64,000 nt of DNA from a virus: positions 10,598 through 74,597 of IMG/VR virus record IMGVR_UViG_3300032224_000809; one strand, 5' to 3'. Positions 1-64,000 of the stretch are shown one piece after another. How positions within the stretch are numbered: the stretch's first letter is position 1; the number at the start of each line of letters is the position of its first letter. A program made the position numbers and the translations under genes. Under the pieces are notes generated by a model. The model was not told the origin of the DNA. It saw only the letters and a program-made list of their open reading frames with translations, and made no database searches.

Positions 1-2
1 CA

Positions 3-815
3 ATTAACACAATTAACACAATTAACACAATTAATGTGTGCTTGTCAGATGAAATTCCATCAGGAACTGCCTATCGTGCAGAGTGTTGTGGATATGCAGT
101 TAGAGTTAAGGTTATAGGTTGCTCTGGAACACAAATTGGAACAGCATACTATTGCATTGATTCATGTGCAACTATCGATACTATCAACACTATTAACACT
201 ATTAACACAATTAACACAATCAATACAATCAACACTATTAACACTATCAACACTATTAACACTATCAACACTATTAACACTATCAACACTATTAACACTA
301 TTAACACTATTAACACTATTGCTACTGGTGGATTCAGTGCTGGATGTTTGCTATACGAAACACCAATTTTGCTTGCCGACAGAACATATAAAAATATTGA
401 AGATTTAGAAGTTGGAGATGAACTACTTTCTTTAAATATTTTATCTATACCAGATGAAGAATATCCTACAATACTAGAGTCTTGGAGATCAGATAACATT
501 GATGATTCTGTTTTTACAACAACATTTGTAACAGATATAAAGAAAGCAACAAATCCAGGTTATTATTTATTAAATAATAAATTAAAGGTTACCTATGAGC
601 ATACAATGTTAGTAAAAAGATCCGATGTTTGGATGTTTGTTTCTATGGAGCACGTTGTTGTTGGAGATTATATGGTTGATAGTGAAGGCGATACTATTCG
701 TGTAGACTCTATTGATTATGATGACTCTGTTGTTAATGTTATTTCTATTGATACAGAAGTAAAAGATATGTATTTTGCAGCAGATATCTTAGTTCACAAT
801 ATGTATGCAAAATAA
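3..815 (+). CDS. 5'-truncated repeat protein: (TIN)n, 6-Cys module, (TIN)15, C-terminal Hint (intein-like/BIL) domain
   Basis: The frame is open from position 3 (INTINTINTINVCLSDE...), so the true start lies upstream of the window. Hint motifs: G|CLLYETPILLAD (Cys at 345), IEDLEVGD, VTYEH (block B), YFAADILVHN followed by MYAK-stop. Confidence 0.85.
   Translation: MNTINTINTINVCLSDEIPSGTAYRAECCGYAVRVKVIGCSGTQIGTAYYCIDSCATIDTINTINTINTINTINTINTINTINTINTINTINTINTINTINTINTIATGGFSAGCLLYETPILLADRTYKNIEDLEVGDELLSLNILSIPDEEYPTILESWRSDNIDDSVFTTTFVTDIKKATNPGYYLLNNKLKVTYEHTMLVKRSDVWMFVSMEHVVVGDYMVDSEGDTIRVDSIDYDDSVVNVISIDTEVKDMYFAADILVHNMYAK
171..323 (+). repeat. 9-bp coding tandem repeat (ACW ATY AAY) encoding TID-(TIN)15-TIA; more copies at 1-35
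   Basis: Read directly: 15 TIN units at 180-314, with synonymous codon variation. Confidence 0.95.
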
Positions 816-816
816 A

Positions 817-1404
817 ATGATAAAGACAGAATACTTTCCTGGGGTAGTTGGATACTCTGGATTAATTCCAGAATCTATTGGTTATGTTGAAGATATTGTT
901 GATCTTGCAAATAAAGAACTTATATCTTGGCATAAAACAACAACTGGTCGTGGCAATGTAAATGCTGCAACAGTGATACCAGAATTGCGTCAAGGCTCAG
1001 TTATTGGTCTTAATGGAATTAGTAAAGAAGAAAAAGTATTTTTGGCGGTATCTACTTTAAAAAATGCAGCAAATCTTGCAGTAAAAGAATGTCTTAATGA
1101 CTATCAAAATAGTTATGGATATTTTGATTTAGAAGGAGAAGGTTGGGCCCTATTAAAGTATGAAGTTGGAGATTTTTTTAAATTGCACACAGATGCCTCT
1201 AGGGCATATCCAAGACAAGTATCTACGGTATACTATATTAATGATGACTACCTTGGAGGAGAAATAAATTTTAAATATATAGACTTAGAATTAAAACCAA
1301 AAAAAGATGAGTTTTTAGTTTTTCCATCAACAAACCTATTTTCTCATTATGCAAAAGAAGTGATAGCGGGTACAAAATATTCAATGCCAAACTGGTTTAG
1401 ATAA
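817..1404 (+). CDS. 2OG-Fe(II) oxygenase, prolyl-4-hydroxylase-like
   Basis: KYEVGDFFKLHTD (HxD), YYINDDYLGGEINF, FPS..FSH..V..GTKY. The ATG at 817, just after the upstream stop, is preferred over 805. Confidence 0.85.
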   Translation: MIKTEYFPGVVGYSGLIPESIGYVEDIVDLANKELISWHKTTTGRGNVNAATVIPELRQGSVIGLNGISKEEKVFLAVSTLKNAANLAVKECLNDYQNSYGYFDLEGEGWALLKYEVGDFFKLHTDASRAYPRQVSTVYYINDDYLGGEINFKYIDLELKPKKDEFLVFPSTNLFSHYAKEVIAGTKYSMPNWFR

Positions 1405-1413
1405 GGATAAAAA

Positions 1414-2007
1414 ATGGAAAAAACAATATTAGGTGATAAGATAGTGGTATACCACAATATATCTAAAACCCCAATGGTAATTATTGATGCAGCCAATGAA
1501 ATCACCAATAAATATCCAAATGTTGGATTTAAAAATGCCACAATTAATAATCATCAATATGATACAAGTTTAAGATCTTGTACCGTTTTTAGTTTATTTC
1601 CAGACAAATCTGATAAGTCACTTGCTGGAGTAAATGCAAGATTAGAAAAGGTAAAACTTAATCAAAAAATAATTAGCCAAACATCCCTTGCATTGATTGA
1701 TTTTATTAAAGAATACGGATTCAAGATTATAGAAAGAGAAGCCTGGGAATTGTTATCATATGAAGAAACTCAAAAACTTACCTGGCACTCAGATAATGGA
1801 GATCCACACCCTTGCCTAGTTTCCCTGGTTTATTATTTAAATGATGACTATGAGGGTGGAGAGGTGGAGTTTAAAGACCATATAGGTACTCCTTTTAAAC
1901 CCTCTGCAGGAGATCTTTTGATCTTTCCATCATCAGTAGAATATGTTCATAGGGTTCTTCCAATAACAAGTGGAAGAAAATATGCTGCTATCTCCTTTTG
2001 TAAGTAA
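1414..2007 (+). CDS. 2OG-Fe(II) oxygenase, prolyl-4-hydroxylase-like
   Basis: WHSD (HxD), YYLNDDYEGGEVEF, HRVLPITSGRKY. Confidence 0.88.
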   Translation: MEKTILGDKIVVYHNISKTPMVIIDAANEITNKYPNVGFKNATINNHQYDTSLRSCTVFSLFPDKSDKSLAGVNARLEKVKLNQKIISQTSLALIDFIKEYGFKIIEREAWELLSYEETQKLTWHSDNGDPHPCLVSLVYYLNDDYEGGEVEFKDHIGTPFKPSAGDLLIFPSSVEYVHRVLPITSGRKYAAISFCK

Positions 2008-2009
2008 AA

Positions 2010-2564
2010 CTACTTAGGAAACTTTAACATCCACTCTTTAGTCTTAGCAGTAATGCCCTTCCAAGAAGACCAGTTCTCCCCACCATTAGACATGTAGTAT
2101 GCTATTTCGGCATTTTTGACGGGATTGAAAAGTTCAGCATTAGATTCAATATCAAACTTGTCTCTACGATCAGGACCAAGAGAGTCAATCATATTGATCT
2201 GAAACATTCCGTATGAAGAGTCTCCTGTTTTGTGATTGCCATTAAAAGCCAGTGGACGGCCATTAGATTCCTTCTTTGCAATAGCCCAAGCCACGACTAG
2301 ATCATTGCCCTTAAAACCAACAAGGCCAAGAAGTTCCTTAAGTTCTAAATCTGTTAGAGATGTCTTATTTTCAAAACTCTCTAGTCTTTTTGCCTTAGAA
2401 ACCAAAAAAACCTCTTTCGAGGCGTTTTGTGATGACTGAGCCTGTTCCAGGCTTAGGTTATTTTTTGTATTATTAGCATTAGCAGCGTTTATTGATGTTC
2501 CAACCAACAGACTAATACTGAGTATGCTGATGATTTCCTTGTTTCTTTCGATCCATTTAATCAT
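2010..2564 (-). CDS. Secreted lytic transglycosylase (SLT/lysozyme-like fold)
   Basis: AWAIAKKESNG...SYGMFQIN...FNPVKNA...WSSW. N-terminal signal-like segment. AAGGAGG RBS precedes the ATG at 2564. Confidence 0.8.
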   Translation of the reverse strand: MIKWIERNKEIISILSISLLVGTSINAANANNTKNNLSLEQAQSSQNASKEVFLVSKAKRLESFENKTSLTDLELKELLGLVGFKGNDLVVAWAIAKKESNGRPLAFNGNHKTGDSSYGMFQINMIDSLGPDRRDKFDIESNAELFNPVKNAEIAYYMSNGGENWSSWKGITAKTKEWMLKFPK

Positions 2565-2612
2565 AGTTTCCTCCTTAGAAAACAATAACACCCTGGTAGG
2601 TGTCTACTGATA

Positions 2613-2621
2613 AGTATAACA
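2613..2621 (-). promoter_or_regulatory. Extended -10 promoter TGTTATACT for the transglycosylase
   Basis: Matches the TGnTATAMT motif that recurs before many genes in this window. Confidence 0.6.
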
Positions 2622-2661
2622 TAATTTTACTAGGTTTGGCAGCAAAAGTCAAGTTTAAGCG

Positions 2662-2670
2662 TGGTATAAT
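2662..2670 (+). promoter_or_regulatory. Extended -10 promoter TGGTATAAT (probably leaderless)
   Basis: 8 nt before ATG 2679, with no Shine-Dalgarno sequence. Confidence 0.65.
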
Positions 2671-2678
2671 TATTTATC

Positions 2679-3209
2679 ATGGCAAAAGACTCAGTTAAAT
2701 ATTCAATACCTTATCCAGAGGACTCTGATCCTGTTGATATAACTAATGATATTAAAGTTATTGTTGATAGATTAGAAACAATTCTTCCACCCCTTGGTGT
2801 CTCATATTTTGAGATTCTTGTAAGAAATGAAACAGGTAATACAATTCCTGCGGGGTATCCAGTTTATGCAGTAGGATCAAATGTAGATTCAAATAGTACT
2901 GTAAGAACTAAGATTGCTCTTTCTACTCCAGTAATAACAAAGCCAATTTTAGGTTTAACAAAAACATCTCTTGGAAATAATTCTAATGGCGTTGTAGTTG
3001 TTGCTGGTGTTGTTGAAGGAGTAAACACAAGTTCATTTTTAGCAGGAGATGTTTTATACGTTGCAAATGGCGGGGGACTAACAAAGACTCGTCCTGACTC
3101 TGGTGGAGCAGCAGTAGGAATTGTAGGACATGCAGCAACTACAGGAGTAGTAATAGTTCAAGCAAAAGGAAACGGTACATGGGGCGCACTTGCTGCTGGC
3201 CTCTCGTAA
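2679..3209 (+). CDS. Putative virion/tail-associated protein
   Basis: Gly/Val-rich beta domain (GVNTSSFLAGDVLYV..GGLTKTRP) of a kind seen in phage fibre-associated proteins; lies in the fibre cluster. Confidence 0.55.
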   Translation: MAKDSVKYSIPYPEDSDPVDITNDIKVIVDRLETILPPLGVSYFEILVRNETGNTIPAGYPVYAVGSNVDSNSTVRTKIALSTPVITKPILGLTKTSLGNNSNGVVVVAGVVEGVNTSSFLAGDVLYVANGGGLTKTRPDSGGAAVGIVGHAATTGVVIVQAKGNGTWGALAAGLS

Positions 3210-3212
3210 TCG

Positions 3213-3221
3213 TGGTATAAT
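3213..3221 (+). promoter_or_regulatory. Extended -10 promoter TGGTATAAT (leaderless)
   Basis: 6 nt before ATG 3228. Confidence 0.65.
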
Positions 3222-3227
3222 CTAAAT

Positions 3228-3635
3228 ATGCCAACATTAAGAACAACTACAGTCACATCATCTCAGGCAACTAATGCCAATGGCGAGATTGAAATTGGAG
3301 CAACTCCTCCAATTGTAAGATGGACTGTTGTAAAAGGCGATAGCGCATCATTTAGAATTTATGTTGAAGATGATAAGCAGGTTGCTATTAACCCAGATGA
3401 TTATTCAATTAAAGCAGACTTTAGACGTGGATCTTCTTTGCTATTTTCAGTTTTTCCCTCAAAAACAGCATTTGATCTTGCAGGAGAATTTACAGTTTAT
3501 TTAGCACCAGGGCAAGCCAAACTTTTATCAACAGGAGATATCTTTGATGTACAGTTAACAGACCCAGTAGTGGTTTGGACTGTTTGCAGAGGCGTTATGA
3601 ACGTTATTGCAGAAGTCACTGATAGAACGGTTTAA
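3228..3635 (+). CDS. Putative virion adaptor (BppU-N-like beta sandwich)
   Basis: WTVVKGDS...FDVQL...WTVCRG pattern and fibre-cluster context. Confidence 0.5.
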   Translation: MPTLRTTTVTSSQATNANGEIEIGATPPIVRWTVVKGDSASFRIYVEDDKQVAINPDDYSIKADFRRGSSLLFSVFPSKTAFDLAGEFTVYLAPGQAKLLSTGDIFDVQLTDPVVVWTVCRGVMNVIAEVTDRTV

Positions 3636-3892
3636 TGGCAAAAAGACTTGTTTCTACAATTCTCCCAGCCGTTGCCCTTGGTTTAATAAATCTTAATCCC
3701 GTTGCAGATTTAACAATTAACAAAGCAAACAATATTGCTTTTGAAGTAGCATCAGTACCAAAAAAAGTATTGGTAAATGAAAGTTTACCTTTCAGACTGC
3801 GTATATCTAACATAGGTTTAGATGGGTATACAAGGCAGAATCCAGCACCGATAGGAGTAGCAATTATTGGCTACAGCAATTATATTCTGTAA
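3635..3892 (+). CDS. Hypothetical (virion?) protein
   Basis: TAATG coupling with the upstream gene. Confidence 0.55.
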   Translation: MAKRLVSTILPAVALGLINLNPVADLTINKANNIAFEVASVPKKVLVNESLPFRLRISNIGLDGYTRQNPAPIGVAIIGYSNYIL

Positions 3893-3899
3893 AAAATAA

Positions 3900-3908
3900 T
3901 GCTATAAT
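3900..3908 (+). promoter_or_regulatory. Extended -10 promoter TGCTATAAT (leaderless)
   Basis: 6 nt before ATG 3915. Confidence 0.65.
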
Positions 3909-3914
3909 AACAAC

Positions 3915-4361
3915 ATGGCCCAAATATCACTCACAGCACTTAAGCAAAAATTCCAGACTGGTGATCGCCCATCACAGGCAGATTACGAAGATCTAATTGA
4001 CACTACCGCAGCACAAGCAACACGTGCAGGCGTATTTGGCAATAATGACAATACCATCTACGGTATTGAAAATGCATCAGTAATTGATAACTTTGATGCA
4101 ACTGAATGGAGAATGGTTAAGTACCTTATCTCTATATCTAAGAATTCTGGTGGCGTAAATAAATACTATGCTACAGAAATGACCATCTTGGTTGACGGAG
4201 TAAATGTATCTGTTAACGAATTTGGAACTATCGACAACGATGGGAATATGGGAACCATTACTGTCTCTCGCACTGGAAATACCGTAACTTTAACAGTTAC
4301 TCCAGACCCTGCGATCAAGCCAATCACTGTACGTTATGCACGTATGGGATTAAAGGCATAA
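3915..4361 (+). CDS. Virion structural/fibre-associated protein
   Basis: N-terminal LKQKFQTGDRPSQADYEDLIDT fibre-type motif. The C-terminal beta domain resembles the C-terminus of 4378..6345. Confidence 0.65.
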   Translation: MAQISLTALKQKFQTGDRPSQADYEDLIDTTAAQATRAGVFGNNDNTIYGIENASVIDNFDATEWRMVKYLISISKNSGGVNKYYATEMTILVDGVNVSVNEFGTIDNDGNMGTITVSRTGNTVTLTVTPDPAIKPITVRYARMGLKA

Positions 4362-4377
4362 TAAGGAGATATAAAAA

Positions 4378-6345
4378 ATGGCATCTACAGTAAATAAAGA
4401 TTTTAAGATCAAGAATGGTCTTATCGTTGAAGGCGCATCCGCAACAGTCGGTGGCTCAGACGTATTAACAAAGAAGCAGGCAGACATTGATTACATTGTT
4501 TCACTTGCAGGTGGCGGAGCAGATTCTGCTAACGTTGCAAACAAGGTAGTAAAGCGTGATGCATCAGGTAACTTTGCAGCAGGAACAATCACTGCAGCAC
4601 TAACTGGTAACGCATCAACAGCATCTACACTTGCTACACCAAGAGCAATTGCACTTTCAGGTGATGTTTCTGGTACAGCAAACTTTGATGGTTCAGCAGG
4701 AATCACAATTACAACAACTCTTAACACAGCATTTGCTACAGATGCAGAAGTTGCTACAGCAAAGTCAGAGGCTATTGCTTCAGCAGCATCAGATGCAACT
4801 ACAAAGGCTAATAATGCTAAGTCTGGAGCAGAAGCAACCGCAGCATCTGCACTTTCAACACACGAAGCAGATACAACAAATATTCATGGAATTGCAGATA
4901 CTGCACTTCTTGCAACAAAGTCTTATGCTGATGGAAAGGCTTCAGATGCACAAGCAGCAGCAACAACCGCTGCAGCAACAGATGCTACAACTAAGGTTGC
5001 AGCCGAAGCAACTGCACGGGCAACAGCCGTTACAAATGCAATTTCTACTGCTGCATCAGATGCAACTTCTAAGGTTGCAGCAGAAGCAACCGCTAGAGAC
5101 ACAGCAATTGGAACAGCAATTTCAACAGAAGTTACAAACCGTAACTCTGCTATCTCTTCAGCAATTTCAACAGAAGTTACAAACCGTAACTCAGCAATTT
5201 CTACTGCAGTTGCAGCCGTTGTTGACTCAGCACCTGCAATGCTTGACACATTGAACGAACTTGCAGCAGCACTTGGAAATAACCCAAATGTTATTACAAA
5301 CTTAACCACTACTATTGGAACTAAACTTCCTCTCGCTGGTGGAACACTAACTGGAGCACTTGTTCTTTCAGGTGCACCAACAGCAGATCTTCAAGCAGCA
5401 ACTAAGGGCTATGTTGATACAGCAAATACAAATCAGTCAACAACTCTTACAACAGCAATTGCAACTGCAAAGTCAGAAGCAATTTCTACTGCTTCATCAG
5501 ATGCTACAACAAAGGCTAACGCAGCCCAGTCTGCTGCAACAACAGCAGCAGCAACAGATGCTACAACAAAGGCTGACGCAGCAAAGGCTTTTGCTACAGC
5601 AGCAGATACAACACTTCGCACAGCAGTAACATCTGATATTGCAACTGCAAAGTCAGAAGCAATCACTGCAGCAGCATCAGATGCTACAACTAAGCGTGAT
5701 GCAGCAAAGACTTATGCTGACGGACTTATTGCAACAGAAGTTACTAACCGTAACTCAGCAATCACAGCAGCAACTGGAGCGCTATCAACTTCAACAATTG
5801 CAGAAGGTACAAATAAGTACTTTACAGATGCTAGAGCAGTCGCAGCAGTATCTGGTGCAATTACAGCAGCAGTTGACGCAATCAATACAGATGCAATTGA
5901 AGAAGGTACTTCAAACCTTTACTTCACAAATGCTCGTGCACTAACAGCAGTTGGTGGATCAGTAACAACAGCAATTGCAAATGGTGATTCAACAGCATCA
6001 CCAACATATCTTGCTGTAAAGTTGGGAACACTTGCAAAAGAGTTTGCAGCAACAGTTAACGTACCAACAGCATCAACAGCAACAGCATATTCATGGCCAA
6101 TTGCAGATTTCAGATCTGCAAAGGTACTTGTAAAGACCAAGAATGGAACACACACTGAAATTTCAGAGTTACTCCTAACACTTGATACTTCAAACAACAT
6201 TGCTATTACAGAATACGCACTTGTTGGAACAAATGGCACACTTGCCACAGTTACAGCAGACGTAAACGGTACTGACGCAAGAATTCGGGTAACAACAATC
6301 AATGCATCATCAGATGTATACGTTGTTGGAACTCTTATTGCTTAA
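4378..6345 (+). CDS. Ala/Thr-rich tail fibre protein
   Basis: AAGGAG RBS. ASTLATPRAIALSGDVSG fibre motif, DATTKA and ISTEVTNRNSAI coiled-coil repeats, LDTLNELAAALG, EGTNKYFTDARA repeats. Confidence 0.8.
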   Translation: MASTVNKDFKIKNGLIVEGASATVGGSDVLTKKQADIDYIVSLAGGGADSANVANKVVKRDASGNFAAGTITAALTGNASTASTLATPRAIALSGDVSGTANFDGSAGITITTTLNTAFATDAEVATAKSEAIASAASDATTKANNAKSGAEATAASALSTHEADTTNIHGIADTALLATKSYADGKASDAQAAATTAAATDATTKVAAEATARATAVTNAISTAASDATSKVAAEATARDTAIGTAISTEVTNRNSAISSAISTEVTNRNSAISTAVAAVVDSAPAMLDTLNELAAALGNNPNVITNLTTTIGTKLPLAGGTLTGALVLSGAPTADLQAATKGYVDTANTNQSTTLTTAIATAKSEAISTASSDATTKANAAQSAATTAAATDATTKADAAKAFATAADTTLRTAVTSDIATAKSEAITAAASDATTKRDAAKTYADGLIATEVTNRNSAITAATGALSTSTIAEGTNKYFTDARAVAAVSGAITAAVDAINTDAIEEGTSNLYFTNARALTAVGGSVTTAIANGDSTASPTYLAVKLGTLAKEFAATVNVPTASTATAYSWPIADFRSAKVLVKTKNGTHTEISELLLTLDTSNNIAITEYALVGTNGTLATVTADVNGTDARIRVTTINASSDVYVVGTLIA

Positions 6346-6367
6346 AAAATTAAAATAATAAAGGGGC

Positions 6368-6832
6368 GTGATCACTTTGGCTACAGTCAATAAAGACTTC
6401 AAAGTAAAAAATGGACTACAGGTCGCAGGAACTGCAGTTTTCGGGGGAACAGTACAGGTAGCAACACCAGTATCTGCTTCTGATGCAGCAACAAAGGCAT
6501 ATGTAGATTCAAAATCAAGTCAAATGGCTTCAGGTGCAATCGCTCCTTCCAACCCAACAGCGGGTGCACTTTGGCTAGACTCTCTAACTAATAGAGTTAA
6601 TGTTTATTCTTCAGCAGGATGGGTAACACTTGCTGCAATTGATGACACATTAGATCTACCACAGCACATCCACGATACAGCAATCGATGGTACAGGATTT
6701 ATTGTTTCACAATTCCGCAGTGGCGGAAGTTTCAATAGTCCGCAAGGATCAGGTCTCGATGGAGGATCTCCAAGTTCAACTACTTGGGACGTTTCATTCG
6801 ATGGTGGTTCAGCAGTAGATAACTTCAATTAA
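6368..6832 (+). CDS. Short fibre-associated virion protein
   Basis: N-terminal TVNKDFKVKNGL is shared with 4378. DAATKAYVD and APSNPTAGALWLD fibre motifs. The start may be TTG 6377. Confidence 0.65.
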   Translation: MITLATVNKDFKVKNGLQVAGTAVFGGTVQVATPVSASDAATKAYVDSKSSQMASGAIAPSNPTAGALWLDSLTNRVNVYSSAGWVTLAAIDDTLDLPQHIHDTAIDGTGFIVSQFRSGGSFNSPQGSGLDGGSPSSTTWDVSFDGGSAVDNFN

Positions 6833-6839
6833 AAATTGA

Positions 6840-6848
6840 TGTTATAAT
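6840..6848 (+). promoter_or_regulatory. Extended -10 promoter TGTTATAAT
   Basis: Intergenic, upstream of the 6892-10413 gene run. Confidence 0.6.
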
Positions 6849-6891
6849 AGTACAGAAAGACATCCGCAGAACGGATAAAAGGAGAATATAA

Positions 6892-8304
6892 ATGGCAACT
6901 AGAATGCAACAGCGCAGAGGAACTGCAGCCCAATGGACGGCAGCAGATCCAATTTTAGCAGCAGGAGAAATTGGGTTTGAAACAGACACCAGCCAGTTCA
7001 AAATGGGCGATGGCGTTAATGCATGGTCAACTCTCTCCTACTTTAAGAACTTAGAAGACTTGGGTGGTACTCTTGATGATTACATCCCACTAACCCAAAA
7101 GGGTGCAACCAATGGTGTAGTCCCTCTTGATGGCTCAGGTAAGATTCCAATTGGATACCTTACAAACCTTATTGCAAACGCACCAGAAGCACTTGATACA
7201 CTTAAAGAACTTGCAGATGCAGTTACTTATGTTACAAATCAAGTTTCTGGACATAATGGAACAACAACAAATGTTCACGGTATCGCAAATACAGGAGCAC
7301 TTGCTACAACTACAGCAGTTACTACAGCAATTGCGACACACGAAGCAGATACAACAAATGTTCACGGAATTGCAGATACATCAGTACTTGAAACAACATC
7401 TGGAGCACAAACTAAGGCCAATGCAGCAGCACTTGCTGAAGTAAATGCTCACAAGGTAATCACAACTTCAGTACACGGAATTGCTGATACAGCACTTCTT
7501 GCTACAAAGGTATATGCCGATGCAGTAGGAACAACAGAGGCTTCAAGCCGTGCAACAGCAATCTCAACACATAATTCAGCAACAGCAAACGTACACGGAA
7601 TTTCTGATACATCTGCTCTTGCTACAAAGACATATGCTGATGGTAATGTTACAACACACAACTCAGCAACAACAAGCGTACACGGAATTGCAGATACTTC
7701 ACTTCTTGCAACTAAGTCATACGTAGATACAGCAGATGCTCTTAAGGCAGCGCTTGCATCACCAGCATTCACTGGCACACCAACTGCTCCAACAGCAACA
7801 GCAGGAACAAATACTACACAGGTAGCAACAACAGCGTTCGTAGGAACAGCAGTTTCAGCACTCGTAGCATCTGCTCCAGCAGCACTTGACACACTTAATG
7901 AGTTGGCAGCAGCGCTTGGTAGCGATGCAAACTTCTCAACAACAATGACAAATGCTCTTGCTCTAAAGGCAAGCAAGGCTGAACTTTCAGCAGCAACTGT
8001 CGCATCATTTAATAACAAGACAACTTCTTACACACCAGTACTTTCAGATGAAGGAAATGTAATTGAAATGGATTCTGCTTCAGCAAATTCTGTTACAATT
8101 CCACCAAACTCATCAGTAGCATTTACAATTGGTTCATCAATCGATGTATTCCAAAAGGGTACAGGCCAGACAACAATCGTTGCAGGTGCAGGAGTTACAG
8201 TTCTTAATACACCAGGACTCAAGTTCCGTGATCGTTACTCAATGGCAACATTGATCAAGCGTGATACAAATACTTGGATCGTTTCTGGCGACTTGACAGC
8301 GTAA
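6892..8304 (+). CDS. Tail fibre with Mtd-N-like N-terminal domain
   Basis: QRRGTAAQWTAADPILAAGEIGFETDT..FKMGDG, five H-x7-HGI repeats, LASPAFTGTPTAPT motif, C-terminal WIVSGDL domain. Confidence 0.8.
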   Translation: MATRMQQRRGTAAQWTAADPILAAGEIGFETDTSQFKMGDGVNAWSTLSYFKNLEDLGGTLDDYIPLTQKGATNGVVPLDGSGKIPIGYLTNLIANAPEALDTLKELADAVTYVTNQVSGHNGTTTNVHGIANTGALATTTAVTTAIATHEADTTNVHGIADTSVLETTSGAQTKANAAALAEVNAHKVITTSVHGIADTALLATKVYADAVGTTEASSRATAISTHNSATANVHGISDTSALATKTYADGNVTTHNSATTSVHGIADTSLLATKSYVDTADALKAALASPAFTGTPTAPTATAGTNTTQVATTAFVGTAVSALVASAPAALDTLNELAAALGSDANFSTTMTNALALKASKAELSAATVASFNNKTTSYTPVLSDEGNVIEMDSASANSVTIPPNSSVAFTIGSSIDVFQKGTGQTTIVAGAGVTVLNTPGLKFRDRYSMATLIKRDTNTWIVSGDLTA

Positions 8305-8335
8305 TACAAATTTAATAAGAAAAAAGGAGATATAA

Positions 8336-9691
8336 ATGGCAACTATTCGTAGAGGTGGTAAAGCAGGTAAATCTGCTAAGGCTGCAGTAAGTTTTTGGGG
8401 AGTAGCCCCAGGGCAACCTTACATCGTAAGCGTAGTCCCAGGTTTTGGTGGAGCATATTTCTCATCAACAGCCGTGATTACATTCAATAAGAATGCTATG
8501 GGTGCCACTCCTTCTTCTTATACAATTTTCGCTAACTCAGTATATGGAACTACTACATTCACAGCAACGTCTTCACCATTTACAGTTACAGGTTTAAGAG
8601 CAGGTACAGCATACGCATTCACAATTCTTGCAAATGCTCCAGTTGGTCAGGCAGCAACAGCAACAACATCTGTAGCGTCTTCACAGAGTAACGCAGATAT
8701 AAAGTCTGTTCCTGATGCTCCAACAGGAGTTACAGCATCATCACCATCAGGTGCAACATATGACACAGTGTCATGGTCAGCACCAGCAGATAACGGTGGA
8801 GAAGCAATTACTAACTATCAGATTGAATCTTCTGACGGAAAGTCTGCTACAGTAAATGCTCTTACAACAAATATTGCACAAGAAGCAGGAACAGCACAGA
8901 CATACCGTGTTAGAGCCTACAATGCTCAGGGTTGGTCAGAATGGTCTGCATGGTCAGCATCTGTTACAACATTCTCATTTGTGCCGTTCTCAGTATTCGG
9001 ATTCTCCCCATTCGGAGTATTTGGATTCTCACCATTCGGCGTGTTCGGATTCTCTCCATTCGGATTCTCTCCGTTCGGTGTATTCGGATTCTCTCCGTTC
9101 GGTGTATTTGGGTTCTCACCATTTGGTTTCTCACCATTCGGAGTATTTGGATTCTCACCATTCGGTGTATTCGGATTCTCTCCAGGAGGAGGATGTATTG
9201 CTCCTGATACACTAGTATCAGTTGTTGGTCCAGAAGACACATACATTCAGATTCCTGCAAAGGATGTTGTTACTGGACAAGAAGTATGGGCACACTCATT
9301 TGATGAAATGATAGATGAAACTGTTGCTGATCCAATGACACTTGCTTTTGATAAATTGACAAACCAAGCAATTGTTAAGACAAACGTTGCATCTGTTGTT
9401 GAAAAAGAAATGCCAGCAACATTGACAATTAACGGGGACTCAACAAAGAAGTATTCAACTGTACAGGGAATTCTATATAAGCGTAATGGAATCTATGGAT
9501 ACATTAGTACAGGACTTCTAGAAGTTGGAGACTATGTAATGGAATATGATTACAATTTTCATGCTTTCAATGAGATTCTAGTAACATCAATTGAAATTGA
9601 TGAAACTCCATCAACAGTTTATAAGTTTGACATGGAACCAGCAGATACATTTATTGCTGGAAACATGGTAGTACACAATCGTAAGTCATGA
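8336..9691 (+). CDS. FN3-FN3, Phe/Gly-rich repeat, C-terminal Hint domain protein (probably virion-associated)
   Basis: Two FN3 domains (VTGLRAGTAYAFTI; PDAPTGV..VSWSAPADNGG..YRVRAYN..GWSEWS). GGG|CIAPDTLV (Cys at 9194), ending FIAGNMVVHN-RKS-stop. AAGGAG RBS. Confidence 0.85.
   Translation: MATIRRGGKAGKSAKAAVSFWGVAPGQPYIVSVVPGFGGAYFSSTAVITFNKNAMGATPSSYTIFANSVYGTTTFTATSSPFTVTGLRAGTAYAFTILANAPVGQAATATTSVASSQSNADIKSVPDAPTGVTASSPSGATYDTVSWSAPADNGGEAITNYQIESSDGKSATVNALTTNIAQEAGTAQTYRVRAYNAQGWSEWSAWSASVTTFSFVPFSVFGFSPFGVFGFSPFGVFGFSPFGFSPFGVFGFSPFGVFGFSPFGFSPFGVFGFSPFGVFGFSPGGGCIAPDTLVSVVGPEDTYIQIPAKDVVTGQEVWAHSFDEMIDETVADPMTLAFDKLTNQAIVKTNVASVVEKEMPATLTINGDSTKKYSTVQGILYKRNGIYGYISTGLLEVGDYVMEYDYNFHAFNEILVTSIEIDETPSTVYKFDMEPADTFIAGNMVVHNRKS
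8972..9184 (+). repeat. Coding repeat FSFVPFSV-(FGFSP-FGVFGFSP-FGVFGFSP)x3
   Basis: Read directly: nine FSP units, with synonymous codon variation between copies. Confidence 0.95.
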
Positions 9692-9696
9692 TGTAA

Positions 9697-10413
9697 TTGC
9701 TTTACCATCATCATGCGCCAAGGACTTCAGGCCTATTCATTAGATCTGCGGTCCATTTGGCTTTTCAGACCAATAAACTAAAATCAGCAATTGTTTATCA
9801 TGATAGGGCCATTAGTCCAGACATGTTTAAAGATGTTGAGTTTATTTCTGGACACTTAGGGAACTATCCTAATCTATTTATTAAAGATTTAAAATCTTTT
9901 ACAATATTAAGAGATCCAGTTGAGAGGTTTATTAGTTGGTTCTTTTTCATGTATGAAAACTCCAGAAGTTTTGAGGAACTTGAAAAAATATTTGACCAGT
10001 GGCTATATAACCCAGAGATATATCCATACCTTTCAGACATGCAAACAAAATTTTTGACGGGAACTGTAGATGAAGCAGGATTTAACAGCACTAAAAGCAT
10101 AATGGATAAAACCATGAATGAGTGGTTTCTTAAAGATTATTCGTTTGATGAGTCAGTAATGCAGGACAAAGTTGACTCTATTGGTTGTTATACAGTGGAG
10201 ACCAGAGATATACTATTAGATGACATAATTAGGTATATGGGTAAAACATATGGCTTTGTCCCAAACTTTCAGCACAGACATATGATGTTTAACTCAAGCA
10301 CATCTAAAAGGTTTGACATAACTGATAAAATGATTAACAGGATTAAAGAACTAAACCAGCATGATATAATTTTATATGAGATGGCAAAAAAGTCTAATCC
10401 AAAGCCACTTTAA
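9697..10413 (+). CDS. Sulfotransferase (Sulfotransfer_2-like)
   Basis: HAPRTSG 5'-PSB-like motif, FISGH, ILRDPVERFIS 3'-PB-like motif, LNQHDIILYE. Confidence 0.8.
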   Translation: MLYHHHAPRTSGLFIRSAVHLAFQTNKLKSAIVYHDRAISPDMFKDVEFISGHLGNYPNLFIKDLKSFTILRDPVERFISWFFFMYENSRSFEELEKIFDQWLYNPEIYPYLSDMQTKFLTGTVDEAGFNSTKSIMDKTMNEWFLKDYSFDESVMQDKVDSIGCYTVETRDILLDDIIRYMGKTYGFVPNFQHRHMMFNSSTSKRFDITDKMINRIKELNQHDIILYEMAKKSNPKPL

Positions 10414-10419
10414 GCAATA

Positions 10420-10428
10420 TGGTATACT
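10420..10428 (+). promoter_or_regulatory. Extended -10 promoter TGGTATACT
   Basis: Intergenic, upstream of 10454. Confidence 0.55.
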
Positions 10429-10453
10429 AGTATAAATAGCAAAGGGAGCAGTA

Positions 10454-11119
10454 ATGAACATGAATCAATATCCAACCGATATTCAGAGTGTGAGCAAGTC
10501 CACTCAGCCACATAAGTTTTTTGAAAGATATCTTAACAATAACCTATCGGTCCTAGCATCAGAACTACAGGATAGATATGAAAAGATTGAAAAAGCAAAA
10601 GTTGTAGGCGTAACTCCAGTAGGTGCTAACGAAGCCTGGAAGCAGTCAAATAGTGTATCAACAATGAAGTGGAGACAGTATAATGTTTTCCAATTCCACT
10701 CAACTGGTATTTATAATTTGTACAAATCGGTAAAAGATATGACAATTGAAGCATGCGACTACTACGGTATTGATTTTGAAAAAGAAAAGTTTATGCTTCA
10801 GGGATGGTTTAATATTACTCATGCTGGTAAGGGTAAACTTGATTGGCATGATCATGGTCCAACTGGTGCTCCAAACTTTCATGGGTACTACTCTGTAAGT
10901 GCAGAGCCTTCAATTACCTACTACAAGGTTTTTGATAAGGAGATTGAGAATCATAACAAGAATGATCGTGCAATCCTTTCTGAAATGGGGCATCCACACT
11001 CTATGGCCGATTGGGACTGGGAAGGTCCAAGAATTACAGTTGCCTATGACGTTATTCCATTAAGAGATATTCAAAAGTTTGGAATGGATCAAGAGCAACA
11101 TTGGATTCCACTAGCATGA
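10454..11119 (+). CDS. Putative 2OG-Fe(II) oxygenase (TIGR02466-like DSBH)
   Basis: GWFNI...WHDH...HGYY...HS...RITVAYD pattern. Confidence 0.7.
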   Translation: MNMNQYPTDIQSVSKSTQPHKFFERYLNNNLSVLASELQDRYEKIEKAKVVGVTPVGANEAWKQSNSVSTMKWRQYNVFQFHSTGIYNLYKSVKDMTIEACDYYGIDFEKEKFMLQGWFNITHAGKGKLDWHDHGPTGAPNFHGYYSVSAEPSITYYKVFDKEIENHNKNDRAILSEMGHPHSMADWDWEGPRITVAYDVIPLRDIQKFGMDQEQHWIPLA

Positions 11120-11751
11120 TAGCAATGGCAAAACCAAGTCACAAGTTTTTTGAAAGACATTTAAGTCTAGATCTTCCAAAACTCGAAACATCTCTTTTGA
11201 GTCTTAAAGAAAGACTTTCTTCTGAAAATGTTCCAGGGGTAAAAAATAAAGACTATGAGTCAGTAGATAAAGCATCATTTACTACTCAACTAGGAGAGAA
11301 GTATAATATCTTTCAGTTTCATGATGAGAATATTAGAGCACTTTATTCTTCAATTAGAGACATGGTTTTAGAAGCCTGTGACTACTATGGTATTAATGCT
11401 AAAGATCAAAACTATATGATTCAGGGATGGTTTAATGCTGATAAAAATAGCAAGCCAGAGCCACTACCAAATACATATCTTCATGACCATTTAAACGGTC
11501 AAGGAGCACCAGATTTTCATGGATACTACTGCGTTAATGCAGAGCCTTCATATACAAAGTATATGATTTCAGGAGAGACAGAGTTTTTGAATGTTAATGT
11601 TAATAACCGTGCAATCCTTTCTGAAACTGGACATGCTCATGGTATTAGCAACTGGCCTTTTGAAAAAGACAGAATCACAATTGCTTATGATGTGTCTCCA
11701 TTGCAAAATATGAAAGGCTCACCAGAACAGCATTGGGTTCCAATCCTATGA
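11116..11751 (+). CDS. Putative 2OG-Fe(II) oxygenase, tandem paralog of 10454
   Basis: Shares HKFFER, YNxFQFH, EACDYYGI, QGWFN, HDH, FHGYY, RITxAYD and EQHW with 10454. ATGA overlap at 11116. Confidence 0.7.
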   Translation: MIAMAKPSHKFFERHLSLDLPKLETSLLSLKERLSSENVPGVKNKDYESVDKASFTTQLGEKYNIFQFHDENIRALYSSIRDMVLEACDYYGINAKDQNYMIQGWFNADKNSKPEPLPNTYLHDHLNGQGAPDFHGYYCVNAEPSYTKYMISGETEFLNVNVNNRAILSETGHAHGISNWPFEKDRITIAYDVSPLQNMKGSPEQHWVPIL

Positions 11752-11891
11752 TTAAAAACTTTATTCGTCATCTATTAGGATACAGATCAATAGTACAAAA
11801 ATGTCCTGTAACTGGAATAGAACAAACTATAACATTTAATAAACTTACTAAAAAAACAAAAGATGCACACAGAGGTATGAGTTTTAACTAA
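11748..11891 (+). CDS. Small protein (47 aa) with KCPVTG motif
   Basis: Below the ORF-track cutoff. ATGA overlap; MIKNFIRHLLGYRSIVQKCPVTGIEQ...MSFN. Confidence 0.55.
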   Translation: MIKNFIRHLLGYRSIVQKCPVTGIEQTITFNKLTKKTKDAHRGMSFN

Positions 11892-11936
11892 CTCTCAATA
11901 ACACCTTTAGGTAGAGTTTTGTTTTTTTGAAAACTC

Positions 11937-11945
11937 TGCTATACT
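11937..11945 (+). promoter_or_regulatory. Extended -10 promoter TGCTATACT of nrdJ, with an adjacent inverted repeat
   Basis: Motif match; AGAGTTTT/AAAACTCT inverted repeat at 11913-11937. Confidence 0.55.
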
Positions 11946-11980
11946 TAACACTTAATCCGTTTTTGAAAGGACGATAATAC

Positions 11981-14011
11981 ATGTCAGATTTCTTTAGTTT
12001 TAGGCTTCCAGAAGACTTTGTTGAAAAATATAAAAGCGTTGAAAGCCCTTTTGGCTTTAAAGATGCAGCAGAGAATTCACTTGGAGAGATCACCTTTATC
12101 AGGACATACTCCAGAATGAAAGAAGATGGAACTAAAGAGCGATGGCACGAAGTTTGTCGTCGAGTAATCGAGGGTATGTATTCAGTTCAAAAGAATCATG
12201 CTAAAGAGAACCGTTTACCCTGGAATGATTATAAGGCTCAGAAATCTGCACAAGAGGCTTTTGATAGAATGTTTAATTTAAAGTGGACTCCACCAGGACG
12301 TGGTATGTGGGCTTTTGGTACTCCCATGGTTATGGAAAAGAAAAATTCAGCAGCACTTCAAAATTGTGCAATGGTTTCAACAAAGGACCTTGACAAAAAT
12401 GATCCAGGGGCTTTGTTTGCTTGGGTTATGGATGCCCTTATGCTTGGTATTGGTGTAGGATTTGATACAGTTGGACAGGATAAGAATTTCTCAATCTATG
12501 CCCCGACAGAACCTGAACAGGTGTTTGAAATTCCAGACACTCGTGAAGGCTGGGTCGAGTCAGTTAGAATTCTTATCAACTCCTATTTAAGAGCAAATCA
12601 AAGTATTCAAAAGTTTAACTACGACCTCATCAGACCCCTTGGTTCGGCCATTAAGGGCTTTGGAGGCGTTGCATCAGGGCCTGCACCTCTTATCAAGTTG
12701 CATGACCATATAGACCGTGTAATCGGCTCCAGAGCAGGTGAAACACTAGACTCTCGTGCCATTGTAGATTTAGTAAATCTTATTGGTACTTGCGTAGTAT
12801 CAGGCAACGTTCGCAGATCCGCAACCCTTGCCTTGGGGAGTGAGGGGGATGAAACATTCATGAACTTAAAGAATTCAGAAATGTTCCCAGAGCGTAATTC
12901 ATTTGATTCAGATAATCCAGGATGGGCATGGATGTCTAATAATTCTATTTCAGCAGAAGTAGGAACAAAGTATGAAGACTATGTAGATTTAATTACAGAA
13001 AACGGAGAACCAGGTTTTATCTGGCTTGACGTTGCTCGTAATTATGGCAGACTAAAGGATGCGCCAGATGGAAAAGACTATCGTGTGATGGGCTTTAATC
13101 CATGTGCGGAGCAGCCATTAGAGTCTTACGAATTATGTACACTTGTAGAAGTGCATTTAAATCGTCATGACTCTAAGGAGGATTTCCTGCGTACCCTGAA
13201 GTTTGCATACCTATATGGAAAAACTGTAACTCTTGTTCCAACACATTGGCAACAGACAAACGGAATTATGCAACGTAATCGTCGCATTGGTACATCGCTC
13301 ACAGGCATTGCATCTTTTGCAGATCTAAAGGGCTTGCCAACAGTTCGTGAATGGATGGATGAGGGATATAACAAAATTCGTCATTACGACAATCAGTATT
13401 CTGAATGGCTATGTGTTCGTGAATCAATTCGTGTAACAACAGTCAAGCCATCAGGATCAGTTTCAATTCTTTCTGGTGCAACTCCTGGAGTTCACTGGGG
13501 TCCTGGAGGAGAGTTCTTCCTTCGTGCTATTCGTTTTGGAAATACAGATCCAATGGTTCATTTGTTTAAAGCAGCGGGATACAAGATTGAAAATGATGTA
13601 GTGTCAGCAAATACATCCGTAGTATATTTCCCAATTAAGTCAGGTCATCCAAGATCTGAAAAAGATGTTACTTTATTTGAGAAGATTGCTCTTGCAGCAA
13701 CTGCTCAGAAGTACTGGTCTGATAATGGGGTTTCTGTAACACTTTCATTTGACAAGGAAACAGAGTCAAAGCATGTTGTTCCAGCACTACATATGTACGA
13801 GGGACAATTAAAGGCAGTATCATTCCTTCCAATGGGAAATCACACATACCCACAACAACCATATACTCAGATCTCTGAACAGGAGTATAATAGTCACGTA
13901 GGTAAGTTAAAGCATATTGACTTTGGGGCAATTTACGATGGTGTAGACAACCTAGAAGCAATGGGCGAGGCATACTGTACAACAGACTACTGCGAGATAA
14001 AGGTGAAATAA
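11981..14011 (+). CDS. nrdJ: Class II (adenosylcobalamin-dependent) ribonucleotide reductase, RTPR-like
   Basis: TPPGRGMW, LQNC, GNVRRSA, NPCAEQ, TTVKPSG, C-terminal YCTTDYC. No beta-subunit gene nearby. Confidence 0.93.
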   Translation: MSDFFSFRLPEDFVEKYKSVESPFGFKDAAENSLGEITFIRTYSRMKEDGTKERWHEVCRRVIEGMYSVQKNHAKENRLPWNDYKAQKSAQEAFDRMFNLKWTPPGRGMWAFGTPMVMEKKNSAALQNCAMVSTKDLDKNDPGALFAWVMDALMLGIGVGFDTVGQDKNFSIYAPTEPEQVFEIPDTREGWVESVRILINSYLRANQSIQKFNYDLIRPLGSAIKGFGGVASGPAPLIKLHDHIDRVIGSRAGETLDSRAIVDLVNLIGTCVVSGNVRRSATLALGSEGDETFMNLKNSEMFPERNSFDSDNPGWAWMSNNSISAEVGTKYEDYVDLITENGEPGFIWLDVARNYGRLKDAPDGKDYRVMGFNPCAEQPLESYELCTLVEVHLNRHDSKEDFLRTLKFAYLYGKTVTLVPTHWQQTNGIMQRNRRIGTSLTGIASFADLKGLPTVREWMDEGYNKIRHYDNQYSEWLCVRESIRVTTVKPSGSVSILSGATPGVHWGPGGEFFLRAIRFGNTDPMVHLFKAAGYKIENDVVSANTSVVYFPIKSGHPRSEKDVTLFEKIALAATAQKYWSDNGVSVTLSFDKETESKHVVPALHMYEGQLKAVSFLPMGNHTYPQQPYTQISEQEYNSHVGKLKHIDFGAIYDGVDNLEAMGEAYCTTDYCEIKVK

Positions 14012-14541
14012 TGGAGGACTACGTGTCACAGATACATCACATTAAAGGTTTTATGAATGCAGATGATGCTGCAAAGATTTATGATCATGCAAAAAAATTT
14101 CCTGATGGGTTTACAATGCATGGAAATAATGAAAAAGAATTTAAGGTCTATACGTATCATGGAATTGAAGCAAATGATCCAGCAATCTTAGAGTTAATGC
14201 AAGAGTATGCCTTAAAAGTTTATGATCATGTTTTGACAACCTATGGAGAATCTTTTGAACCATTTAATCCTCACAAGACGCATATTGCAAAGTTTGAAGA
14301 AGGTCATGGAATGCATGAGCATTTTGACTCTTCAAGACCAAACGACATAGCCACTCTTGTGTATTTAAATGATGACTATGAAGGTGGAGAAATTTATTTC
14401 CCAGATTATCAAATTTCCATTAAACCAGAGCCAGGAGATTTACTTTGTTTTCCAGATCAGCCTAGATATGTTCATGGGGTAAAAGAAATAATTTCTGGAA
14501 CAAGGTTCACAACACCACGTTGGTTTACCCGCATTGTGTGA
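14011..14541 (+). CDS. 2OG-Fe(II) oxygenase, prolyl-4-hydroxylase-like
   Basis: HEHFD, YLNDDYEGGEIYF, HGVKEIISGTRFT. Confidence 0.88.
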   Translation: MEDYVSQIHHIKGFMNADDAAKIYDHAKKFPDGFTMHGNNEKEFKVYTYHGIEANDPAILELMQEYALKVYDHVLTTYGESFEPFNPHKTHIAKFEEGHGMHEHFDSSRPNDIATLVYLNDDYEGGEIYFPDYQISIKPEPGDLLCFPDQPRYVHGVKEIISGTRFTTPRWFTRIV

Positions 14542-14562
14542 TAAAATAGACTAGGAGAACCT

Positions 14563-17500
14563 ATGTCTAACCCATCAAATATCTATGCAGAAAAGATTTA
14601 TTCTGAGCAGCCAACAGCAATGTGGTCGCTTGATGATACAGCAGACTACATTTCTTTTGTTAGTTCAGAGTTAAAAAGATCAGTACATCTTTGGGATATA
14701 GAAAACGGATCTGGAGTAGTTGGAACATCTGAAAATGAGCCATTCCCAGATAGTGTGGTTTCAAGTTTAAATGGTCAAATAAATAAGACATACGTTAAAG
14801 CAACTAGCCCAGACTTTGCTAAATTTACAGATTTTGATCAAGATCTAAAAGTATTCTCTATTGGCGCATACGTCTATTCTCCAAGCACGTATTTAAGTAG
14901 CATTGAAATTGGGTATGAGTATTCCGATTCTACATCTGGAACAACAGAATCTGTGTCTAAAGTATTTAACATTAACATAGGAGAGAAGTGGCTCAATGTT
15001 TCTGATACGTTTATAATTCCAAGACAGGATGTATATTTTAATCCGTTCATAAAAATATCCTATATTCCTGGCGGAGTAGTAAATGACTATAAGTTTTTGG
15101 TTAATGGTTTAACTGTTGGTCAATGGAATGAGGAGTTTAGTGCAAAATCTTTAGGTGTTACTAAGATTCAAGTTCCATCAACTGTTAGATTGTTAGCAGG
15201 TCATGATGCAATCGAAGCCCCTTCGTATGGATTGCAAAATGATCCAGGATATTATCTTGTAAATAATAATAGACTGCTTGCACAAAATTCTGGAATTCCA
15301 TTAGTTTTTGGATCATCAAATGTAACTCATATTGTTCAAAATAGTGATGGCTTGCCATCTTTTATATTTCCAGGATGTGGATTTTTAAATGAGTCTGGAA
15401 AATATGAAGAAAAAACTTTAGAGTTTTGGCTAAGAATTTTTGCAGATTGTTCGACTCCAAAAAGACTTGTTGGTCCAGTAGCATCAGAAGATGGTCTGTA
15501 TGCATATAAGAATAATTTAATTTTAAAGGTTGGTGAATATACTAAGTCATATGGAATAGATGAGTGGTATAGGCCAATGCTTGTTGACTTAAGAATGGGA
15601 ATAAATAATACAAGTCTATTGATTAATGGCGATGAGGTTATTTCAATTTCTATCGATATTGATACTATTTCTTTACCAGACAAAATTACAAAAATAGGAA
15701 ATACTTACTTTAATAATGACTGGATCGGGTTCTATTCATACGAAGAAGTTACTCAGTTTGATATTGATACAATTGCTATATATCCATACAAAGTCCCATC
15801 TTTGGTTGCAAAAAGAAGATTTGTGTACGGTCAGGGAGTTGAATATCCAGAAATTCTTAACTCCGCATATGGTGGCACATCTACTGTAATTGATTATCCA
15901 TTTTCTAAATACACCAATAACTATTCCTACCCAGACCAAGGATCTTGGGCAAGTGGATATTTCACAAACCTATCAGTAACAAATAATACTCTGTCAACTC
16001 CAAACTACAAGTTACCTGATTTTGTTTTTTCTAACAAAAGTTACGATAATTTTTATCTTGATAATTCTACAATTCAGAACGATAGCGATGGCAATTTTTT
16101 AACGTTGAGGCCTTCAGCAGGTTGGTCATCAACAGATGGATATATTCATTTTGATAAGTTAAATATTCTAACAGATAGAACAGAAGCAGTCTATGGAGTA
16201 TTTAAGATTGCAGAGCATAAAAGTTACGCTCAGGTTTTAATTCGAATTGAAGACTCCTCTAATGGAAATTATTTTTCTTTAGAGTTAGTTGGAGAAACTT
16301 TAAGGTATAAATTTAAAAATGGAGACAGTATTTCAACAGTGTACTCTGCAGAAGGAATTCTTACAGGATCTCTTTTTATTGCTGGAATTAGTATTGATAA
16401 ATTTATAGATGCTTTTGGAAGTAGTGCTGCTTCACTTTTTGGCAATAGGGCTGCTCTTTCAGTTTATATTGCTGGAACAAAAGAGTTTGCAAGCACTTTT
16501 AGTGGAAAAATATTTGGAATTCATTTTGCAAATAAAGACACCCTTGACTTAATATCATATGGCTTTTCAGATAGGGGCGTTCCATTAGATTATGAAAACG
16601 TATTTAATGACTATTCCACTGGCTCAGAAGTTGGAGAATCTGATTATGATGCACGGTTTTATAATACAAATTTTTGGTCAAGTTTGGCAGACGGGGGAAG
16701 TGTATCCTCTTACATATCTTCAAGAATTGGTTCAGTAGTAAGTTCATACTCTTTACTTCCTCAATATTTTATGGGGTCATTTAAAATTGATATTGGATGC
16801 CACGGATACTGGAAGACAACCCTGCCGTTAACCTATTTTGGTAAATATGTAAATGACTCATACGGGGATTCATATTATGATCTTGACTTTTTACAATTTA
16901 ATATTTCTGTTCCATCTCCAAGCAAGTTTGTTACAATTGAAAGCACTGGCTCTTGGAAATATGAAGACTTAAAACAAGCATACAGTAATGAAGAGTTTAA
17001 TAGTTATGCCTATTTAAATAATCAACTTTATACTAACTATAATGACTATTTAGACTTAAAAAACAGATCTGAAAAAACATATTCGTATGATACATCAGAA
17101 AATCCAATAAGAACTAGAGTAACCTTTGAATACACTGAGGCATCTGGTCAAACTCCAGACTCAGCATATGTTAACCAAATTGCACCAGATAAAAATGGAA
17201 CAGTAAGAGTAGGCTCAGAGTGGATAAATACAGCCTATGAGGTTGTTGATGGAATGATTATTTATCCACCATCTGACGTAAATTTTGAAGATGTGTCAAT
17301 CTCTGTTTCAGTAGATATGGTCACAAGATCAATGCTATCTTTGCCAATGTCAATAAAACAGTTACAGTTATCATCTCAGTCATTTAGCGAAGATGGCTTC
17401 AATCCTATTGGAACAAAGTTTGGAACAGATATTTATCCATATACAAAGTCTGGACTTTATTATGATTACAAAACTGCAAACCCATATAGCATTTATAAGA

Positions 17501-18270
17501 AAAGTACTCCATATCTATATCTAACAAGAGATAGTGGCATTTCTATTAAAGGTGATTTTAAAGATGGCTCTGATAGAGGTATAGCAATTCCTATTAATTC
17601 CTCTAAGTCATCTTCATATAATTTAATGGCAGCACAATTCTCATTAAGATATGATTATGAGTTTTTCCCATTTTCTCCAATTAAAATTTTAAGTTTTGAC
17701 AATGGAACTAGGTTTATAGATATCTTCTTAGTTGCAAATACAACAGATGGAAAACGTGCAAAACTTTATGCAGTAAATGCTGCAACAGGAATTGTAGAAA
17801 GTGGTATTGCTTTTTATGTTAATGGAATTGTTAGCCGTGAGCCAGTTATTCAGGCTGGACACTGGGATATGCTGGGTATCTATTTTTCAGATCTTCTAAA
17901 TCTAAAAAGTATTAATGGAAAAATGTCGGTATCAGGACCAGTAACAATTAATAACATATCTTTATATGATGCAAGTAGGCTTTCAGAAGTAAGAGATTTG
18001 CAGACTAGACCTTGGTTTAGGGTTAAGGTTACTAATGACCCAGAAGATCTTTATGAGTGGACCTTCTGGGATCTAGACTTTAACTGGGACGAGGTATTAG
18101 TTATTGCAACAACAAGCCTTTATGGGGTAGACCCAGAAACACTGTATAAAACCTTTATAGGCACAAATAGATTTATTGTTGATGATTCTTTGCCGTTATT
18201 GGTTGGAAATTATCAATATTCTATAAACTCGGATGTTAGATGGCAACAGGGAGTACAGACTTCTACGTAA
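14563..18270 (+). CDS. Large virion protein, probably with LamG/ConA-like domains
   Basis: 1235 aa, beta-rich. YAEKIYSEQPTAMWSLDD and TLEFWLR LamG-like motifs. Precedes the portal. Confidence 0.55.
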   Translation: MSNPSNIYAEKIYSEQPTAMWSLDDTADYISFVSSELKRSVHLWDIENGSGVVGTSENEPFPDSVVSSLNGQINKTYVKATSPDFAKFTDFDQDLKVFSIGAYVYSPSTYLSSIEIGYEYSDSTSGTTESVSKVFNINIGEKWLNVSDTFIIPRQDVYFNPFIKISYIPGGVVNDYKFLVNGLTVGQWNEEFSAKSLGVTKIQVPSTVRLLAGHDAIEAPSYGLQNDPGYYLVNNNRLLAQNSGIPLVFGSSNVTHIVQNSDGLPSFIFPGCGFLNESGKYEEKTLEFWLRIFADCSTPKRLVGPVASEDGLYAYKNNLILKVGEYTKSYGIDEWYRPMLVDLRMGINNTSLLINGDEVISISIDIDTISLPDKITKIGNTYFNNDWIGFYSYEEVTQFDIDTIAIYPYKVPSLVAKRRFVYGQGVEYPEILNSAYGGTSTVIDYPFSKYTNNYSYPDQGSWASGYFTNLSVTNNTLSTPNYKLPDFVFSNKSYDNFYLDNSTIQNDSDGNFLTLRPSAGWSSTDGYIHFDKLNILTDRTEAVYGVFKIAEHKSYAQVLIRIEDSSNGNYFSLELVGETLRYKFKNGDSISTVYSAEGILTGSLFIAGISIDKFIDAFGSSAASLFGNRAALSVYIAGTKEFASTFSGKIFGIHFANKDTLDLISYGFSDRGVPLDYENVFNDYSTGSEVGESDYDARFYNTNFWSSLADGGSVSSYISSRIGSVVSSYSLLPQYFMGSFKIDIGCHGYWKTTLPLTYFGKYVNDSYGDSYYDLDFLQFNISVPSPSKFVTIESTGSWKYEDLKQAYSNEEFNSYAYLNNQLYTNYNDYLDLKNRSEKTYSYDTSENPIRTRVTFEYTEASGQTPDSAYVNQIAPDKNGTVRVGSEWINTAYEVVDGMIIYPPSDVNFEDVSISVSVDMVTRSMLSLPMSIKQLQLSSQSFSEDGFNPIGTKFGTDIYPYTKSGLYYDYKTANPYSIYKKSTPYLYLTRDSGISIKGDFKDGSDRGIAIPINSSKSSSYNLMAAQFSLRYDYEFFPFSPIKILSFDNGTRFIDIFLVANTTDGKRAKLYAVNAATGIVESGIAFYVNGIVSREPVIQAGHWDMLGIYFSDLLNLKSINGKMSVSGPVTINNISLYDASRLSEVRDLQTRPWFRVKVTNDPEDLYEWTFWDLDFNWDEVLVIATTSLYGVDPETLYKTFIGTNRFIVDDSLPLLVGNYQYSINSDVRWQQGVQTST

Positions 18271-18288
18271 TATGGTATACTAATGGTT

Positions 18289-18675
18289 ATGGATTCATTA
18301 ATTAACCCCGAAACTGGCGAGCCGATAGTAAAGAATGTAAGACGACAAGTCATCGACAAGATGTACGACTGGGGTTTATACGTATATAAGAAGTCTGATG
18401 GTAAATGGTTTACAGACGGCACTGGCTCTGTTTTAAATATACCAGCAATGAAAAACGACATAGGAAGAATCTCCGAGTTAAAGAAAGCAGCAATGCACTA
18501 TGGGGATGACGGACAAGGAACAGCAGTATTTGTTCCAGGTCTGACAAGAGTTTCAGAAGAAGAATATTCAGAACAAGTTGATCGCTTTAAGTCTGGACTT
18601 ATTCCATCAATGAATGACCTTGGCGCAGTCCAAGCAGCAAAAGACACAATCGCTCTTTATGGAGATGAGGAATAA
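18289..18675 (+). CDS. Hypothetical protein upstream of the portal
   Basis: TGGTATACT promoter at 18273-18281; start at 18283 or 18289; coupled to the portal. Confidence 0.65.
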   Translation: MDSLINPETGEPIVKNVRRQVIDKMYDWGLYVYKKSDGKWFTDGTGSVLNIPAMKNDIGRISELKKAAMHYGDDGQGTAVFVPGLTRVSEEEYSEQVDRFKSGLIPSMNDLGAVQAAKDTIALYGDEE

Positions 18676-20291
18676 TGGATAATGATGATATCTTAGTTGG
18701 TGCAAGAATTGACCAAATTCAAGATGAAAGAAATGCTTTTGTAACAAGCGATCCATTCAATAAATCGTGGGATGATCTTAAAAATTTGTCGGGACTATCA
18801 AATAACTTTAAACGTAGAGCAGCCAGACTATCTAAGATGGAAGTAACAGATCAATATCTAGAAGACTCAGGATCTGGAAAAGTTGGTGTTGGTGGTGCTA
18901 AATCAAAAGAAATTAATCCAGGATCAGTATTTAGAAATGCGTATGGTCTCTTTGATGTAATTACTCCGCCATGGAACGTTTATGAGTTGGCAAATTATTA
19001 TGATACTTCGTTTGCAAATCATGCAGCAATTGATGCTAAAGTTGAAAATATTGTAGGGCTAGGTTATGACTTTAAGGTTTCTCCAAGAACAATGCTGAAG
19101 TTAGAATCATCAACAGACACTGGAGCAACAGACCGTGCAAGAAAAAGAATTGAAAGAGCAAAGATTGAAATGAGAGACTGGTTAGAATCTCTTAATGATG
19201 ACGATTCGCTTACTGGCACAATGGAAAAAGTGTATACAGATGTTCAAGCAATCGGTAATGGTTATTTAGAAATTGGAAGAACCACACGTGGGGAGATTGG
19301 GTATGTAGGGCATATTCCAGCAACCACAATTAGAGTAAGACGATTAAAAGATGGATACATTCAGATTATTGGAAACAAAACAGTTTACTTTAAAAATTTT
19401 GGGGCAACAAATCAAAACATGGTTACTGATGATCCAAGACCAAATGAGATCATACACTTTAAGCAATACTCACCATTAAATACATTCTATGGCGTACCAG
19501 ACGTAATGTCTGCAATATCTTCACTTATTGGTGATCAACTGGCTTCACAATATAATATTGACTATTTCTCAAATAAGGCTGTCCCTAGATATGTTGTTAC
19601 ATTAAAGGGTGCAAAGTTATCTGCAGATGCAGAAGACAAAATGTTTAGATTTTTACAGACAGGCCTTAAAGGACAGTCTCACAGAACTCTTTATATTCCA
19701 CTTCCTCCAGACTCAGATACAAACAAGGTTGAATTTAAGATGGAGCCAATTGAGGCAGGAATTCAGGAAGGCTCATTTAAAGAATATCGTAAACAAAATC
19801 GTGACGACATTCTGGTAGCACATCAGGTTCCACTTTCAAAACTTGGAGGATCCGATTCTTCTGCTATTGCTGCAGCACTTGCTCAGGATAGAACATTTAA
19901 GGAGCAGGTTGCAAGACCAGCACAAGCACAACTTGAAAAAATGATCAATAAAGTTATTAAAGAAAAAACAGATATTCTTGAGTTTAAGTTTAACGAGTTG
20001 ACACTTACTGATGAAATTACTCAGTCTCAAATACTTGAGAGGTACGTAAAGAATCAGGTTATGACACCAAATGAAGCACGTATTGCTTTAGGTATGCCAG
20101 TAAGAGAAGGTGGCGATGAGCCACTAGACCTAAAGCCTCAGCAAGCAGCAGATGCCACAGCCAACAGGGCTAGAGATGGTGAGAGAGTAAATAATAACTC
20201 TGACAGTCCTACAACAGTTGCTGGTCGTAATCCTAAAGGACAAGGAAGAAAGTTTGATGATTTACTTGAACTATCCGAATTGTCCGAATAG
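18675..20291 (+). CDS. Portal protein
   Basis: IGNGYLEI, NEIIHFK..SP...YGVP, NxxYFSNKAVP, ILVAHQVP, MTPNEARIALG. Confidence 0.92.
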   Translation: MDNDDILVGARIDQIQDERNAFVTSDPFNKSWDDLKNLSGLSNNFKRRAARLSKMEVTDQYLEDSGSGKVGVGGAKSKEINPGSVFRNAYGLFDVITPPWNVYELANYYDTSFANHAAIDAKVENIVGLGYDFKVSPRTMLKLESSTDTGATDRARKRIERAKIEMRDWLESLNDDDSLTGTMEKVYTDVQAIGNGYLEIGRTTRGEIGYVGHIPATTIRVRRLKDGYIQIIGNKTVYFKNFGATNQNMVTDDPRPNEIIHFKQYSPLNTFYGVPDVMSAISSLIGDQLASQYNIDYFSNKAVPRYVVTLKGAKLSADAEDKMFRFLQTGLKGQSHRTLYIPLPPDSDTNKVEFKMEPIEAGIQEGSFKEYRKQNRDDILVAHQVPLSKLGGSDSSAIAAALAQDRTFKEQVARPAQAQLEKMINKVIKEKTDILEFKFNELTLTDEITQSQILERYVKNQVMTPNEARIALGMPVREGGDEPLDLKPQQAADATANRARDGERVNNNSDSPTTVAGRNPKGQGRKFDDLLELSELSE

Positions 20292-20323
20292 TGAGATATC
20301 AATAAAAAGGGGTTTATAATATA

Positions 20324-21760
20324 ATGGTGAACAGTCTATCTAAAGCCCATTGGAATTCGGATGGGGAAAATCTGCGTCTCTCGATGCCATTCTCAAAAGT
20401 TGATGAGAATAGAAGAACGGTATCTGGATTTGCATCACTTGATAATATTGACAAGCAGGATGATATTGTAACTGCCGAAGCATCAATGGAAGCATTTGCC
20501 AAGTTTCGTGGGAACATTAGAGAAATGCATCAACCATTAGCAGTAGGCAAAATGATTTCATTTAAAGCAGACAAATATTTTGATCCAGAAACAAAGAAAT
20601 TTTATAATGGAGTCTATGTATCTGCATATGTTTCAAAGGGTGCACAAGATACTTGGGAAAAGGTTCTTGATGGAACACTTCAAGGTTTTTCTATCGGTGG
20701 AAAAATGAATAAATGGGATGATGGTTATGACGAGAAATCGGATAAAGCAATTAGAATTATTAAGCAATATGATTTGGTAGAGTTGAGTCTTGTTGATTCA
20801 CCAGCAAATCAATTTGCAAACATTATGTCTGTAGAAAAAGTTGATGGAATAAATGTTATTAAAGCAGACGAAACAGTATTAGAAAATGTATTTTATGATA
20901 AAGAATCTGGTATCGTTATGGTTTCTGAAAATGAAAATGAGTTAAGCCCAACAACAGGAAGTCAAATGGAAAACATAGGATTCGTTGAAAAAACGGATAA
21001 CGAAAAGGTAACAATGATAAAATTCTTAGTTGATAGTGCTAAAGGCATTAATACTTCTAAGATTAACAAGGAGGAAAACCTTATGGCAAAATCAACAAAA
21101 AACACAGTTGAAGAGATCGTAGAGAAATCTGATATTGCAGTTGAAATAACAGAGGTCGCTCCAGTAGCAGAAAATGAAGTTACAAAGGCTTCAACATGTC
21201 CAGATTGCGGAAAATCTATGGACGCATGCAAATGCGATTCAAAGGCTGATGCAGCAACATGTCCAGATTGCGGAAAGGCTATGGACGCATGCGAATGTGC
21301 TTCAAAGTCAGATGCAGAAACAGAAAAGGCTGCAAAGCCAAAGGCTGGCGAAGAGTCTGCTGCTCATGAAGGAACTGAATCAACAGATGTTGAAGCAGAA
21401 GAAGACAAGAAGAAGCCTATGGCTCCTAAGTCAGATGTTGTAGAAACAAATGACGGTCTTGAAAAAGCCTTTAGCGATCTAGTAGAAATAGTCAAGTCAT
21501 TGCAATCAGAAGTAGAACTTTTAAAGTCTACTAAGGTTGACATTGAAGTGGCACAAAATTCATTTGAAGCAGTTGCAAAAGATATTGCATCAGCAACAAA
21601 TGTATTTAATGAATTTGGAAAGCGTGTAGAACTTGTAGAGCAAGATACTGCATTCCGAAAGTCTGGTGATCTCGGAGAGATTATTCAGGATCAGCCTGAA
21701 ATGGTTGAAAAATCCCTATGGGGCGGGAGTTTCCTCAAAACAACCGATCTATTTAAGTAA
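20324..21760 (+). CDS. Prohead protease fused to acidic scaffold
   Basis: VSGFAS..NIDKQDD, IREMH, GFSIGG, ELSLVDSPANQ; acidic coiled-coil C-terminal half. Confidence 0.85.
   Translation: MVNSLSKAHWNSDGENLRLSMPFSKVDENRRTVSGFASLDNIDKQDDIVTAEASMEAFAKFRGNIREMHQPLAVGKMISFKADKYFDPETKKFYNGVYVSAYVSKGAQDTWEKVLDGTLQGFSIGGKMNKWDDGYDEKSDKAIRIIKQYDLVELSLVDSPANQFANIMSVEKVDGINVIKADETVLENVFYDKESGIVMVSENENELSPTTGSQMENIGFVEKTDNEKVTMIKFLVDSAKGINTSKINKEENLMAKSTKNTVEEIVEKSDIAVEITEVAPVAENEVTKASTCPDCGKSMDACKCDSKADAATCPDCGKAMDACECASKSDAETEKAAKPKAGEESAAHEGTESTDVEAEEDKKKPMAPKSDVVETNDGLEKAFSDLVEIVKSLQSEVELLKSTKVDIEVAQNSFEAVAKDIASATNVFNEFGKRVELVEQDTAFRKSGDLGEIIQDQPEMVEKSLWGGSFLKTTDLFK
21083..21760 (+). CDS. Nested in-frame scaffold protein
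   Basis: AAGGAGG at 21068-21074 precedes the in-frame ATG 21083. Confidence 0.55.
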   Translation: MAKSTKNTVEEIVEKSDIAVEITEVAPVAENEVTKASTCPDCGKSMDACKCDSKADAATCPDCGKAMDACECASKSDAETEKAAKPKAGEESAAHEGTESTDVEAEEDKKKPMAPKSDVVETNDGLEKAFSDLVEIVKSLQSEVELLKSTKVDIEVAQNSFEAVAKDIASATNVFNEFGKRVELVEQDTAFRKSGDLGEIIQDQPEMVEKSLWGGSFLKTTDLFK

Positions 21761-21784
21761 GAAAGTCACTTGGAGGTGAAATAA

Positions 21785-22921
21785 ATGTCGGAACAAAATA
21801 TAGAAAAGAATCAACCAGGAACTTCTGGTAACGTGGGCGGAACAGCCCCAGGACTCTACCAAGGCCAAGGATCATTCGTATCAGGTGGTATTGGCGGAGT
21901 TTCTAACCCAGGAGCAAGCACATTGGGTAACACCCCAGTGGCAACCCTAGGTTCAAACTCTGGTTCCAATGCCGTAAACCCTTCTGGGACTACTGCAGCA
22001 TCTGGAATTTTGCGCCCTGAACAGGCACGTCGTTTTATTGACTATGTTTGGGATGCAACTGTACTTGCAAATGATGGCCGTAAGGTCACAATGCGAGCAA
22101 ACACTATGGAACTTGAAAAGGTAAACGTAGGAGAACGTGTAATTCGTTCAGCAGCACAGGCTGACGGTACATATACAAACACAGGAGCGACATTCTCAAA
22201 GGTCGAATTAACTACAAAGAAGATTCGTCTTGACTGGGAAGTATCTGCTGAAGCACTTGAAGATGGCGTAGAAGGAGATGCTCTTGAGGATCACCTAGTA
22301 CGTTTGATGACAAATGCGTTTGCAAATGATATCGAAGACCTTGCAATCAATGGTGATGGTTCAACATCCCCATTCCTTAACATCATGACTGGTTTCGTAA
22401 AGAAGACCAAGACTAACGGATTCGCACATGAGTCAGTTGTAACCGTAGCAGATAATGCTTGGACACCTGAAGTTATGCAGGGAATCATCAATGTAATGCC
22501 ACGTAAGTACCGTGCACTTAAGAACAATCTTAAGTTCTACGCAGGTACAGATGTATTCGGAGGAATCGTTAAGAACAACGGTACCCTTGCAGATGCAGTT
22601 GCAGAAGCATTTACTGGTCGTATGCCAGGAAGCACACAAGCAAACCGTCAGAACTATCTAGACGGACTTGGACAGACATTTGGTGGAGCACGTACAACTC
22701 GTGTTCTCGGAATTGAAGTTCAGGAAGTCCCTTACTACCCAGCAGGATACGTCGACTTGACATTCCCTGCTAACCGTGTATGGGGTATGCAACGTGACAT
22801 CACTGTAAACCGTGAATACGTAGCAAAGAAGGACACAATTGAATACACAGTATTCGTCCGCTTTGGTATTCAGTGGGAAGAAGAAGATGCAATTGCATTC
22901 GCTGACGCTGCTGCAGAGTAA
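21785..22921 (+). CDS. Major capsid protein (HK97 fold)
   Basis: GILRPEQARRFID, EALEDGVEG, FANDIEDLAINGDG. GGAGG RBS; position after the protease. Confidence 0.92.
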   Translation: MSEQNIEKNQPGTSGNVGGTAPGLYQGQGSFVSGGIGGVSNPGASTLGNTPVATLGSNSGSNAVNPSGTTAASGILRPEQARRFIDYVWDATVLANDGRKVTMRANTMELEKVNVGERVIRSAAQADGTYTNTGATFSKVELTTKKIRLDWEVSAEALEDGVEGDALEDHLVRLMTNAFANDIEDLAINGDGSTSPFLNIMTGFVKKTKTNGFAHESVVTVADNAWTPEVMQGIINVMPRKYRALKNNLKFYAGTDVFGGIVKNNGTLADAVAEAFTGRMPGSTQANRQNYLDGLGQTFGGARTTRVLGIEVQEVPYYPAGYVDLTFPANRVWGMQRDITVNREYVAKKDTIEYTVFVRFGIQWEEEDAIAFADAAAE

Positions 22922-22937
22922 TCTGTAAACAGTACCT

Positions 22938-22978
22938 TTAATGGGGGGCGGGAGTTCACTCTCCTGCCCCCTTATTAA
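22938..22978 (+). terminator. Hairpin terminator after the capsid gene
   Basis: GGGGGCGGGAG / CTCCTGCCCCC stem. Confidence 0.7.
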
Positions 22979-23024
22979 ATTTATAATGATATAATACAAT
23001 TAACACTACAAGGAGGGCATACTT

Positions 23025-23579
23025 ATGTCAGAAGAACTAAATAACGAAATTGCTGGGACATTTTCAGAAGAAGAACTATCTTCTATTGTTGAAGAAAACC
23101 CAGAAGTTTTAGAAGTACCAGAACCACCTGCACCAGCAATGAGTGAAGAAGATCAAGCAATGGTTGATGAAGTTAACGATGTAGAATTACTTGAACTTGA
23201 AGATGCACCACAATGGAAAGACCCAGAGCCTTTCCTTTACGTTCATCCAGGAGAGCCAGGATCAGATGATCATGTTATAGGTTCACCAGAAACACCAGAG
23301 GTCGCACCACAGCCATCACTTGGCTACAACGATAATGGAGTTTTAGGATCGACTGCACCAGTTGAACAAGAAGTTCATGCAGCACCTGCTGCACCATCTG
23401 CACCACTTACATCAGACAAGGTTGCAGTATTTTCTACAAGAAACGCATCATGGGGAGAATTTGGCAAGGTCTATAATGGCTACAACATTCTTTCTCCAAA
23501 GGCAGCCGAGGCTTGGTTGACAAGAGATCACTGCAGAATTGCTACACCAGAAGAAGTTGCGAAGGAATTCGGTAACTAA
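23025..23579 (+). CDS. Acidic Pro-rich hypothetical protein
   Basis: AGGAGG RBS; TGATATAAT promoter at 22987-22995. Confidence 0.65.
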   Translation: MSEELNNEIAGTFSEEELSSIVEENPEVLEVPEPPAPAMSEEDQAMVDEVNDVELLELEDAPQWKDPEPFLYVHPGEPGSDDHVIGSPETPEVAPQPSLGYNDNGVLGSTAPVEQEVHAAPAAPSAPLTSDKVAVFSTRNASWGEFGKVYNGYNILSPKAAEAWLTRDHCRIATPEEVAKEFGN

Positions 23580-23582
23580 TTC

Positions 23583-24491
23583 ATGGAGGTAATGAGAGTT
23601 CCACCTTATCCTATTACAACTACTTGGACACTACCTATAGCCAACTATAACTATGTTCAAGTTGTTGAGGATTTGGTGGATCACTCAGTAGTAGAGACTA
23701 CAGTACATTCAGATGCTCATGGCATTGTTACATATGTGCTACCACTAGACAAAGTAAGTTTTGATAGAAAGTTTTACATTAAGTTTTATGACACAGCAAA
23801 AGTTAATGTTTTGTATGAAGAAAACCTAGATATTATTAGACCATATGTGAATGCAAACAAGATTGGTGATACTGCTTCAGAAGTTGCAGAGTATAGAATG
23901 CATGAACTTTTTGCTAGAGCAATTATTGATACTATTATTCCAAATGGATTCTATAACCATAAACAAATTATTCAGACAGTTGGACAAGGAACAGATTACT
24001 TCCCACTATGGGCCGACACAAATAAAATTTTAAAAGTATATGAAAATAACGTTTTAGTTTATGATGTAGAAACACCACAAACAAATATACATAATTATAT
24101 GATTACTCTTGATAACTCTGCAGTTCAAAGAGTTGTAAATGAAATGTGGAATCGTGCAGAATATCAAATGCCTAACCTACCGATCTCAAGAGGAGACCTT
24201 GGATATTTTGGATATGAAACAGTAGGGTTCCCATCAGGATGGGATTATACATTTATTGTTGATAGCGGATATAAAACTATTCCATCAGATGTAGAGGTTG
24301 CAACTAAAGCACTTATTGAAGATATAAAATGTGGAAAATTAGACTATTATAAAAGATATGTAAAATCATATAATACAGATCAATTTACAATTGAATTTGA
24401 TCCAGCAATACTTAGCGGAACAGGAAATATGTTTGTAGATAAGATTTTAGATAAGTATGCTAATACTATTCTAAAGCCAGGGATAATCTAA
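23583..24491 (+). CDS. Head-tail adaptor/connector
   Basis: ARAIID..., GYKTIPSDVEVAT, VDKILDKY; synteny. Confidence 0.65.
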   Translation: MEVMRVPPYPITTTWTLPIANYNYVQVVEDLVDHSVVETTVHSDAHGIVTYVLPLDKVSFDRKFYIKFYDTAKVNVLYEENLDIIRPYVNANKIGDTASEVAEYRMHELFARAIIDTIIPNGFYNHKQIIQTVGQGTDYFPLWADTNKILKVYENNVLVYDVETPQTNIHNYMITLDNSAVQRVVNEMWNRAEYQMPNLPISRGDLGYFGYETVGFPSGWDYTFIVDSGYKTIPSDVEVATKALIEDIKCGKLDYYKRYVKSYNTDQFTIEFDPAILSGTGNMFVDKILDKYANTILKPGII

Positions 24492-24937
24492 TGTTATGCG
24501 AAATTTCAGATTTTACTTTCCCACTATTGGCTGATGTTTATTACCCAATCGTTACACAAGGAGACCTTGGAGAAGTAAAAAAGCAGTGGCTAATAGACAA
24601 GACAATTGCTTGTAGCCTATCTTATGCGGGACTTAAAGCAAAAGAAGAAATAACCCCAAACCCAATTATCACACATAGTTCAGTACTATACGGAAGAACA
24701 AAAAACGATATTAGAATCTCAGAACGACAAGAAGCCACCTCTATTACAAATATTGTACTAACAAACATAAGAGATTCATCTGGAACACCAATATATACAG
24801 AGACAGCAGGAGTTAGAGCAGGCAAGTCAACAATATTTGAAATTGCTACTAGTGAGCCTTTTGTTGGGCCCTTCGGAGGAATTGAATATTATAAATTAGT
24901 TGTTAGAAGATCTGAAAACCAGGTGTCAACAATATGA
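24491..24937 (+). CDS. Head closure (stopper) protein
   Basis: Synteny and size; ADVYYP..QGDLGEVKKQW. Confidence 0.55.
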   Translation: MLCEISDFTFPLLADVYYPIVTQGDLGEVKKQWLIDKTIACSLSYAGLKAKEEITPNPIITHSSVLYGRTKNDIRISERQEATSITNIVLTNIRDSSGTPIYTETAGVRAGKSTIFEIATSEPFVGPFGGIEYYKLVVRRSENQVSTI

Positions 24938-25614
24938 TAAGCCTTAAGTTTAATACAGCAGCATTTAATAAAGAAATGAAAAACATAATGGACTACTCAT
25001 TTGGATTTCTTGAAGGACTTGAATACGGTAAAACAGAAATGTATAGAAACTTAGGACCAGAAATTACAGATATTGTTTATTCATACATAGACTCAAATGC
25101 AAGGGTAAGCCCACAAACACTTCATCACATATATGAGTGGTATCAGATAGGAAGCCCAGAGTCACGACTATACGACATAAACTACTCAATAACATCAACA
25201 GGTTTAAAATTCTCTAGTAACTTTAAACAATCAAACACTATAAAAGATGGATCTAAAGTACCCTTCTATAGCAAGGCGCAGATTATGGAAAGCGGAACTC
25301 CTGTTACCATAGCACCTAGAAAAGCAAAGGTTTTAGCATTCGATATTGATGGACAGACAATATTTACTCCAAACTCAGTTACTATTGATAACCCTGGAGG
25401 TCAGTCACAAGGTCAATTTGCAAAAGTTTTAGATTCATTTTTTAGTGTTTATTTTAAACAATCATTTTTAAAGGCAAGCGGTTTATCAGATCACTTCAAG
25501 AATGCTAAAGTATTTAAAGAAAATATTCGTGCAGGTGCAAGAGGTGGAAGGTCAGTCGGAGTATCAACTGGATCTCGCTGGGTAGCAACTGCATCAATTG
25601 GAAAGGTATCATAA
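24934..25614 (+). CDS. Neck/tail completion protein (HK97 gp10-like)
   Basis: AQIMESGT..IAPRKAKVLAF...VTIDNPGG; synteny. Confidence 0.6.
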   Translation: MISLKFNTAAFNKEMKNIMDYSFGFLEGLEYGKTEMYRNLGPEITDIVYSYIDSNARVSPQTLHHIYEWYQIGSPESRLYDINYSITSTGLKFSSNFKQSNTIKDGSKVPFYSKAQIMESGTPVTIAPRKAKVLAFDIDGQTIFTPNSVTIDNPGGQSQGQFAKVLDSFFSVYFKQSFLKASGLSDHFKNAKVFKENIRAGARGGRSVGVSTGSRWVATASIGKVS

Positions 25615-26234
25615 TGCAAGAACCTAATGACACAATATCAAAGAGAGTAAACTCTCCTTTTCATATAGCAGATGGAAAAGATTATATCCATATGCCACCA
25701 GCAATAATTAATGCATATATAAAGGATGTAGTTACGCCAGACCTTAATATTGCAGTAGAGTTTGTTCCAACAATGCCTACAGATATTGATGCATTTACTG
25801 AGCAATTTCCTGGAGGGCCTTTAGGGGCACTTGGAGTATATGACAGAATGTTTAGAATGCGTAGACTTCCTTTCCCACATATAAAATGCGAACAACTTCT
25901 ATATTATTTTTATGCAAGAGAGATAACAGATTTATATGCTATTCAAGAGTTATTTCTTGAGCACTTTGATGAGGGTGTTGATTCCGCAGAAAACATCAAT
26001 AGGTGGTACGCAGCAAACGCTATCAATGTGCCAGCAAAATATAGAACAAGTCTTACCTTCCATAGTTTTAAGATATACCAACTTAATGAAAGCCGAGATA
26101 TTATTGACTTTGGAACAGCAAGAACTTGGTCTGGAAATAAGATAATTATCGAGTATGACTACCATCACAAGAAGTCCGATGACCCCACATACGATCCAAC
26201 CCGCCCCAATTACCTTGCCAATCGCCTCAACTAA
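25614..26234 (+). CDS. Putative tail terminator
   Basis: Position immediately before the major tail gene. Confidence 0.5.
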   Translation: MQEPNDTISKRVNSPFHIADGKDYIHMPPAIINAYIKDVVTPDLNIAVEFVPTMPTDIDAFTEQFPGGPLGALGVYDRMFRMRRLPFPHIKCEQLLYYFYAREITDLYAIQELFLEHFDEGVDSAENINRWYAANAINVPAKYRTSLTFHSFKIYQLNESRDIIDFGTARTWSGNKIIIEYDYHHKKSDDPTYDPTRPNYLANRLN

Positions 26235-26308
26235 TCGGTAAAAACACTGTTATAATTAATACGAGGAAACAAGCCCTTTATTTCATATAAAGGAAAAGGT
26301 GAAAAAAT

Positions 26309-26950
26309 ATGGCATATTCAAGAGGAAGTAACGCTAACATCATCGTTGGCGCAGCAGCGCTCTTCACATACGAAGACGGTGCCCTTACACCATCTACTTC
26401 GGTTCCAGCATTCGTGTCTGGTACAAAGTACACAGAAACTCTTTCAGCATCAGCCAACACTGCAAAGTGGCGTAACGTAGGTTATACCAGCAATGGTCTA
26501 GAACTACAGTTCCAGCCAGATTTCGGTGAAGTTGCAGTTGATCAGGTTCTTGACGTAGCAAAGTTGTTCAAGCAAGGTATGAAGGTCAATCTAAAGACAT
26601 CATTCGCTGAAGCAACAATGGAAAACCTTCTAGTTGCATTAGCAGCAAAAGATTCTAACTTGTCTACAGTTGCGGGAAACCCAACACTTAACCTATCTGC
26701 AGGAGACTTGGGCGACGTCCCAGTTGAAGCAGGTTTAATTGCTGTCGGTCCAGGATCTGGCGACGCAGCGGTTCACAAGGAGCGTATCTACACAGCATAC
26801 CGTGCACTTTCAATTGAAAGCGTAACAGTATCTGCAAAGCGTGATGCTGCTTCTATGTTTGAAGTTTCATTCCGTCTACTTCCAGATGATTCATCTGGTT
26901 CATACGGAAAGATTGTTGACCGTACCGTTGGTACATCAGGCCCAGCATAA
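26309..26950 (+). CDS. Major tail (tube) protein
   Basis: NIIVGAA..VGYTSNGLEL..FAEATMENL..FEVSFRLL. Own promoter (TGTTATAAT 26248-26256) and terminator. Confidence 0.85.
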   Translation: MAYSRGSNANIIVGAAALFTYEDGALTPSTSVPAFVSGTKYTETLSASANTAKWRNVGYTSNGLELQFQPDFGEVAVDQVLDVAKLFKQGMKVNLKTSFAEATMENLLVALAAKDSNLSTVAGNPTLNLSAGDLGDVPVEAGLIAVGPGSGDAAVHKERIYTAYRALSIESVTVSAKRDAASMFEVSFRLLPDDSSGSYGKIVDRTVGTSGPA

Positions 26951-26979
26951 TCTTCAAAATATAACTTAATAATAGAATT

Positions 26980-27012
26980 GGCCTCATCCTAACGGATGGG
27001 GCTTTTTCTTTT
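26980..27012 (+). terminator. Rho-independent terminator
   Basis: GCCTCATCC-TAAC-GGATGGGGC followed by a T-run. Confidence 0.8.
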
Positions 27013-27023
27013 GGTATACTTAT

Positions 27024-27707
27024 ATGATGGCAACAAAAATATATGAATCGGGACAAGTAGAATTACTAAATGGAGTTATAGTTGAAGCAGTACCATTAAA
27101 GATAAAATATTTAAGAGAGTTAATGGATGCTTTTGAACTTGTTAAAAATTCTGATGGTGATGATGAGGCAATGACTAATCTTGCTTTATGTGCTTCTATA
27201 GCATTAAAACAATACTGCCCAGAGTTTTATCCAGAGGCAGAAGATATATGCAATATGCCAATTGTGTACAAACTCCTCAACTATGCTGCAGGTATTAAAG
27301 TAAATAAAGATTCAGAAGAATCTGTAAAAAAGCAAGCAGTTGATAGTGGATCTTCTTGGGAAGAATTAGATTTAGCAAAGATAGAATCAGAAGTATTTTT
27401 GCTGGGGATCTGGAAAGATTATCTAGAACTAGAAAAATCAATGTCTATGCCAGAGATACTTGCAACTCTCAGTGTTAAAAGAGAATTAGATCATAACGAA
27501 AAAAAATTTATAGCAGCAATGCAAGGAGTGGATTTAGATGCTGGCTCTGGTGGCGGTCAGCAAGAATGGGAAGACATGAAGGCCAGAGTATTCAGTAAAG
27601 GTCAGGCAGTTGATGGAAATGACATTCTTGCATATCAAGGTGCAACTGCATCAAAGGCAGGGTTTGGTGTCGGTATGGGCATAGATTACGAAATTGTAGA
27701 GGGCTAA
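27024..27707 (+). CDS. Tail assembly chaperone, GT-like single ORF
   Basis: The N-terminal half aligns by eye with 27762..28091. The C-terminal half (WKDYLELEKSMSMPEI) is T-like. TGGTATACT promoter at 27012-27020. Confidence 0.65.
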   Translation: MMATKIYESGQVELLNGVIVEAVPLKIKYLRELMDAFELVKNSDGDDEAMTNLALCASIALKQYCPEFYPEAEDICNMPIVYKLLNYAAGIKVNKDSEESVKKQAVDSGSSWEELDLAKIESEVFLLGIWKDYLELEKSMSMPEILATLSVKRELDHNEKKFIAAMQGVDLDAGSGGGQQEWEDMKARVFSKGQAVDGNDILAYQGATASKAGFGVGMGIDYEIVEG

Positions 27708-27761
27708 AAAAACACGCTTGCTGTGGTATAATTAATTTAACAATCCACAGGAGGAAATACT

Positions 27762-28091
27762 ATGGCAGACAAAGCCACAACAGATAAAAAGCACGTAGTT
27801 TTAATTGACGGTACAAAGGTAACAGTACAACCACTAAAGATTTCACTACTAAAGCCATTCATGCAGAAGTTCCAAGAACTAAGCACAGTGGCAGATAACA
27901 ATGAAAAGTCTATGGACATTCTTCTCGATTGCGTACAAATCGCATTCAAGCAGTACAATCCAGAACTCGCAGACGATAGAGCAGCACTAGAAGAAAACAT
28001 CGACCTACCTACAGTATACGAAGTAGTAGATGCAGCCTCTGGAATCCAACTTGCTGATCCAACTGCATTAGTTAATTCTTTAACTAAGTAA
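27762..28091 (+). CDS. Tail assembly chaperone, G-like
   Basis: Between tail tube and tape measure. AGGAGG RBS; TGGTATAAT promoter at 27724-27732. Confidence 0.7.
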   Translation: MADKATTDKKHVVLIDGTKVTVQPLKISLLKPFMQKFQELSTVADNNEKSMDILLDCVQIAFKQYNPELADDRAALEENIDLPTVYEVVDAASGIQLADPTALVNSLTK

Positions 28092-28118
28092 AAACAATGT
28101 AAAGAGGTGGAATGAAAC

Positions 28119-31100
28119 GTGTCTGATGTAAATGCTAATATAGGCATACATTTTGATACGGCCACGGCTCTTTCAGAATTAAGAAGGCTTCAGGCTGGTC
28201 TAAGCAAGTTTAACCAATCCTTAACACAAGGAAACATTGCTGCTGAAAATGCACAAAAGGGTTTAAACAGTCAACTCATTCAGTCGATTAATCAAACTGG
28301 AAAGTTTATTGCTAGCCAAAAGGATGTCCATACATCTACTGCAGCCTTCACCTCTGCGCTGGAAAAGAACCAGTTAAGCCTTAAACAATACTTTAGATAT
28401 ACCGCTGCAGCCACCTCATTAAACAGTAATGTCTTAAAAAACTTTTTTGCTCAAGAAAAAGAAATTCTTCAACGTGCAAGTAAAGATAGAGTAAAGACTC
28501 TTCAAAGCCAGTATATCCAGTTAACAAATGCTAATGGTCAATTAGTAAAAACTCTTCAGGTAATGCCAAAGCATCTACAGATGACTGGTGGAGCATACAC
28601 AGATTATGCAACACGAATACAAATGGCTGCACAAAGACAACAGTTCTTGAATCAACTATTAAAGCAGGGTTCAACACAACTACTAAACTTTGGTAAAAAT
28701 ACTCAATGGGCAGGCCGTCAGTTGATGGTTGGTTTAACAATTCCTTTGACAATGCTTGGATCATTTGCTGCTAAAACATTTAAAGAGATGGAAGAGGCAA
28801 CTGTAAAGTTCCAGCGTGTATATGGAGATATGGCAACAAGCGTTGCAGAAACAGACAAGGCTGTTGCTGGAATTAAAAGACTTGCTAGCGAGTTCACAAA
28901 GTATGGTGTTGCAGTAAAAGATACAATGAACATGGCTGCAGATGCAGCAGCAGCAGGTTATTCTGGCGCAGCCCTTACCGCTCAAGTAACGCAGGCAACT
29001 AGACTTGCAGTTCTTGGTCAAGTGGATCAACAGCAAGCATTAGAAACAACTATTTCTTTACAGAATGCCTTTGGAATATCTTCTGAACAATTAGCAACCA
29101 AGATTAACTTCCTCAACGCTGTAGAAAACCAAACAGTTTTGTCTATTGAAGATTTAACTATTGCAATTCCAAAAGCAGCCCCTGTTGTAAAACAACTTGG
29201 AGGATCTGTTGAAGACCTAGCCTTCTTCCTTACAGCAATGAAGGAAGGTGGAATCAACGCATCAGAAGGTGCCAACGCACTTAAGTCTGGCCTTGCAGCA
29301 ATGATCAATCCTTCTAAGAAAGCATCAGATATGCTTGCTGGTCTTGGAATTAATATTAAGGGAATTGTTAATAATAATGCGGGGGATTTAAAAGGCACCG
29401 TAGTAGGATTTGCAAGAGCACTAGATACACTAGATCCTCTTAACCGTGCTAAAGCAATTGAGCAGATGTTTGGCAAGTTCCAGTTTGCCCGTCTATCAAC
29501 ATTATTCCAGAACATAACAAAAGATGGCAGTCAGGCTTCTAGAGCACTAGGTTTGGCAGGTGCTTCTATGGAAGAGTTAGCAATCTTGGCAGAGCGAGAA
29601 ACAGCAAAGATTGAAAATGCAACTGGTAAGAAATTCCAAAAAGCAATTGAAGATATGAAGGTTCAGTTGATGCCTTTGGGTAAGGCATTCCTTGAGGCTG
29701 CAACTCCTATTGTAAAATTTGTTGGAAATATATTAGAAAAATTTAATAACCTAAGCGATGGAACAAAAAAGATCATAACAACTATCGTTGGAGTGGTTGG
29801 AGGTTTGGCCCCAGTAGCACTTATGGCATTTGGTTTACTTGCTAACGGAACTGCAAACGTAATCAAGTTCTTTGCAATGCTTCGTGGAGGAATGGCAAAA
29901 CTTAATGGACAAAGCAACGTCCTTGGTGCAGGCTTTGACTATATGACTCAGCAACAGATCGAAAGTCTTGCTCAGTCTAATGCCCTTCATACATCACATC
30001 AAAAATTAATTGAAACATTTAATGTTGAAGCAGGAGCAGCAAATGCACTAGCAGCAGCATATGGAAATGCAGCATCACAAGCAAGAGCACTCTCAATGTC
30101 CTCTCCAGGATTGTTTAATGCAGCACCAGGAGCAGCAGGGGCAACATCAGGTCTTTCTCCAAGAAAGAAATATGCAGAAGGTGTATTTAGTGTTCCAGGA
30201 TCAGGAACTGGAGATACTGTTCCAGCAATGCTGACTCCAGGAGAAACAGTTGTATCAAAAAAGAATACAGATAAATATGGACCACTTCTTAAAGCAATTG
30301 GAAATGATTCTGTTCCAGGATATGCAAATGCAGGAATGGTTGGTGCAGATGGACAAAGAATTTCATTTAATGGTCAGAGTTATGAAATACCAAATAGATC
30401 AACACCACAAAGCGCTAACCTTGCATTAATTTCAGAACTATCTAAGTTTAGCAAGGATGTAGAGGGTGTCTCTCGTGTATTAAAAATGCTTGAAGCCCAA
30501 GCCAAAATAGCAGGGGATGGATTTAAAAAATTATCTGGGGAAACAATAAAGACTATTCTCGAACAAGAAGGTGTATTAAGAAATAGACCAAAGGGAACTT
30601 CTGCAACAACGTACAATGGAGAAAATTATGTGTTTGCACATGGACAGTCTCCTGGCGCCCCAATAAGAGATCCACAAGAATTGCAAAGACTTGCAGATAT
30701 GGCAACATCAAAAACATCTGGAGTTGGAAAACACCTACAGTCTTCGGCAGATGCTGCTAAGGCAGGAGATCCAAACGGATATGCTAGACAGTTTAGCAAC
30801 TTTGGATTTATGCTACCAGAAAAAGCAAACAAGGGACAAATGTCCCCTACAGATCTTGCATCTAAATTTGGTGGAAAAGATATGGCAGTCACCATGGCCC
30901 CAATGTATGATCAGTATGCAAGGTCAATGGGTATGTCACTTGAAGAAGCACTTAATAATCCTGCTGTCGCTGCACAAATGCATACAGACATGCAAACATT
31001 TGCAAGTAGAATTTCAAGCGAAGTTTCAAAAATTCCAACAGAGTTTGTTAATGATCCAGAATTTTACGCAGCAGTAAAGCAAGCACAATCCCAACTTGGA

Positions 31101-34100
31101 GATTCTGTTAGTGGAATGATGAAACAGGCAATTGCTGATGCTAAAGCAACTTCTGTTGTTGGAACATTTGGTGGAGAAGCAAACCGTGGATCAGAAGGAC
31201 AAAGAATATCTTTGGCAGGAAAAGAAACAGCATTAAGAACAGAGTTAGGGGCTTCATCAAACGCAAAGCCATACAGAAAGAGAAACCCAGAATTTGTAAA
31301 AGCATCAACAGAGATTAGTGATGCACTCGATAAAGACTTAACAAGAGCAGAAAAGCAAATTGCTCAAACAGCATCTCCATCAAAGAGAACTAAGAAACTA
31401 GGGCAAGATATTGGAGATGGTTTATCTCAAGGTCTTGCCTCAAAGGCTAGTGCTGTATCAGCACAGTCAGATAAATTAAAGAAGGCTGCAAAAGTTGATA
31501 CAGGTAATAAACAGTTCTATGATGATATTAATACTCCAGATATGAGAGACCAAAGACAGGTCCTTAAATCTCTTGATAGAAGAAGAAGAGATGGCAAGGG
31601 GTCACTATCTTCTGGCGCAGGCTCAGGCGGAATTGATAAAACATCTGCAACATTAACATTACAGATGGGCAAACTTTCTAAAGCAACTGGGGATTCACTA
31701 GAGGCACAGAGAAGACATCAAGATAACATAGTAACAGCGTCAGATCTTGCTAAAGCAACAGCAAACAGTTCACAACAAATTGCTAATGCAGCAGATCAAA
31801 CAGCAAATGCACAACAAAACTCATCAATGCTTGCAGATCAAATTTCAAAGAAAGATCGTGAAATTCTTGCAGAGAAAGAAAAAGAACTTGCTGCACTTCG
31901 TGCAAAAATTAACTCATCAGCATCACAATCTCAAAACCTTGATACCAGAATGACAAAAGAACAAGCGCTCAAAGAAGCCTCTGGATATGCTCGTGAAGAT
32001 GGCAAAGTATTTATTGATCCAGGTACAGGCGACCCAATGGACAAGAAAACATACAACAAGATGAAGCGTGGTATGCGTAGAGAAAAGGTTGGAAAGTTCT
32101 CTGGTAAGGCTGCAGGAGGCCTAGGAATTGCCACTATGGTTGCAGGCGCAGTGGGGGCACCACCAGCAGTAACAGGAGCACTTGGAGCAGCATCCACAGT
32201 TGCATCTATTGCCCCAGCCCTAGCAGGTATGGGACCAGTTGGTTGGACTGTTGCAGGAATAGCAGCACTTGGTGCTGGAGCATATATGCTAAATAAACAT
32301 TTTGAAAATGCAGCAAAAGAAACTGCAAAATTTGTAACTGCAACATCTGCTACATCTGATTTAATGAAAAAGATTGGTCAAGAAACTGGTCTTGTTGGTG
32401 CATCTGAAATTATGAATAAGAGAAGAGGAAATGGACTCCTCTCTGGATATAATGAAGCAGCACGTAAAGGAACCATGGAGGGCGAGAAGTTTATGGGGTC
32501 TGCAACTGGTAAAGAGTTGACAGCCACATATACAAAGAACGCAAATCAAAATGGTTCAGAAGTAGCAGCACAACAGTTTGCAATGCAGTTGGCAGCAGCC
32601 GTTTCTGATGGAACAATGAGTGCAGATCTTGCAAGTCAGGTTGCATATCAACTAGGAGTTAACCTAAAAGACTCTAGTATTTCTATGAAAGTTGATGGAC
32701 AATTAAGAAATCTCATTGGACCAAATGGAGAAGATTTAACAAGAGATCCATTAACAGTTAGAACACGTCTTGCAGTTATTGCAGGAGCAAGATCTGGTCA
32801 AATAGTTAATGGTCTAGATGAGGCTTTAGCAAAGGGCAATAGTGGAAGAACTGAAGCAGCAGCCCTTGCAGCAGCAGGAACAAACGCAGTTGAGATGGCC
32901 CAGATGCAAGCCGATGGAATGGCAAGATATTATGAAGATCAATTAAAATCTTTGACAGCACAACGTGCAGCAACTACCGATAAAGCAAAACAGTTAGAAC
33001 TTGATACCCAAATTAAAGCAATGCAGGATAAACAAATAGCGGGTATGGAAACAATGAATAGGCTTGTTTCTGCTCAGATTGCAAAGCAAGAAGCATTTGT
33101 AGCAGATAAGGTAATTGGAGCATACACTGGAACAGCAAAAGAAGATGCATATTTTGATGCAAATAAGGCTGATGTAAAAGCAAAGTATAAAGGTACAGCA
33201 TATGAGGCATCGGCACAAAGAGTGCTTAATGTTGGTGCACGTGCCGATGAAGATAAATCTTTTGGCAGCGTAAAGGCTGGTAGAGTATTTGAAGCAAAAA
33301 TTCAAATGCTTATGGCTTCTGGTCAGTTGAATCCTAATCAAATGGAAACAATGCTAAAAATATTTGATGGCAATCTTGCAAGCATGGATGTTGCTTTAAA
33401 TGTTGGAATTAGAAAACAGGGCGCTACAAAGGTAGCAGAACTTACATCTCTCCTCTCTGGAATGAAAAATAAAACAACAGCGCAAAGTATTGTTTTAAAT
33501 ATGGTTAGAAAGAGTCCAGCAGAGTTTGATAGAGTTGGCAAGGCTCTAGCATTACTTCAAGCCTCTGATGGCCTAGAGGTAGATATGAGCGCTTACATAG
33601 ATACAGTTGGTTTACCAGGTCTTGAAAAACTTGCAAAAAATCTTGATCTAATTGAAGCAATGAAAACCCCTATTACAAAAGAAGCAGTTATTCAATTTGG
33701 AAAAGATACATTAACTAATATGCAGGGGGTTATTGACAATTGGGACTATTTTAGTAAATTAAAAGACCCAGTACAAAAAGAAGCCATTCAAACATACACA
33801 ACACTTTATGATACTTTAATACATTTTGAAAATGAAGATGCACGTCGTGCTTGGGCAGATAAAATGGCAAAAGACGAAGCAGGCCTGTATGGTAAACCAG
33901 GTTCAACTGAATATACAACTGTCTATAATACTAAGTTTAATGCGTTAACTTCTGGAACACTTAATGATCCAGCAGCAGCAGCAAAACTTGCTTTTGATAT
34001 GGATCAGGCAAAATACGGAAAAGATCCTGTAATTGCTTCAAAGCCTGCAGGTCCAGCAACCGACACTGGCTCAGGTAATAAACCAGCAGACCCATATGCA

Positions 34101-36707
34101 GATTTACTCAAGAGACTTAAAGAGGTTCGCCTTGCTTCTATAGATGCAGAAGGTGGAATCAAGGCTTTAAATAAGGCACTTCTAGCAGCAAAGAAGGGCG
34201 GTATTGGAGATGCATATAAGGGTATTAAAGAGCAAATGCTTGACCTTGGAAAGAACTCACAATTCATGGACTTTATTAATGGTCTTGATCCAAAAGAACA
34301 AGCAAAGTTTATGCGTACAGCCAAAGCGGGAACTGGCAAGAATAAAGGTAAAGCAATTGACCCATTCACTGGTAAGGTTATTAAAGATGGAAAAGTTGGA
34401 GATGTTGTATTTAGTAAGAATGCACAATCAGTAGAGGCTGGACTTAATAAAGCAATCACTGGAGATTTTATTGTTGCACAAAAATCAATCATTAAAAATT
34501 TTAATGAACAAGAAATTGTAACAAAGAAGTTGGCTGCACTTGGAATGTCTAATACTGAAATTCAACAAGTACTTTCAGATGAAGCAATGACAACAGTTAT
34601 TGCCACTGGTAAGATTACAGACAAAGAACTGCAAACAAATATAGCACTAGAAAAACAAAGAGTTGCACGAGAGAAGATTAATGAATTAATTAATACTGGC
34701 AAGGCTGCAATTGAAGAACAAAATAACAATGCAAAGATTCCACAAGTCTTAGAGTTCTTTGCTAAGAATGGCCCAGCCATGTCTCCAAAGGCATTAAACT
34801 CTTTGATCTCAGATCCAAAATCTCTTGCAGCAGCCATCGCAGCAATGGAAGAATATGGAACAGATTCAGAAAAGGCTAAAGAACATGTTGAAGGAATTGT
34901 AAAGGGCCTAGAAGCAGTACAAGCAAATTCAACAATTAAGATTGCACTTGAATATGCAAATTCTGATTTAAAGGGCAAGGCTACAAAGGGTCTTGAGGCT
35001 GCACAAAAGATTATGAATGTTAGAAAAACTGCATACTCTAACATGTCAATAAACGAATTACGCAAGGCTCAGACATCAGATAACACTGCTCTTGGTGGAA
35101 AGGCTTCTTGGAATGTTGGAGAGGCTGGATATCAAGCAGCAATTTCAAAATCTGGAGCATTAGGTGGCGTGGCTCCAGGAGAAGCAATGATGGGTAAGTC
35201 GTTGGCAAGTATTCAAAAATCTCGTGCATCACTGGCACAAGCAATTGGTGTTGCAACAGCACGAACAAGTGCACTTGAATCACAACTTACAGTAGCCCAG
35301 AATAAACTTTCTAAAGACTTAGAGGCAAACGCCAAAAAATATGAAGGTTTCATTAAGACACAAGAAGATGATATTAAAAGAAAACAAGACTTTATCAAGA
35401 AAAACTTTGAAGATCCAGCAAAGGCTTTGGGTGTTGAGTCTAATAAGATTTCAAATGATCTTGCGGTCATGTCTCATGCAGCGGATGAAATTAATAAGAA
35501 ATATGATGCTCAGGCAGAAGCCCTTGCAAATGTTCAGCGTATTAATGAAAACATAATTAGACAACAGCAACAACAATTAGGTCTTGCAGATGCGCTTTCA
35601 TCTGGAGACATCGCAGCAGCAGCCAAGGCAGCACAAGATATGAGGGCAGCAGATGCTGCCAACTATGCTGGTGGAGTATCTTCTGCAATGGATCAAGCAC
35701 GTAATAATGAAATTAAAAATCTTAAAAATAGTTCTGGTCAAAATCAAGAGCAATTACAAGAAAGACAATATCAAATTTCTCAAGAATTATTTGCACTTGA
35801 AACAGACCCACGAAGAGTTGCTGCTGAAAAGGCAATTGAAGATGCACAGGCTTCTATTGCAAAATATCAACAGGATCAAATTGATGAGGCTGCTGCATTA
35901 CAAACTGCATTTGATAAATTAAATGCAACTATAGTTAAACAACTTGCTGATCAAAAAGACATTGTTGACAATTTACAGGCGCAGGATGCACAACTTGCAT
36001 TAGAAGAAATATCTGCTCAAGCAGTTGTAGATCAAATTGTTGCTATGGATGACAGTTCTGGTCATACACTTTCAGAGTGGGAAGATATAGTTGCAAAGAT
36101 GGACGAAGGAGACCCGCTAGCAGAAGCGTATGCAGTAGCCATGGAAGCAGCAGCAGATTCAGCGCTAAGCAATAAGCAGAGTTGGGTTTCAATTCTTGAC
36201 ACTATGAACAAAATTCCTAAGAGCCTATACACAAAACATGTTTATGATGAAATCCACAATATAACAAACTATGTTACTAACTATGTAACAAGTGTTTCTT
36301 CTGGCTCATCAGGAAGTAGTGGCTCATCAGGAAGTAGTGGCTCATCAGGAAGTGGATCGGGAAGTTCTGGCGGTGGGGGCAGGGGGTCTTCCTATCTTTA
36401 CTCATCTGGTGGTATGATTCCAAGATATTTTGCTAAGGGTGGATTTAATATGTTGCCTATTGGAACTGATACAATTCCAGCAATGTTAAGTCCTGGAGAA
36501 TTTGTTGTAAGTAAGTTTGCAGTAGATAACTTTGGAGCAGATAAACTAAAGTCAATAAATTCTGGTAATACAGACCTTGGCTCAGTGTATAATTATAACC
36601 TAAGCGTTAATGTTAAATCTGATGCAAATCCAAATGATATAGCCCAGACAATCATTGAACAAATTAGGCAAGTAGATAATCAAAGAATTAGGAGCAACAG
36701 ACTATAA
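28119..36707 (+). CDS. Tape measure protein (2862 aa)
   Basis: TP901-like core (AVENQTVLSIEDL..GANALKSGL), hydrophobic segments, Ala-rich helical runs, and position. Confidence 0.92.
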   Translation: MSDVNANIGIHFDTATALSELRRLQAGLSKFNQSLTQGNIAAENAQKGLNSQLIQSINQTGKFIASQKDVHTSTAAFTSALEKNQLSLKQYFRYTAAATSLNSNVLKNFFAQEKEILQRASKDRVKTLQSQYIQLTNANGQLVKTLQVMPKHLQMTGGAYTDYATRIQMAAQRQQFLNQLLKQGSTQLLNFGKNTQWAGRQLMVGLTIPLTMLGSFAAKTFKEMEEATVKFQRVYGDMATSVAETDKAVAGIKRLASEFTKYGVAVKDTMNMAADAAAAGYSGAALTAQVTQATRLAVLGQVDQQQALETTISLQNAFGISSEQLATKINFLNAVENQTVLSIEDLTIAIPKAAPVVKQLGGSVEDLAFFLTAMKEGGINASEGANALKSGLAAMINPSKKASDMLAGLGINIKGIVNNNAGDLKGTVVGFARALDTLDPLNRAKAIEQMFGKFQFARLSTLFQNITKDGSQASRALGLAGASMEELAILAERETAKIENATGKKFQKAIEDMKVQLMPLGKAFLEAATPIVKFVGNILEKFNNLSDGTKKIITTIVGVVGGLAPVALMAFGLLANGTANVIKFFAMLRGGMAKLNGQSNVLGAGFDYMTQQQIESLAQSNALHTSHQKLIETFNVEAGAANALAAAYGNAASQARALSMSSPGLFNAAPGAAGATSGLSPRKKYAEGVFSVPGSGTGDTVPAMLTPGETVVSKKNTDKYGPLLKAIGNDSVPGYANAGMVGADGQRISFNGQSYEIPNRSTPQSANLALISELSKFSKDVEGVSRVLKMLEAQAKIAGDGFKKLSGETIKTILEQEGVLRNRPKGTSATTYNGENYVFAHGQSPGAPIRDPQELQRLADMATSKTSGVGKHLQSSADAAKAGDPNGYARQFSNFGFMLPEKANKGQMSPTDLASKFGGKDMAVTMAPMYDQYARSMGMSLEEALNNPAVAAQMHTDMQTFASRISSEVSKIPTEFVNDPEFYAAVKQAQSQLGDSVSGMMKQAIADAKATSVVGTFGGEANRGSEGQRISLAGKETALRTELGASSNAKPYRKRNPEFVKASTEISDALDKDLTRAEKQIAQTASPSKRTKKLGQDIGDGLSQGLASKASAVSAQSDKLKKAAKVDTGNKQFYDDINTPDMRDQRQVLKSLDRRRRDGKGSLSSGAGSGGIDKTSATLTLQMGKLSKATGDSLEAQRRHQDNIVTASDLAKATANSSQQIANAADQTANAQQNSSMLADQISKKDREILAEKEKELAALRAKINSSASQSQNLDTRMTKEQALKEASGYAREDGKVFIDPGTGDPMDKKTYNKMKRGMRREKVGKFSGKAAGGLGIATMVAGAVGAPPAVTGALGAASTVASIAPALAGMGPVGWTVAGIAALGAGAYMLNKHFENAAKETAKFVTATSATSDLMKKIGQETGLVGASEIMNKRRGNGLLSGYNEAARKGTMEGEKFMGSATGKELTATYTKNANQNGSEVAAQQFAMQLAAAVSDGTMSADLASQVAYQLGVNLKDSSISMKVDGQLRNLIGPNGEDLTRDPLTVRTRLAVIAGARSGQIVNGLDEALAKGNSGRTEAAALAAAGTNAVEMAQMQADGMARYYEDQLKSLTAQRAATTDKAKQLELDTQIKAMQDKQIAGMETMNRLVSAQIAKQEAFVADKVIGAYTGTAKEDAYFDANKADVKAKYKGTAYEASAQRVLNVGARADEDKSFGSVKAGRVFEAKIQMLMASGQLNPNQMETMLKIFDGNLASMDVALNVGIRKQGATKVAELTSLLSGMKNKTTAQSIVLNMVRKSPAEFDRVGKALALLQASDGLEVDMSAYIDTVGLPGLEKLAKNLDLIEAMKTPITKEAVIQFGKDTLTNMQGVIDNWDYFSKLKDPVQKEAIQTYTTLYDTLIHFENEDARRAWADKMAKDEAGLYGKPGSTEYTTVYNTKFNALTSGTLNDPAAAAKLAFDMDQAKYGKDPVIASKPAGPATDTGSGNKPADPYADLLKRLKEVRLASIDAEGGIKALNKALLAAKKGGIGDAYKGIKEQMLDLGKNSQFMDFINGLDPKEQAKFMRTAKAGTGKNKGKAIDPFTGKVIKDGKVGDVVFSKNAQSVEAGLNKAITGDFIVAQKSIIKNFNEQEIVTKKLAALGMSNTEIQQVLSDEAMTTVIATGKITDKELQTNIALEKQRVAREKINELINTGKAAIEEQNNNAKIPQVLEFFAKNGPAMSPKALNSLISDPKSLAAAIAAMEEYGTDSEKAKEHVEGIVKGLEAVQANSTIKIALEYANSDLKGKATKGLEAAQKIMNVRKTAYSNMSINELRKAQTSDNTALGGKASWNVGEAGYQAAISKSGALGGVAPGEAMMGKSLASIQKSRASLAQAIGVATARTSALESQLTVAQNKLSKDLEANAKKYEGFIKTQEDDIKRKQDFIKKNFEDPAKALGVESNKISNDLAVMSHAADEINKKYDAQAEALANVQRINENIIRQQQQQLGLADALSSGDIAAAAKAAQDMRAADAANYAGGVSSAMDQARNNEIKNLKNSSGQNQEQLQERQYQISQELFALETDPRRVAAEKAIEDAQASIAKYQQDQIDEAAALQTAFDKLNATIVKQLADQKDIVDNLQAQDAQLALEEISAQAVVDQIVAMDDSSGHTLSEWEDIVAKMDEGDPLAEAYAVAMEAAADSALSNKQSWVSILDTMNKIPKSLYTKHVYDEIHNITNYVTNYVTSVSSGSSGSSGSSGSSGSSGSGSGSSGGGGRGSSYLYSSGGMIPRYFAKGGFNMLPIGTDTIPAMLSPGEFVVSKFAVDNFGADKLKSINSGNTDLGSVYNYNLSVNVKSDANPNDIAQTIIEQIRQVDNQRIRSNRL
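36303..36353 (+). repeat. 18-bp tandem repeat encoding a GSSGSS linker in the tape measure protein
   Basis: GGCTCATCAGGAAGTAGT x2.8. Confidence 0.9.
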
Positions 36708-37327
36708 TGGCAACCGCATCATATATGTCAGGACGCAAGAAGTGGGGAAGACCCCAAGCGTTGCTTTGGTCTGAAAATTCAGGTAAGTTAGATAATGGAC
36801 TATACGTACCAAATGGATTAGAGAAAGGTGCAACAGCAACAACAGATACCCTGGTTGATCAGTTTATTGTTTTATCGGATCATGGTAGAGCCCCTATTGA
36901 TATATCAACAGAAAGAATTGAGAAACGTGAAAGAACTGTAAATGGTAAATCAAGATCTTATCATATTGCAGACAAGAATAAGTTTACTGTTTCGTGGACA
37001 GGTCTTCCATCAAGAGCATTTTCAGATGCCCCAGAGTTTTCTGTAAATGGGAAAAAGACTAGCGCTGGTATTGGGTTTACTGTAGATGGTGGAGCAGGCG
37101 GAGTAGAACTATTAGATTGGTATGAAAACCATAAAGGATCTTTCTGGATGTTTTTATCATACGATAAATATAATACCTTTGGTTCTAACTCAGAAGCCAA
37201 GATGCATTTACAACAGTATAACGATGTTGTTGAAGTATACATATCAAACTTTAACTATAAGGTTGGCAAGCGTGGACAGACACTACATGATTTTTGGGAT
37301 ATTACGGTAACCCTGGAAGAGGCGTAA
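36707..37327 (+). CDS. Distal tail (Dit-like) protein
   Basis: Directly after the tape measure; ERTVNG..RSYHIADK..FWDITVTLEEA. Confidence 0.6.
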   Translation: MATASYMSGRKKWGRPQALLWSENSGKLDNGLYVPNGLEKGATATTDTLVDQFIVLSDHGRAPIDISTERIEKRERTVNGKSRSYHIADKNKFTVSWTGLPSRAFSDAPEFSVNGKKTSAGIGFTVDGGAGGVELLDWYENHKGSFWMFLSYDKYNTFGSNSEAKMHLQQYNDVVEVYISNFNYKVGKRGQTLHDFWDITVTLEEA

Positions 37328-40300
37328 TGTTTAAAAATGCAGAACTGAATCAGCATTTATTATCTTCTTCTGTAGTTCAAACAAACTCTTTAGTTGTTGC
37401 AGAGTGGAACCTTAACATTCCAACAAACATTAAACAAATAGGAAACTACAGATATAGGCCAACAGACCAAACATCTCCATACAATAATATTGTATCTTCT
37501 TTTGACATTAATGATGCTGGTAATCATTACACAGATGCAACAGATTCCGATATAACAATTGATGGCGGATATACAGATAATAATCTTCCAACTACACTTA
37601 CAAAAACAAAAGATAAGTTAAAAATGCTATATTCTTTAGAGTCTTGTTTTCAACAGTTTAGACCAAGATCTGGAATTAATAAGGCATCGTACCTACCTGG
37701 AAGATACCTTCACAGTCAGAATATAAACATGGCACGTAGACCAAGATACTATATGCCTGATAAAAATGATAAATTTAAATATTGGACTTCTTTGAGAACC
37801 GAAGGTAATACTGAGTATGGAATTTCTTTCCTATCTTCTAGTGGACAATATGCAATTAATGATTCAGCCCCTTATATTGTTTATGAAGAAGAGGTTCCAG
37901 CAAACCGTGTAGTAGTTAAATTACAAACGCATTCTGGTAATGTAGACCTTGGCCCCTTTTCAAATGCAACAGGAACTTATTCTGATCCACTATATGGTGA
38001 TGCTAATAAAAGTGTTCCGTTAAGGTGGAAAGTCCAGGGGCTCAAGAATAATACCTGGGTAGACCTAGTATCATTTACAGAAACATCATTAAGACAAGAC
38101 GGAACTCCAGTAATAAAAACAGATGGATATGTTGAGTTAGCCTATGGATTAAAAATACCCAATAGATATAGGGATATCTTTATTTATGCAGATACCTATA
38201 CCTCTGAAGACTTCTTGCCAGATGAGTCAGTAAATGGATACTCTTATTTTATCAAGCAGTCAGAAACTGATATCGGATATTATGTTATATTTATAAATGG
38301 AAACAAAGAAACATTTGTTCCAGAGTATGGTTGGTACTTAGAGGAAGATTCTGTTGATAGACTCACAAACTTTGTTACAGACACTACCTCTCCAGTTAAA
38401 TTTACAACTACAACAAATAGTGGATACAAGTACCGTGAGTTTGACTACGTTGGTGGATTAAGAGTAGTTGCACAAACAATGAATAAAATTGGAGCAACAC
38501 TAGACCTTATTGAACTATCCCCAAGACTGTCTGTAAATGTTTCAGACAAGGTCACTACGCTAAACCTAAAAAAGAGTGCCTCTGATCTGGGTTCTAGTGG
38601 ATTGCCAGTAGGTCAACTCTTAGCCTCAACAGGATCTTTATCTTTATTTGATTTTGATGATGCCTTTAGTGCTAATAATGATAGTAGCATTCTTTCTAAA
38701 TATGTTACTAATCATATACAGTTTAAAATTTATGATGTAACTGTAAATTTAAATGGCTATGACTATATGGTGCCAATTAAAACAATGTATTCTGAAGGTT
38801 TTCCAAAGTATGAAATTACTAATAAAAAACTTACAGTAGACCTTAGAGATCTATTCTTTTACTTTGAATCATTAACTGCACCACAAACATTATTTAGAGA
38901 TGTCAGCCTTAGTGCTGCAGTATCATTTTTACTTGACTCTATTGGATTCTCTAACTATTCTTTTAAAAGAGTTGCTGGAGAAGTAGATCTAGTTATTCCG
39001 TTCTTCTTTATTCCAACAGATAAAAACATTGCAGAAATATTACAAGACCTTGCAAGATCCACTCAGACAGCAATGTTCTTTGATGAGTACAATAATTTTA
39101 TCTGCATGAGTAAGTCTTACATGATGCCAACAGAAGCAGAGAGAGCGTCTGACGTTACGTTATCAAAAGAATTTAACATTATTGATGTATCTTCAAAAAA
39201 TAATTCAGTTTATAACAATGGATATCTTAATTACGAGACAAGGTCAATACAAAAAAACTACGGATCAATTAAACAAGCAAGCCTAATTGATTCTGATAAA
39301 ACCTGGATATACAAACCAGTTCTTTTATGGGAAGTAACTGGAACAGAAAATACAAAAACGTCTACTGGCCAAATAACAAACCAGTCAGACTACACCCTCA
39401 GCGCAATACCCTTAAATTCAAACCTATCGGCTACAGTTCCATATGTAAAAAATAATATAGTTGTTGATAATATTATTGATTTTGGAGAAGGAGTTTATTG
39501 GATATCAAGATATAATGGATATTTTTACTCTAATGGAGAAATTATTAAATATGATGCTGTAGAGTACAGCGTCTCTGGACAAGGAAATGTTTGGATATCT
39601 AGCACACAAGAGTATTCTAATTATTTTTCTAAAATATCTTTTAATGGAAAACTTTATCCAACTGGAAGAGTTAGAATCTATTCTCTTCCTAAATATGAAA
39701 CTGTACAAGGTGTTTTAAAATTAAAAAACGGAGTAGTTGAAGAGCATGGTCGTGGACAGTTTGGCACCGCTATTGTTGCACACAATGCAGCCATATCAGA
39801 TCACTGGCTAGACGCAGCCAACGTAAGAGGTTGCGATATGAATTCAGACTACTTATTTAAGACCGATTATGGAGTAGCAACTGGCACTGTTGCTGCAGCA
39901 GGAGTAAATTCTGCTACTGCTCAAAAAAGTGGAAGAACTAATATAATTAAAAACTTTTTATCAACAACATTTGTAGATGAAAAAACTATTAACTCAATAA
40001 GGTCAACACAAACTGGAACAGTTCAGTCGTCAGCACTTATTTTATCTGGCCCAAGTTTTTCTGCACAAGAAACTCCAATTAACTTTTTGTCATATGTTAA
40101 AAAACCATTAACAGATAAGTTTAAACATTTTGGAACAAGAATGAGAATTATTGGAAAAGTTGAAAGTGGTCTATCTAATTCACAGTCAGCAGTTGGAAAT
40201 ACAACGTACTACGTTGTTCCAGGAACTACACCAGATAAAAATATTAACGTTTCAGGAGGATCTGGGGGGCTTGCAGTTTTGTTAAACCCAGAAACAAATG

Positions 40301-41547
40301 TGGGATATTATTTTGAAATTATAGCATTGGGATCAAATAATATCAGTTCTAATTCAAAAGCAAATGTAAACAATATTATGTTTTATAAAATACAAAAAGA
40401 CTCATCTAGTGATAAAGCAGTTCCAATTAAACTTTGGGAAGGCCTAGGTAATATAATTGTAGACAATGGGTTATTTACTGGTCAATATAGAATGGCGTCT
40501 GAGCAGAACCCAACAGTTTATGATCTTGCAGTTGAGTATATAGATATTGGAAACATTAGAAGGTTTTACTTATATATAAACGGGGTATTAATAAAAACCG
40601 TTGACGATGCATCTCCACTACCAACATATAACAACATGGCTTTATTTACCCGTGGCTCATCAAAGATGATGTTTGAAAATATATATGCGTTAACAACAAA
40701 CTATAGTCAAAACACCTCTAACATTCTTGAAACGCCAGTTCAATCTGTATATGGGGATGATGCTGTGGATGTTCATGAGTCATTTAAAAAATATGCCTTA
40801 AGTGGTATGATTCAAAATACCTATCTTTCAGGTATTGATCCATCACAACCACCAAAATATAATATATACTTTGAAGAGTTTGGAACAATCATGAGAGAGT
40901 GTGCAACATTTAATGTTAAATATGATAAGGCTTATCCAGCGCTTTACGCAAAACTATCTCCAACCTTTAACTCATTAAAAACATATTCGGTATCTGGATT
41001 TAGGGCTGGATCGTACGGCGCTGAGTTTATGGTATTTAATGCAACAGATACTGCAATCAGTTTAGATTCATCAAGTGGAAACTATCTAAGAATACAGGGT
41101 GTAACATTTACGCAGCAAAGTACTAACAAATTGACAGTCGATGAATTTTTTAATAAGGGTAGTGATTTTTCTGATCCACAGTTTGCTGGCTCAAATCTTG
41201 TGTCATCTCCATTTAAAGTAAAGAAACAATATGAAGGAATTAAACTAAGTAGAATGCTTCATGGTAATAAAGATTTTTCTTTAGATGTTCCCTATGTTCA
41301 ATCTTCAGACGAAGCAAACTCTTTAATGTCCTGGCTAACACAAAGAATCATGAAACCTAGAAATTCTATTGGACTTAAGATTTTTTCATTGCCAACAATG
41401 CAACTAGGAGATATTGTAAAGATTGATTATTTAGATAATAATATTGATGTCTTAGACTCAAAAGATAAGCGATATGTTGTATATAGCATAGACTATGCTA
41501 GATCTATAGCAGGTCCAGAGATGACAGTATACTTGGGGGAAATATAA
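37327..41547 (+). CDS. Large minor tail/hub protein
   Basis: TAATG-coupled start at 37327; AMFFDEYNNF and LQLGD-like (MQLGDIV) hub motifs. Confidence 0.7.
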   Translation: MFKNAELNQHLLSSSVVQTNSLVVAEWNLNIPTNIKQIGNYRYRPTDQTSPYNNIVSSFDINDAGNHYTDATDSDITIDGGYTDNNLPTTLTKTKDKLKMLYSLESCFQQFRPRSGINKASYLPGRYLHSQNINMARRPRYYMPDKNDKFKYWTSLRTEGNTEYGISFLSSSGQYAINDSAPYIVYEEEVPANRVVVKLQTHSGNVDLGPFSNATGTYSDPLYGDANKSVPLRWKVQGLKNNTWVDLVSFTETSLRQDGTPVIKTDGYVELAYGLKIPNRYRDIFIYADTYTSEDFLPDESVNGYSYFIKQSETDIGYYVIFINGNKETFVPEYGWYLEEDSVDRLTNFVTDTTSPVKFTTTTNSGYKYREFDYVGGLRVVAQTMNKIGATLDLIELSPRLSVNVSDKVTTLNLKKSASDLGSSGLPVGQLLASTGSLSLFDFDDAFSANNDSSILSKYVTNHIQFKIYDVTVNLNGYDYMVPIKTMYSEGFPKYEITNKKLTVDLRDLFFYFESLTAPQTLFRDVSLSAAVSFLLDSIGFSNYSFKRVAGEVDLVIPFFFIPTDKNIAEILQDLARSTQTAMFFDEYNNFICMSKSYMMPTEAERASDVTLSKEFNIIDVSSKNNSVYNNGYLNYETRSIQKNYGSIKQASLIDSDKTWIYKPVLLWEVTGTENTKTSTGQITNQSDYTLSAIPLNSNLSATVPYVKNNIVVDNIIDFGEGVYWISRYNGYFYSNGEIIKYDAVEYSVSGQGNVWISSTQEYSNYFSKISFNGKLYPTGRVRIYSLPKYETVQGVLKLKNGVVEEHGRGQFGTAIVAHNAAISDHWLDAANVRGCDMNSDYLFKTDYGVATGTVAAAGVNSATAQKSGRTNIIKNFLSTTFVDEKTINSIRSTQTGTVQSSALILSGPSFSAQETPINFLSYVKKPLTDKFKHFGTRMRIIGKVESGLSNSQSAVGNTTYYVVPGTTPDKNINVSGGSGGLAVLLNPETNVGYYFEIIALGSNNISSNSKANVNNIMFYKIQKDSSSDKAVPIKLWEGLGNIIVDNGLFTGQYRMASEQNPTVYDLAVEYIDIGNIRRFYLYINGVLIKTVDDASPLPTYNNMALFTRGSSKMMFENIYALTTNYSQNTSNILETPVQSVYGDDAVDVHESFKKYALSGMIQNTYLSGIDPSQPPKYNIYFEEFGTIMRECATFNVKYDKAYPALYAKLSPTFNSLKTYSVSGFRAGSYGAEFMVFNATDTAISLDSSSGNYLRIQGVTFTQQSTNKLTVDEFFNKGSDFSDPQFAGSNLVSSPFKVKKQYEGIKLSRMLHGNKDFSLDVPYVQSSDEANSLMSWLTQRIMKPRNSIGLKIFSLPTMQLGDIVKIDYLDNNIDVLDSKDKRYVVYSIDYARSIAGPEMTVYLGEI

Positions 41548-41548
41548 T

Positions 41549-42040
41549 ATGGCAGTAGACGCATCATCAGCAACACCTGCAACAGTTAGCGCAGCATCTC
41601 AAAGTGCTGTAAAGATACCAACACCAGACCTGGTTCTTTTTAATACTGCCCCAATGCCAATTGAGGTAATGACCGATTTAATATTTGAAGATATTGGCGG
41701 TATAGAGTTACTAAGCCTATCAAGATCAGACATGGTAAATGGACAAGATATTTTATACTCTCCAATTAGGAATTTAAGCAGCATATTCTTTCAGTATAAT
41801 CCCTTAAACTTGATTGCAATGCAAGGAACAATTCAATCAACATTTGATGCCTTTCCTATAAAGTTTGAGCAGTATGTTCCTGAAAATGGCAATGGCCCAG
41901 ACGGGGCTTCTGTCTATATTGATAGTACTACTGGGGACCTAATTGTCAATGTTGTTAATTTAGGAAATGATGAAAATGTTCGTGTTGAAATACAGGTAAA
42001 TGGAACCAAGTATAATGATACAATATATAGGGCGGAATAA
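41549..42040 (+). CDS. Minor tail protein
   Basis: Synteny. Confidence 0.5.
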   Translation: MAVDASSATPATVSAASQSAVKIPTPDLVLFNTAPMPIEVMTDLIFEDIGGIELLSLSRSDMVNGQDILYSPIRNLSSIFFQYNPLNLIAMQGTIQSTFDAFPIKFEQYVPENGNGPDGASVYIDSTTGDLIVNVVNLGNDENVRVEIQVNGTKYNDTIYRAE

Positions 42041-42042
42041 AT

Positions 42043-43245
42043 ATGATAACTAATACTGGCAAAAACATACTAGCAAAATACCTTATAGGGCAGGCACCAG
42101 CCTATGCCTCATATATTGCTATAGGCTGTGGACCAAAACCTGTTGACACTAGTCATGCATTTACAAATCAGGAAGTATCTGATATGAGCAATAAGACTAG
42201 CCTTGATTTTGAGATGCAGAGAGTTCCGATTACATCAAGAGGATATGTCAAAGAAAATGGTGTCTCTAAAATTGTATTTACTGCAGAACTAGACTCAACT
42301 CCAAGATACGAAATATCAGAAGTTGGAGTATTTTCTGTTGGATCTAATACTGCTAACGGAGCATATGATAGTAAATCTTTATTCTCTTGGGCTAATAACG
42401 AAAACTGGAAACTATATAGTCCTTCATCTGGCTCAGGAACAATTACAGAAATTCCACAAATACTAGACCCGCTTAGTACTAATGCAGTCACAAGCGCTGT
42501 GACAAATAATATTCTTGGTTCATACAATGTCGGAACAAATGGAGCACTTGTTGAATGCCCAGTAATAAAGACAAGTGCAGAAAATACTATCTTTAACTCA
42601 AGCGTAAGAATTGCAAGGAATGAAAGATCTAGATTTTTAAATGAAACAGTTTTGGTGCGGGGAGATTCTGCAACAATAACAAAAGCAAGTGGGAGACTCT
42701 CAGCGTCTGCAACATCTAAATGTTTAATATATACTGGAGTCTCTATTGACCTAACAAGAAACTCATCGGTTGATGAGTTAAAACTTGCTTTTTCTATTGT
42801 TAACAAAAATGAAACTGGGTTAGATCCAGAAAAATTTAAAATCATTCTAGAGTTTGCATCAACAGATGGAACTCAAACTGCAAGAATGGAAATTGACTCA
42901 GACGATATGTCAATAGATCTTTCTTCAAATAGATATTTTGTTGTAACAAAGCAATTGCAGGAGTTATTCTATAACTCTGGGTCAACTCCATTTTCTTGGA
43001 ATTCCGTTAATTTAGTAAAGGCCTATGCTTCTGTATTTAGAAAAAATTCAAGTAATGCTTATGTTGTTTCATCAGACTACTATGTATCCTTTGATGGATT
43101 GAGACTAGAAAATAAGTCTACATCAAACCCACTTTATGGACTTACTGGTTACTCTATTGTTAAAAATATAGATGCAAAGCCAATTGTTAAGCAGACAGCA
43201 TATTCTGGTTATATTGAATTTAGATTTGCTATTGAGGTGCAATGA
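42043..43245 (+). CDS. Minor tail/baseplate protein
   Basis: N-terminal MITNTGKNILAKYL..YIAIG..ISEVGVF motif typical of baseplate/fibre-base proteins. Confidence 0.6.
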   Translation: MITNTGKNILAKYLIGQAPAYASYIAIGCGPKPVDTSHAFTNQEVSDMSNKTSLDFEMQRVPITSRGYVKENGVSKIVFTAELDSTPRYEISEVGVFSVGSNTANGAYDSKSLFSWANNENWKLYSPSSGSGTITEIPQILDPLSTNAVTSAVTNNILGSYNVGTNGALVECPVIKTSAENTIFNSSVRIARNERSRFLNETVLVRGDSATITKASGRLSASATSKCLIYTGVSIDLTRNSSVDELKLAFSIVNKNETGLDPEKFKIILEFASTDGTQTARMEIDSDDMSIDLSSNRYFVVTKQLQELFYNSGSTPFSWNSVNLVKAYASVFRKNSSNAYVVSSDYYVSFDGLRLENKSTSNPLYGLTGYSIVKNIDAKPIVKQTAYSGYIEFRFAIEVQ

Positions 43246-43688
43246 TGGCAACACCAGATCCAGGCATCAAAAATATTATAATTCAAAAAAAAGATCTACC
43301 AGCCTACGATGGTAAAAATAGTTCTTATACAATAAGGTATAAGATAGTTTCTTCTGATGGAAATAGATCATCACATTGGTCTCCACAAAGAACCATGATC
43401 GTTGCAAAACCATTAAATACGAATTTTAATGTTGCAGTATCTGGTCCAAATGTTGTAGCAGTTTGGGATCATTCAAGTGGAAATATTTCTGATAAATTTG
43501 ATGTTTATGTTAAATGGTCTGGAGATACAGAATGGTCTTTTGTTACTACAGTATCTTCATCTTATTTTGTAACATTAAAGAAACAGGCTAAAACAACTAT
43601 TCAGGTTGCAGTACAACAGGAGACATATCAAAAACAAAGATTTAATAATTCTACCTTATGGGAAAGCGGAGTTATATCACTGGCTTAG
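43242..43688 (+). CDS. Virion protein, FN3/Ig-like
   Basis: YTIRYKIVSSDGNRSSHWSP and beta-rich composition. Confidence 0.5.
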   Translation: MMATPDPGIKNIIIQKKDLPAYDGKNSSYTIRYKIVSSDGNRSSHWSPQRTMIVAKPLNTNFNVAVSGPNVVAVWDHSSGNISDKFDVYVKWSGDTEWSFVTTVSSSYFVTLKKQAKTTIQVAVQQETYQKQRFNNSTLWESGVISLA

Positions 43689-43702
43689 TGGTATAATTAA
43701 GT

Positions 43703-44149
43703 ATGGCACAACTTCCCCTACCTGAGCGTGGTCAACCACTAGATGTAACATATGTCTATCAGATGGCTAATGCTATTAATTATCTTGACTCAGCAATATC
43801 GGTTCCATCAACGTATAAGTATGTTACTGTGGATGCAGGTCCAGCAGGAAAGCAAAGCGTAAGAACGTCAGAAGCAAGAATTATTGGTGGATATGTTTCT
43901 ATTAATAATAATACATCTGTAACTGCTTCAGAAGAAAAAGATTTTTCATATGATTTTTCAACAGATTTTAAATATGCTCCAATAGTTGTTGCAACTGTTG
44001 TGAATGCGGGAGGAACCGATGCTGGCCGTGATATGTCAGTAATCATCAAGCCACCATCTACTAACAAAGTAGAAGGGTCTGTTAGATTTAACAAAGGTGG
44101 CATTGTAACCGCTGGAGTTAATCTTATTATCATCGGCATACCAAATTAA
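43703..44149 (+). CDS. Small virion protein
   Basis: FKYAPIVVAT..VNLIIIG fibre-tip-like domain; TGGTATAAT at 43689-43697. Confidence 0.5.
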   Translation: MAQLPLPERGQPLDVTYVYQMANAINYLDSAISVPSTYKYVTVDAGPAGKQSVRTSEARIIGGYVSINNNTSVTASEEKDFSYDFSTDFKYAPIVVATVVNAGGTDAGRDMSVIIKPPSTNKVEGSVRFNKGGIVTAGVNLIIIGIPN

Positions 44150-44340
44150 TGTTAAGATGCTTAAAATGCAAAGGAAGAATGTTCTTAGACAGGATATATT
44201 CATCCCCAATGCATCTCGAATCATATTGCATGCTCTGTGGATCTAGAAGGTTTTTTAATCCACCCAATAGTTCGGAAGAAGGAAGATGGCTACTAAAAAA
44301 GGAACTACAGAGGTCGAAGGCTACAATCTCCTCCCTGTAA
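44149..44340 (+). CDS. Small zinc-ribbon protein
   Basis: CLKC...CMLC. Confidence 0.65.
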   Translation: MLRCLKCKGRMFLDRIYSSPMHLESYCMLCGSRRFFNPPNSSEEGRWLLKKELQRSKATISSL

Positions 44341-44831
44341 TTCCTGGCAATAAAAAAGTTTGGTTTTTAAATAAAGATCTTGTTCGTATTTATCACTACA
44401 ACCAGTCCAATGGAATAATGTCTGTTTACAATATTACTAAAGATCAAATCGAAAGTTGTTTAATTAGTGATTTTAAAAATAAAAGAGAGAGAGCATATAC
44501 GGTAGGCCAGACTGCTGATTTAGTTAATCGTCATAAAAAATATATGCCATCATTAATGAAACGAGGAGTCATTCCATTTCCTACAGGATCACAAAAAGGC
44601 GGGGATAGAGGATGGCAAGTAAGATCATACTACTCAGAATCCCAAGTAAGAGAGATACGTGATATACTTGCTACACACCATATTGGTAGACCAAGAAAAG
44701 ATAATTTAATAACAAATGATATAACACCCACAAAGGCTGAATTGACAAGGCGAATGGGGGATGGTATACTTAAATATACGAAAACTGAAGATGGACGATT
44801 TATTCCAATTTGGAACGAATCAATTAATTAA
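44286..44831 (+). CDS. DNA-binding protein, MerR-like HTH
   Basis: YTVGQTADLVNRH...RSYYSESQV. Confidence 0.6.
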   Translation: MATKKGTTEVEGYNLLPVIPGNKKVWFLNKDLVRIYHYNQSNGIMSVYNITKDQIESCLISDFKNKRERAYTVGQTADLVNRHKKYMPSLMKRGVIPFPTGSQKGGDRGWQVRSYYSESQVREIRDILATHHIGRPRKDNLITNDITPTKAELTRRMGDGILKYTKTEDGRFIPIWNESIN

Positions 44832-44841
44832 GGGGTATAGG

Positions 44842-45048
44842 ATGAATAACGAAGAAACCAAGGTATCTGTAACATTGGGGTACACGCTTAATCTGGGAAA
44901 TTTTCAGTCGCTTAGACTGGATCTTGGGGTTGTTGAAAATCGCAAAAATGGAGAAACAATTGACCAAGCCTTTGAGCGTGTTTATAAGTTTGTTGAAGAC
45001 AAACTGACTACTAAAATTAACGAAGCAAAGTCTGAAATAAACGAGTAA
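44842..45048 (+). CDS. Hypothetical protein
   Basis: AAGGGG RBS before ATG 44842; GYTLNLGNFQSLRLD. Confidence 0.65.
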   Translation: MNNEETKVSVTLGYTLNLGNFQSLRLDLGVVENRKNGETIDQAFERVYKFVEDKLTTKINEAKSEINE

Positions 45049-45356
45049 TGGCCGAACGCAAAGACCGAATGGCTTTGCTTTCAAGATACAGTAAGTATCA
45101 TACAGCAAGGTACGAGTCAAAGCCATCACTGAACTTAAACGTTGAGCAATGGGCTTCCGACGCACTTGTAGAGTCCTATGGAATAGGAGAATGCTATGAT
45201 TTACTTGAGTACTATTTTAGTGTTGCTTCCTCTCCTTCTTGGAATTACTTTGCATACAATGCAGAAAAAATACTACAAGCAAGACTAGATAAGAAAAAAG
45301 ACGACAAAGAACGATTAGAGCGCAGAGCAAAAGCAAAGGAGTGGCTAAGTGAGTAA
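45048..45356 (+). CDS. Hypothetical protein (helicase-associated)
   Basis: Coupled ORF preceding the helicase. Confidence 0.6.
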   Translation: MAERKDRMALLSRYSKYHTARYESKPSLNLNVEQWASDALVESYGIGECYDLLEYYFSVASSPSWNYFAYNAEKILQARLDKKKDDKERLERRAKAKEWLSE

Positions 45357-46569
45357 TACAGAATCAAAATTAATTTCTGCAGTATTAAAAGACAAACAAG
45401 CCCACGTTCTGCTTCAAGCCAATATTGATTCAATTCTCAGAACCCACGGAGACATCTGGACATTTATTCGAAAGTACTTTGAGGCTAATGGATCTACTCC
45501 GCCAGTCAGTTTGGTTGTAGAGAAGTTTAGAGATTTTATTCCAACAGAAGAGATTGGTGCAACAAAGCACCACCTAGAAGAGTTACGTGCAGAGTATTTA
45601 ACAGATAGCCTTAAAGATATAATAAGATCAGCAGCATCGGATGTTCAGTCTGGTAATGGTCCAGAGGCTCTAGACTCTTTAATCACATCTACATCAGCAT
45701 TAAAAAAGAATACATCCGCAATCCGTGATATTGATGTTACTGACCTAGAGTCTGCAGTCGCATACTTTGAAAATGTAAAGAAGATGCAGGCTTTGGGACA
45801 TGTAGGCATTAAGACTGGTCTTCCTGGTTTTGATAACTACCTTCCAGCAGGAATCATGCCAGGGCAGTTAGGAGTCTTCCTTGCATACCCAGGTATTGGA
45901 AAGTCCTGGTTGGCTCTCTACTTCGCTGTACAAGCCTGGAAACAGGGTCGTAGCCCCATGGTCATCAGCCTTGAAATGAGTGAGACAGAGGTTCGTAACC
46001 GTGTGTTTACTATTATGGGTGAGGGCCGTTGGTCACACAGAAAAATTAGTAATGGAGAAATTGAGATTGACATGCTTAAAGAGTGGCATGCAAAGAATCT
46101 TCAGGGAAAGCCAGAGTTCCATATTATTTCAAATGATCAGGGTGGAGAAATTAATCCATCCGTTATTCGTGGAAAGATTGATCAGTATAAGCCAGACTTT
46201 GTAATCGTTGACTACCTTCAGTTAATGGCTCCTAATCAGAAGTCAGATAATGAAACGGTAAGAATGAAGAACCTTTCACGAGAACTTAAACTTATGGCAA
46301 TTGGTGAAGAGGTTCCTATTATTGCTATCTCATCTGCAACCCCAGATGATGTAAATGACCTATCAACTGTTCCAACTCTTGGACAGACTGCTTGGTCAAG
46401 ACAGATTGCCTATGATGCTGACTGGGTGCTTGCTCTTGGTCGTGGAACTAATAGTGACATTATTGAATGCGCTTTTCGTAAAAACCGTAATGGATATATG
46501 GGAGACTTCTTAGTCCAGTGTGATTTTGACAAGGGATACTACAGATACAAAGACTTTGAGGATAAGTAA
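45349..46569 (+). CDS. dnaB: Replicative DnaB-like helicase
   Basis: AYPGIGKS Walker A, SLEMS, VIVDYLQLM, SRELKLMA, KNRNG. Confidence 0.92.
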   Translation: MSNTESKLISAVLKDKQAHVLLQANIDSILRTHGDIWTFIRKYFEANGSTPPVSLVVEKFRDFIPTEEIGATKHHLEELRAEYLTDSLKDIIRSAASDVQSGNGPEALDSLITSTSALKKNTSAIRDIDVTDLESAVAYFENVKKMQALGHVGIKTGLPGFDNYLPAGIMPGQLGVFLAYPGIGKSWLALYFAVQAWKQGRSPMVISLEMSETEVRNRVFTIMGEGRWSHRKISNGEIEIDMLKEWHAKNLQGKPEFHIISNDQGGEINPSVIRGKIDQYKPDFVIVDYLQLMAPNQKSDNETVRMKNLSRELKLMAIGEEVPIIAISSATPDDVNDLSTVPTLGQTAWSRQIAYDADWVLALGRGTNSDIIECAFRKNRNGYMGDFLVQCDFDKGYYRYKDFEDK

Positions 46570-46590
46570 ACATATGGGTATAATTAATGT

Positions 46591-46935
46591 ATGGCAAGCG
46601 TACACCACAAACCAATTAAAAGGTTTAATCTCTCAGGGATTATTCATGATGAGTCAGCCCTAGGCAGGCTTAAACTGGAGTATGCCAGATTATTAGTATC
46701 AGAAATGAAACTGACAGGGTACGTTCCAAGGTTTGACATAGAAGTAGATTTTACGGTAGACTATAATAGTAAGAAGAAATATTTTGAGTTTGAAATCACG
46801 GTACATGGAATATACGTAGGAAGAAGGCAGAGCGAATGGATAGATGGAATAGACGGGCACAAGGTGATTTATACACCGCCGAACAAATTAAAAGAGTCCT
46901 CACGGGCGCAGGTATTGAAGTCGAATCTGACTTAG
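46591..46935 (+). CDS. Hypothetical protein
   Basis: TATAAT at 46579-46584, 6 nt before the ATG. Confidence 0.6.
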   Translation: MASVHHKPIKRFNLSGIIHDESALGRLKLEYARLLVSEMKLTGYVPRFDIEVDFTVDYNSKKKYFEFEITVHGIYVGRRQSEWIDGIDGHKVIYTPPNKLKESSRAQVLKSNLT

Positions 46936-47780
46936 ATTTAAACTACATTATATTTTGCCCTTTCCATAATAACAGTCGCACACCAGCAGGAGAGGTTCAC
47001 AAAGAGAATGGATTGTTTTTCTGTTTCTCTTGTCAAAAGACCGCACCTCTTATTGAGGTTGTCATGCATTCATCTGGCAGATCATATTTTGAGGCAGCAA
47101 GATTTATAAAATCAAAAGAAGGTGAAACTAACCTTGAAGCAGAAGTACAAAAACAACTATACGCAAAACCAGAGTTCCTTCCATTTGACGAGGTAGTCTT
47201 AAAGCGTTTATACAATGGGTTGCTAGTTTCCGATAGAGCAAAAAACTATTTTAAATATAGAAAAATAAATACAGAATCCTGGTCAAAGTTTTCTTTGGGC
47301 TACTCTATCAAGCAGGATATGGTTACAGTCCCAGTACACAGTCCAGACGGAATGCCTATAGGTTTTGTTGGAAGATCTGTTGAGGGTAAAGAGTTTAAGA
47401 ATACTCCAGGTCTACCAAAAGCAAAGACTTTATTTAATTTGCATAGAGTAAAGACATCTGATAATGTCTATATAGTTGAGTCATCATTTGACGCTATTAG
47501 GTTAGATCAGGTTGGAATCCCATCAGTAGCAACTCTTGGGGCAAACGTGTCTAAAGCACAAGTAGAATTGCTTCAGAAATATTTCAACAACATTATAGTT
47601 GTTGCAGATAATGATGAAGCGGGAGGAAATATGAAAGACAGGATAATTGAAAAACTTGGATCTCGTGTTTCCGTTATAAAGTTAGATAAACAATATAAAG
47701 ACATAGGCGACATGGATGACGATTCAATTGCTGGGTTACAGTTCCAGTTTGACAAATCTATCATGTCTATGCTAAACTAA
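46836..47780 (+). CDS. dnaG: DNA primase (CHC2 zinc finger plus Toprim)
   Basis: CPFH..CFSC, IVESSFDA, ADNDEAG, KDIGD. Confidence 0.9.
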   Translation: MDRWNRRAQGDLYTAEQIKRVLTGAGIEVESDLDLNYIIFCPFHNNSRTPAGEVHKENGLFFCFSCQKTAPLIEVVMHSSGRSYFEAARFIKSKEGETNLEAEVQKQLYAKPEFLPFDEVVLKRLYNGLLVSDRAKNYFKYRKINTESWSKFSLGYSIKQDMVTVPVHSPDGMPIGFVGRSVEGKEFKNTPGLPKAKTLFNLHRVKTSDNVYIVESSFDAIRLDQVGIPSVATLGANVSKAQVELLQKYFNNIIVVADNDEAGGNMKDRIIEKLGSRVSVIKLDKQYKDIGDMDDDSIAGLQFQFDKSIMSMLN

Positions 47781-47804
47781 GATAACAACACAAAGGAGAA
47801 TAAT

Positions 47805-48461
47805 ATGAGCGTAGTAAAGGGACTAAAAGCAATCAATGCCCTGCTCGATAAGCCAAAGTATGATGAAAACTCACCGAAGGTAAAGTGGCTAAAACTTGCT
47901 GACGGTCAAGCAGTAAAGATTCGTTTCATTGAAGAATTAGACGATGAATCTGCAAACTACAATGAAAGTCGTGGACTTGCACTTGTAGTTAAGGAACACA
48001 CAAATCCAAAGGACTACAAGCGCAAGGCTGTAGACACAATGGAATCAGAAGGCCGTGACTGGGCTGAAGAAATGCACCGCAAGGATCCAAAGGCTGGATG
48101 GCGAGCACGTCTTCGTTTCTATTGCAACGTTCTTGTTGACGATGGAATTGAAAAGCCATATGTTGCAATTTGGTCAATGGGTGTTAGTAAGCAATCAGCA
48201 TTCAATACAATTCGTGAGTATGCCCTAGAAACAGGAAGCATCTCCAATCTTGTTTGGAAGGTAAAGCGTAATGGTCAGGGAACTGAAACAAGTTACACTT
48301 TGATTCCATCTGCTCCAGATAAGGAACCATTCAACTGGGAAGGCACAGAGCCATATCCTCTTGAACTTGCACTTCGTAACATTCCTTACGCAGAACAAGA
48401 AGCATTCTACTTGGGCTTTGATGGCCCAACAACCACATCTGCAACAAACGCAGACTGGTAA
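47805..48461 (+). CDS. Single-stranded DNA-binding protein (gp32-like)
   Basis: WLKLADG..KIRF, RFYCNVLV, KVKRNGQGTETSY; located between primase and polymerase. Confidence 0.65.
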   Translation: MSVVKGLKAINALLDKPKYDENSPKVKWLKLADGQAVKIRFIEELDDESANYNESRGLALVVKEHTNPKDYKRKAVDTMESEGRDWAEEMHRKDPKAGWRARLRFYCNVLVDDGIEKPYVAIWSMGVSKQSAFNTIREYALETGSISNLVWKVKRNGQGTETSYTLIPSAPDKEPFNWEGTEPYPLELALRNIPYAEQEAFYLGFDGPTTTSATNADW

Positions 48462-48463
48462 GA

Positions 48464-51400
48464 ATGAACTACGTAGGTTTACACGTCCACACACACTATT
48501 CATTATTTGATGGTGTTGCTACTCCAGAAGAATACGTTGACCGTGCAGTTGAGTTGGGGATGCCAGCAATTGCTATCACCGACCACGGTACTTTATCTGG
48601 GCACAGGGAACTGCACCGTGTTGCAAAAGCAAAGGGCGTTAAACCGATTCTAGGTCTAGAAGGATACATGTGTGCAGATATATCTGATACACGAGATAAA
48701 TCTGAAAGAGAAGGTCAACAAGATCTTGTCTACAATCACATTATCCTTCTAGCCAAGAATAAAATTGGCTTAGAGAATTTGAATAAGATTAGCGAACTAT
48801 CTTGGACTGATGGATTCTTTAAGAAGCCAAGGTTTGACTTTACAGTATTAGAAAAATATAAAGAAGGAATTATTGTAACTTCTGCATGCCCAAGTAGTGT
48901 TTTGGTCAAAGCCTTAGAAGAAGAAGAGTTTGCACTTGCCAAGAAGTACATCTCCTGGTTTAAAGATCGTTTTGGAGATGACTACTACATTGAAGTAATG
49001 CCTCATAATGAAGCAAGTATAAATAAGCATCTCATTGCCTTGGCAGATGAATTTAATATTAAAGTTGTTGTGACTCCAGATTGTCACCATGTTGACCCAT
49101 CACAAAAAGAAATTCAAGAGTTTAAATTATTAATGAACACCCACGGCAAAATAAGTAAAGATACAACCTATGCAAAGTCAGCAAAGATTGAATCTATGAT
49201 GGAGCGCCTTGACTACCTATATGGGGAAGATCGTCAAATAACATTTAATAAATTTGATATTCACCTTCTATCCTATGAAGAGATTAAGACTGCCATGGAA
49301 TCGCAGGGGATAGACAGAGCAGACATCTACTCAAACACATTACTATTATCAGATACAGTGGAAGACTACGGCATAGAAGAAGGCTTAAATTTGCTTCCAG
49401 TGCAGTATAAGAGTCCAGACAAGCAATTGCGAAAGATTGCATTTGAAGGTTTAGAGTTAAAAGGTTTGTCAGATAATGAAGAATATGTTGCTAGAGTTGA
49501 AGAAGAATTAGAGATTATTAAAAATAAGAAGTTTGCTCCGTACTTCCTTGTTGTTCAAAGCATGATTGCTTGGGCAAAGAAGGAAGGAATTATGGTTGGT
49601 CCTGGCCGTGGCTCTGCAGCAGGTTCTTTAGTATGCTACGCACTTGGAATAACAGATGTTGATCCATTAAAGTATGGACTACTGTTCTTTCGTTTTATTA
49701 ATCCAGAACGTAACGATTTCCCAGATATTGACACGGACATTCAAGATTCTCGCCGTGATGAGGTTAAAGACTATTTAGTTAGACAGTATAGACACGTTGC
49801 ATCTATTGCTACCTTCTTACAGTTTAAAGATAAAGGAGTCGTACGAGATGTTGCACGAGTATTAAATATTCCATTAACAGATGTTAATAAGGTTCTGAAG
49901 ATGGTTGATACCTGGGATGAATACTGTACCTCAAAATCAACTAGAGAGTTTAGAGATAAATATCCAGAGGTGGAGATGTATGGAGAACAACTACGTGGTC
50001 GAATTAGGGGTACTGGTATTCACGCTGCAGGAGTTGTTACTAGTAAAGATCCAATCTTTAGGTATGCGCCGATGGAAACTCGCTCTTCTCCTGGATCTGA
50101 CGATAGGATTCCAGTGGTTGGCGTTGACATGGAAGAAGCGGAAAGAATTGGTCTAATTAAGATTGACGCACTTGGATTAAAAACGCTAAGCGTTATTCAA
50201 GATGCAGTTGCAATGATTAAAGAAAACCACTATAAGGATATTAATTTAGATTCTCTTGATCTTGCAGATCCAAAAGTTTATGAAATGCTTTCTGATGGAT
50301 ATACTAAAGGTGTATTCCAGTGTGAAGCAACTCCATATACAAACCTTCTTGTAAAAATGGGGGTAAAGAATTTTAACGAACTTGCTGCATCTAACGCACT
50401 AGTTAGACCAGGAGCAATGAATACAATTGGCAAGGACTATATTGCACGTAAGCATGGCAAGCAAAATGTTTCTTATAGTCATCAAATTATGAAACCATTC
50501 ACGGAGGATACCTATGGCTGCATCCTATACCAGGAGCAAGTTATGCAAGCATGCGTACACCTTGGACAAATGTCCATGTCGGAAGCAGATAAAGTTAGAA
50601 AAATCATTGGAAAGAAAAAAGATGCTAAAGATTTTGACGAGTTCAAAGAAAAGTTTGTCGAGGGTGCTTCTGCCTTTATTAGTCCCAATCAGGCTCGTGA
50701 TCTATGGCATGACTTTGAAGCACATGCTGGGTACTCGTTCAACAAGTCTCATGCGGTTGCTTACTCTACGCTCTCGTATTGGACGGCGTGGCTAAAGTAT
50801 TATTATCCACTTGAGTTTATGTTTGCTCTTCTAAAGAATGAGAAGGATAAAGACAATAGAACTGGATATCTTATTGAGGCAAAACGTATTGGTATTTCAA
50901 TAAAACTTCCACACATTAACGACTCCGACTTTGACTTTAAAATTGAAGGCAAGGGCATTAGGTTTGGACTTACTGCAATTAAGTATATTTCTAATAACAT
51001 TGCTGAAAAGTATATTGCTGCTAGACCTTTTAAATCTTATAAAGAAGTAGAAGAGTTTACTTTTACAAAAGGTAATGGAGTTAACAGCCGTGCACTACAG
51101 GCTATGAATATGATTGGCGCACTAACATTTCCAGACAATGAAAGAAATGATACTCAGATTAAAGAAAACCTTTATGAGTATTTAAACCTTCCAGAATTTA
51201 ATATCACTATCCCCTCACACTATTACGCATTTATTCAGGAAGTATGTGATTTTGAAGAGAAGGGATCTTATATACTTCTAGGCATGGTTAAAGCAATTAA
51301 ACGAGGAACTGGCTGGTCAAGAGTTGAGGTATTAGATAAGACTGGCAGTGTTGGAATCTTTGATGATGAGGGAACAACTATTGAGACTGGTCGTACTTAC

Positions 51401-51739
51401 CTAATTCTTGCAAATGATAATAGGATTGTTTCTGCAGTTCCTGCTGATGAAATAAAAACATCAAGCAACGCATTAGTAAAATTTCTTAGTTACAAGCAGT
51501 TACCCTTTACCGAAGAGGAAATGTTTGTGGTATCCTTTAAGCCAAGGATTACAAAAACTGGAAAAAAGATGGCATCATTAACACTTGCTGATACATCTAG
51601 AGATCTTCACTCTATCACAGTATTCCCTACATCTTTTGCTAGAGCATACATGAATCTAGAAGAAGGAAAATCTTATAAGTTTAGTTTTGGAAAGACAAAA
51701 GACGGGACAGTTACATTGGAGGATATACATGTCGGTTAG
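48464..51739 (+). CDS. dnaE: DNA polymerase III alpha subunit
   Basis: PHP domain HVHTHYSLFDG/TDHG, GPGRGSAAGSL, PDIDTD, KIDALGL, YSFNKSHA. No intein seen. Confidence 0.95.
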   Translation: MNYVGLHVHTHYSLFDGVATPEEYVDRAVELGMPAIAITDHGTLSGHRELHRVAKAKGVKPILGLEGYMCADISDTRDKSEREGQQDLVYNHIILLAKNKIGLENLNKISELSWTDGFFKKPRFDFTVLEKYKEGIIVTSACPSSVLVKALEEEEFALAKKYISWFKDRFGDDYYIEVMPHNEASINKHLIALADEFNIKVVVTPDCHHVDPSQKEIQEFKLLMNTHGKISKDTTYAKSAKIESMMERLDYLYGEDRQITFNKFDIHLLSYEEIKTAMESQGIDRADIYSNTLLLSDTVEDYGIEEGLNLLPVQYKSPDKQLRKIAFEGLELKGLSDNEEYVARVEEELEIIKNKKFAPYFLVVQSMIAWAKKEGIMVGPGRGSAAGSLVCYALGITDVDPLKYGLLFFRFINPERNDFPDIDTDIQDSRRDEVKDYLVRQYRHVASIATFLQFKDKGVVRDVARVLNIPLTDVNKVLKMVDTWDEYCTSKSTREFRDKYPEVEMYGEQLRGRIRGTGIHAAGVVTSKDPIFRYAPMETRSSPGSDDRIPVVGVDMEEAERIGLIKIDALGLKTLSVIQDAVAMIKENHYKDINLDSLDLADPKVYEMLSDGYTKGVFQCEATPYTNLLVKMGVKNFNELAASNALVRPGAMNTIGKDYIARKHGKQNVSYSHQIMKPFTEDTYGCILYQEQVMQACVHLGQMSMSEADKVRKIIGKKKDAKDFDEFKEKFVEGASAFISPNQARDLWHDFEAHAGYSFNKSHAVAYSTLSYWTAWLKYYYPLEFMFALLKNEKDKDNRTGYLIEAKRIGISIKLPHINDSDFDFKIEGKGIRFGLTAIKYISNNIAEKYIAARPFKSYKEVEEFTFTKGNGVNSRALQAMNMIGALTFPDNERNDTQIKENLYEYLNLPEFNITIPSHYYAFIQEVCDFEEKGSYILLGMVKAIKRGTGWSRVEVLDKTGSVGIFDDEGTTIETGRTYLILANDNRIVSAVPADEIKTSSNALVKFLSYKQLPFTEEEMFVVSFKPRITKTGKKMASLTLADTSRDLHSITVFPTSFARAYMNLEEGKSYKFSFGKTKDGTVTLEDIHVG

Positions 51740-52739
51740 TTTAGAAGAAGCGTTTGCACAACTAGATCCAAAGTTGAGAAAGAAATTAGGCAATGGTGTT
51801 GGAGTTTCGTATGAGTTTCAGCCAACGCCAAGTTTTGGATTAAATAAGGCTCTAGGCGGTGGCTTGCCATACGGAAGACAAGTTCTTATCTGGGGATCAA
51901 AGTCCTCTGCAAAGTCCTCTATGTGCCTTCAGATGATTGCTCTAGCACAGTCAGAAGGAAAGTTATGTGCTTGGATTGATTCAGAAATGTCATACTCAGA
52001 AGGCTGGGCCAGACAACTTGGGGTAGATCCAGAAAAATTAATTTACTCACAGGCAAGAACTATCAGTGATATGGTAGATGTTGGTGTAGGTCTAATGAAT
52101 GCAGGAGTTGATTTAATCGTGGTAGACTCTATTACATCAATGCTTCCTGCAATTTATTTTGAAAAGGACACTGATGAGATGAAGGCTTTAGAAAATACAA
52201 AGCAGATTGGAGCAGAATCCCGTGACTTTAGCAATGCATGGAAGATGCTTAACTATGCTAATAATAAAGTTAAGCCTACTTTGCTTGTCCTTATTAGCCA
52301 GTCTCGTAATAATATTAATGCTATGTATACTAGCCAGCAGCCTTCTGGTGGTCAGGCTACTAAGTTTTATTCCTCTTGCATTATTAAGTTATTTAGTTCC
52401 GAGTCCGACAATCAGGCGATTAAAGGAAAGATTAAAGTAGGAGATAAATTGATTGAGGAAAAGGTTGGAAGAAAAATTAAGTGGGAACTTCAGTTCTCAA
52501 AAACTTCCCCAGGATTTCAATCAGGAGAATATGATTTCTATTTCAGAGGAGACTCAATCGGCTTAGATGCAGTTGGAGATCTTGTTGATACAGCAGAATT
52601 AGTTGGCCTAGTTGAAAGAACTGGGGCTTGGTACTTGTTGCCAGACGGAACTAAAGTTCAGGGTAGAGATGGATTTATTAATCGTGTTAGAGAAGATCTT
52701 GATTTACAAGATGATCTTAAAAGAAAGTTGTCTTCATGA
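51729..52739 (+). CDS. recA: RecA/UvsX-like recombinase
   Basis: LNKALGGGLPYGR, CAWIDSE, LIVVDSI, GGQATKFYSS, GAWY. Walker A is atypical (GSKSSAKS). Confidence 0.88.
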   Translation: MSVSLEEAFAQLDPKLRKKLGNGVGVSYEFQPTPSFGLNKALGGGLPYGRQVLIWGSKSSAKSSMCLQMIALAQSEGKLCAWIDSEMSYSEGWARQLGVDPEKLIYSQARTISDMVDVGVGLMNAGVDLIVVDSITSMLPAIYFEKDTDEMKALENTKQIGAESRDFSNAWKMLNYANNKVKPTLLVLISQSRNNINAMYTSQQPSGGQATKFYSSCIIKLFSSESDNQAIKGKIKVGDKLIEEKVGRKIKWELQFSKTSPGFQSGEYDFYFRGDSIGLDAVGDLVDTAELVGLVERTGAWYLLPDGTKVQGRDGFINRVREDLDLQDDLKRKLSS

Positions 52740-53287
52740 TAAAATCTGCATTTGTTTTAAAAAATATATTCTCTGCCGAAGAGGTTGAAAAATTAAAAAG
52801 TTTTATTCAAATTCAGAGTGAGGGTAGAGAAACTTTAAATTTTCTCAACCCAGAGCCAGTAGATCCAGATAAGGCAAATCATATAAAGATATATTCAAAA
52901 TGGGGAAGAAGAGATATTCCCCAGGTTAGGTTACCATCACAAGTTACAGATAGAGTACAGAAAATTATTAATGATACCTTTACTGATGGAAAATACTTTG
53001 TTAATTCAAATGAAATATTAGTTTCAACATACTCAGCAGAATACGGTACTCCAAACCTGCAAGGACACAAAGATGGTGGCACCTCTTCATTTTTAGTTGA
53101 CTACCAACTAGACTCCAACACCAACTGGGATATTACTGTTGACGGAAAAGATTATTCTATTAGCAATAACGATGCCGTAGTTTTTAATCCAGTAAAATTT
53201 GAACACTCAAGACCATCTAAGATTTTTTCTGATCGTGAATTTATTACTATGATTTATTTTAGGTTTACTAGACAAGGCGATAAGTAA
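52736..53287 (+). CDS. Putative 2OG-Fe(II) oxygenase
   Basis: PNLQGHKD, DYQLDSNTNW, EHSR. Confidence 0.65.
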   Translation: MIKSAFVLKNIFSAEEVEKLKSFIQIQSEGRETLNFLNPEPVDPDKANHIKIYSKWGRRDIPQVRLPSQVTDRVQKIINDTFTDGKYFVNSNEILVSTYSAEYGTPNLQGHKDGGTSSFLVDYQLDSNTNWDITVDGKDYSISNNDAVVFNPVKFEHSRPSKIFSDREFITMIYFRFTRQGDK

Positions 53288-53288
53288 C

Positions 53289-53465
53289 TTGGCATCTTAT
53301 ACAGTTTATTCTGGTCAATGGCCTTGCCATACCTGTAAAACAGTAGTCTTAACGCTAAGATGTTATGCTGAGACAAAGACGCTGACCTGGATGTGTAAAG
53401 ATAAACATCTTACAACAGTTTATTTAGGAAAAAGAAAGAAGAGCGACTTTGACGGAAAAGAGTGA
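53289..53465 (+). CDS. Small zinc-binding protein (58 aa)
   Basis: TTG start; CHTC...WMCKDKH. Below the ORF-track cutoff. Confidence 0.55.
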   Translation: MASYTVYSGQWPCHTCKTVVLTLRCYAETKTLTWMCKDKHLTTVYLGKRKKSDFDGKE

Positions 53466-53733
53466 AAGTAAAAGAATAGGTGCCAAGCAGCATAAAAACT
53501 CTGGACGTGGAACACACAAGGGTGATGCATCTTGGGAAAACTTTACTGTAGACTTTAAAGAGGTTGGAAAATCTTTTACATTAAATAAAGCGGTATGGGC
53601 AAAGGCAACAACTGATGCCATCAAGAATGGTAACGATCCAGCAATTATTGTTGTTATTGGAGAAGGCAATGCCAAAGTAAGACTTGCAGTAATTGAGATG
53701 AGTATATTAGAGCAGATTGTCGATGGTGTATAA
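53449..53733 (+). CDS. Holliday junction resolvase-like PD-(D/E)XK nuclease
   Basis: E...NSGRG..KGDA..VDFKE. Confidence 0.7.
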   Translation: MTEKSESKRIGAKQHKNSGRGTHKGDASWENFTVDFKEVGKSFTLNKAVWAKATTDAIKNGNDPAIIVVIGEGNAKVRLAVIEMSILEQIVDGV

Positions 53734-53740
53734 TATAATT

Positions 53741-54391
53741 ATGAGAAATAATCAGATTGATAACGTATTTACCCCTGAAGAGATTCAAGAGATTAAGGCT
53801 GTCATTGAGCAAGAACTTGCTACCCGTGAAGTTGTTGAGTGGGATGACGCCGTAGATAGTAATTGGCACGAGAAAAAAATTATAAGAATAAAGAGAAATA
53901 ACCTTGGCAGACTTGACATTAATGATTTACCATTGCCCCCTTATATTATTGACAAGGTAACAAAAATAGCAAGAAATAACTGTCAGATAGATGTTGATAT
54001 TGAAAGACTTATTAGTGTGACATATGCTGAGTATAGTTTAAAGTATGGGCAGCCAAAGTTGGAGGTACACAAAGATGACAATCCTGAAAAAGGAACTAAA
54101 GAAGAGATCTCAGGTGGTGCGGGAGTAGTGCTTACTTATCAACTTGATTCAAACGTTTCTTGGGAAGTTGGTAACAATAAAGACCTATACCTAATACCCA
54201 ATAACGGAATGCTTGTATTCTATCCTAGACAGGATTATCACTGGAGAACAATTAGAAAATGGAACGAAGGAGATTTTGTAAAGGTTGTATTCTTTGAAAT
54301 GTTTACACCAAATTCTCCAAAAGTTGTTGATGATAAAAAACTTGCACAAGAAATTAGAGATTTTAGACAAAACATAGGAGAAAAAATATGA
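53741..54391 (+). CDS. Putative 2OG-Fe(II) oxygenase
   Basis: PKLEVHKD, YQLDSNVSW, HWR. TATAAT 6 nt before ATG 53741. Confidence 0.65.
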   Translation: MRNNQIDNVFTPEEIQEIKAVIEQELATREVVEWDDAVDSNWHEKKIIRIKRNNLGRLDINDLPLPPYIIDKVTKIARNNCQIDVDIERLISVTYAEYSLKYGQPKLEVHKDDNPEKGTKEEISGGAGVVLTYQLDSNVSWEVGNNKDLYLIPNNGMLVFYPRQDYHWRTIRKWNEGDFVKVVFFEMFTPNSPKVVDDKKLAQEIRDFRQNIGEKI

Positions 54392-54972
54392 AATACGATG
54401 AGGCTAATGTTATAGTTAAAGATGTTTTAACTGATGCAGAAATTGCAAGTATTTATAAAATGCTAGAAACTCCATCACAAAAATATGTAATGAAAAGATT
54501 TAATCAAAAAATTTCTGATTTTCAGTTACCTGAATCAGTTGCCAAAAAAATTATAGACCATTGTGAGAAAATATCTGGAGAATCTGGTTTAATTATTTCA
54601 GAGTATCAGTATGCTAGATATACAAACATATATGAAGAAGATGGAACTCTGGGGGCCCCATTTCTTTCTCCACACTATGATGAAACATTTAAAGAACCAA
54701 GGTTCACATTTGATTATCAGATGTCATCCAATACTTGTTGGCCATTAGTAGTTGAAGAAAGAGAGTATGCATTAGAAGATAATCAGGCTTTAACATTTTC
54801 TGGAACACATCAAATACATTGGAGAACCAAGAAAGTTTTTTCTGATGAAGACTTTATAGATATGATCTTTTTTCATTTAAAGAAATCTAATGCAGAGCCA
54901 AAGGGTGCTGAAGTAAATGCATCGATGAACGAAAAGGCAAAGCACTTTATTAAAGTATATGAGGCACAATAA
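54388..54972 (+). CDS. Putative 2OG-Fe(II) oxygenase
   Basis: PFLSPHYD, DYQMSSNTCW, HWR. Confidence 0.65.
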   Translation: MKYDEANVIVKDVLTDAEIASIYKMLETPSQKYVMKRFNQKISDFQLPESVAKKIIDHCEKISGESGLIISEYQYARYTNIYEEDGTLGAPFLSPHYDETFKEPRFTFDYQMSSNTCWPLVVEEREYALEDNQALTFSGTHQIHWRTKKVFSDEDFIDMIFFHLKKSNAEPKGAEVNASMNEKAKHFIKVYEAQ

Positions 54973-55760
54973 TGGCTGAGTTGCATAAGTACTTAACTGG
55001 TTTTGATAAATATACAAAGCCTTTACCATTCTATGTTGATAATCTTTTTACCCCAGAGCAAGATAAAAAGATTAGGGATATCATTGAAGAAAATAGAAAA
55101 CTAGAACCATTTATTATTGGTGATAGGATTGAAGATGGATACATTAGAATGTCTGAGTTTAGAAGTAGGTTTCAACCAAAGATAGCAAAGAATATGTCAC
55201 GAACTCTTATTGAGTTTGATATGCCAGAAGATTGCGAAAAGCGTTTAGATGAAATTGCTAAGCCACTTTATAATGGAGATATTGCTTTATGTCATTGGAA
55301 CTATATTGACTATAATATAAACTATGGATATGGAGATAATTCTCCCGCACTTCCACCACATCTTGATGCAGATGAAAATCTTGTAACAATAAACTATTGC
55401 CCAGACACAAACATTGAGTGGGACCTATATGTAAGCAACTGGAATGATACAAGTAATTTTACTAAGTATTCACTCAGTGGTGGTCAGACTATTGTCTTTA
55501 GCGCAGTGAATCAGATACACTGGAGACCAAAGCGTAAATTTAAAGAGGGAGAGTTCTGTGAGATTATAAGTATGGACTATTGCCCAACAACAAGTTATCG
55601 ATTTACTGGGGAGCACAATCCAATAGATCCAGAGCATTATCCAGCCAAAAGAACAGAGTACCTAAATGAACTTCAGTCAAGGCCAGATATGCAGGCAGCG
55701 TTTAAACTTTGGGAAGAAGAAGGATTAAGAGACGGAATATCAAAGAAATCGATGGGATAA
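54972..55760 (+). CDS. Putative 2OG-Fe(II) oxygenase
   Basis: PALPPHLD, NIEW, HWRPKR. Confidence 0.65.
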   Translation: MAELHKYLTGFDKYTKPLPFYVDNLFTPEQDKKIRDIIEENRKLEPFIIGDRIEDGYIRMSEFRSRFQPKIAKNMSRTLIEFDMPEDCEKRLDEIAKPLYNGDIALCHWNYIDYNINYGYGDNSPALPPHLDADENLVTINYCPDTNIEWDLYVSNWNDTSNFTKYSLSGGQTIVFSAVNQIHWRPKRKFKEGEFCEIISMDYCPTTSYRFTGEHNPIDPEHYPAKRTEYLNELQSRPDMQAAFKLWEEEGLRDGISKKSMG

Positions 55761-55762
55761 AA

Positions 55763-56068
55763 ATGGAACAAAACGGTACAACAATAGATATGATAAACGG
55801 TCTGTCAGAAATTTCAGACTATATGAATGACGAAGAACTAACTACTGCTTTAACTTTTATTGCCAAGGTTATCCTTAAACCAGATATCCCGCTTAATGTT
55901 GCAACAGTTGAGATAGTTAGACTTCAGGCAATTGCAGCAAAGATGGCACTCAAAGCCACATGGATGGCTAACGTAGATAAGTCTGATCGTGGAAAGAAAA
56001 ACTTATACTACACAGCAGCCGAAGCAATTAATAATCTTGTTTCTGCATTAAAGTACACGACTAAGTAA
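55763..56068 (+). CDS. Hypothetical helical protein
   Basis: ATG 55763 just after the upstream stop. Confidence 0.6.
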   Translation: MEQNGTTIDMINGLSEISDYMNDEELTTALTFIAKVILKPDIPLNVATVEIVRLQAIAAKMALKATWMANVDKSDRGKKNLYYTAAEAINNLVSALKYTTK

Positions 56069-56109
56069 TTTCTGCTATACTTATATGAACGGAAACGAGA
56101 ATAAAAACA

Positions 56110-56925
56110 ATGACAAAAAATTTATTAAAATCAATAATGATTAAGCCAGAACCACTTCCAGAGGATAGTTTTGATACAACAGAAATGATTCAAAAAATCC
56201 AGTCTGGATATCTTGAAGGGCGTGGGCCTAAGCATACACAAAAGAAGACCTTTGCTCCATCAACGATTGCCTATGGGCACGGAGAGTGTCCTAGATACTG
56301 GTATCTTGCCTTTGATGGTCAAACATTTGAAGATAATAATGATGCTTATGGCGTTGCCAATATGACTGCTGGAACAAAGTCACATGATAGAATTCAACAT
56401 GCAATGATGGCTTCTGGAATTGCAGAGATTTATCGTGATGCGGATAATAATCCTACTACAGAGTTTAAGATTACTAACCAAGATCCACCAATTTTTGGAT
56501 ATGGCGATGCTATGTTGAATTGGCAGGATGAGCAAATCGTTGGAGAAATTAAAACAATGATGAGTGAAGGCTTTGAATATCGAAAAGCAAAGCGAAAGCC
56601 AAAGACTGGACACTTAATACAATTGCTTATTTATATGAAGATCCTAAAGAAATCAAAGGGTGTTCTTATTTATGAGAACAAAAACAATCACGAGTTACTA
56701 GTTCTTCCCGTAACAGTGAACGATCATTACCGTCGGTGGGTAGACCAGGCATTTGATTGGATGAGAGAAGTTCGTAGGGCTTGGGTAGACAGAACTCTTC
56801 CTAAGAAAAACTATAGAGCAAATTCCAAGATATGCAAATCATGCCCAGTACAAAAGGCGTGTGCGTCAGCAGGCGAAGGGGATCTTAAAGTCAAATCCTT
56901 GGAGCCATTGGATGAAGAATTGTAA
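56110..56925 (+). CDS. Cas4-like PD-(D/E)XK exonuclease
   Basis: CPRYW, GT..H, GYGD..GEIKT, QLLIY, C..CP...C. Confidence 0.8.
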   Translation: MTKNLLKSIMIKPEPLPEDSFDTTEMIQKIQSGYLEGRGPKHTQKKTFAPSTIAYGHGECPRYWYLAFDGQTFEDNNDAYGVANMTAGTKSHDRIQHAMMASGIAEIYRDADNNPTTEFKITNQDPPIFGYGDAMLNWQDEQIVGEIKTMMSEGFEYRKAKRKPKTGHLIQLLIYMKILKKSKGVLIYENKNNHELLVLPVTVNDHYRRWVDQAFDWMREVRRAWVDRTLPKKNYRANSKICKSCPVQKACASAGEGDLKVKSLEPLDEEL

Positions 56926-57190
56926 TTGGTGCGATAACCAATTTAATGCTACAGTATCCTATCAGGTATATTGTTCTACAATATGTCGAGAGGCTGCAAC
57001 AAAACAAAAGATTGCATCAAGATATCTTCATGCAAGAAGACAAAAACGCATAGGCAAAAAACGTTTATGTAAAAATTGTCAACTTGAATTATCAATATAC
57101 AATGATGAGCCAATTTGTTTTGAGTGTAACATTAATCCATCAGATGTAAAAAAAGTTTTAAAAGAAATTAGGCGGATGGCAAAAGAATGA
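56912..57190 (+). CDS. Cys-rich zinc-finger protein
   Basis: CNWC..YCSTIC..CKNC..CFEC. Confidence 0.65.
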   Translation: MKNCNWCDNQFNATVSYQVYCSTICREAATKQKIASRYLHARRQKRIGKKRLCKNCQLELSIYNDEPICFECNINPSDVKKVLKEIRRMAKE

Positions 57191-57774
57191 AGTTGTCTTT
57201 AATAGATCAGAACCTCCCAAAAAGTATTTGCGCTATAGATGCAAGTACCAATAGTTTAGGTTTTGCGCTTTTTGATACACAACAGGAAACTCTGAGTGCT
57301 GTTGGAAAGATTAAATTTCAAGGTAATAATACCTACGAAAAAGTTATGGATGCTGGTAAAAAGGTAAAGGCATTCTTTGATTACTATGGAGGGTTTGAAG
57401 CAATAGTAATTGAGCATACTGTGTTTATGAATAGTCCAAAGACAGCAGCAGACCTTGCACTTGTTCAAGGATCAATACTTGGCGCTGCAGGTTTGACTGG
57501 TACAAAAGTAATAGGCAGGGTTGCCCCAATTACATGGCAAAACTATATAGGTAATAAAAAAATATCCACTGATGAAAAATTATATATTAAATCTCAAAAT
57601 CCTGGCAAGTCGGAGTCATGGCTTAAGACTTATGAAAGAGATTTAAGAAAACAAAGGACTATTCGATATATCAACACAATGTATGATAGAACTATTACAG
57701 ATAACGATGTTGCAGATGCCTGCGGTATAGGTCATTGGGCAATTAATAATTGGGAGAAAGCAGTACAGTTATGA
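57187..57774 (+). CDS. ruvC: RuvC-like Holliday junction resolvase
   Basis: AIDASTNSLG, IVIE, DNDVADACGIG. Confidence 0.75.
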   Translation: MKLSLIDQNLPKSICAIDASTNSLGFALFDTQQETLSAVGKIKFQGNNTYEKVMDAGKKVKAFFDYYGGFEAIVIEHTVFMNSPKTAADLALVQGSILGAAGLTGTKVIGRVAPITWQNYIGNKKISTDEKLYIKSQNPGKSESWLKTYERDLRKQRTIRYINTMYDRTITDNDVADACGIGHWAINNWEKAVQL

Positions 57775-57944
57775 GTCGAGAACCATTTAACTTTAAACAA
57801 GAAGAAGAGGATGTAGTCCTTACCGTTAAAACCCTATGTCCAGAAAAATGGCTACTCGTAGATCGTGAAACTGGACAGGTGTATGTTGGAAATCCTGGGG
57901 GATACTGGGACAAAATGAAACCAATTGGCAGGGTTGACAAATAA
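57771..57944 (+). CDS. Small hypothetical protein
   Basis: ATGA overlap; KWLLVDRETGQVY. Confidence 0.55.
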   Translation: MSREPFNFKQEEEDVVLTVKTLCPEKWLLVDRETGQVYVGNPGGYWDKMKPIGRVDK

Positions 57945-57948
57945 CGCT

Positions 57949-58104
57949 ATGGCTGCTAAACTATATACAAGTGAATCTTTTATGCGTAAGAGATATATTA
58001 TGGACAAAAAGACACCAGAAGAGATTGCAAAGGAGTGCGGAGTTAGCCTAGAGACTATCTACGTATACCTTGCAAAATTTGGATTAAGGAAATCAAAGAG
58101 ATGA
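57949..58104 (+). CDS. Small HTH protein (51 aa)
   Basis: TPEEIAKECGVSLETIYVYL. Below the ORF-track cutoff. Confidence 0.7.
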   Translation: MAAKLYTSESFMRKRYIMDKKTPEEIAKECGVSLETIYVYLAKFGLRKSKR

Positions 58105-58238
58105 AAAATACAAGTAAAGCATTAGTTATTTTATCATTAGCCATGTCTGCTGGATTGGCCTATACACTTTTAACACTTAGAAACTTACCAGAAAGTTTTG
58201 ATTGGGATCTAGAAGAGGAGATAGACAATGAGTTCTGA
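58101..58238 (+). CDS. Small membrane protein (45 aa)
   Basis: MKNTSKALVILSLAMSAGLAYTLL followed by an acidic tail; ATGA overlap. Confidence 0.5.
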   Translation: MKNTSKALVILSLAMSAGLAYTLLTLRNLPESFDWDLEEEIDNEF

Positions 58239-58500
58239 GACACAGTTTACAATTGGTCAGGTTTGTGATGAGATTAAGAACATGCTTATTACAAAGAATA
58301 AATCTTATGGAGACTCAGCGCTAAATCCAGTTCGGATTTTTTCTATCTCTGATAATATTGAACAGTTACATGTTCGAATTGATGACAAACTTTCTAGGAT
58401 TACCAGAGGCGGAGCATTCATTGGCGATAACGATATTGATGATTTGATTGGCTACCTCATACTATTAAAGATAGCAAGGGAGTTAAATCATGTCGACTGA
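58228..58500 (+). CDS. DUF1599 / nucleotide-modification-associated domain 1-like protein
   Basis: KNKSYGDS...RIDDKLSRI...DLIGY. Confidence 0.7.
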   Translation: MSSETQFTIGQVCDEIKNMLITKNKSYGDSALNPVRIFSISDNIEQLHVRIDDKLSRITRGGAFIGDNDIDDLIGYLILLKIARELNHVD

Positions 58501-59023
58501 AGAAGATCTAGTTAAACATCTTGATCAAGTTAACCTTGTTGTTGAAGAGTACCTAAAGGGAAATGATCCAACAGTAATTTCTAAACAACTGGATATTCCA
58601 CGCACACGTGTTGTGACATTAATTAATGAGTGGAAAGTTATGGCATCTGCAAACGATGCGATTAGAGCACGTGCCAAAGAAGCACTTGCTGCTGCCGATA
58701 CACACTACAGCAAACTTATATCAAAGTCTTACGAAGTAATTGACGAGGCATCAATGACAAATAACCTTGGAGCAAAGACTCAGGCAATTAAACTAGTCAT
58801 GGATATTGAATCAAAAAGAATTGATATGCTTCAGAAAGCAGGACTTCTTGAGAACAAAGAACTTGCTGATGAAATGATTGAGATTGAAAATAGACAGATG
58901 GTATTAATGTCAATCCTAAAAGATATTGCGTCAGAGTATCCACAAGTTCGTGATGAGATTATGAAAAGACTTTCATCTATTGCTAAAAAAGATGAAGTTA
59001 TAACTGTGGTTCAAGATGTATGA
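58490..59023 (+). CDS. Probable terminase small subunit
   Basis: N-terminal HTH plus helical region, overlapping the terL start. Confidence 0.55.
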   Translation: MSTEEDLVKHLDQVNLVVEEYLKGNDPTVISKQLDIPRTRVVTLINEWKVMASANDAIRARAKEALAAADTHYSKLISKSYEVIDEASMTNNLGAKTQAIKLVMDIESKRIDMLQKAGLLENKELADEMIEIENRQMVLMSILKDIASEYPQVRDEIMKRLSSIAKKDEVITVVQDV

Positions 59024-60803
59024 TGAATTTTTAGAAGCCCTCAAAGATAATAACTTTGAAGAGATTCCAGTAGACGCCAAAACATTTATTGAGGGTGATG
59101 CCTTCCTTGGCCAGCCTGGCTTGTCTGATATCCAGTATGACATTGTTGAGGCAATGAGTCAGATATATAGAAAAGAAGACTTGATAGAATTAATGGGGGA
59201 AGAAGAAGGATCCCAATACTACGACAAGTACACAAAGAACGAAATCATTCTGCAACTTGGCAAGGGATCTGGAAAAGACTTCACATCAACTGTAGCATGT
59301 TCATACATTGTATATAAGTTACTATGCTTAAAAGACCCAGCAAAATACTTTGGCAAGCCTTCTGGAGATGCTATTGACTTAATCAACGTTGCTATTAACG
59401 CACAACAGGCAAAGAACGTTTTCTTTAAAGGTTTTAAAACAAAAATTGAAAAGTCACCATGGTTTGCTGGAAAGTATTATGCCAAGGCAGATTCAATTGA
59501 GTTTAATAAATCTATTACTGTTTACTCTGGACACTCAGAACGTGAGTCACATGAAGGTTTGAATCTTTTGCTTGCAGTTCTTGATGAGATTTCAGGTTTT
59601 GCATCTGAGGTTAATACAGGAAATGATCAAGGAAAGACCGCAGATAATATATATAAGGCTTTCCGTGGATCTGTTGACTCCCGTTTCCCTGACCTTGGTA
59701 AGGTTGTTTTGCTTTCATTCCCACGTTATCCAGGAGACTTTATCTCAGAAAAGTATGATGCAGTAATTTCTGAAAAAGAAGTTATAGATCGTACACATAA
59801 GTTTGTAATTAATCCATTGCTTCCAGAAGATAGTGCAGACAATACATTTGATATAACTTGGGACGAAGATCATATAGTTTCATATAAATATCCTGGGGTC
59901 TTTGCACTCAAGAGACCAACATGGGAAGTAAACCCAACAAGAAAGATTGATGATTTTAAGATTGCTTTTATGACAGATCTTGGAGATGCCATGATGCGTT
60001 TTGCCTGTGTCCCAACTTTTGCATCGGATGCATTCTTTAAGCAGCATGAGAAGGTAAGATCTTGTATGACAACAAGAAATCCAATAGATGCTTTTAAAAG
60101 ATTTGATGAGTCATTTAAAGCAGATCCAACTAAAAAATATTATGTACACGCTGACCTTGCACAAAAGCATGACAAGTGTGCTGTAGCAATTGCCCACGTA
60201 GAAAAATGGGTAAATATCCAAGTAATCAATAACTACGAACAGGTAGCACCAATTGTAGTAGTAGATGCAGTAGCATGGTGGGAGCCAAAGATTGAAGGAC
60301 CTGTCAACCTTTCAGAGGTAAAGCAGTGGATTCAAAACCTTAGAAGACTTGGATTTGATATTGGCCTAGTATCTTTTGACCGTTGGCAGTCATTTGATAT
60401 TCAGAATGAATTAAATCAGGTTGGAATGAGAACTGATACTGTTTCTGTTGCTAAAAAACATTATGAAGATATGGCAATGCTTGTTTATGAAGAGAGGTTA
60501 GTTATGCCAGCAATCGAACTTCTGTTCGAAGAACTAACCCAGTTAAAGATTATGAAAAATGACAGAGTTGACCACCCACGCAAAAAGTCAAAGGACTTGG
60601 CGGATGCTGTGTGTGGAGCAATATTTGGGGCAATATCACATACCCCAAAAGATATAAATACTGAGATAGAAGTCCATACCTACAAGGATAGGCCAAAGAC
60701 TCCAGAGGAGCAATTTGACATGGACTCTCGCAATGTGATACAATATAAACCTAGTCAATTAAAAGACATTGAAGATTATTTGGCTGGACTAAAAACACTA
60801 TAA
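59016..60803 (+). CDS. terL: Terminase large subunit
   Basis: GKGSGKD Walker A, AVLDE Walker B, HADLA, FDRWQS, DHP..SKDLADA. Confidence 0.9.
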   Translation: MYDEFLEALKDNNFEEIPVDAKTFIEGDAFLGQPGLSDIQYDIVEAMSQIYRKEDLIELMGEEEGSQYYDKYTKNEIILQLGKGSGKDFTSTVACSYIVYKLLCLKDPAKYFGKPSGDAIDLINVAINAQQAKNVFFKGFKTKIEKSPWFAGKYYAKADSIEFNKSITVYSGHSERESHEGLNLLLAVLDEISGFASEVNTGNDQGKTADNIYKAFRGSVDSRFPDLGKVVLLSFPRYPGDFISEKYDAVISEKEVIDRTHKFVINPLLPEDSADNTFDITWDEDHIVSYKYPGVFALKRPTWEVNPTRKIDDFKIAFMTDLGDAMMRFACVPTFASDAFFKQHEKVRSCMTTRNPIDAFKRFDESFKADPTKKYYVHADLAQKHDKCAVAIAHVEKWVNIQVINNYEQVAPIVVVDAVAWWEPKIEGPVNLSEVKQWIQNLRRLGFDIGLVSFDRWQSFDIQNELNQVGMRTDTVSVAKKHYEDMAMLVYEERLVMPAIELLFEELTQLKIMKNDRVDHPRKKSKDLADAVCGAIFGAISHTPKDINTEIEVHTYKDRPKTPEEQFDMDSRNVIQYKPSQLKDIEDYLAGLKTL

Positions 60804-60819
60804 CAAGAAAAGAGATAAA

Positions 60820-61836
60820 ATGAATTCATTCAAGAAAGTATCGCTAATCATCGCTGCAGCCCTGACTAGCACAATGCTTGTAGCAACATCTGCAAGCGCT
60901 GCCACGACAACCCTAACGGTTGCGGGTTCTGCAGCAACAGGTGGTACAGTATCAACAACTCCTGTAGCACTTCCAGTACCAGCAGATAACAGCGTAGATG
61001 CAGCAGATGCATTAAAGATTGCTGTAACATCTGTAGATACAGGCACAGCAGTTTCAGCAGTTGCAGTAAATGCAACAATTGTTCCTGCTCTTGCAACATC
61101 AACCGCACCAGTGACAGCGTCATCTGGATCATCATCACTAACAATTAATACAGGAACAGGAACAACAGCAGACTTCTATGTTTACACAAAGACTACTGCA
61201 GTTGGAACAGTCGTTGTAACAGTTGGTGGAAATTCAACAACATATTATGTACAGGGTACCGCAGGTGCTTTGAACTCAATCACTCTGACTGCCCCAGCAT
61301 CTGGCGCAGCAGCAACAGTTGCAACTCTTAAGGTAACAGGATACGACGTATTTGGTAACGTAAAGGGTGGAGCAACAATCAATACTTTGGTAAGCGCAAA
61401 TGGTGCAGCAACTGCAACAGCACTTACAACAGATACAGCAGTAGCAACACTTGGAACTAAGGAGCAGACAATTACACTTCCTGCTTCAGGTTCAGTAACT
61501 GTTACAGCGTATGCAACAGTAGCAACAGCAGTGACTGGTCTTTCAGCACCAGTTGGTTCTGTAGTTGCAACAGTAGTAGTTCGTGATCTTGCAGGGGAAC
61601 TTGCAGCAAAGAACGCAGAACTATCAGTTGCTAATGCAGCACTTGCTGCAGAACGTGCTGGCCGTGCAGCAGATAAGGTTGCAGCAGATAAGGCACTTGC
61701 AGACGCAAAGGCAGCAACAGTAACAGCAACTGCAGCAGCAGATCTTGCTAAGGCTACTTACATCGCAGAGTACAATGCTCTTGCAAAGAAGTGGAACGCA
61801 AAGAATCCAAAGGCTAAGGTTACTTTAAAGAAGTAA
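60820..61836 (+). CDS. Secreted Ala/Thr/Val-rich surface (S-layer/Ig-like) protein
   Basis: Signal peptide MNSFKKVSLIIAAAL..ASA, beta-rich core with DVFGN, coiled-coil and basic C-terminal tail. Confidence 0.7.
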   Translation: MNSFKKVSLIIAAALTSTMLVATSASAATTTLTVAGSAATGGTVSTTPVALPVPADNSVDAADALKIAVTSVDTGTAVSAVAVNATIVPALATSTAPVTASSGSSSLTINTGTGTTADFYVYTKTTAVGTVVVTVGGNSTTYYVQGTAGALNSITLTAPASGAAATVATLKVTGYDVFGNVKGGATINTLVSANGAATATALTTDTAVATLGTKEQTITLPASGSVTVTAYATVATAVTGLSAPVGSVVATVVVRDLAGELAAKNAELSVANAALAAERAGRAADKVAADKALADAKAATVTATAAADLAKATYIAEYNALAKKWNAKNPKAKVTLKK

Positions 61837-61851
61837 TTTAATCCAACAACT

Positions 61852-61885
61852 AAGGGGGTTAGCCAAGTGCTAGCCCTCTTTTTTG
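61852..61885 (+). terminator. Rho-independent terminator
   Basis: GGGGGTTAGC-CAAGT-GCTAGCCCTC followed by a T-run. Confidence 0.8.
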
Positions 61886-61895
61886 TTTAATAAAA

Positions 61896-61904
61896 TGGTA
61901 TAAT
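61896..61904 (+). promoter_or_regulatory. Extended -10 promoter TGGTATAAT
   Basis: Upstream of the last ORF. Confidence 0.6.
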
Positions 61905-61943
61905 CATCCTAGCAGACATTGTTTGCATAAGGGGGAAAGGTAA

Positions 61944-64000
61944 ATAAAATCACTTCTTGTCAAATCTGGATTAGTAGGTTTGCTTTTAACTTTGTGGATG
62001 TTATTCTCTCCAGCAGATCACGCACATGCTGACGAAGTCCCAGCACCAGCAGAGCAGGTAGTCGTAAGCCCTGCACAGCAAGCAGTAAATACAGCCTTAG
62101 CAACAGCCACCACAGAGGTAGCCCAAGCAGTAGCAGCATCAGATACCGCAACAGCCACAATAGCAACAGCAGTTCAAGCAGTCAATGCATCTAATACAGC
62201 AGTCACAGCAGCCAACACAGCGGTGGCCACAGCAGTATCTGCAGTAGCAGAGGTAGCCAATGTTTCCCCAGCAGTAGAAACAGCAGCAGCAGTTACCCAG
62301 ACAGTTACTCAAACAGTCATTGGCGTTACTCAAGCAGTAGCAGCAATCCCAGTAAGCGCTACAACTCAAACACCAGAAGTAGTTGCAGCACAGGCAGTAA
62401 TCACTGCAGCAGTCCCTGTAATTCAAGAAGCAACTACATCCTTAACACAAGCAGTTGCTACGGCAGCAACTCCAGCAGGATCACCTATTCCACCTGTTAC
62501 TGTAGAGCAAGTTGCTACAGCAATTACAACAGAGGTTGCACAATCTGTAACAGCCTCTACTGCAGTTCAAGCAGCACAGACAGCAGTAACAGTAGCAAAT
62601 GCTGCAATATCTACAGCAACCACGGCGGTATCAGCAGTAACTCCTGCACGGACAGAGGCACAAACACAATTAACTCAGGCAAACGTAGCAATTAATAATG
62701 CTCAAGATGCGGTAAATGCATTAGCAGCAACAATCGGAGCATCAACTAACGTTCTGGCAAACACAGACGATGCTGGTGTTCGCATGAACCTTCCATTTAA
62801 TTTACGAATGGGTAACACTGTTTATAATAATGTTTATGTAGGTTCTAATGGAACAATTATGTTTGGAGTAAATGAAGGACAAAATTATTATTCAACTCCC
62901 AGTGCCCCATCAATTTCTGTAGCAGGATACGACTGGACTACCTGGAGCAATGGCTCTGGTGTTACCTATTCAACAACTACAAATACACTCAGTGTTGCCT
63001 GGGATGTTCGTCCATATCCACAAGTAACAGCCGATACTCAGATGACACAAATTAGATTTAATGCTGATGTAAATCCAACAGATGGCGCTTGGGTAGCAGA
63101 TGTCAGCGTTACTGGTCCTATTCCAAATGGTGCTCGTTTTAATACTCGCTCAACTACTAATGGAACAGTTACTCCTATCACTGATACAAATTCTGGTCCT
63201 GGATTTAATGGAACTATTAGTCAAGGCGCACCATTTACACCTACACCAGATCCTTCAACAGCAGCAATTCAAACAGCAATTGATAATGCCAATGCACAAA
63301 TTGCTACGTTAAACTCAGCAATTACAACAGTTGTTGCAACAAATACAACAAATACAAATACAGTAATTGCTCCTATTGCAACAGTTTCACAAAATACTGT
63401 GACTGCATTAGCAACAGCAAATACAACATTAACTGCAAAAGTAGCAGATCTTTCAATTGTTTCTACAGCAGTAGAAAAAGTAACTACTGCACCTATAATA
63501 ATTGCAGAAGCACAAACAGTAATTAGTGCAATTCCCGCACCACCTCCACCACCCGCTCCTGCACCTGAACCTGCACCAGATACATCAGTGCAAGATGCTG
63601 CAAATGCAGCAGCAGCACAAGCAGCACAGGAAGCAGCCATATCAGCACAAACAGCAGCGGAGGCTGCATCACAGGCAGCAGCAGAAGCCCAAGCAGCCCA
63701 GGCTGCAGCAGAGGCTCAAGCACAAGCAGACGCTCAAGCAGCGATAGATGCTTCTAATGCACAGGCTGCAGCAGAAGCACAAGCAGCGTTAGATGCACAG
63801 GCACAAGCAGACGCTCAAGCAGCACAAGAGGCTGCTGAGGCACAAGCCCAACAGGATGCACAGGCACAAGCAGATGCAGAGTCTGCTCAGGCAGAGGCAG
63901 AGGCACAAGCAGAAGCAGATGCACAGGCACAAGCAGACGCAGAGGCTGCTCAGGCAGAGGCAGAGGCACAAGCAGAAGCAGATGCACAGGCACAAGCAGA
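61944..64000 (+). CDS. 3'-truncated secreted surface protein: signal peptide, Ala/Thr coiled coil, NIDO-like domain, Pro linker, Ala/Gln/Glu repeats
   Basis: Not in the ORF track because it runs off the end. The frame is open 61944-64000: IKSLLVKSGLVGLLLTLWMLFSPADHAHA|DEVP...; DDAGVRMNLPFNLRMGNTVYNNVYVGSNGTIMFG. Confidence 0.8.
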   Translation, partial: MKSLLVKSGLVGLLLTLWMLFSPADHAHADEVPAPAEQVVVSPAQQAVNTALATATTEVAQAVAASDTATATIATAVQAVNASNTAVTAANTAVATAVSAVAEVANVSPAVETAAAVTQTVTQTVIGVTQAVAAIPVSATTQTPEVVAAQAVITAAVPVIQEATTSLTQAVATAATPAGSPIPPVTVEQVATAITTEVAQSVTASTAVQAAQTAVTVANAAISTATTAVSAVTPARTEAQTQLTQANVAINNAQDAVNALAATIGASTNVLANTDDAGVRMNLPFNLRMGNTVYNNVYVGSNGTIMFGVNEGQNYYSTPSAPSISVAGYDWTTWSNGSGVTYSTTTNTLSVAWDVRPYPQVTADTQMTQIRFNADVNPTDGAWVADVSVTGPIPNGARFNTRSTTNGTVTPITDTNSGPGFNGTISQGAPFTPTPDPSTAAIQTAIDNANAQIATLNSAITTVVATNTTNTNTVIAPIATVSQNTVTALATANTTLTAKVADLSIVSTAVEKVTTAPIIIAEAQTVISAIPAPPPPPAPAPEPAPDTSVQDAANAAAAQAAQEAAISAQTAAEAASQAAAEAQAAQAAAEAQAQADAQAAIDASNAQAAAEAQAALDAQAQADAQAAQEAAEAQAQQDAQAQADAESAQAEAEAQAEADAQAQADAEAAQAEAEAQAEADAQAQA
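63855..64000 (+). repeat. 63-bp coding tandem repeat (DAQAQADAExAQAEAEAQAEA)
   Basis: Units start at 63855, 63918 and 63981. Confidence 0.9.

Follow-up and report, generated by a model that had tools for sequence, protein, structure and literature searches.

Nucleoporin FG domains contain roughly 10–15% phenylalanine, and their FG motifs are held apart by hydrophilic, uncharged spacers of about 10–20 residues. In the chlorovirus PBCV-1, a prolyl 4-hydroxylase reportedly acts on the virus's own proline-rich repeats, as Eriksson et al. are said to have described in 1999. Hedgehog Hog carries a C-terminal, self-cleaving Hint domain that leaves an activated glycine C-terminus. BIL domains without a +1 nucleophile yield mainly N- and C-cleaved products (PMC7664689), and the ciliate BIL2 joins the C-terminus of its N-extein to the ε-amine of a lysine without ATP (PMC8616854). 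Phage fibres carry self-cleaving intramolecular chaperones (Peptidase_S74) and 'transient chaperone caps' (PMC10579305).

Here, we describe a phage gene in which a phenylalanine-rich array lies between FN3 domains and a Hint domain. It is located in a window of 64,000 nt (the whole stretch analysed, positions 10,598–74,597 of IMG/VR record IMGVR_UViG_3300032224_000809) from a roughly 108-kb, siphovirus-like, uncultured lake phage, whose record spans 74.6 kb and is 69% complete. The encoded precursor, P0001, has 590 homologues and occurs on 253 IMG/VR stretches. From the N-terminus it consists of a short peptide, two FN3 domains, the Phe-rich array, a GGG linker, the Hint domain and an RKS tail:

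8336..9691, + strand: gene of the 451-aa precursor P0001, from ORF calling
8336..8407, + strand: basic, conserved N-terminal peptide, aa 1–24 (alignment; pLDDT <50)
8408..8689, + strand: first FN3/Ig-like β-sandwich, aa 25–118 (AF2 strands 29–118, pLDDT 72–90)
8714..8971, + strand: second FN3 domain, aa 127–212 (Pfam fn3 and titin Fn3 matches)
8972..9184, + strand: Phe-rich, charge-free array of 71 aa (FSFVP-FSVFGFSP lead-in, then (FGFSP-FGVFGFSP-FGVFGFSP)x3)
9185..9193, + strand: GGG linker, with Gly286 the predicted scissile (–1) residue
9194..9679, + strand: Hint/BIL-type autoprocessing domain, aa 287–448 (pLDDT ~95)
9680..9691, + strand: RKS tail and stop (+1 residue not a nucleophile, Lys at +2)

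We consider the chances about even that a small accessory protein in the fibre module ends, once mature, in the array, as an unfolded and very hydrophobic tail that serves in adhesion or anchoring. Tail-fibre modules determine the host choice of phages, and the phages that carry the array belong to abundant, uncultured lake communities.

The Phe-rich array and its conservation

The AF2 model places two β-sandwiches N-terminal to the array, and structural matches to the FN3 tandem cover aa 22–216 (Z 13–15). Both fold and Pfam model identify fibronectin type III domains in P0001, with an fn3 match at 1.5e-12 over aa 127–207 and a titin Fn3 match to the second domain (Z 14–15, rmsd 1.4–2.2). Pfam and NCBIfam returned no family for P0001 beyond fn3, and the FN3 part matches the PHROG 'minor tail protein' (7.8e-10). 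The N-terminal peptide (aa 1–24) is predicted to be disordered and may be a docking peptide; G11 and P25 in this region are conserved to at least 90% in the alignment.

An initial, sequence-only reading of this DNA had described 71 residues with 27 Phe, 15 FG dipeptides and no charge, built from repeats with divergent synonymous codons. This description holds (Phe makes up 38%, and D, E, K, R and H are all absent), but the span assigned to it, 8972–9193, encodes 74 aa in frame with ORF 8336–9691 (F27 G18 S11 P10 V8), and the 71 residues end at 9184. Residues 221–283 form nine units, (FGFSP, FGVFGFSP, FGVFGFSP) x3, detected by TRF as 3.0 copies of a 63-nt period (score 282). The three super-repeats encode the same peptide (100% identity) at 82–92% DNA identity, with 5–11 synonymous and 0 non-synonymous differences by Nei-Gojobori (15.7 synonymous and 47.3 non-synonymous sites). 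The array protein is also identical in orthologues L001–L005 and L009, at 15–19 synonymous changes in 53 sites and 0 non-synonymous changes in 160; the 150 FN3 codons preceding the array carry 5.5–64 non-synonymous changes in the same comparisons. Selection thus acts strongly on the array peptide, and the combination of repeat, FN3 and Hint lies far beyond chance.

The array is common in this phage group. Our conservation figures derive from 120 homologues among the matches listed (36–93% identity), all of which keep the array, down to 36% identity. The initial reading had proposed a comparison of repeats across homologues: in the octamer of these 120, Phe reaches at least 99% at three of the eight positions (F1, F4 and F6, each 99%; G5 90%, S7 89%), and copy number varies. 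Arrays in the homologues listed have 5–22 units (37–157 aa), and even relatives of at least 77% identity range from about 3 to 12 units, with protein lengths of 408–467 aa. Unit order and length also differ, from 8-8-5 here to all-8 or runs of 5 elsewhere, with 3-, 4- and 7-residue units in relatives. Array length can change by whole units.

When P0001 was compared with GenBank phages by tblastn, the one match, in Streptomyces phage Scap1, was to FN3; megablast of 6000–16000 against the same collection gave no match, and we saw no cultured relative with the array. A single-protein scan of cellular genome contigs yielded 8 loci, with no true cellular homologue and no clue to the host. Among these, L084 was rejected because it reads an unrelated Thr/Glu/Arg repeat in the wrong frame, and L086 because it is a Bacteroidota lipoprotein that resembles the array in composition only; L083 is an 889-nt contig. 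Our literature search on Phe-rich phage repeats and Hint fibre proteins found no paper describing the array family.

Residues 220–284 have pLDDT values below 50 between two confident domains, in a monomer AF2 model with which an ordered oligomer is still compatible. Wimley-White sums for the array are –23.9 kcal/mol (interfacial) and –26.1 (octanol), and a proline occurs every 5–8 residues. On these predictions, a membrane-inserting or self-assembling anchor, as first suggested, is plausible. The array points to adhesion via bulk hydrophobic chemistry, with no folded binding site, and a conserved, uncharged polymer with 38% Phe has no parallel among the receptor-binding or decoration elements described.

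The array shares FG dipeptides, few charges and predicted disorder with FG-nucleoporin repeats. However, its FG motifs are spaced by 3–5 residues without hydrophilic spacers, its Phe content is far higher at 38%, Pro ends every unit, there is no homology, and the context is a fibre module. The nucleoporin analogy drawn in the initial reading is thus sound for composition and fails for spacers and homology.

We consider it rather improbable that the array self-assembles once a cap is removed, as cross-β structure or as an otherwise ordered homo-oligomeric stalk that holds several copies in a bundle and whose premature assembly the Hint would block. Uncharged Phe-, T/I/N- and Q/N-rich repeats, the array types found before these Hints, are all aggregation-prone, as established for amyloid-forming sequences, and phage fibres are usually trimers, whose stalks typically receive low confidence when modelled by AF2 as monomers. 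However, unit order and length are not conserved among homologues, which argues against one fixed geometry, and a proline per 5–8 residues together with PPFF-type relatives disfavours long β-strands. Forms without a Hint, described below, would assemble uncontrolled. A fixed 21-residue solenoid (5+8+8, HET-s-like) was rejected because homologues do not conserve the unit order.

It had also been proposed that the array is a multi-core precursor, cut in RiPP-like fashion to linear or cyclic FGVFGFSP/FGFSP peptides. Pro-terminated, Phe/Gly-rich 5–8-mers do resemble some cyclic-peptide cores, and tailoring-type enzymes are encoded nearby. RiPP precursors have leader or recognition sequences and a protease or macrocyclase, whereas here there is no leader, the units abut without recognition or cleavage sequences between them, and no Peptidase_S8/S9 was found in the 74.6-kb record (69% complete). 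The array moreover belongs to a protein of a structural module (fibre module in 79/80 loci), where it is attached to a pair of folded FN3 domains, and its counterparts in a sister cassette are (TIN)n or (TP)n arrays. Array length also varies freely. We regard this proposal as highly improbable.

The Hint domain and the probable mature C-terminus

Residues 284–449 match the NpuDnaB intein (4O1R, Z 18.0), hedgehog (1AT0, Z 17.5), BIL2 (6TMM, Z 17.2) and a BIL domain (2LWY, Z 16.6), with rmsd values of 1.8–2.5 over 132–142 aa, as expected for a Hint fold. A family profile searched against the PDB recovered 2LWY (8.6e-11) and the Pho RadA intein (8.1e-10). Pfam Intein_splicing is matched by 14 of 26 family members, with P0001 alone below threshold (0.12). 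The putative nucleophile Cys1 (C287) is invariant in the alignment (40/40), with Ser in first place in some relatives, and T292, D437, H447 and N448 are conserved to at least 90%. Given these residues and the BIL precedent (PMC7664689), the Hint is likely active as a self-cleaving domain.

Against this stands block B. Its Thr-x-x-His motif is normally required for the N–S acyl shift, and it is absent here, with TVQG in P0001 and L-E-E-x in relatives. This absence counts against Hint activity in our favoured reading. A 2019 paper by Friedel et al. indicates by its title that the sequence of the extein can make up for the block-B His.

Among the closest counterparts is the type-A BIL, with which the array Hint shares Cys1, a terminal His-Asn, a non-nucleophilic +1 residue and the lack of an endonuclease; the Clostridium thermocellum BIL (2LWY) superimposes with an rmsd of 1.8 over 132 aa. 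Unlike type-A BILs, the array Hint lies at the extreme C-terminus with only 1–6 residues after it, is encoded among phage structural genes, has lost the TxxH of block B and invariably follows an uncharged repeat array. The tail behind the Hint is never absent among 138 family members (1–6 aa), and it carries Lys at +1 or +2 in 120/138; C, S or T occupies +1 in 4/138, and the –1 residue is G in 55/138. This short, Lys-bearing tail is a new observation.

The tail recalls the lysine used by Tetrahymena BUBL BIL2 (6TMM; profile E about 1e-5), whose N-extein ends in Gly-Gly before Cys1, where P0001 has GGG. However, P0001 has no ubiquitin-like domain, its downstream 'extein' is 1–6 residues long instead of a domain, and isopeptide transfer is a proposal only. 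In hedgehog (rmsd 2.2, 137 aa), a sterol-recognition region follows the Hint and block B has its His; both are absent here.

We picture the following sequence of events. In the precursor, the FN3 domains and the Hint would fold and the array would remain extended and unfolded. Cys287 may then attack the carbonyl of Gly286 to form a thioester, resolved most simply by water or, alternatively, by a Lys of the short tail after Asn448 has cyclised, as in ciliate BIL2. The 162-residue Hint would depart and the protein would then end in the array. The exposed tail would act by bulk chemistry rather than by a fixed fold, as a very hydrophobic, interface-seeking filament. Such a filament may attach the fibre apparatus to some non-polar surface of the host envelope, or it may keep the protein bound to the virion. 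Hydroxylation of the tail by the PHD-like oxygenases encoded nearby is possible.

A more elaborate version, in which array and Hint make up a novel maturation module for phage proteins, seems unlikely to us: the Hint would use its thioester, like ciliate BIL2, to form an isopeptide between the array's Gly end and a Lys, either in its own tail, yielding a small basic cap, or in another virion or host protein, yielding covalent attachment, and each array type (Phe-type, Tyr-type, TIN/TQN, Pro-rich) would be matched to its own set of tailoring phage oxygenases. If true, the phage would possess a self-ligating virion appendage, tailored by enzymes, without a described counterpart, and the Lys tail makes the BIL2-type reaction directly testable.

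The initial reading had predicted that the array becomes the C-terminus after Hint cleavage, and comparative sequence evidence supports this. The Hint is missing from at least seven distinct orthologues of conserved gene order, which have a real stop codon 0–5 residues past the array (L062, L063, L067, L071/72, L075/76, L077 and L079); L069 has a Cys-rich tail in place of the Hint. No Hint remnants were detected in the Hint-less loci by six-frame search (E<=10). The sole six-frame match, in L076, belongs to the Hint gene of the sister cassette itself. In a tree built from the N-terminal part, the Hint-less forms need 5 changes, of which supported branches force at least 3. Because these orthologues stop after the array, we read the array as the mature C-terminus and the Hint as an optional cap, a reading from comparative sequence that is new here. 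The Hint-less ends (..TPR*, ..PPFR*, ..VPR*) match the residues before Cys1 in Hint-bearing relatives (..PR|C, ..SR|C), that is, they lie at the predicted cleavage point, and they lend indirect support to autocleavage. They also show that no adduct is strictly required, and Hint-less forms, if they work, count against the need for a cap in our favoured reading.

The Hint is reminiscent of Peptidase_S74 caps: both sit at the C-terminus of proteins from the fibre region, are or would be removed once their task is done, and can be dispensed with in some lineages. However, it would use a thioester in place of a Ser-Lys protease and has an unrelated fold, and whereas Peptidase_S74 caps a trimeric β-helix, the Hint caps an unfolded, Phe-rich tail. 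The optional cap offers a natural, testable case of intein-like chemistry in virion maturation, and array and cap together could be useful to protein engineers as a self-unmasking hydrophobic tag.

Neighbouring genes and possible tailoring enzymes

The genes flanking P0001 were compared across 80 IMG/VR loci:

6892..8304, + strand: tail-fibre gene with an Mtd_N N-terminus, directly upstream in 79/80 loci
8026–8304, + strand: C-terminal 'knob' (~95 aa) of this fibre gene, also found in the gene that precedes the one for the second Hint protein
9697..10413, + strand: sulfotransferase-like gene (Sulfotransfer_2; Pfam 1.8e-5, 25.4 bits, cut-off 22)
10454..11119, + strand: first 2OG-oxygenase-fold paralogue, o10454, candidate hydroxylase (AF2 pLDDT 80, pTM 0.82)
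11101..11751, + strand: second 2OG-oxygenase-fold paralogue, o11101, 42% identical to the first

Predicting three fibre knobs in complex with P0001 1–286 gave a score of 0.02 (mark 0.32), which is silent on binding either way. Large Streptomyces siphoviruses have major capsid proteins ~41% identical to the one encoded here, and on this capsid similarity only, the hosts are likely Actinobacteria. No tRNAs were found in the record, and WhiB gave one sub-threshold match (17.2 bits).

Foldseek aligned o10454 with 3BVC/2RG4 (TM 0.62–0.68) and PHD2 (TM about 0.55–0.59), at E-values of 1e-6 to 1e-4, and H132, H134, H180 and H182 are invariant. The models predict the double-stranded β-helix and metal-binding His of Fe(II)/2OG oxygenases for ORFs 10454–11751; Pfam and NCBIfam contain no family match for o10454/o11101. 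The ESM Atlas lead for the pair is 2OG-FeII_Oxy_5. The pair follows the array gene in 71/80 loci and is absent from seven loci (five distinct) with enough downstream sequence. The arrangement is reminiscent of PBCV-1, in that a phage-encoded candidate oxygenase of prolyl-hydroxylase fold accompanies a Pro-containing repeat protein, its putative substrate. It differs from PBCV-1 in that the array has one Pro per 5–8 residues and that Pfam has no family for the o10454 pair.

These neighbours raise the possibility, which we hold to be appreciable though clearly short of even, that the array is mainly a substrate: the oxygenase pair would hydroxylate it, the sulfotransferase would sulfate it in this clade, and the modified polymer would be the functional surface. 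This is compatible with our favoured reading and adds chemistry to it. The nearest characterised neighbours of the o10454 fold are protein prolyl hydroxylases, which with the four invariant His and the position of the pair directly behind the array gene fits such a role; all four loci with Tyr-type YSFTP arrays (2 origins) are devoid of the pair. However, the adjacency is weak evidence because the phages are syntenic throughout, the contrasts between array type and oxygenases amount to just 1–2 independent ones, for which a sign test cannot reach significance, and the F-type loci L062, L064 and L068 have no oxygenases. In addition, o10454 has its own promoter-like TATGGTATACT, which also precedes the portal and tail operons. 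Since TATGGTATACT is not enriched overall (31 matches against 22.6 expected), we draw no conclusion on timing.

The sulfotransferase-like gene starts 6 nt past the array-gene stop and encodes a PAPS-loop-like PRTSG loop near its N-terminus, as would suit sulfation of the array. Yet it is present in only 21/80 loci, requiring 4 changes on the tree, and its family consists mostly of carbohydrate sulfotransferases, in a 74.6-kb record with no GT2/GT1_4 glycosyltransferase. Phage-encoded glycosylation of Ser/Thr in the units was dropped for lack of such a gene. Aquatic phages encode many orphan 2OG oxygenases, for which a link between array type and oxygenase would suggest substrates.

The sister cassette

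A second Hint protein lies near the start of the window:

3..815, + strand: 3' part of the sister cassette protein, with (TIN)n arrays, Cys modules, Hint and MYAK tail
805..2007, + strand: two P4H-type 2OG-Fe(II) oxygenase genes (Pfam 2OG-FeII_Oxy_3, 4e-13 and 2e-14)

The PASTA-like N-terminus of the sister protein lies outside the window. Among sister-cassette orthologues whose flanks are 55–68% identical, the same place is taken by F-type, (TP)n, (TIN)n or fully polar (TQN)n arrays. This replacement of array types is new here, and it means that hydrophobicity is no general requirement of the position before the Hint. The replacement of the repeat by polar linkers, named in the initial reading as a result that would speak against a role for it, occurs in 0/120 of the homologues listed and does occur in this paralogous cassette. 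P4H-type oxygenases stand directly behind only the TIN (2 genes) and TQN (1 gene) versions, and close relatives with F- or Y-type sister arrays have none directly behind. This distribution also favours the array as a substrate.

That chemically different arrays are interchangeable here would suit a passive spacer or stalk, for which nothing counts but its length and its uncharged, unfolded state, and which would keep the FN3 part apart from the Hint or from whatever the C-terminus encounters. That relatives of 77% identity or more differ in unit number, from about 3 to 12, is in line with a spacer, as are the Pro/Ala/Thr or Gly runs found at this position in more distant Hint proteins. However, a spacer does not explain three Phe per octamer conserved to at least 99% in the 120 homologues listed, nor 0 non-synonymous against 15–19 synonymous changes. 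Such a Phe content is rare among natural linkers, and Hint-less forms have nothing downstream of the array to space. We therefore think a mere spacer unlikely. The Hint of the sister (TIN)n protein retains block B, as TYEH.

Sequence and conservation of the Phe-rich array

8336–9691, + strand: ORF of the P0001 gene (451 aa)

The segment at window positions 8972–9193 lies in frame with this ORF and encodes 74 residues of only five kinds (F27, G18, S11, P10, V8). Its first 71 residues, the array, contain 27 Phe and 15 FG dipeptides, lack charged residues altogether, and are followed by GGG and then Cys287. Residues 221–283 form an exact (FGFSP, FGVFGFSP, FGVFGFSP) x3, which TRF detects as a tandem repeat with a period of 63 nt (3.0 copies, score 282). 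The three 63-nt copies encode identical protein from DNA that is 82–92% identical, differing by 5–11 synonymous and 0 non-synonymous changes (15.7 synonymous and 47.3 non-synonymous sites). Translation, TRF and this comparison of copies bear out the Phe/Gly-rich hierarchical repeat described in the sequence-only reading. Selection acting on the peptide, rather than recent slippage, accounts for the repeat pattern.

The array protein is also identical in six orthologues (L001–L005, L009), where 15–19 of 53 synonymous and 0 of 160 non-synonymous sites have changed, whereas the FN3 codons just 5′ of it carry 5.5–64 non-synonymous changes against the same six. Within this orthologous group, then, no other part of the protein is as constrained as the array, while array length is free. 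Synonymous divergence within the array is several times that of the adjacent FN3 codons in the closest relative, L001 (7.5/119). The sequences suggest that synonymous variants may be shuffled among array units while the protein stays identical. The summed Wimley–White interfacial energy of the array is approximately –24 kcal/mol.

Searching a large protein collection yielded 590 relatives. Comparing repeat number and sequence among homologues, as the sequence-only reading had proposed, we found the array between FN3 and Hint in all 120 listed of these 590 (36–93% identity). Parsing these 120 into repeat units gave 5–22 Pro-terminated units per array (37–157 aa). Most units are octamers (676) or pentamers (343), with an octamer consensus of F1 (99%), x2 (G/S/N/R/A), V/A3, F4 (99%), G5 (90%), F6 (99%), S7 (89%) and P8. 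Among close relatives (77% identity or more), lengths differ by whole units, and the proteins measure 408–467 aa. The array of the FN3-bearing protein is always of the Phe/Tyr type. Across 171 Hint proteins that extend upstream of the Hint, the last 40 aa ahead of Cys1 contain at least 25% aromatic residues in 124 and at most one charge in 136. We found no description of the P0001 family in the literature, and the Phe-rich array is without a described counterpart. One tblastn "relative" on a 3.1-Mb gammaproteobacterial contig (L084:5763–6394) proved to come from reading a (TETER/TETDR)n repeat of the opposite strand in the wrong frame and was ruled out, a caution for searches that use low-complexity queries.

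The Hint cap and the mature C-terminus

The AF2 model of P0001, built with a 40-sequence alignment, comprises two β-sandwich domains (aa 29–118 and 130–212; pLDDT 72–95), a region of pLDDT <50 at the array position (aa 220–284) and a C-terminal domain (aa 288–447; pLDDT ~95). The sandwiches are FN3 domains, as judged by Pfam (1.5e-12) and by structure matches to FN3 tandems. The domain at the C-terminus is a genuine Hint, matching the NpuDnaB intein (Z 18.0), the hedgehog autoprocessing domain (Z 17.5), Tetrahymena BIL2 (Z 17.2) and a C. thermocellum BIL domain (Z 16.6), while the family profile matches 2LWY at 8.6e-11. Within the family Cys1 is invariant; the Thr of block A, the Asp of block F and the final His-Asn are kept at 90% or more, and the block-B TxxH shows no conservation (TVQG in P0001). 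Only R-K-S follows His-Asn in P0001. The Hint is never terminal: every one of 138 family members has a tail of 1–6 aa. In 120 of these tails Lys stands at +1/+2, and 133 have either Arg or Lys there. Only 4 of the 138 members have a nucleophile at +1, and 55 have Gly at –1. The Hint of the P0001 family is a previously undescribed form of BIL-type domain.

BIL domains that lack a +1 nucleophile yield mainly cleaved products (PMC7664689), and the BIL2 domain of ciliates, whose structure closely matches that of the P0001 Hint, joins the C-terminus of its N-extein to a Lys side chain through an isopeptide bond without ATP (PMC8616854, section 2.4). Given this likeness and the tail Lys, it is by analogy a concrete possibility that a BIL2-like reaction passes the Gly end of the array to that Lys or to one in another protein. 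That such ligation would be essential is argued against by Hint-less relatives. Seven distinct syntenic orthologues (L062, L063, L067, L071/72, L075/76, L077, L079) have a stop 0–5 residues after the array, with an AT-rich spacer before the next gene, and a six-frame search (E≤10) found no Hint remnant in these loci. Their ends (..TPR, ..PPFR, ..VPR, ..YSRG) mirror the residues preceding Cys1 in Hint-bearing relatives (..PR/C, ..SR/C). The predicted product of Hint cleavage is thus also encoded directly, which supports the earlier proposal of an array that ends up as the C-terminus. A tree built from the N-terminal part requires 5 changes to account for the Hint-less state, at least 3 of them forced by supported branches. 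The Hint is an optional cap, repeatedly lost or gained.

At L069:7980–9203 a 20-residue tail with seven Cys (..TGCTPCCCGYYGCVQDGCHI) stands in place of the Hint. In some relatives the Hint apparently starts with Ser and not Cys (L021–L025, L051 and L059, YSLGP..; L064 and L068, HH/SLAEST; L056, L057 and L065, VK/SIGADT), and some relatives have longer C-terminal ends. In L056 and L057 the same FGFTP array and Ser-type Hint are joined to N-terminal parts of two kinds (914 aa and ~460 aa).

The best-supported reading makes the array the C-terminal tail of a fibre-module accessory protein, very hydrophobic, unfolded and under strong selection. Self-removal of the Hint cap would unmask this tail, which may possibly be hydroxylated. 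The conservation of the N-terminal peptide and the variability of the C-terminal modules point to a free, distal array tail, whereas FN3 and PASTA, being typical binding modules, speak for the opposite orientation.

Gene neighbourhood and the sister cassette

The source IMG/VR record (74.6 kb, estimated 69% complete) contains portal, protease and capsid genes. Its capsid protein is ~41% identical to those of 120–134-kb Streptomyces siphoviruses, a similarity that, as the sole basis, suggests an actinobacterial host. Two very long ORFs downstream of the head genes presumably encode tape-measure or tail-tip proteins:

28119–36707: very long ORF, 2862 aa
37294–41547: very long ORF, 1417 aa

Two tail-fibre genes (Mtd_N and fibre PHROGs) precede the P0001 gene, and it is followed by genes for a sulfotransferase-like protein, a pair of unknown paralogues and a class II ribonucleotide reductase. 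This order is stable across 80 related IMG/VR loci, with a fibre gene directly upstream in 79 and the paralogue pair downstream in 71. The sulfotransferase is downstream in only 21 and is clade-restricted. An extended –10-like motif, TATGGTATACT, occurs exactly or with one mismatch just 5′ of the oxygenase pair (10418–10428), of the portal operon (18271–18281) and of a tail gene (27010–27020). In Hint-less loci, similar motifs of the TGnTAnAAT type come after the array-gene stop.

The oxygenase pair (ORFs 10454–11119 and 11101–11751) are paralogues, 42% identical. The former has a predicted 2OG oxygenase fold (pLDDT 80) and four invariant His; two uncharacterised marine proteins match its structure best, with HIF prolyl hydroxylases next. 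The pair is missing from seven loci, namely all four Tyr-type (two origins) and three F-type. The enzyme set may track array type, a link that stays a lead because there are only one or two independent contrasts. Neither S8 or S9 peptidases, kinds used in RiPP maturation, nor a GT2 or GT1_4 glycosyltransferase were found in the 74.6-kb, 69% complete record.

The same genome (L082) encodes a second repeat-Hint protein:

L082:595–1971 (3′ end = window 3–815): second repeat-Hint protein
Window 8026–8304 and L082:304–585: knob of ~95 aa, end of the gene upstream of each repeat-Hint gene

The C-terminal knob common to the genes upstream of both Hint proteins (95 aa, 43% identity, E 3e-22) ends in ..GDLxA and has an invariant Lys and Arg (PGLKLRT..FKR). 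It occurs as two types, which track the cassette and not the array type. Orthologues of the second protein have flanks that are 55–68% identical, with different arrays at the same positions: (TIN)n in its own genome and L005, (TQN)n in L010, L014 and L015, F-type FSVFSFxP with (TP)n in L001, L003 and L009, and Tyr-type in L066 and L074. Only the TIN and TQN versions are directly followed by P4H-type oxygenase genes, two behind the former and one behind the latter. Since the arrays differ within similar flanks, the pre-Hint position tolerates very different uncharged repeats, and this weakens the case for a universal requirement for hydrophobicity before the Hint. In each version compared (L082:595–1971, L001:2209–3516, L009:1211–2566, L010:1250–2710), the arrays fill three shared positions flanked by conserved six-Cys modules.
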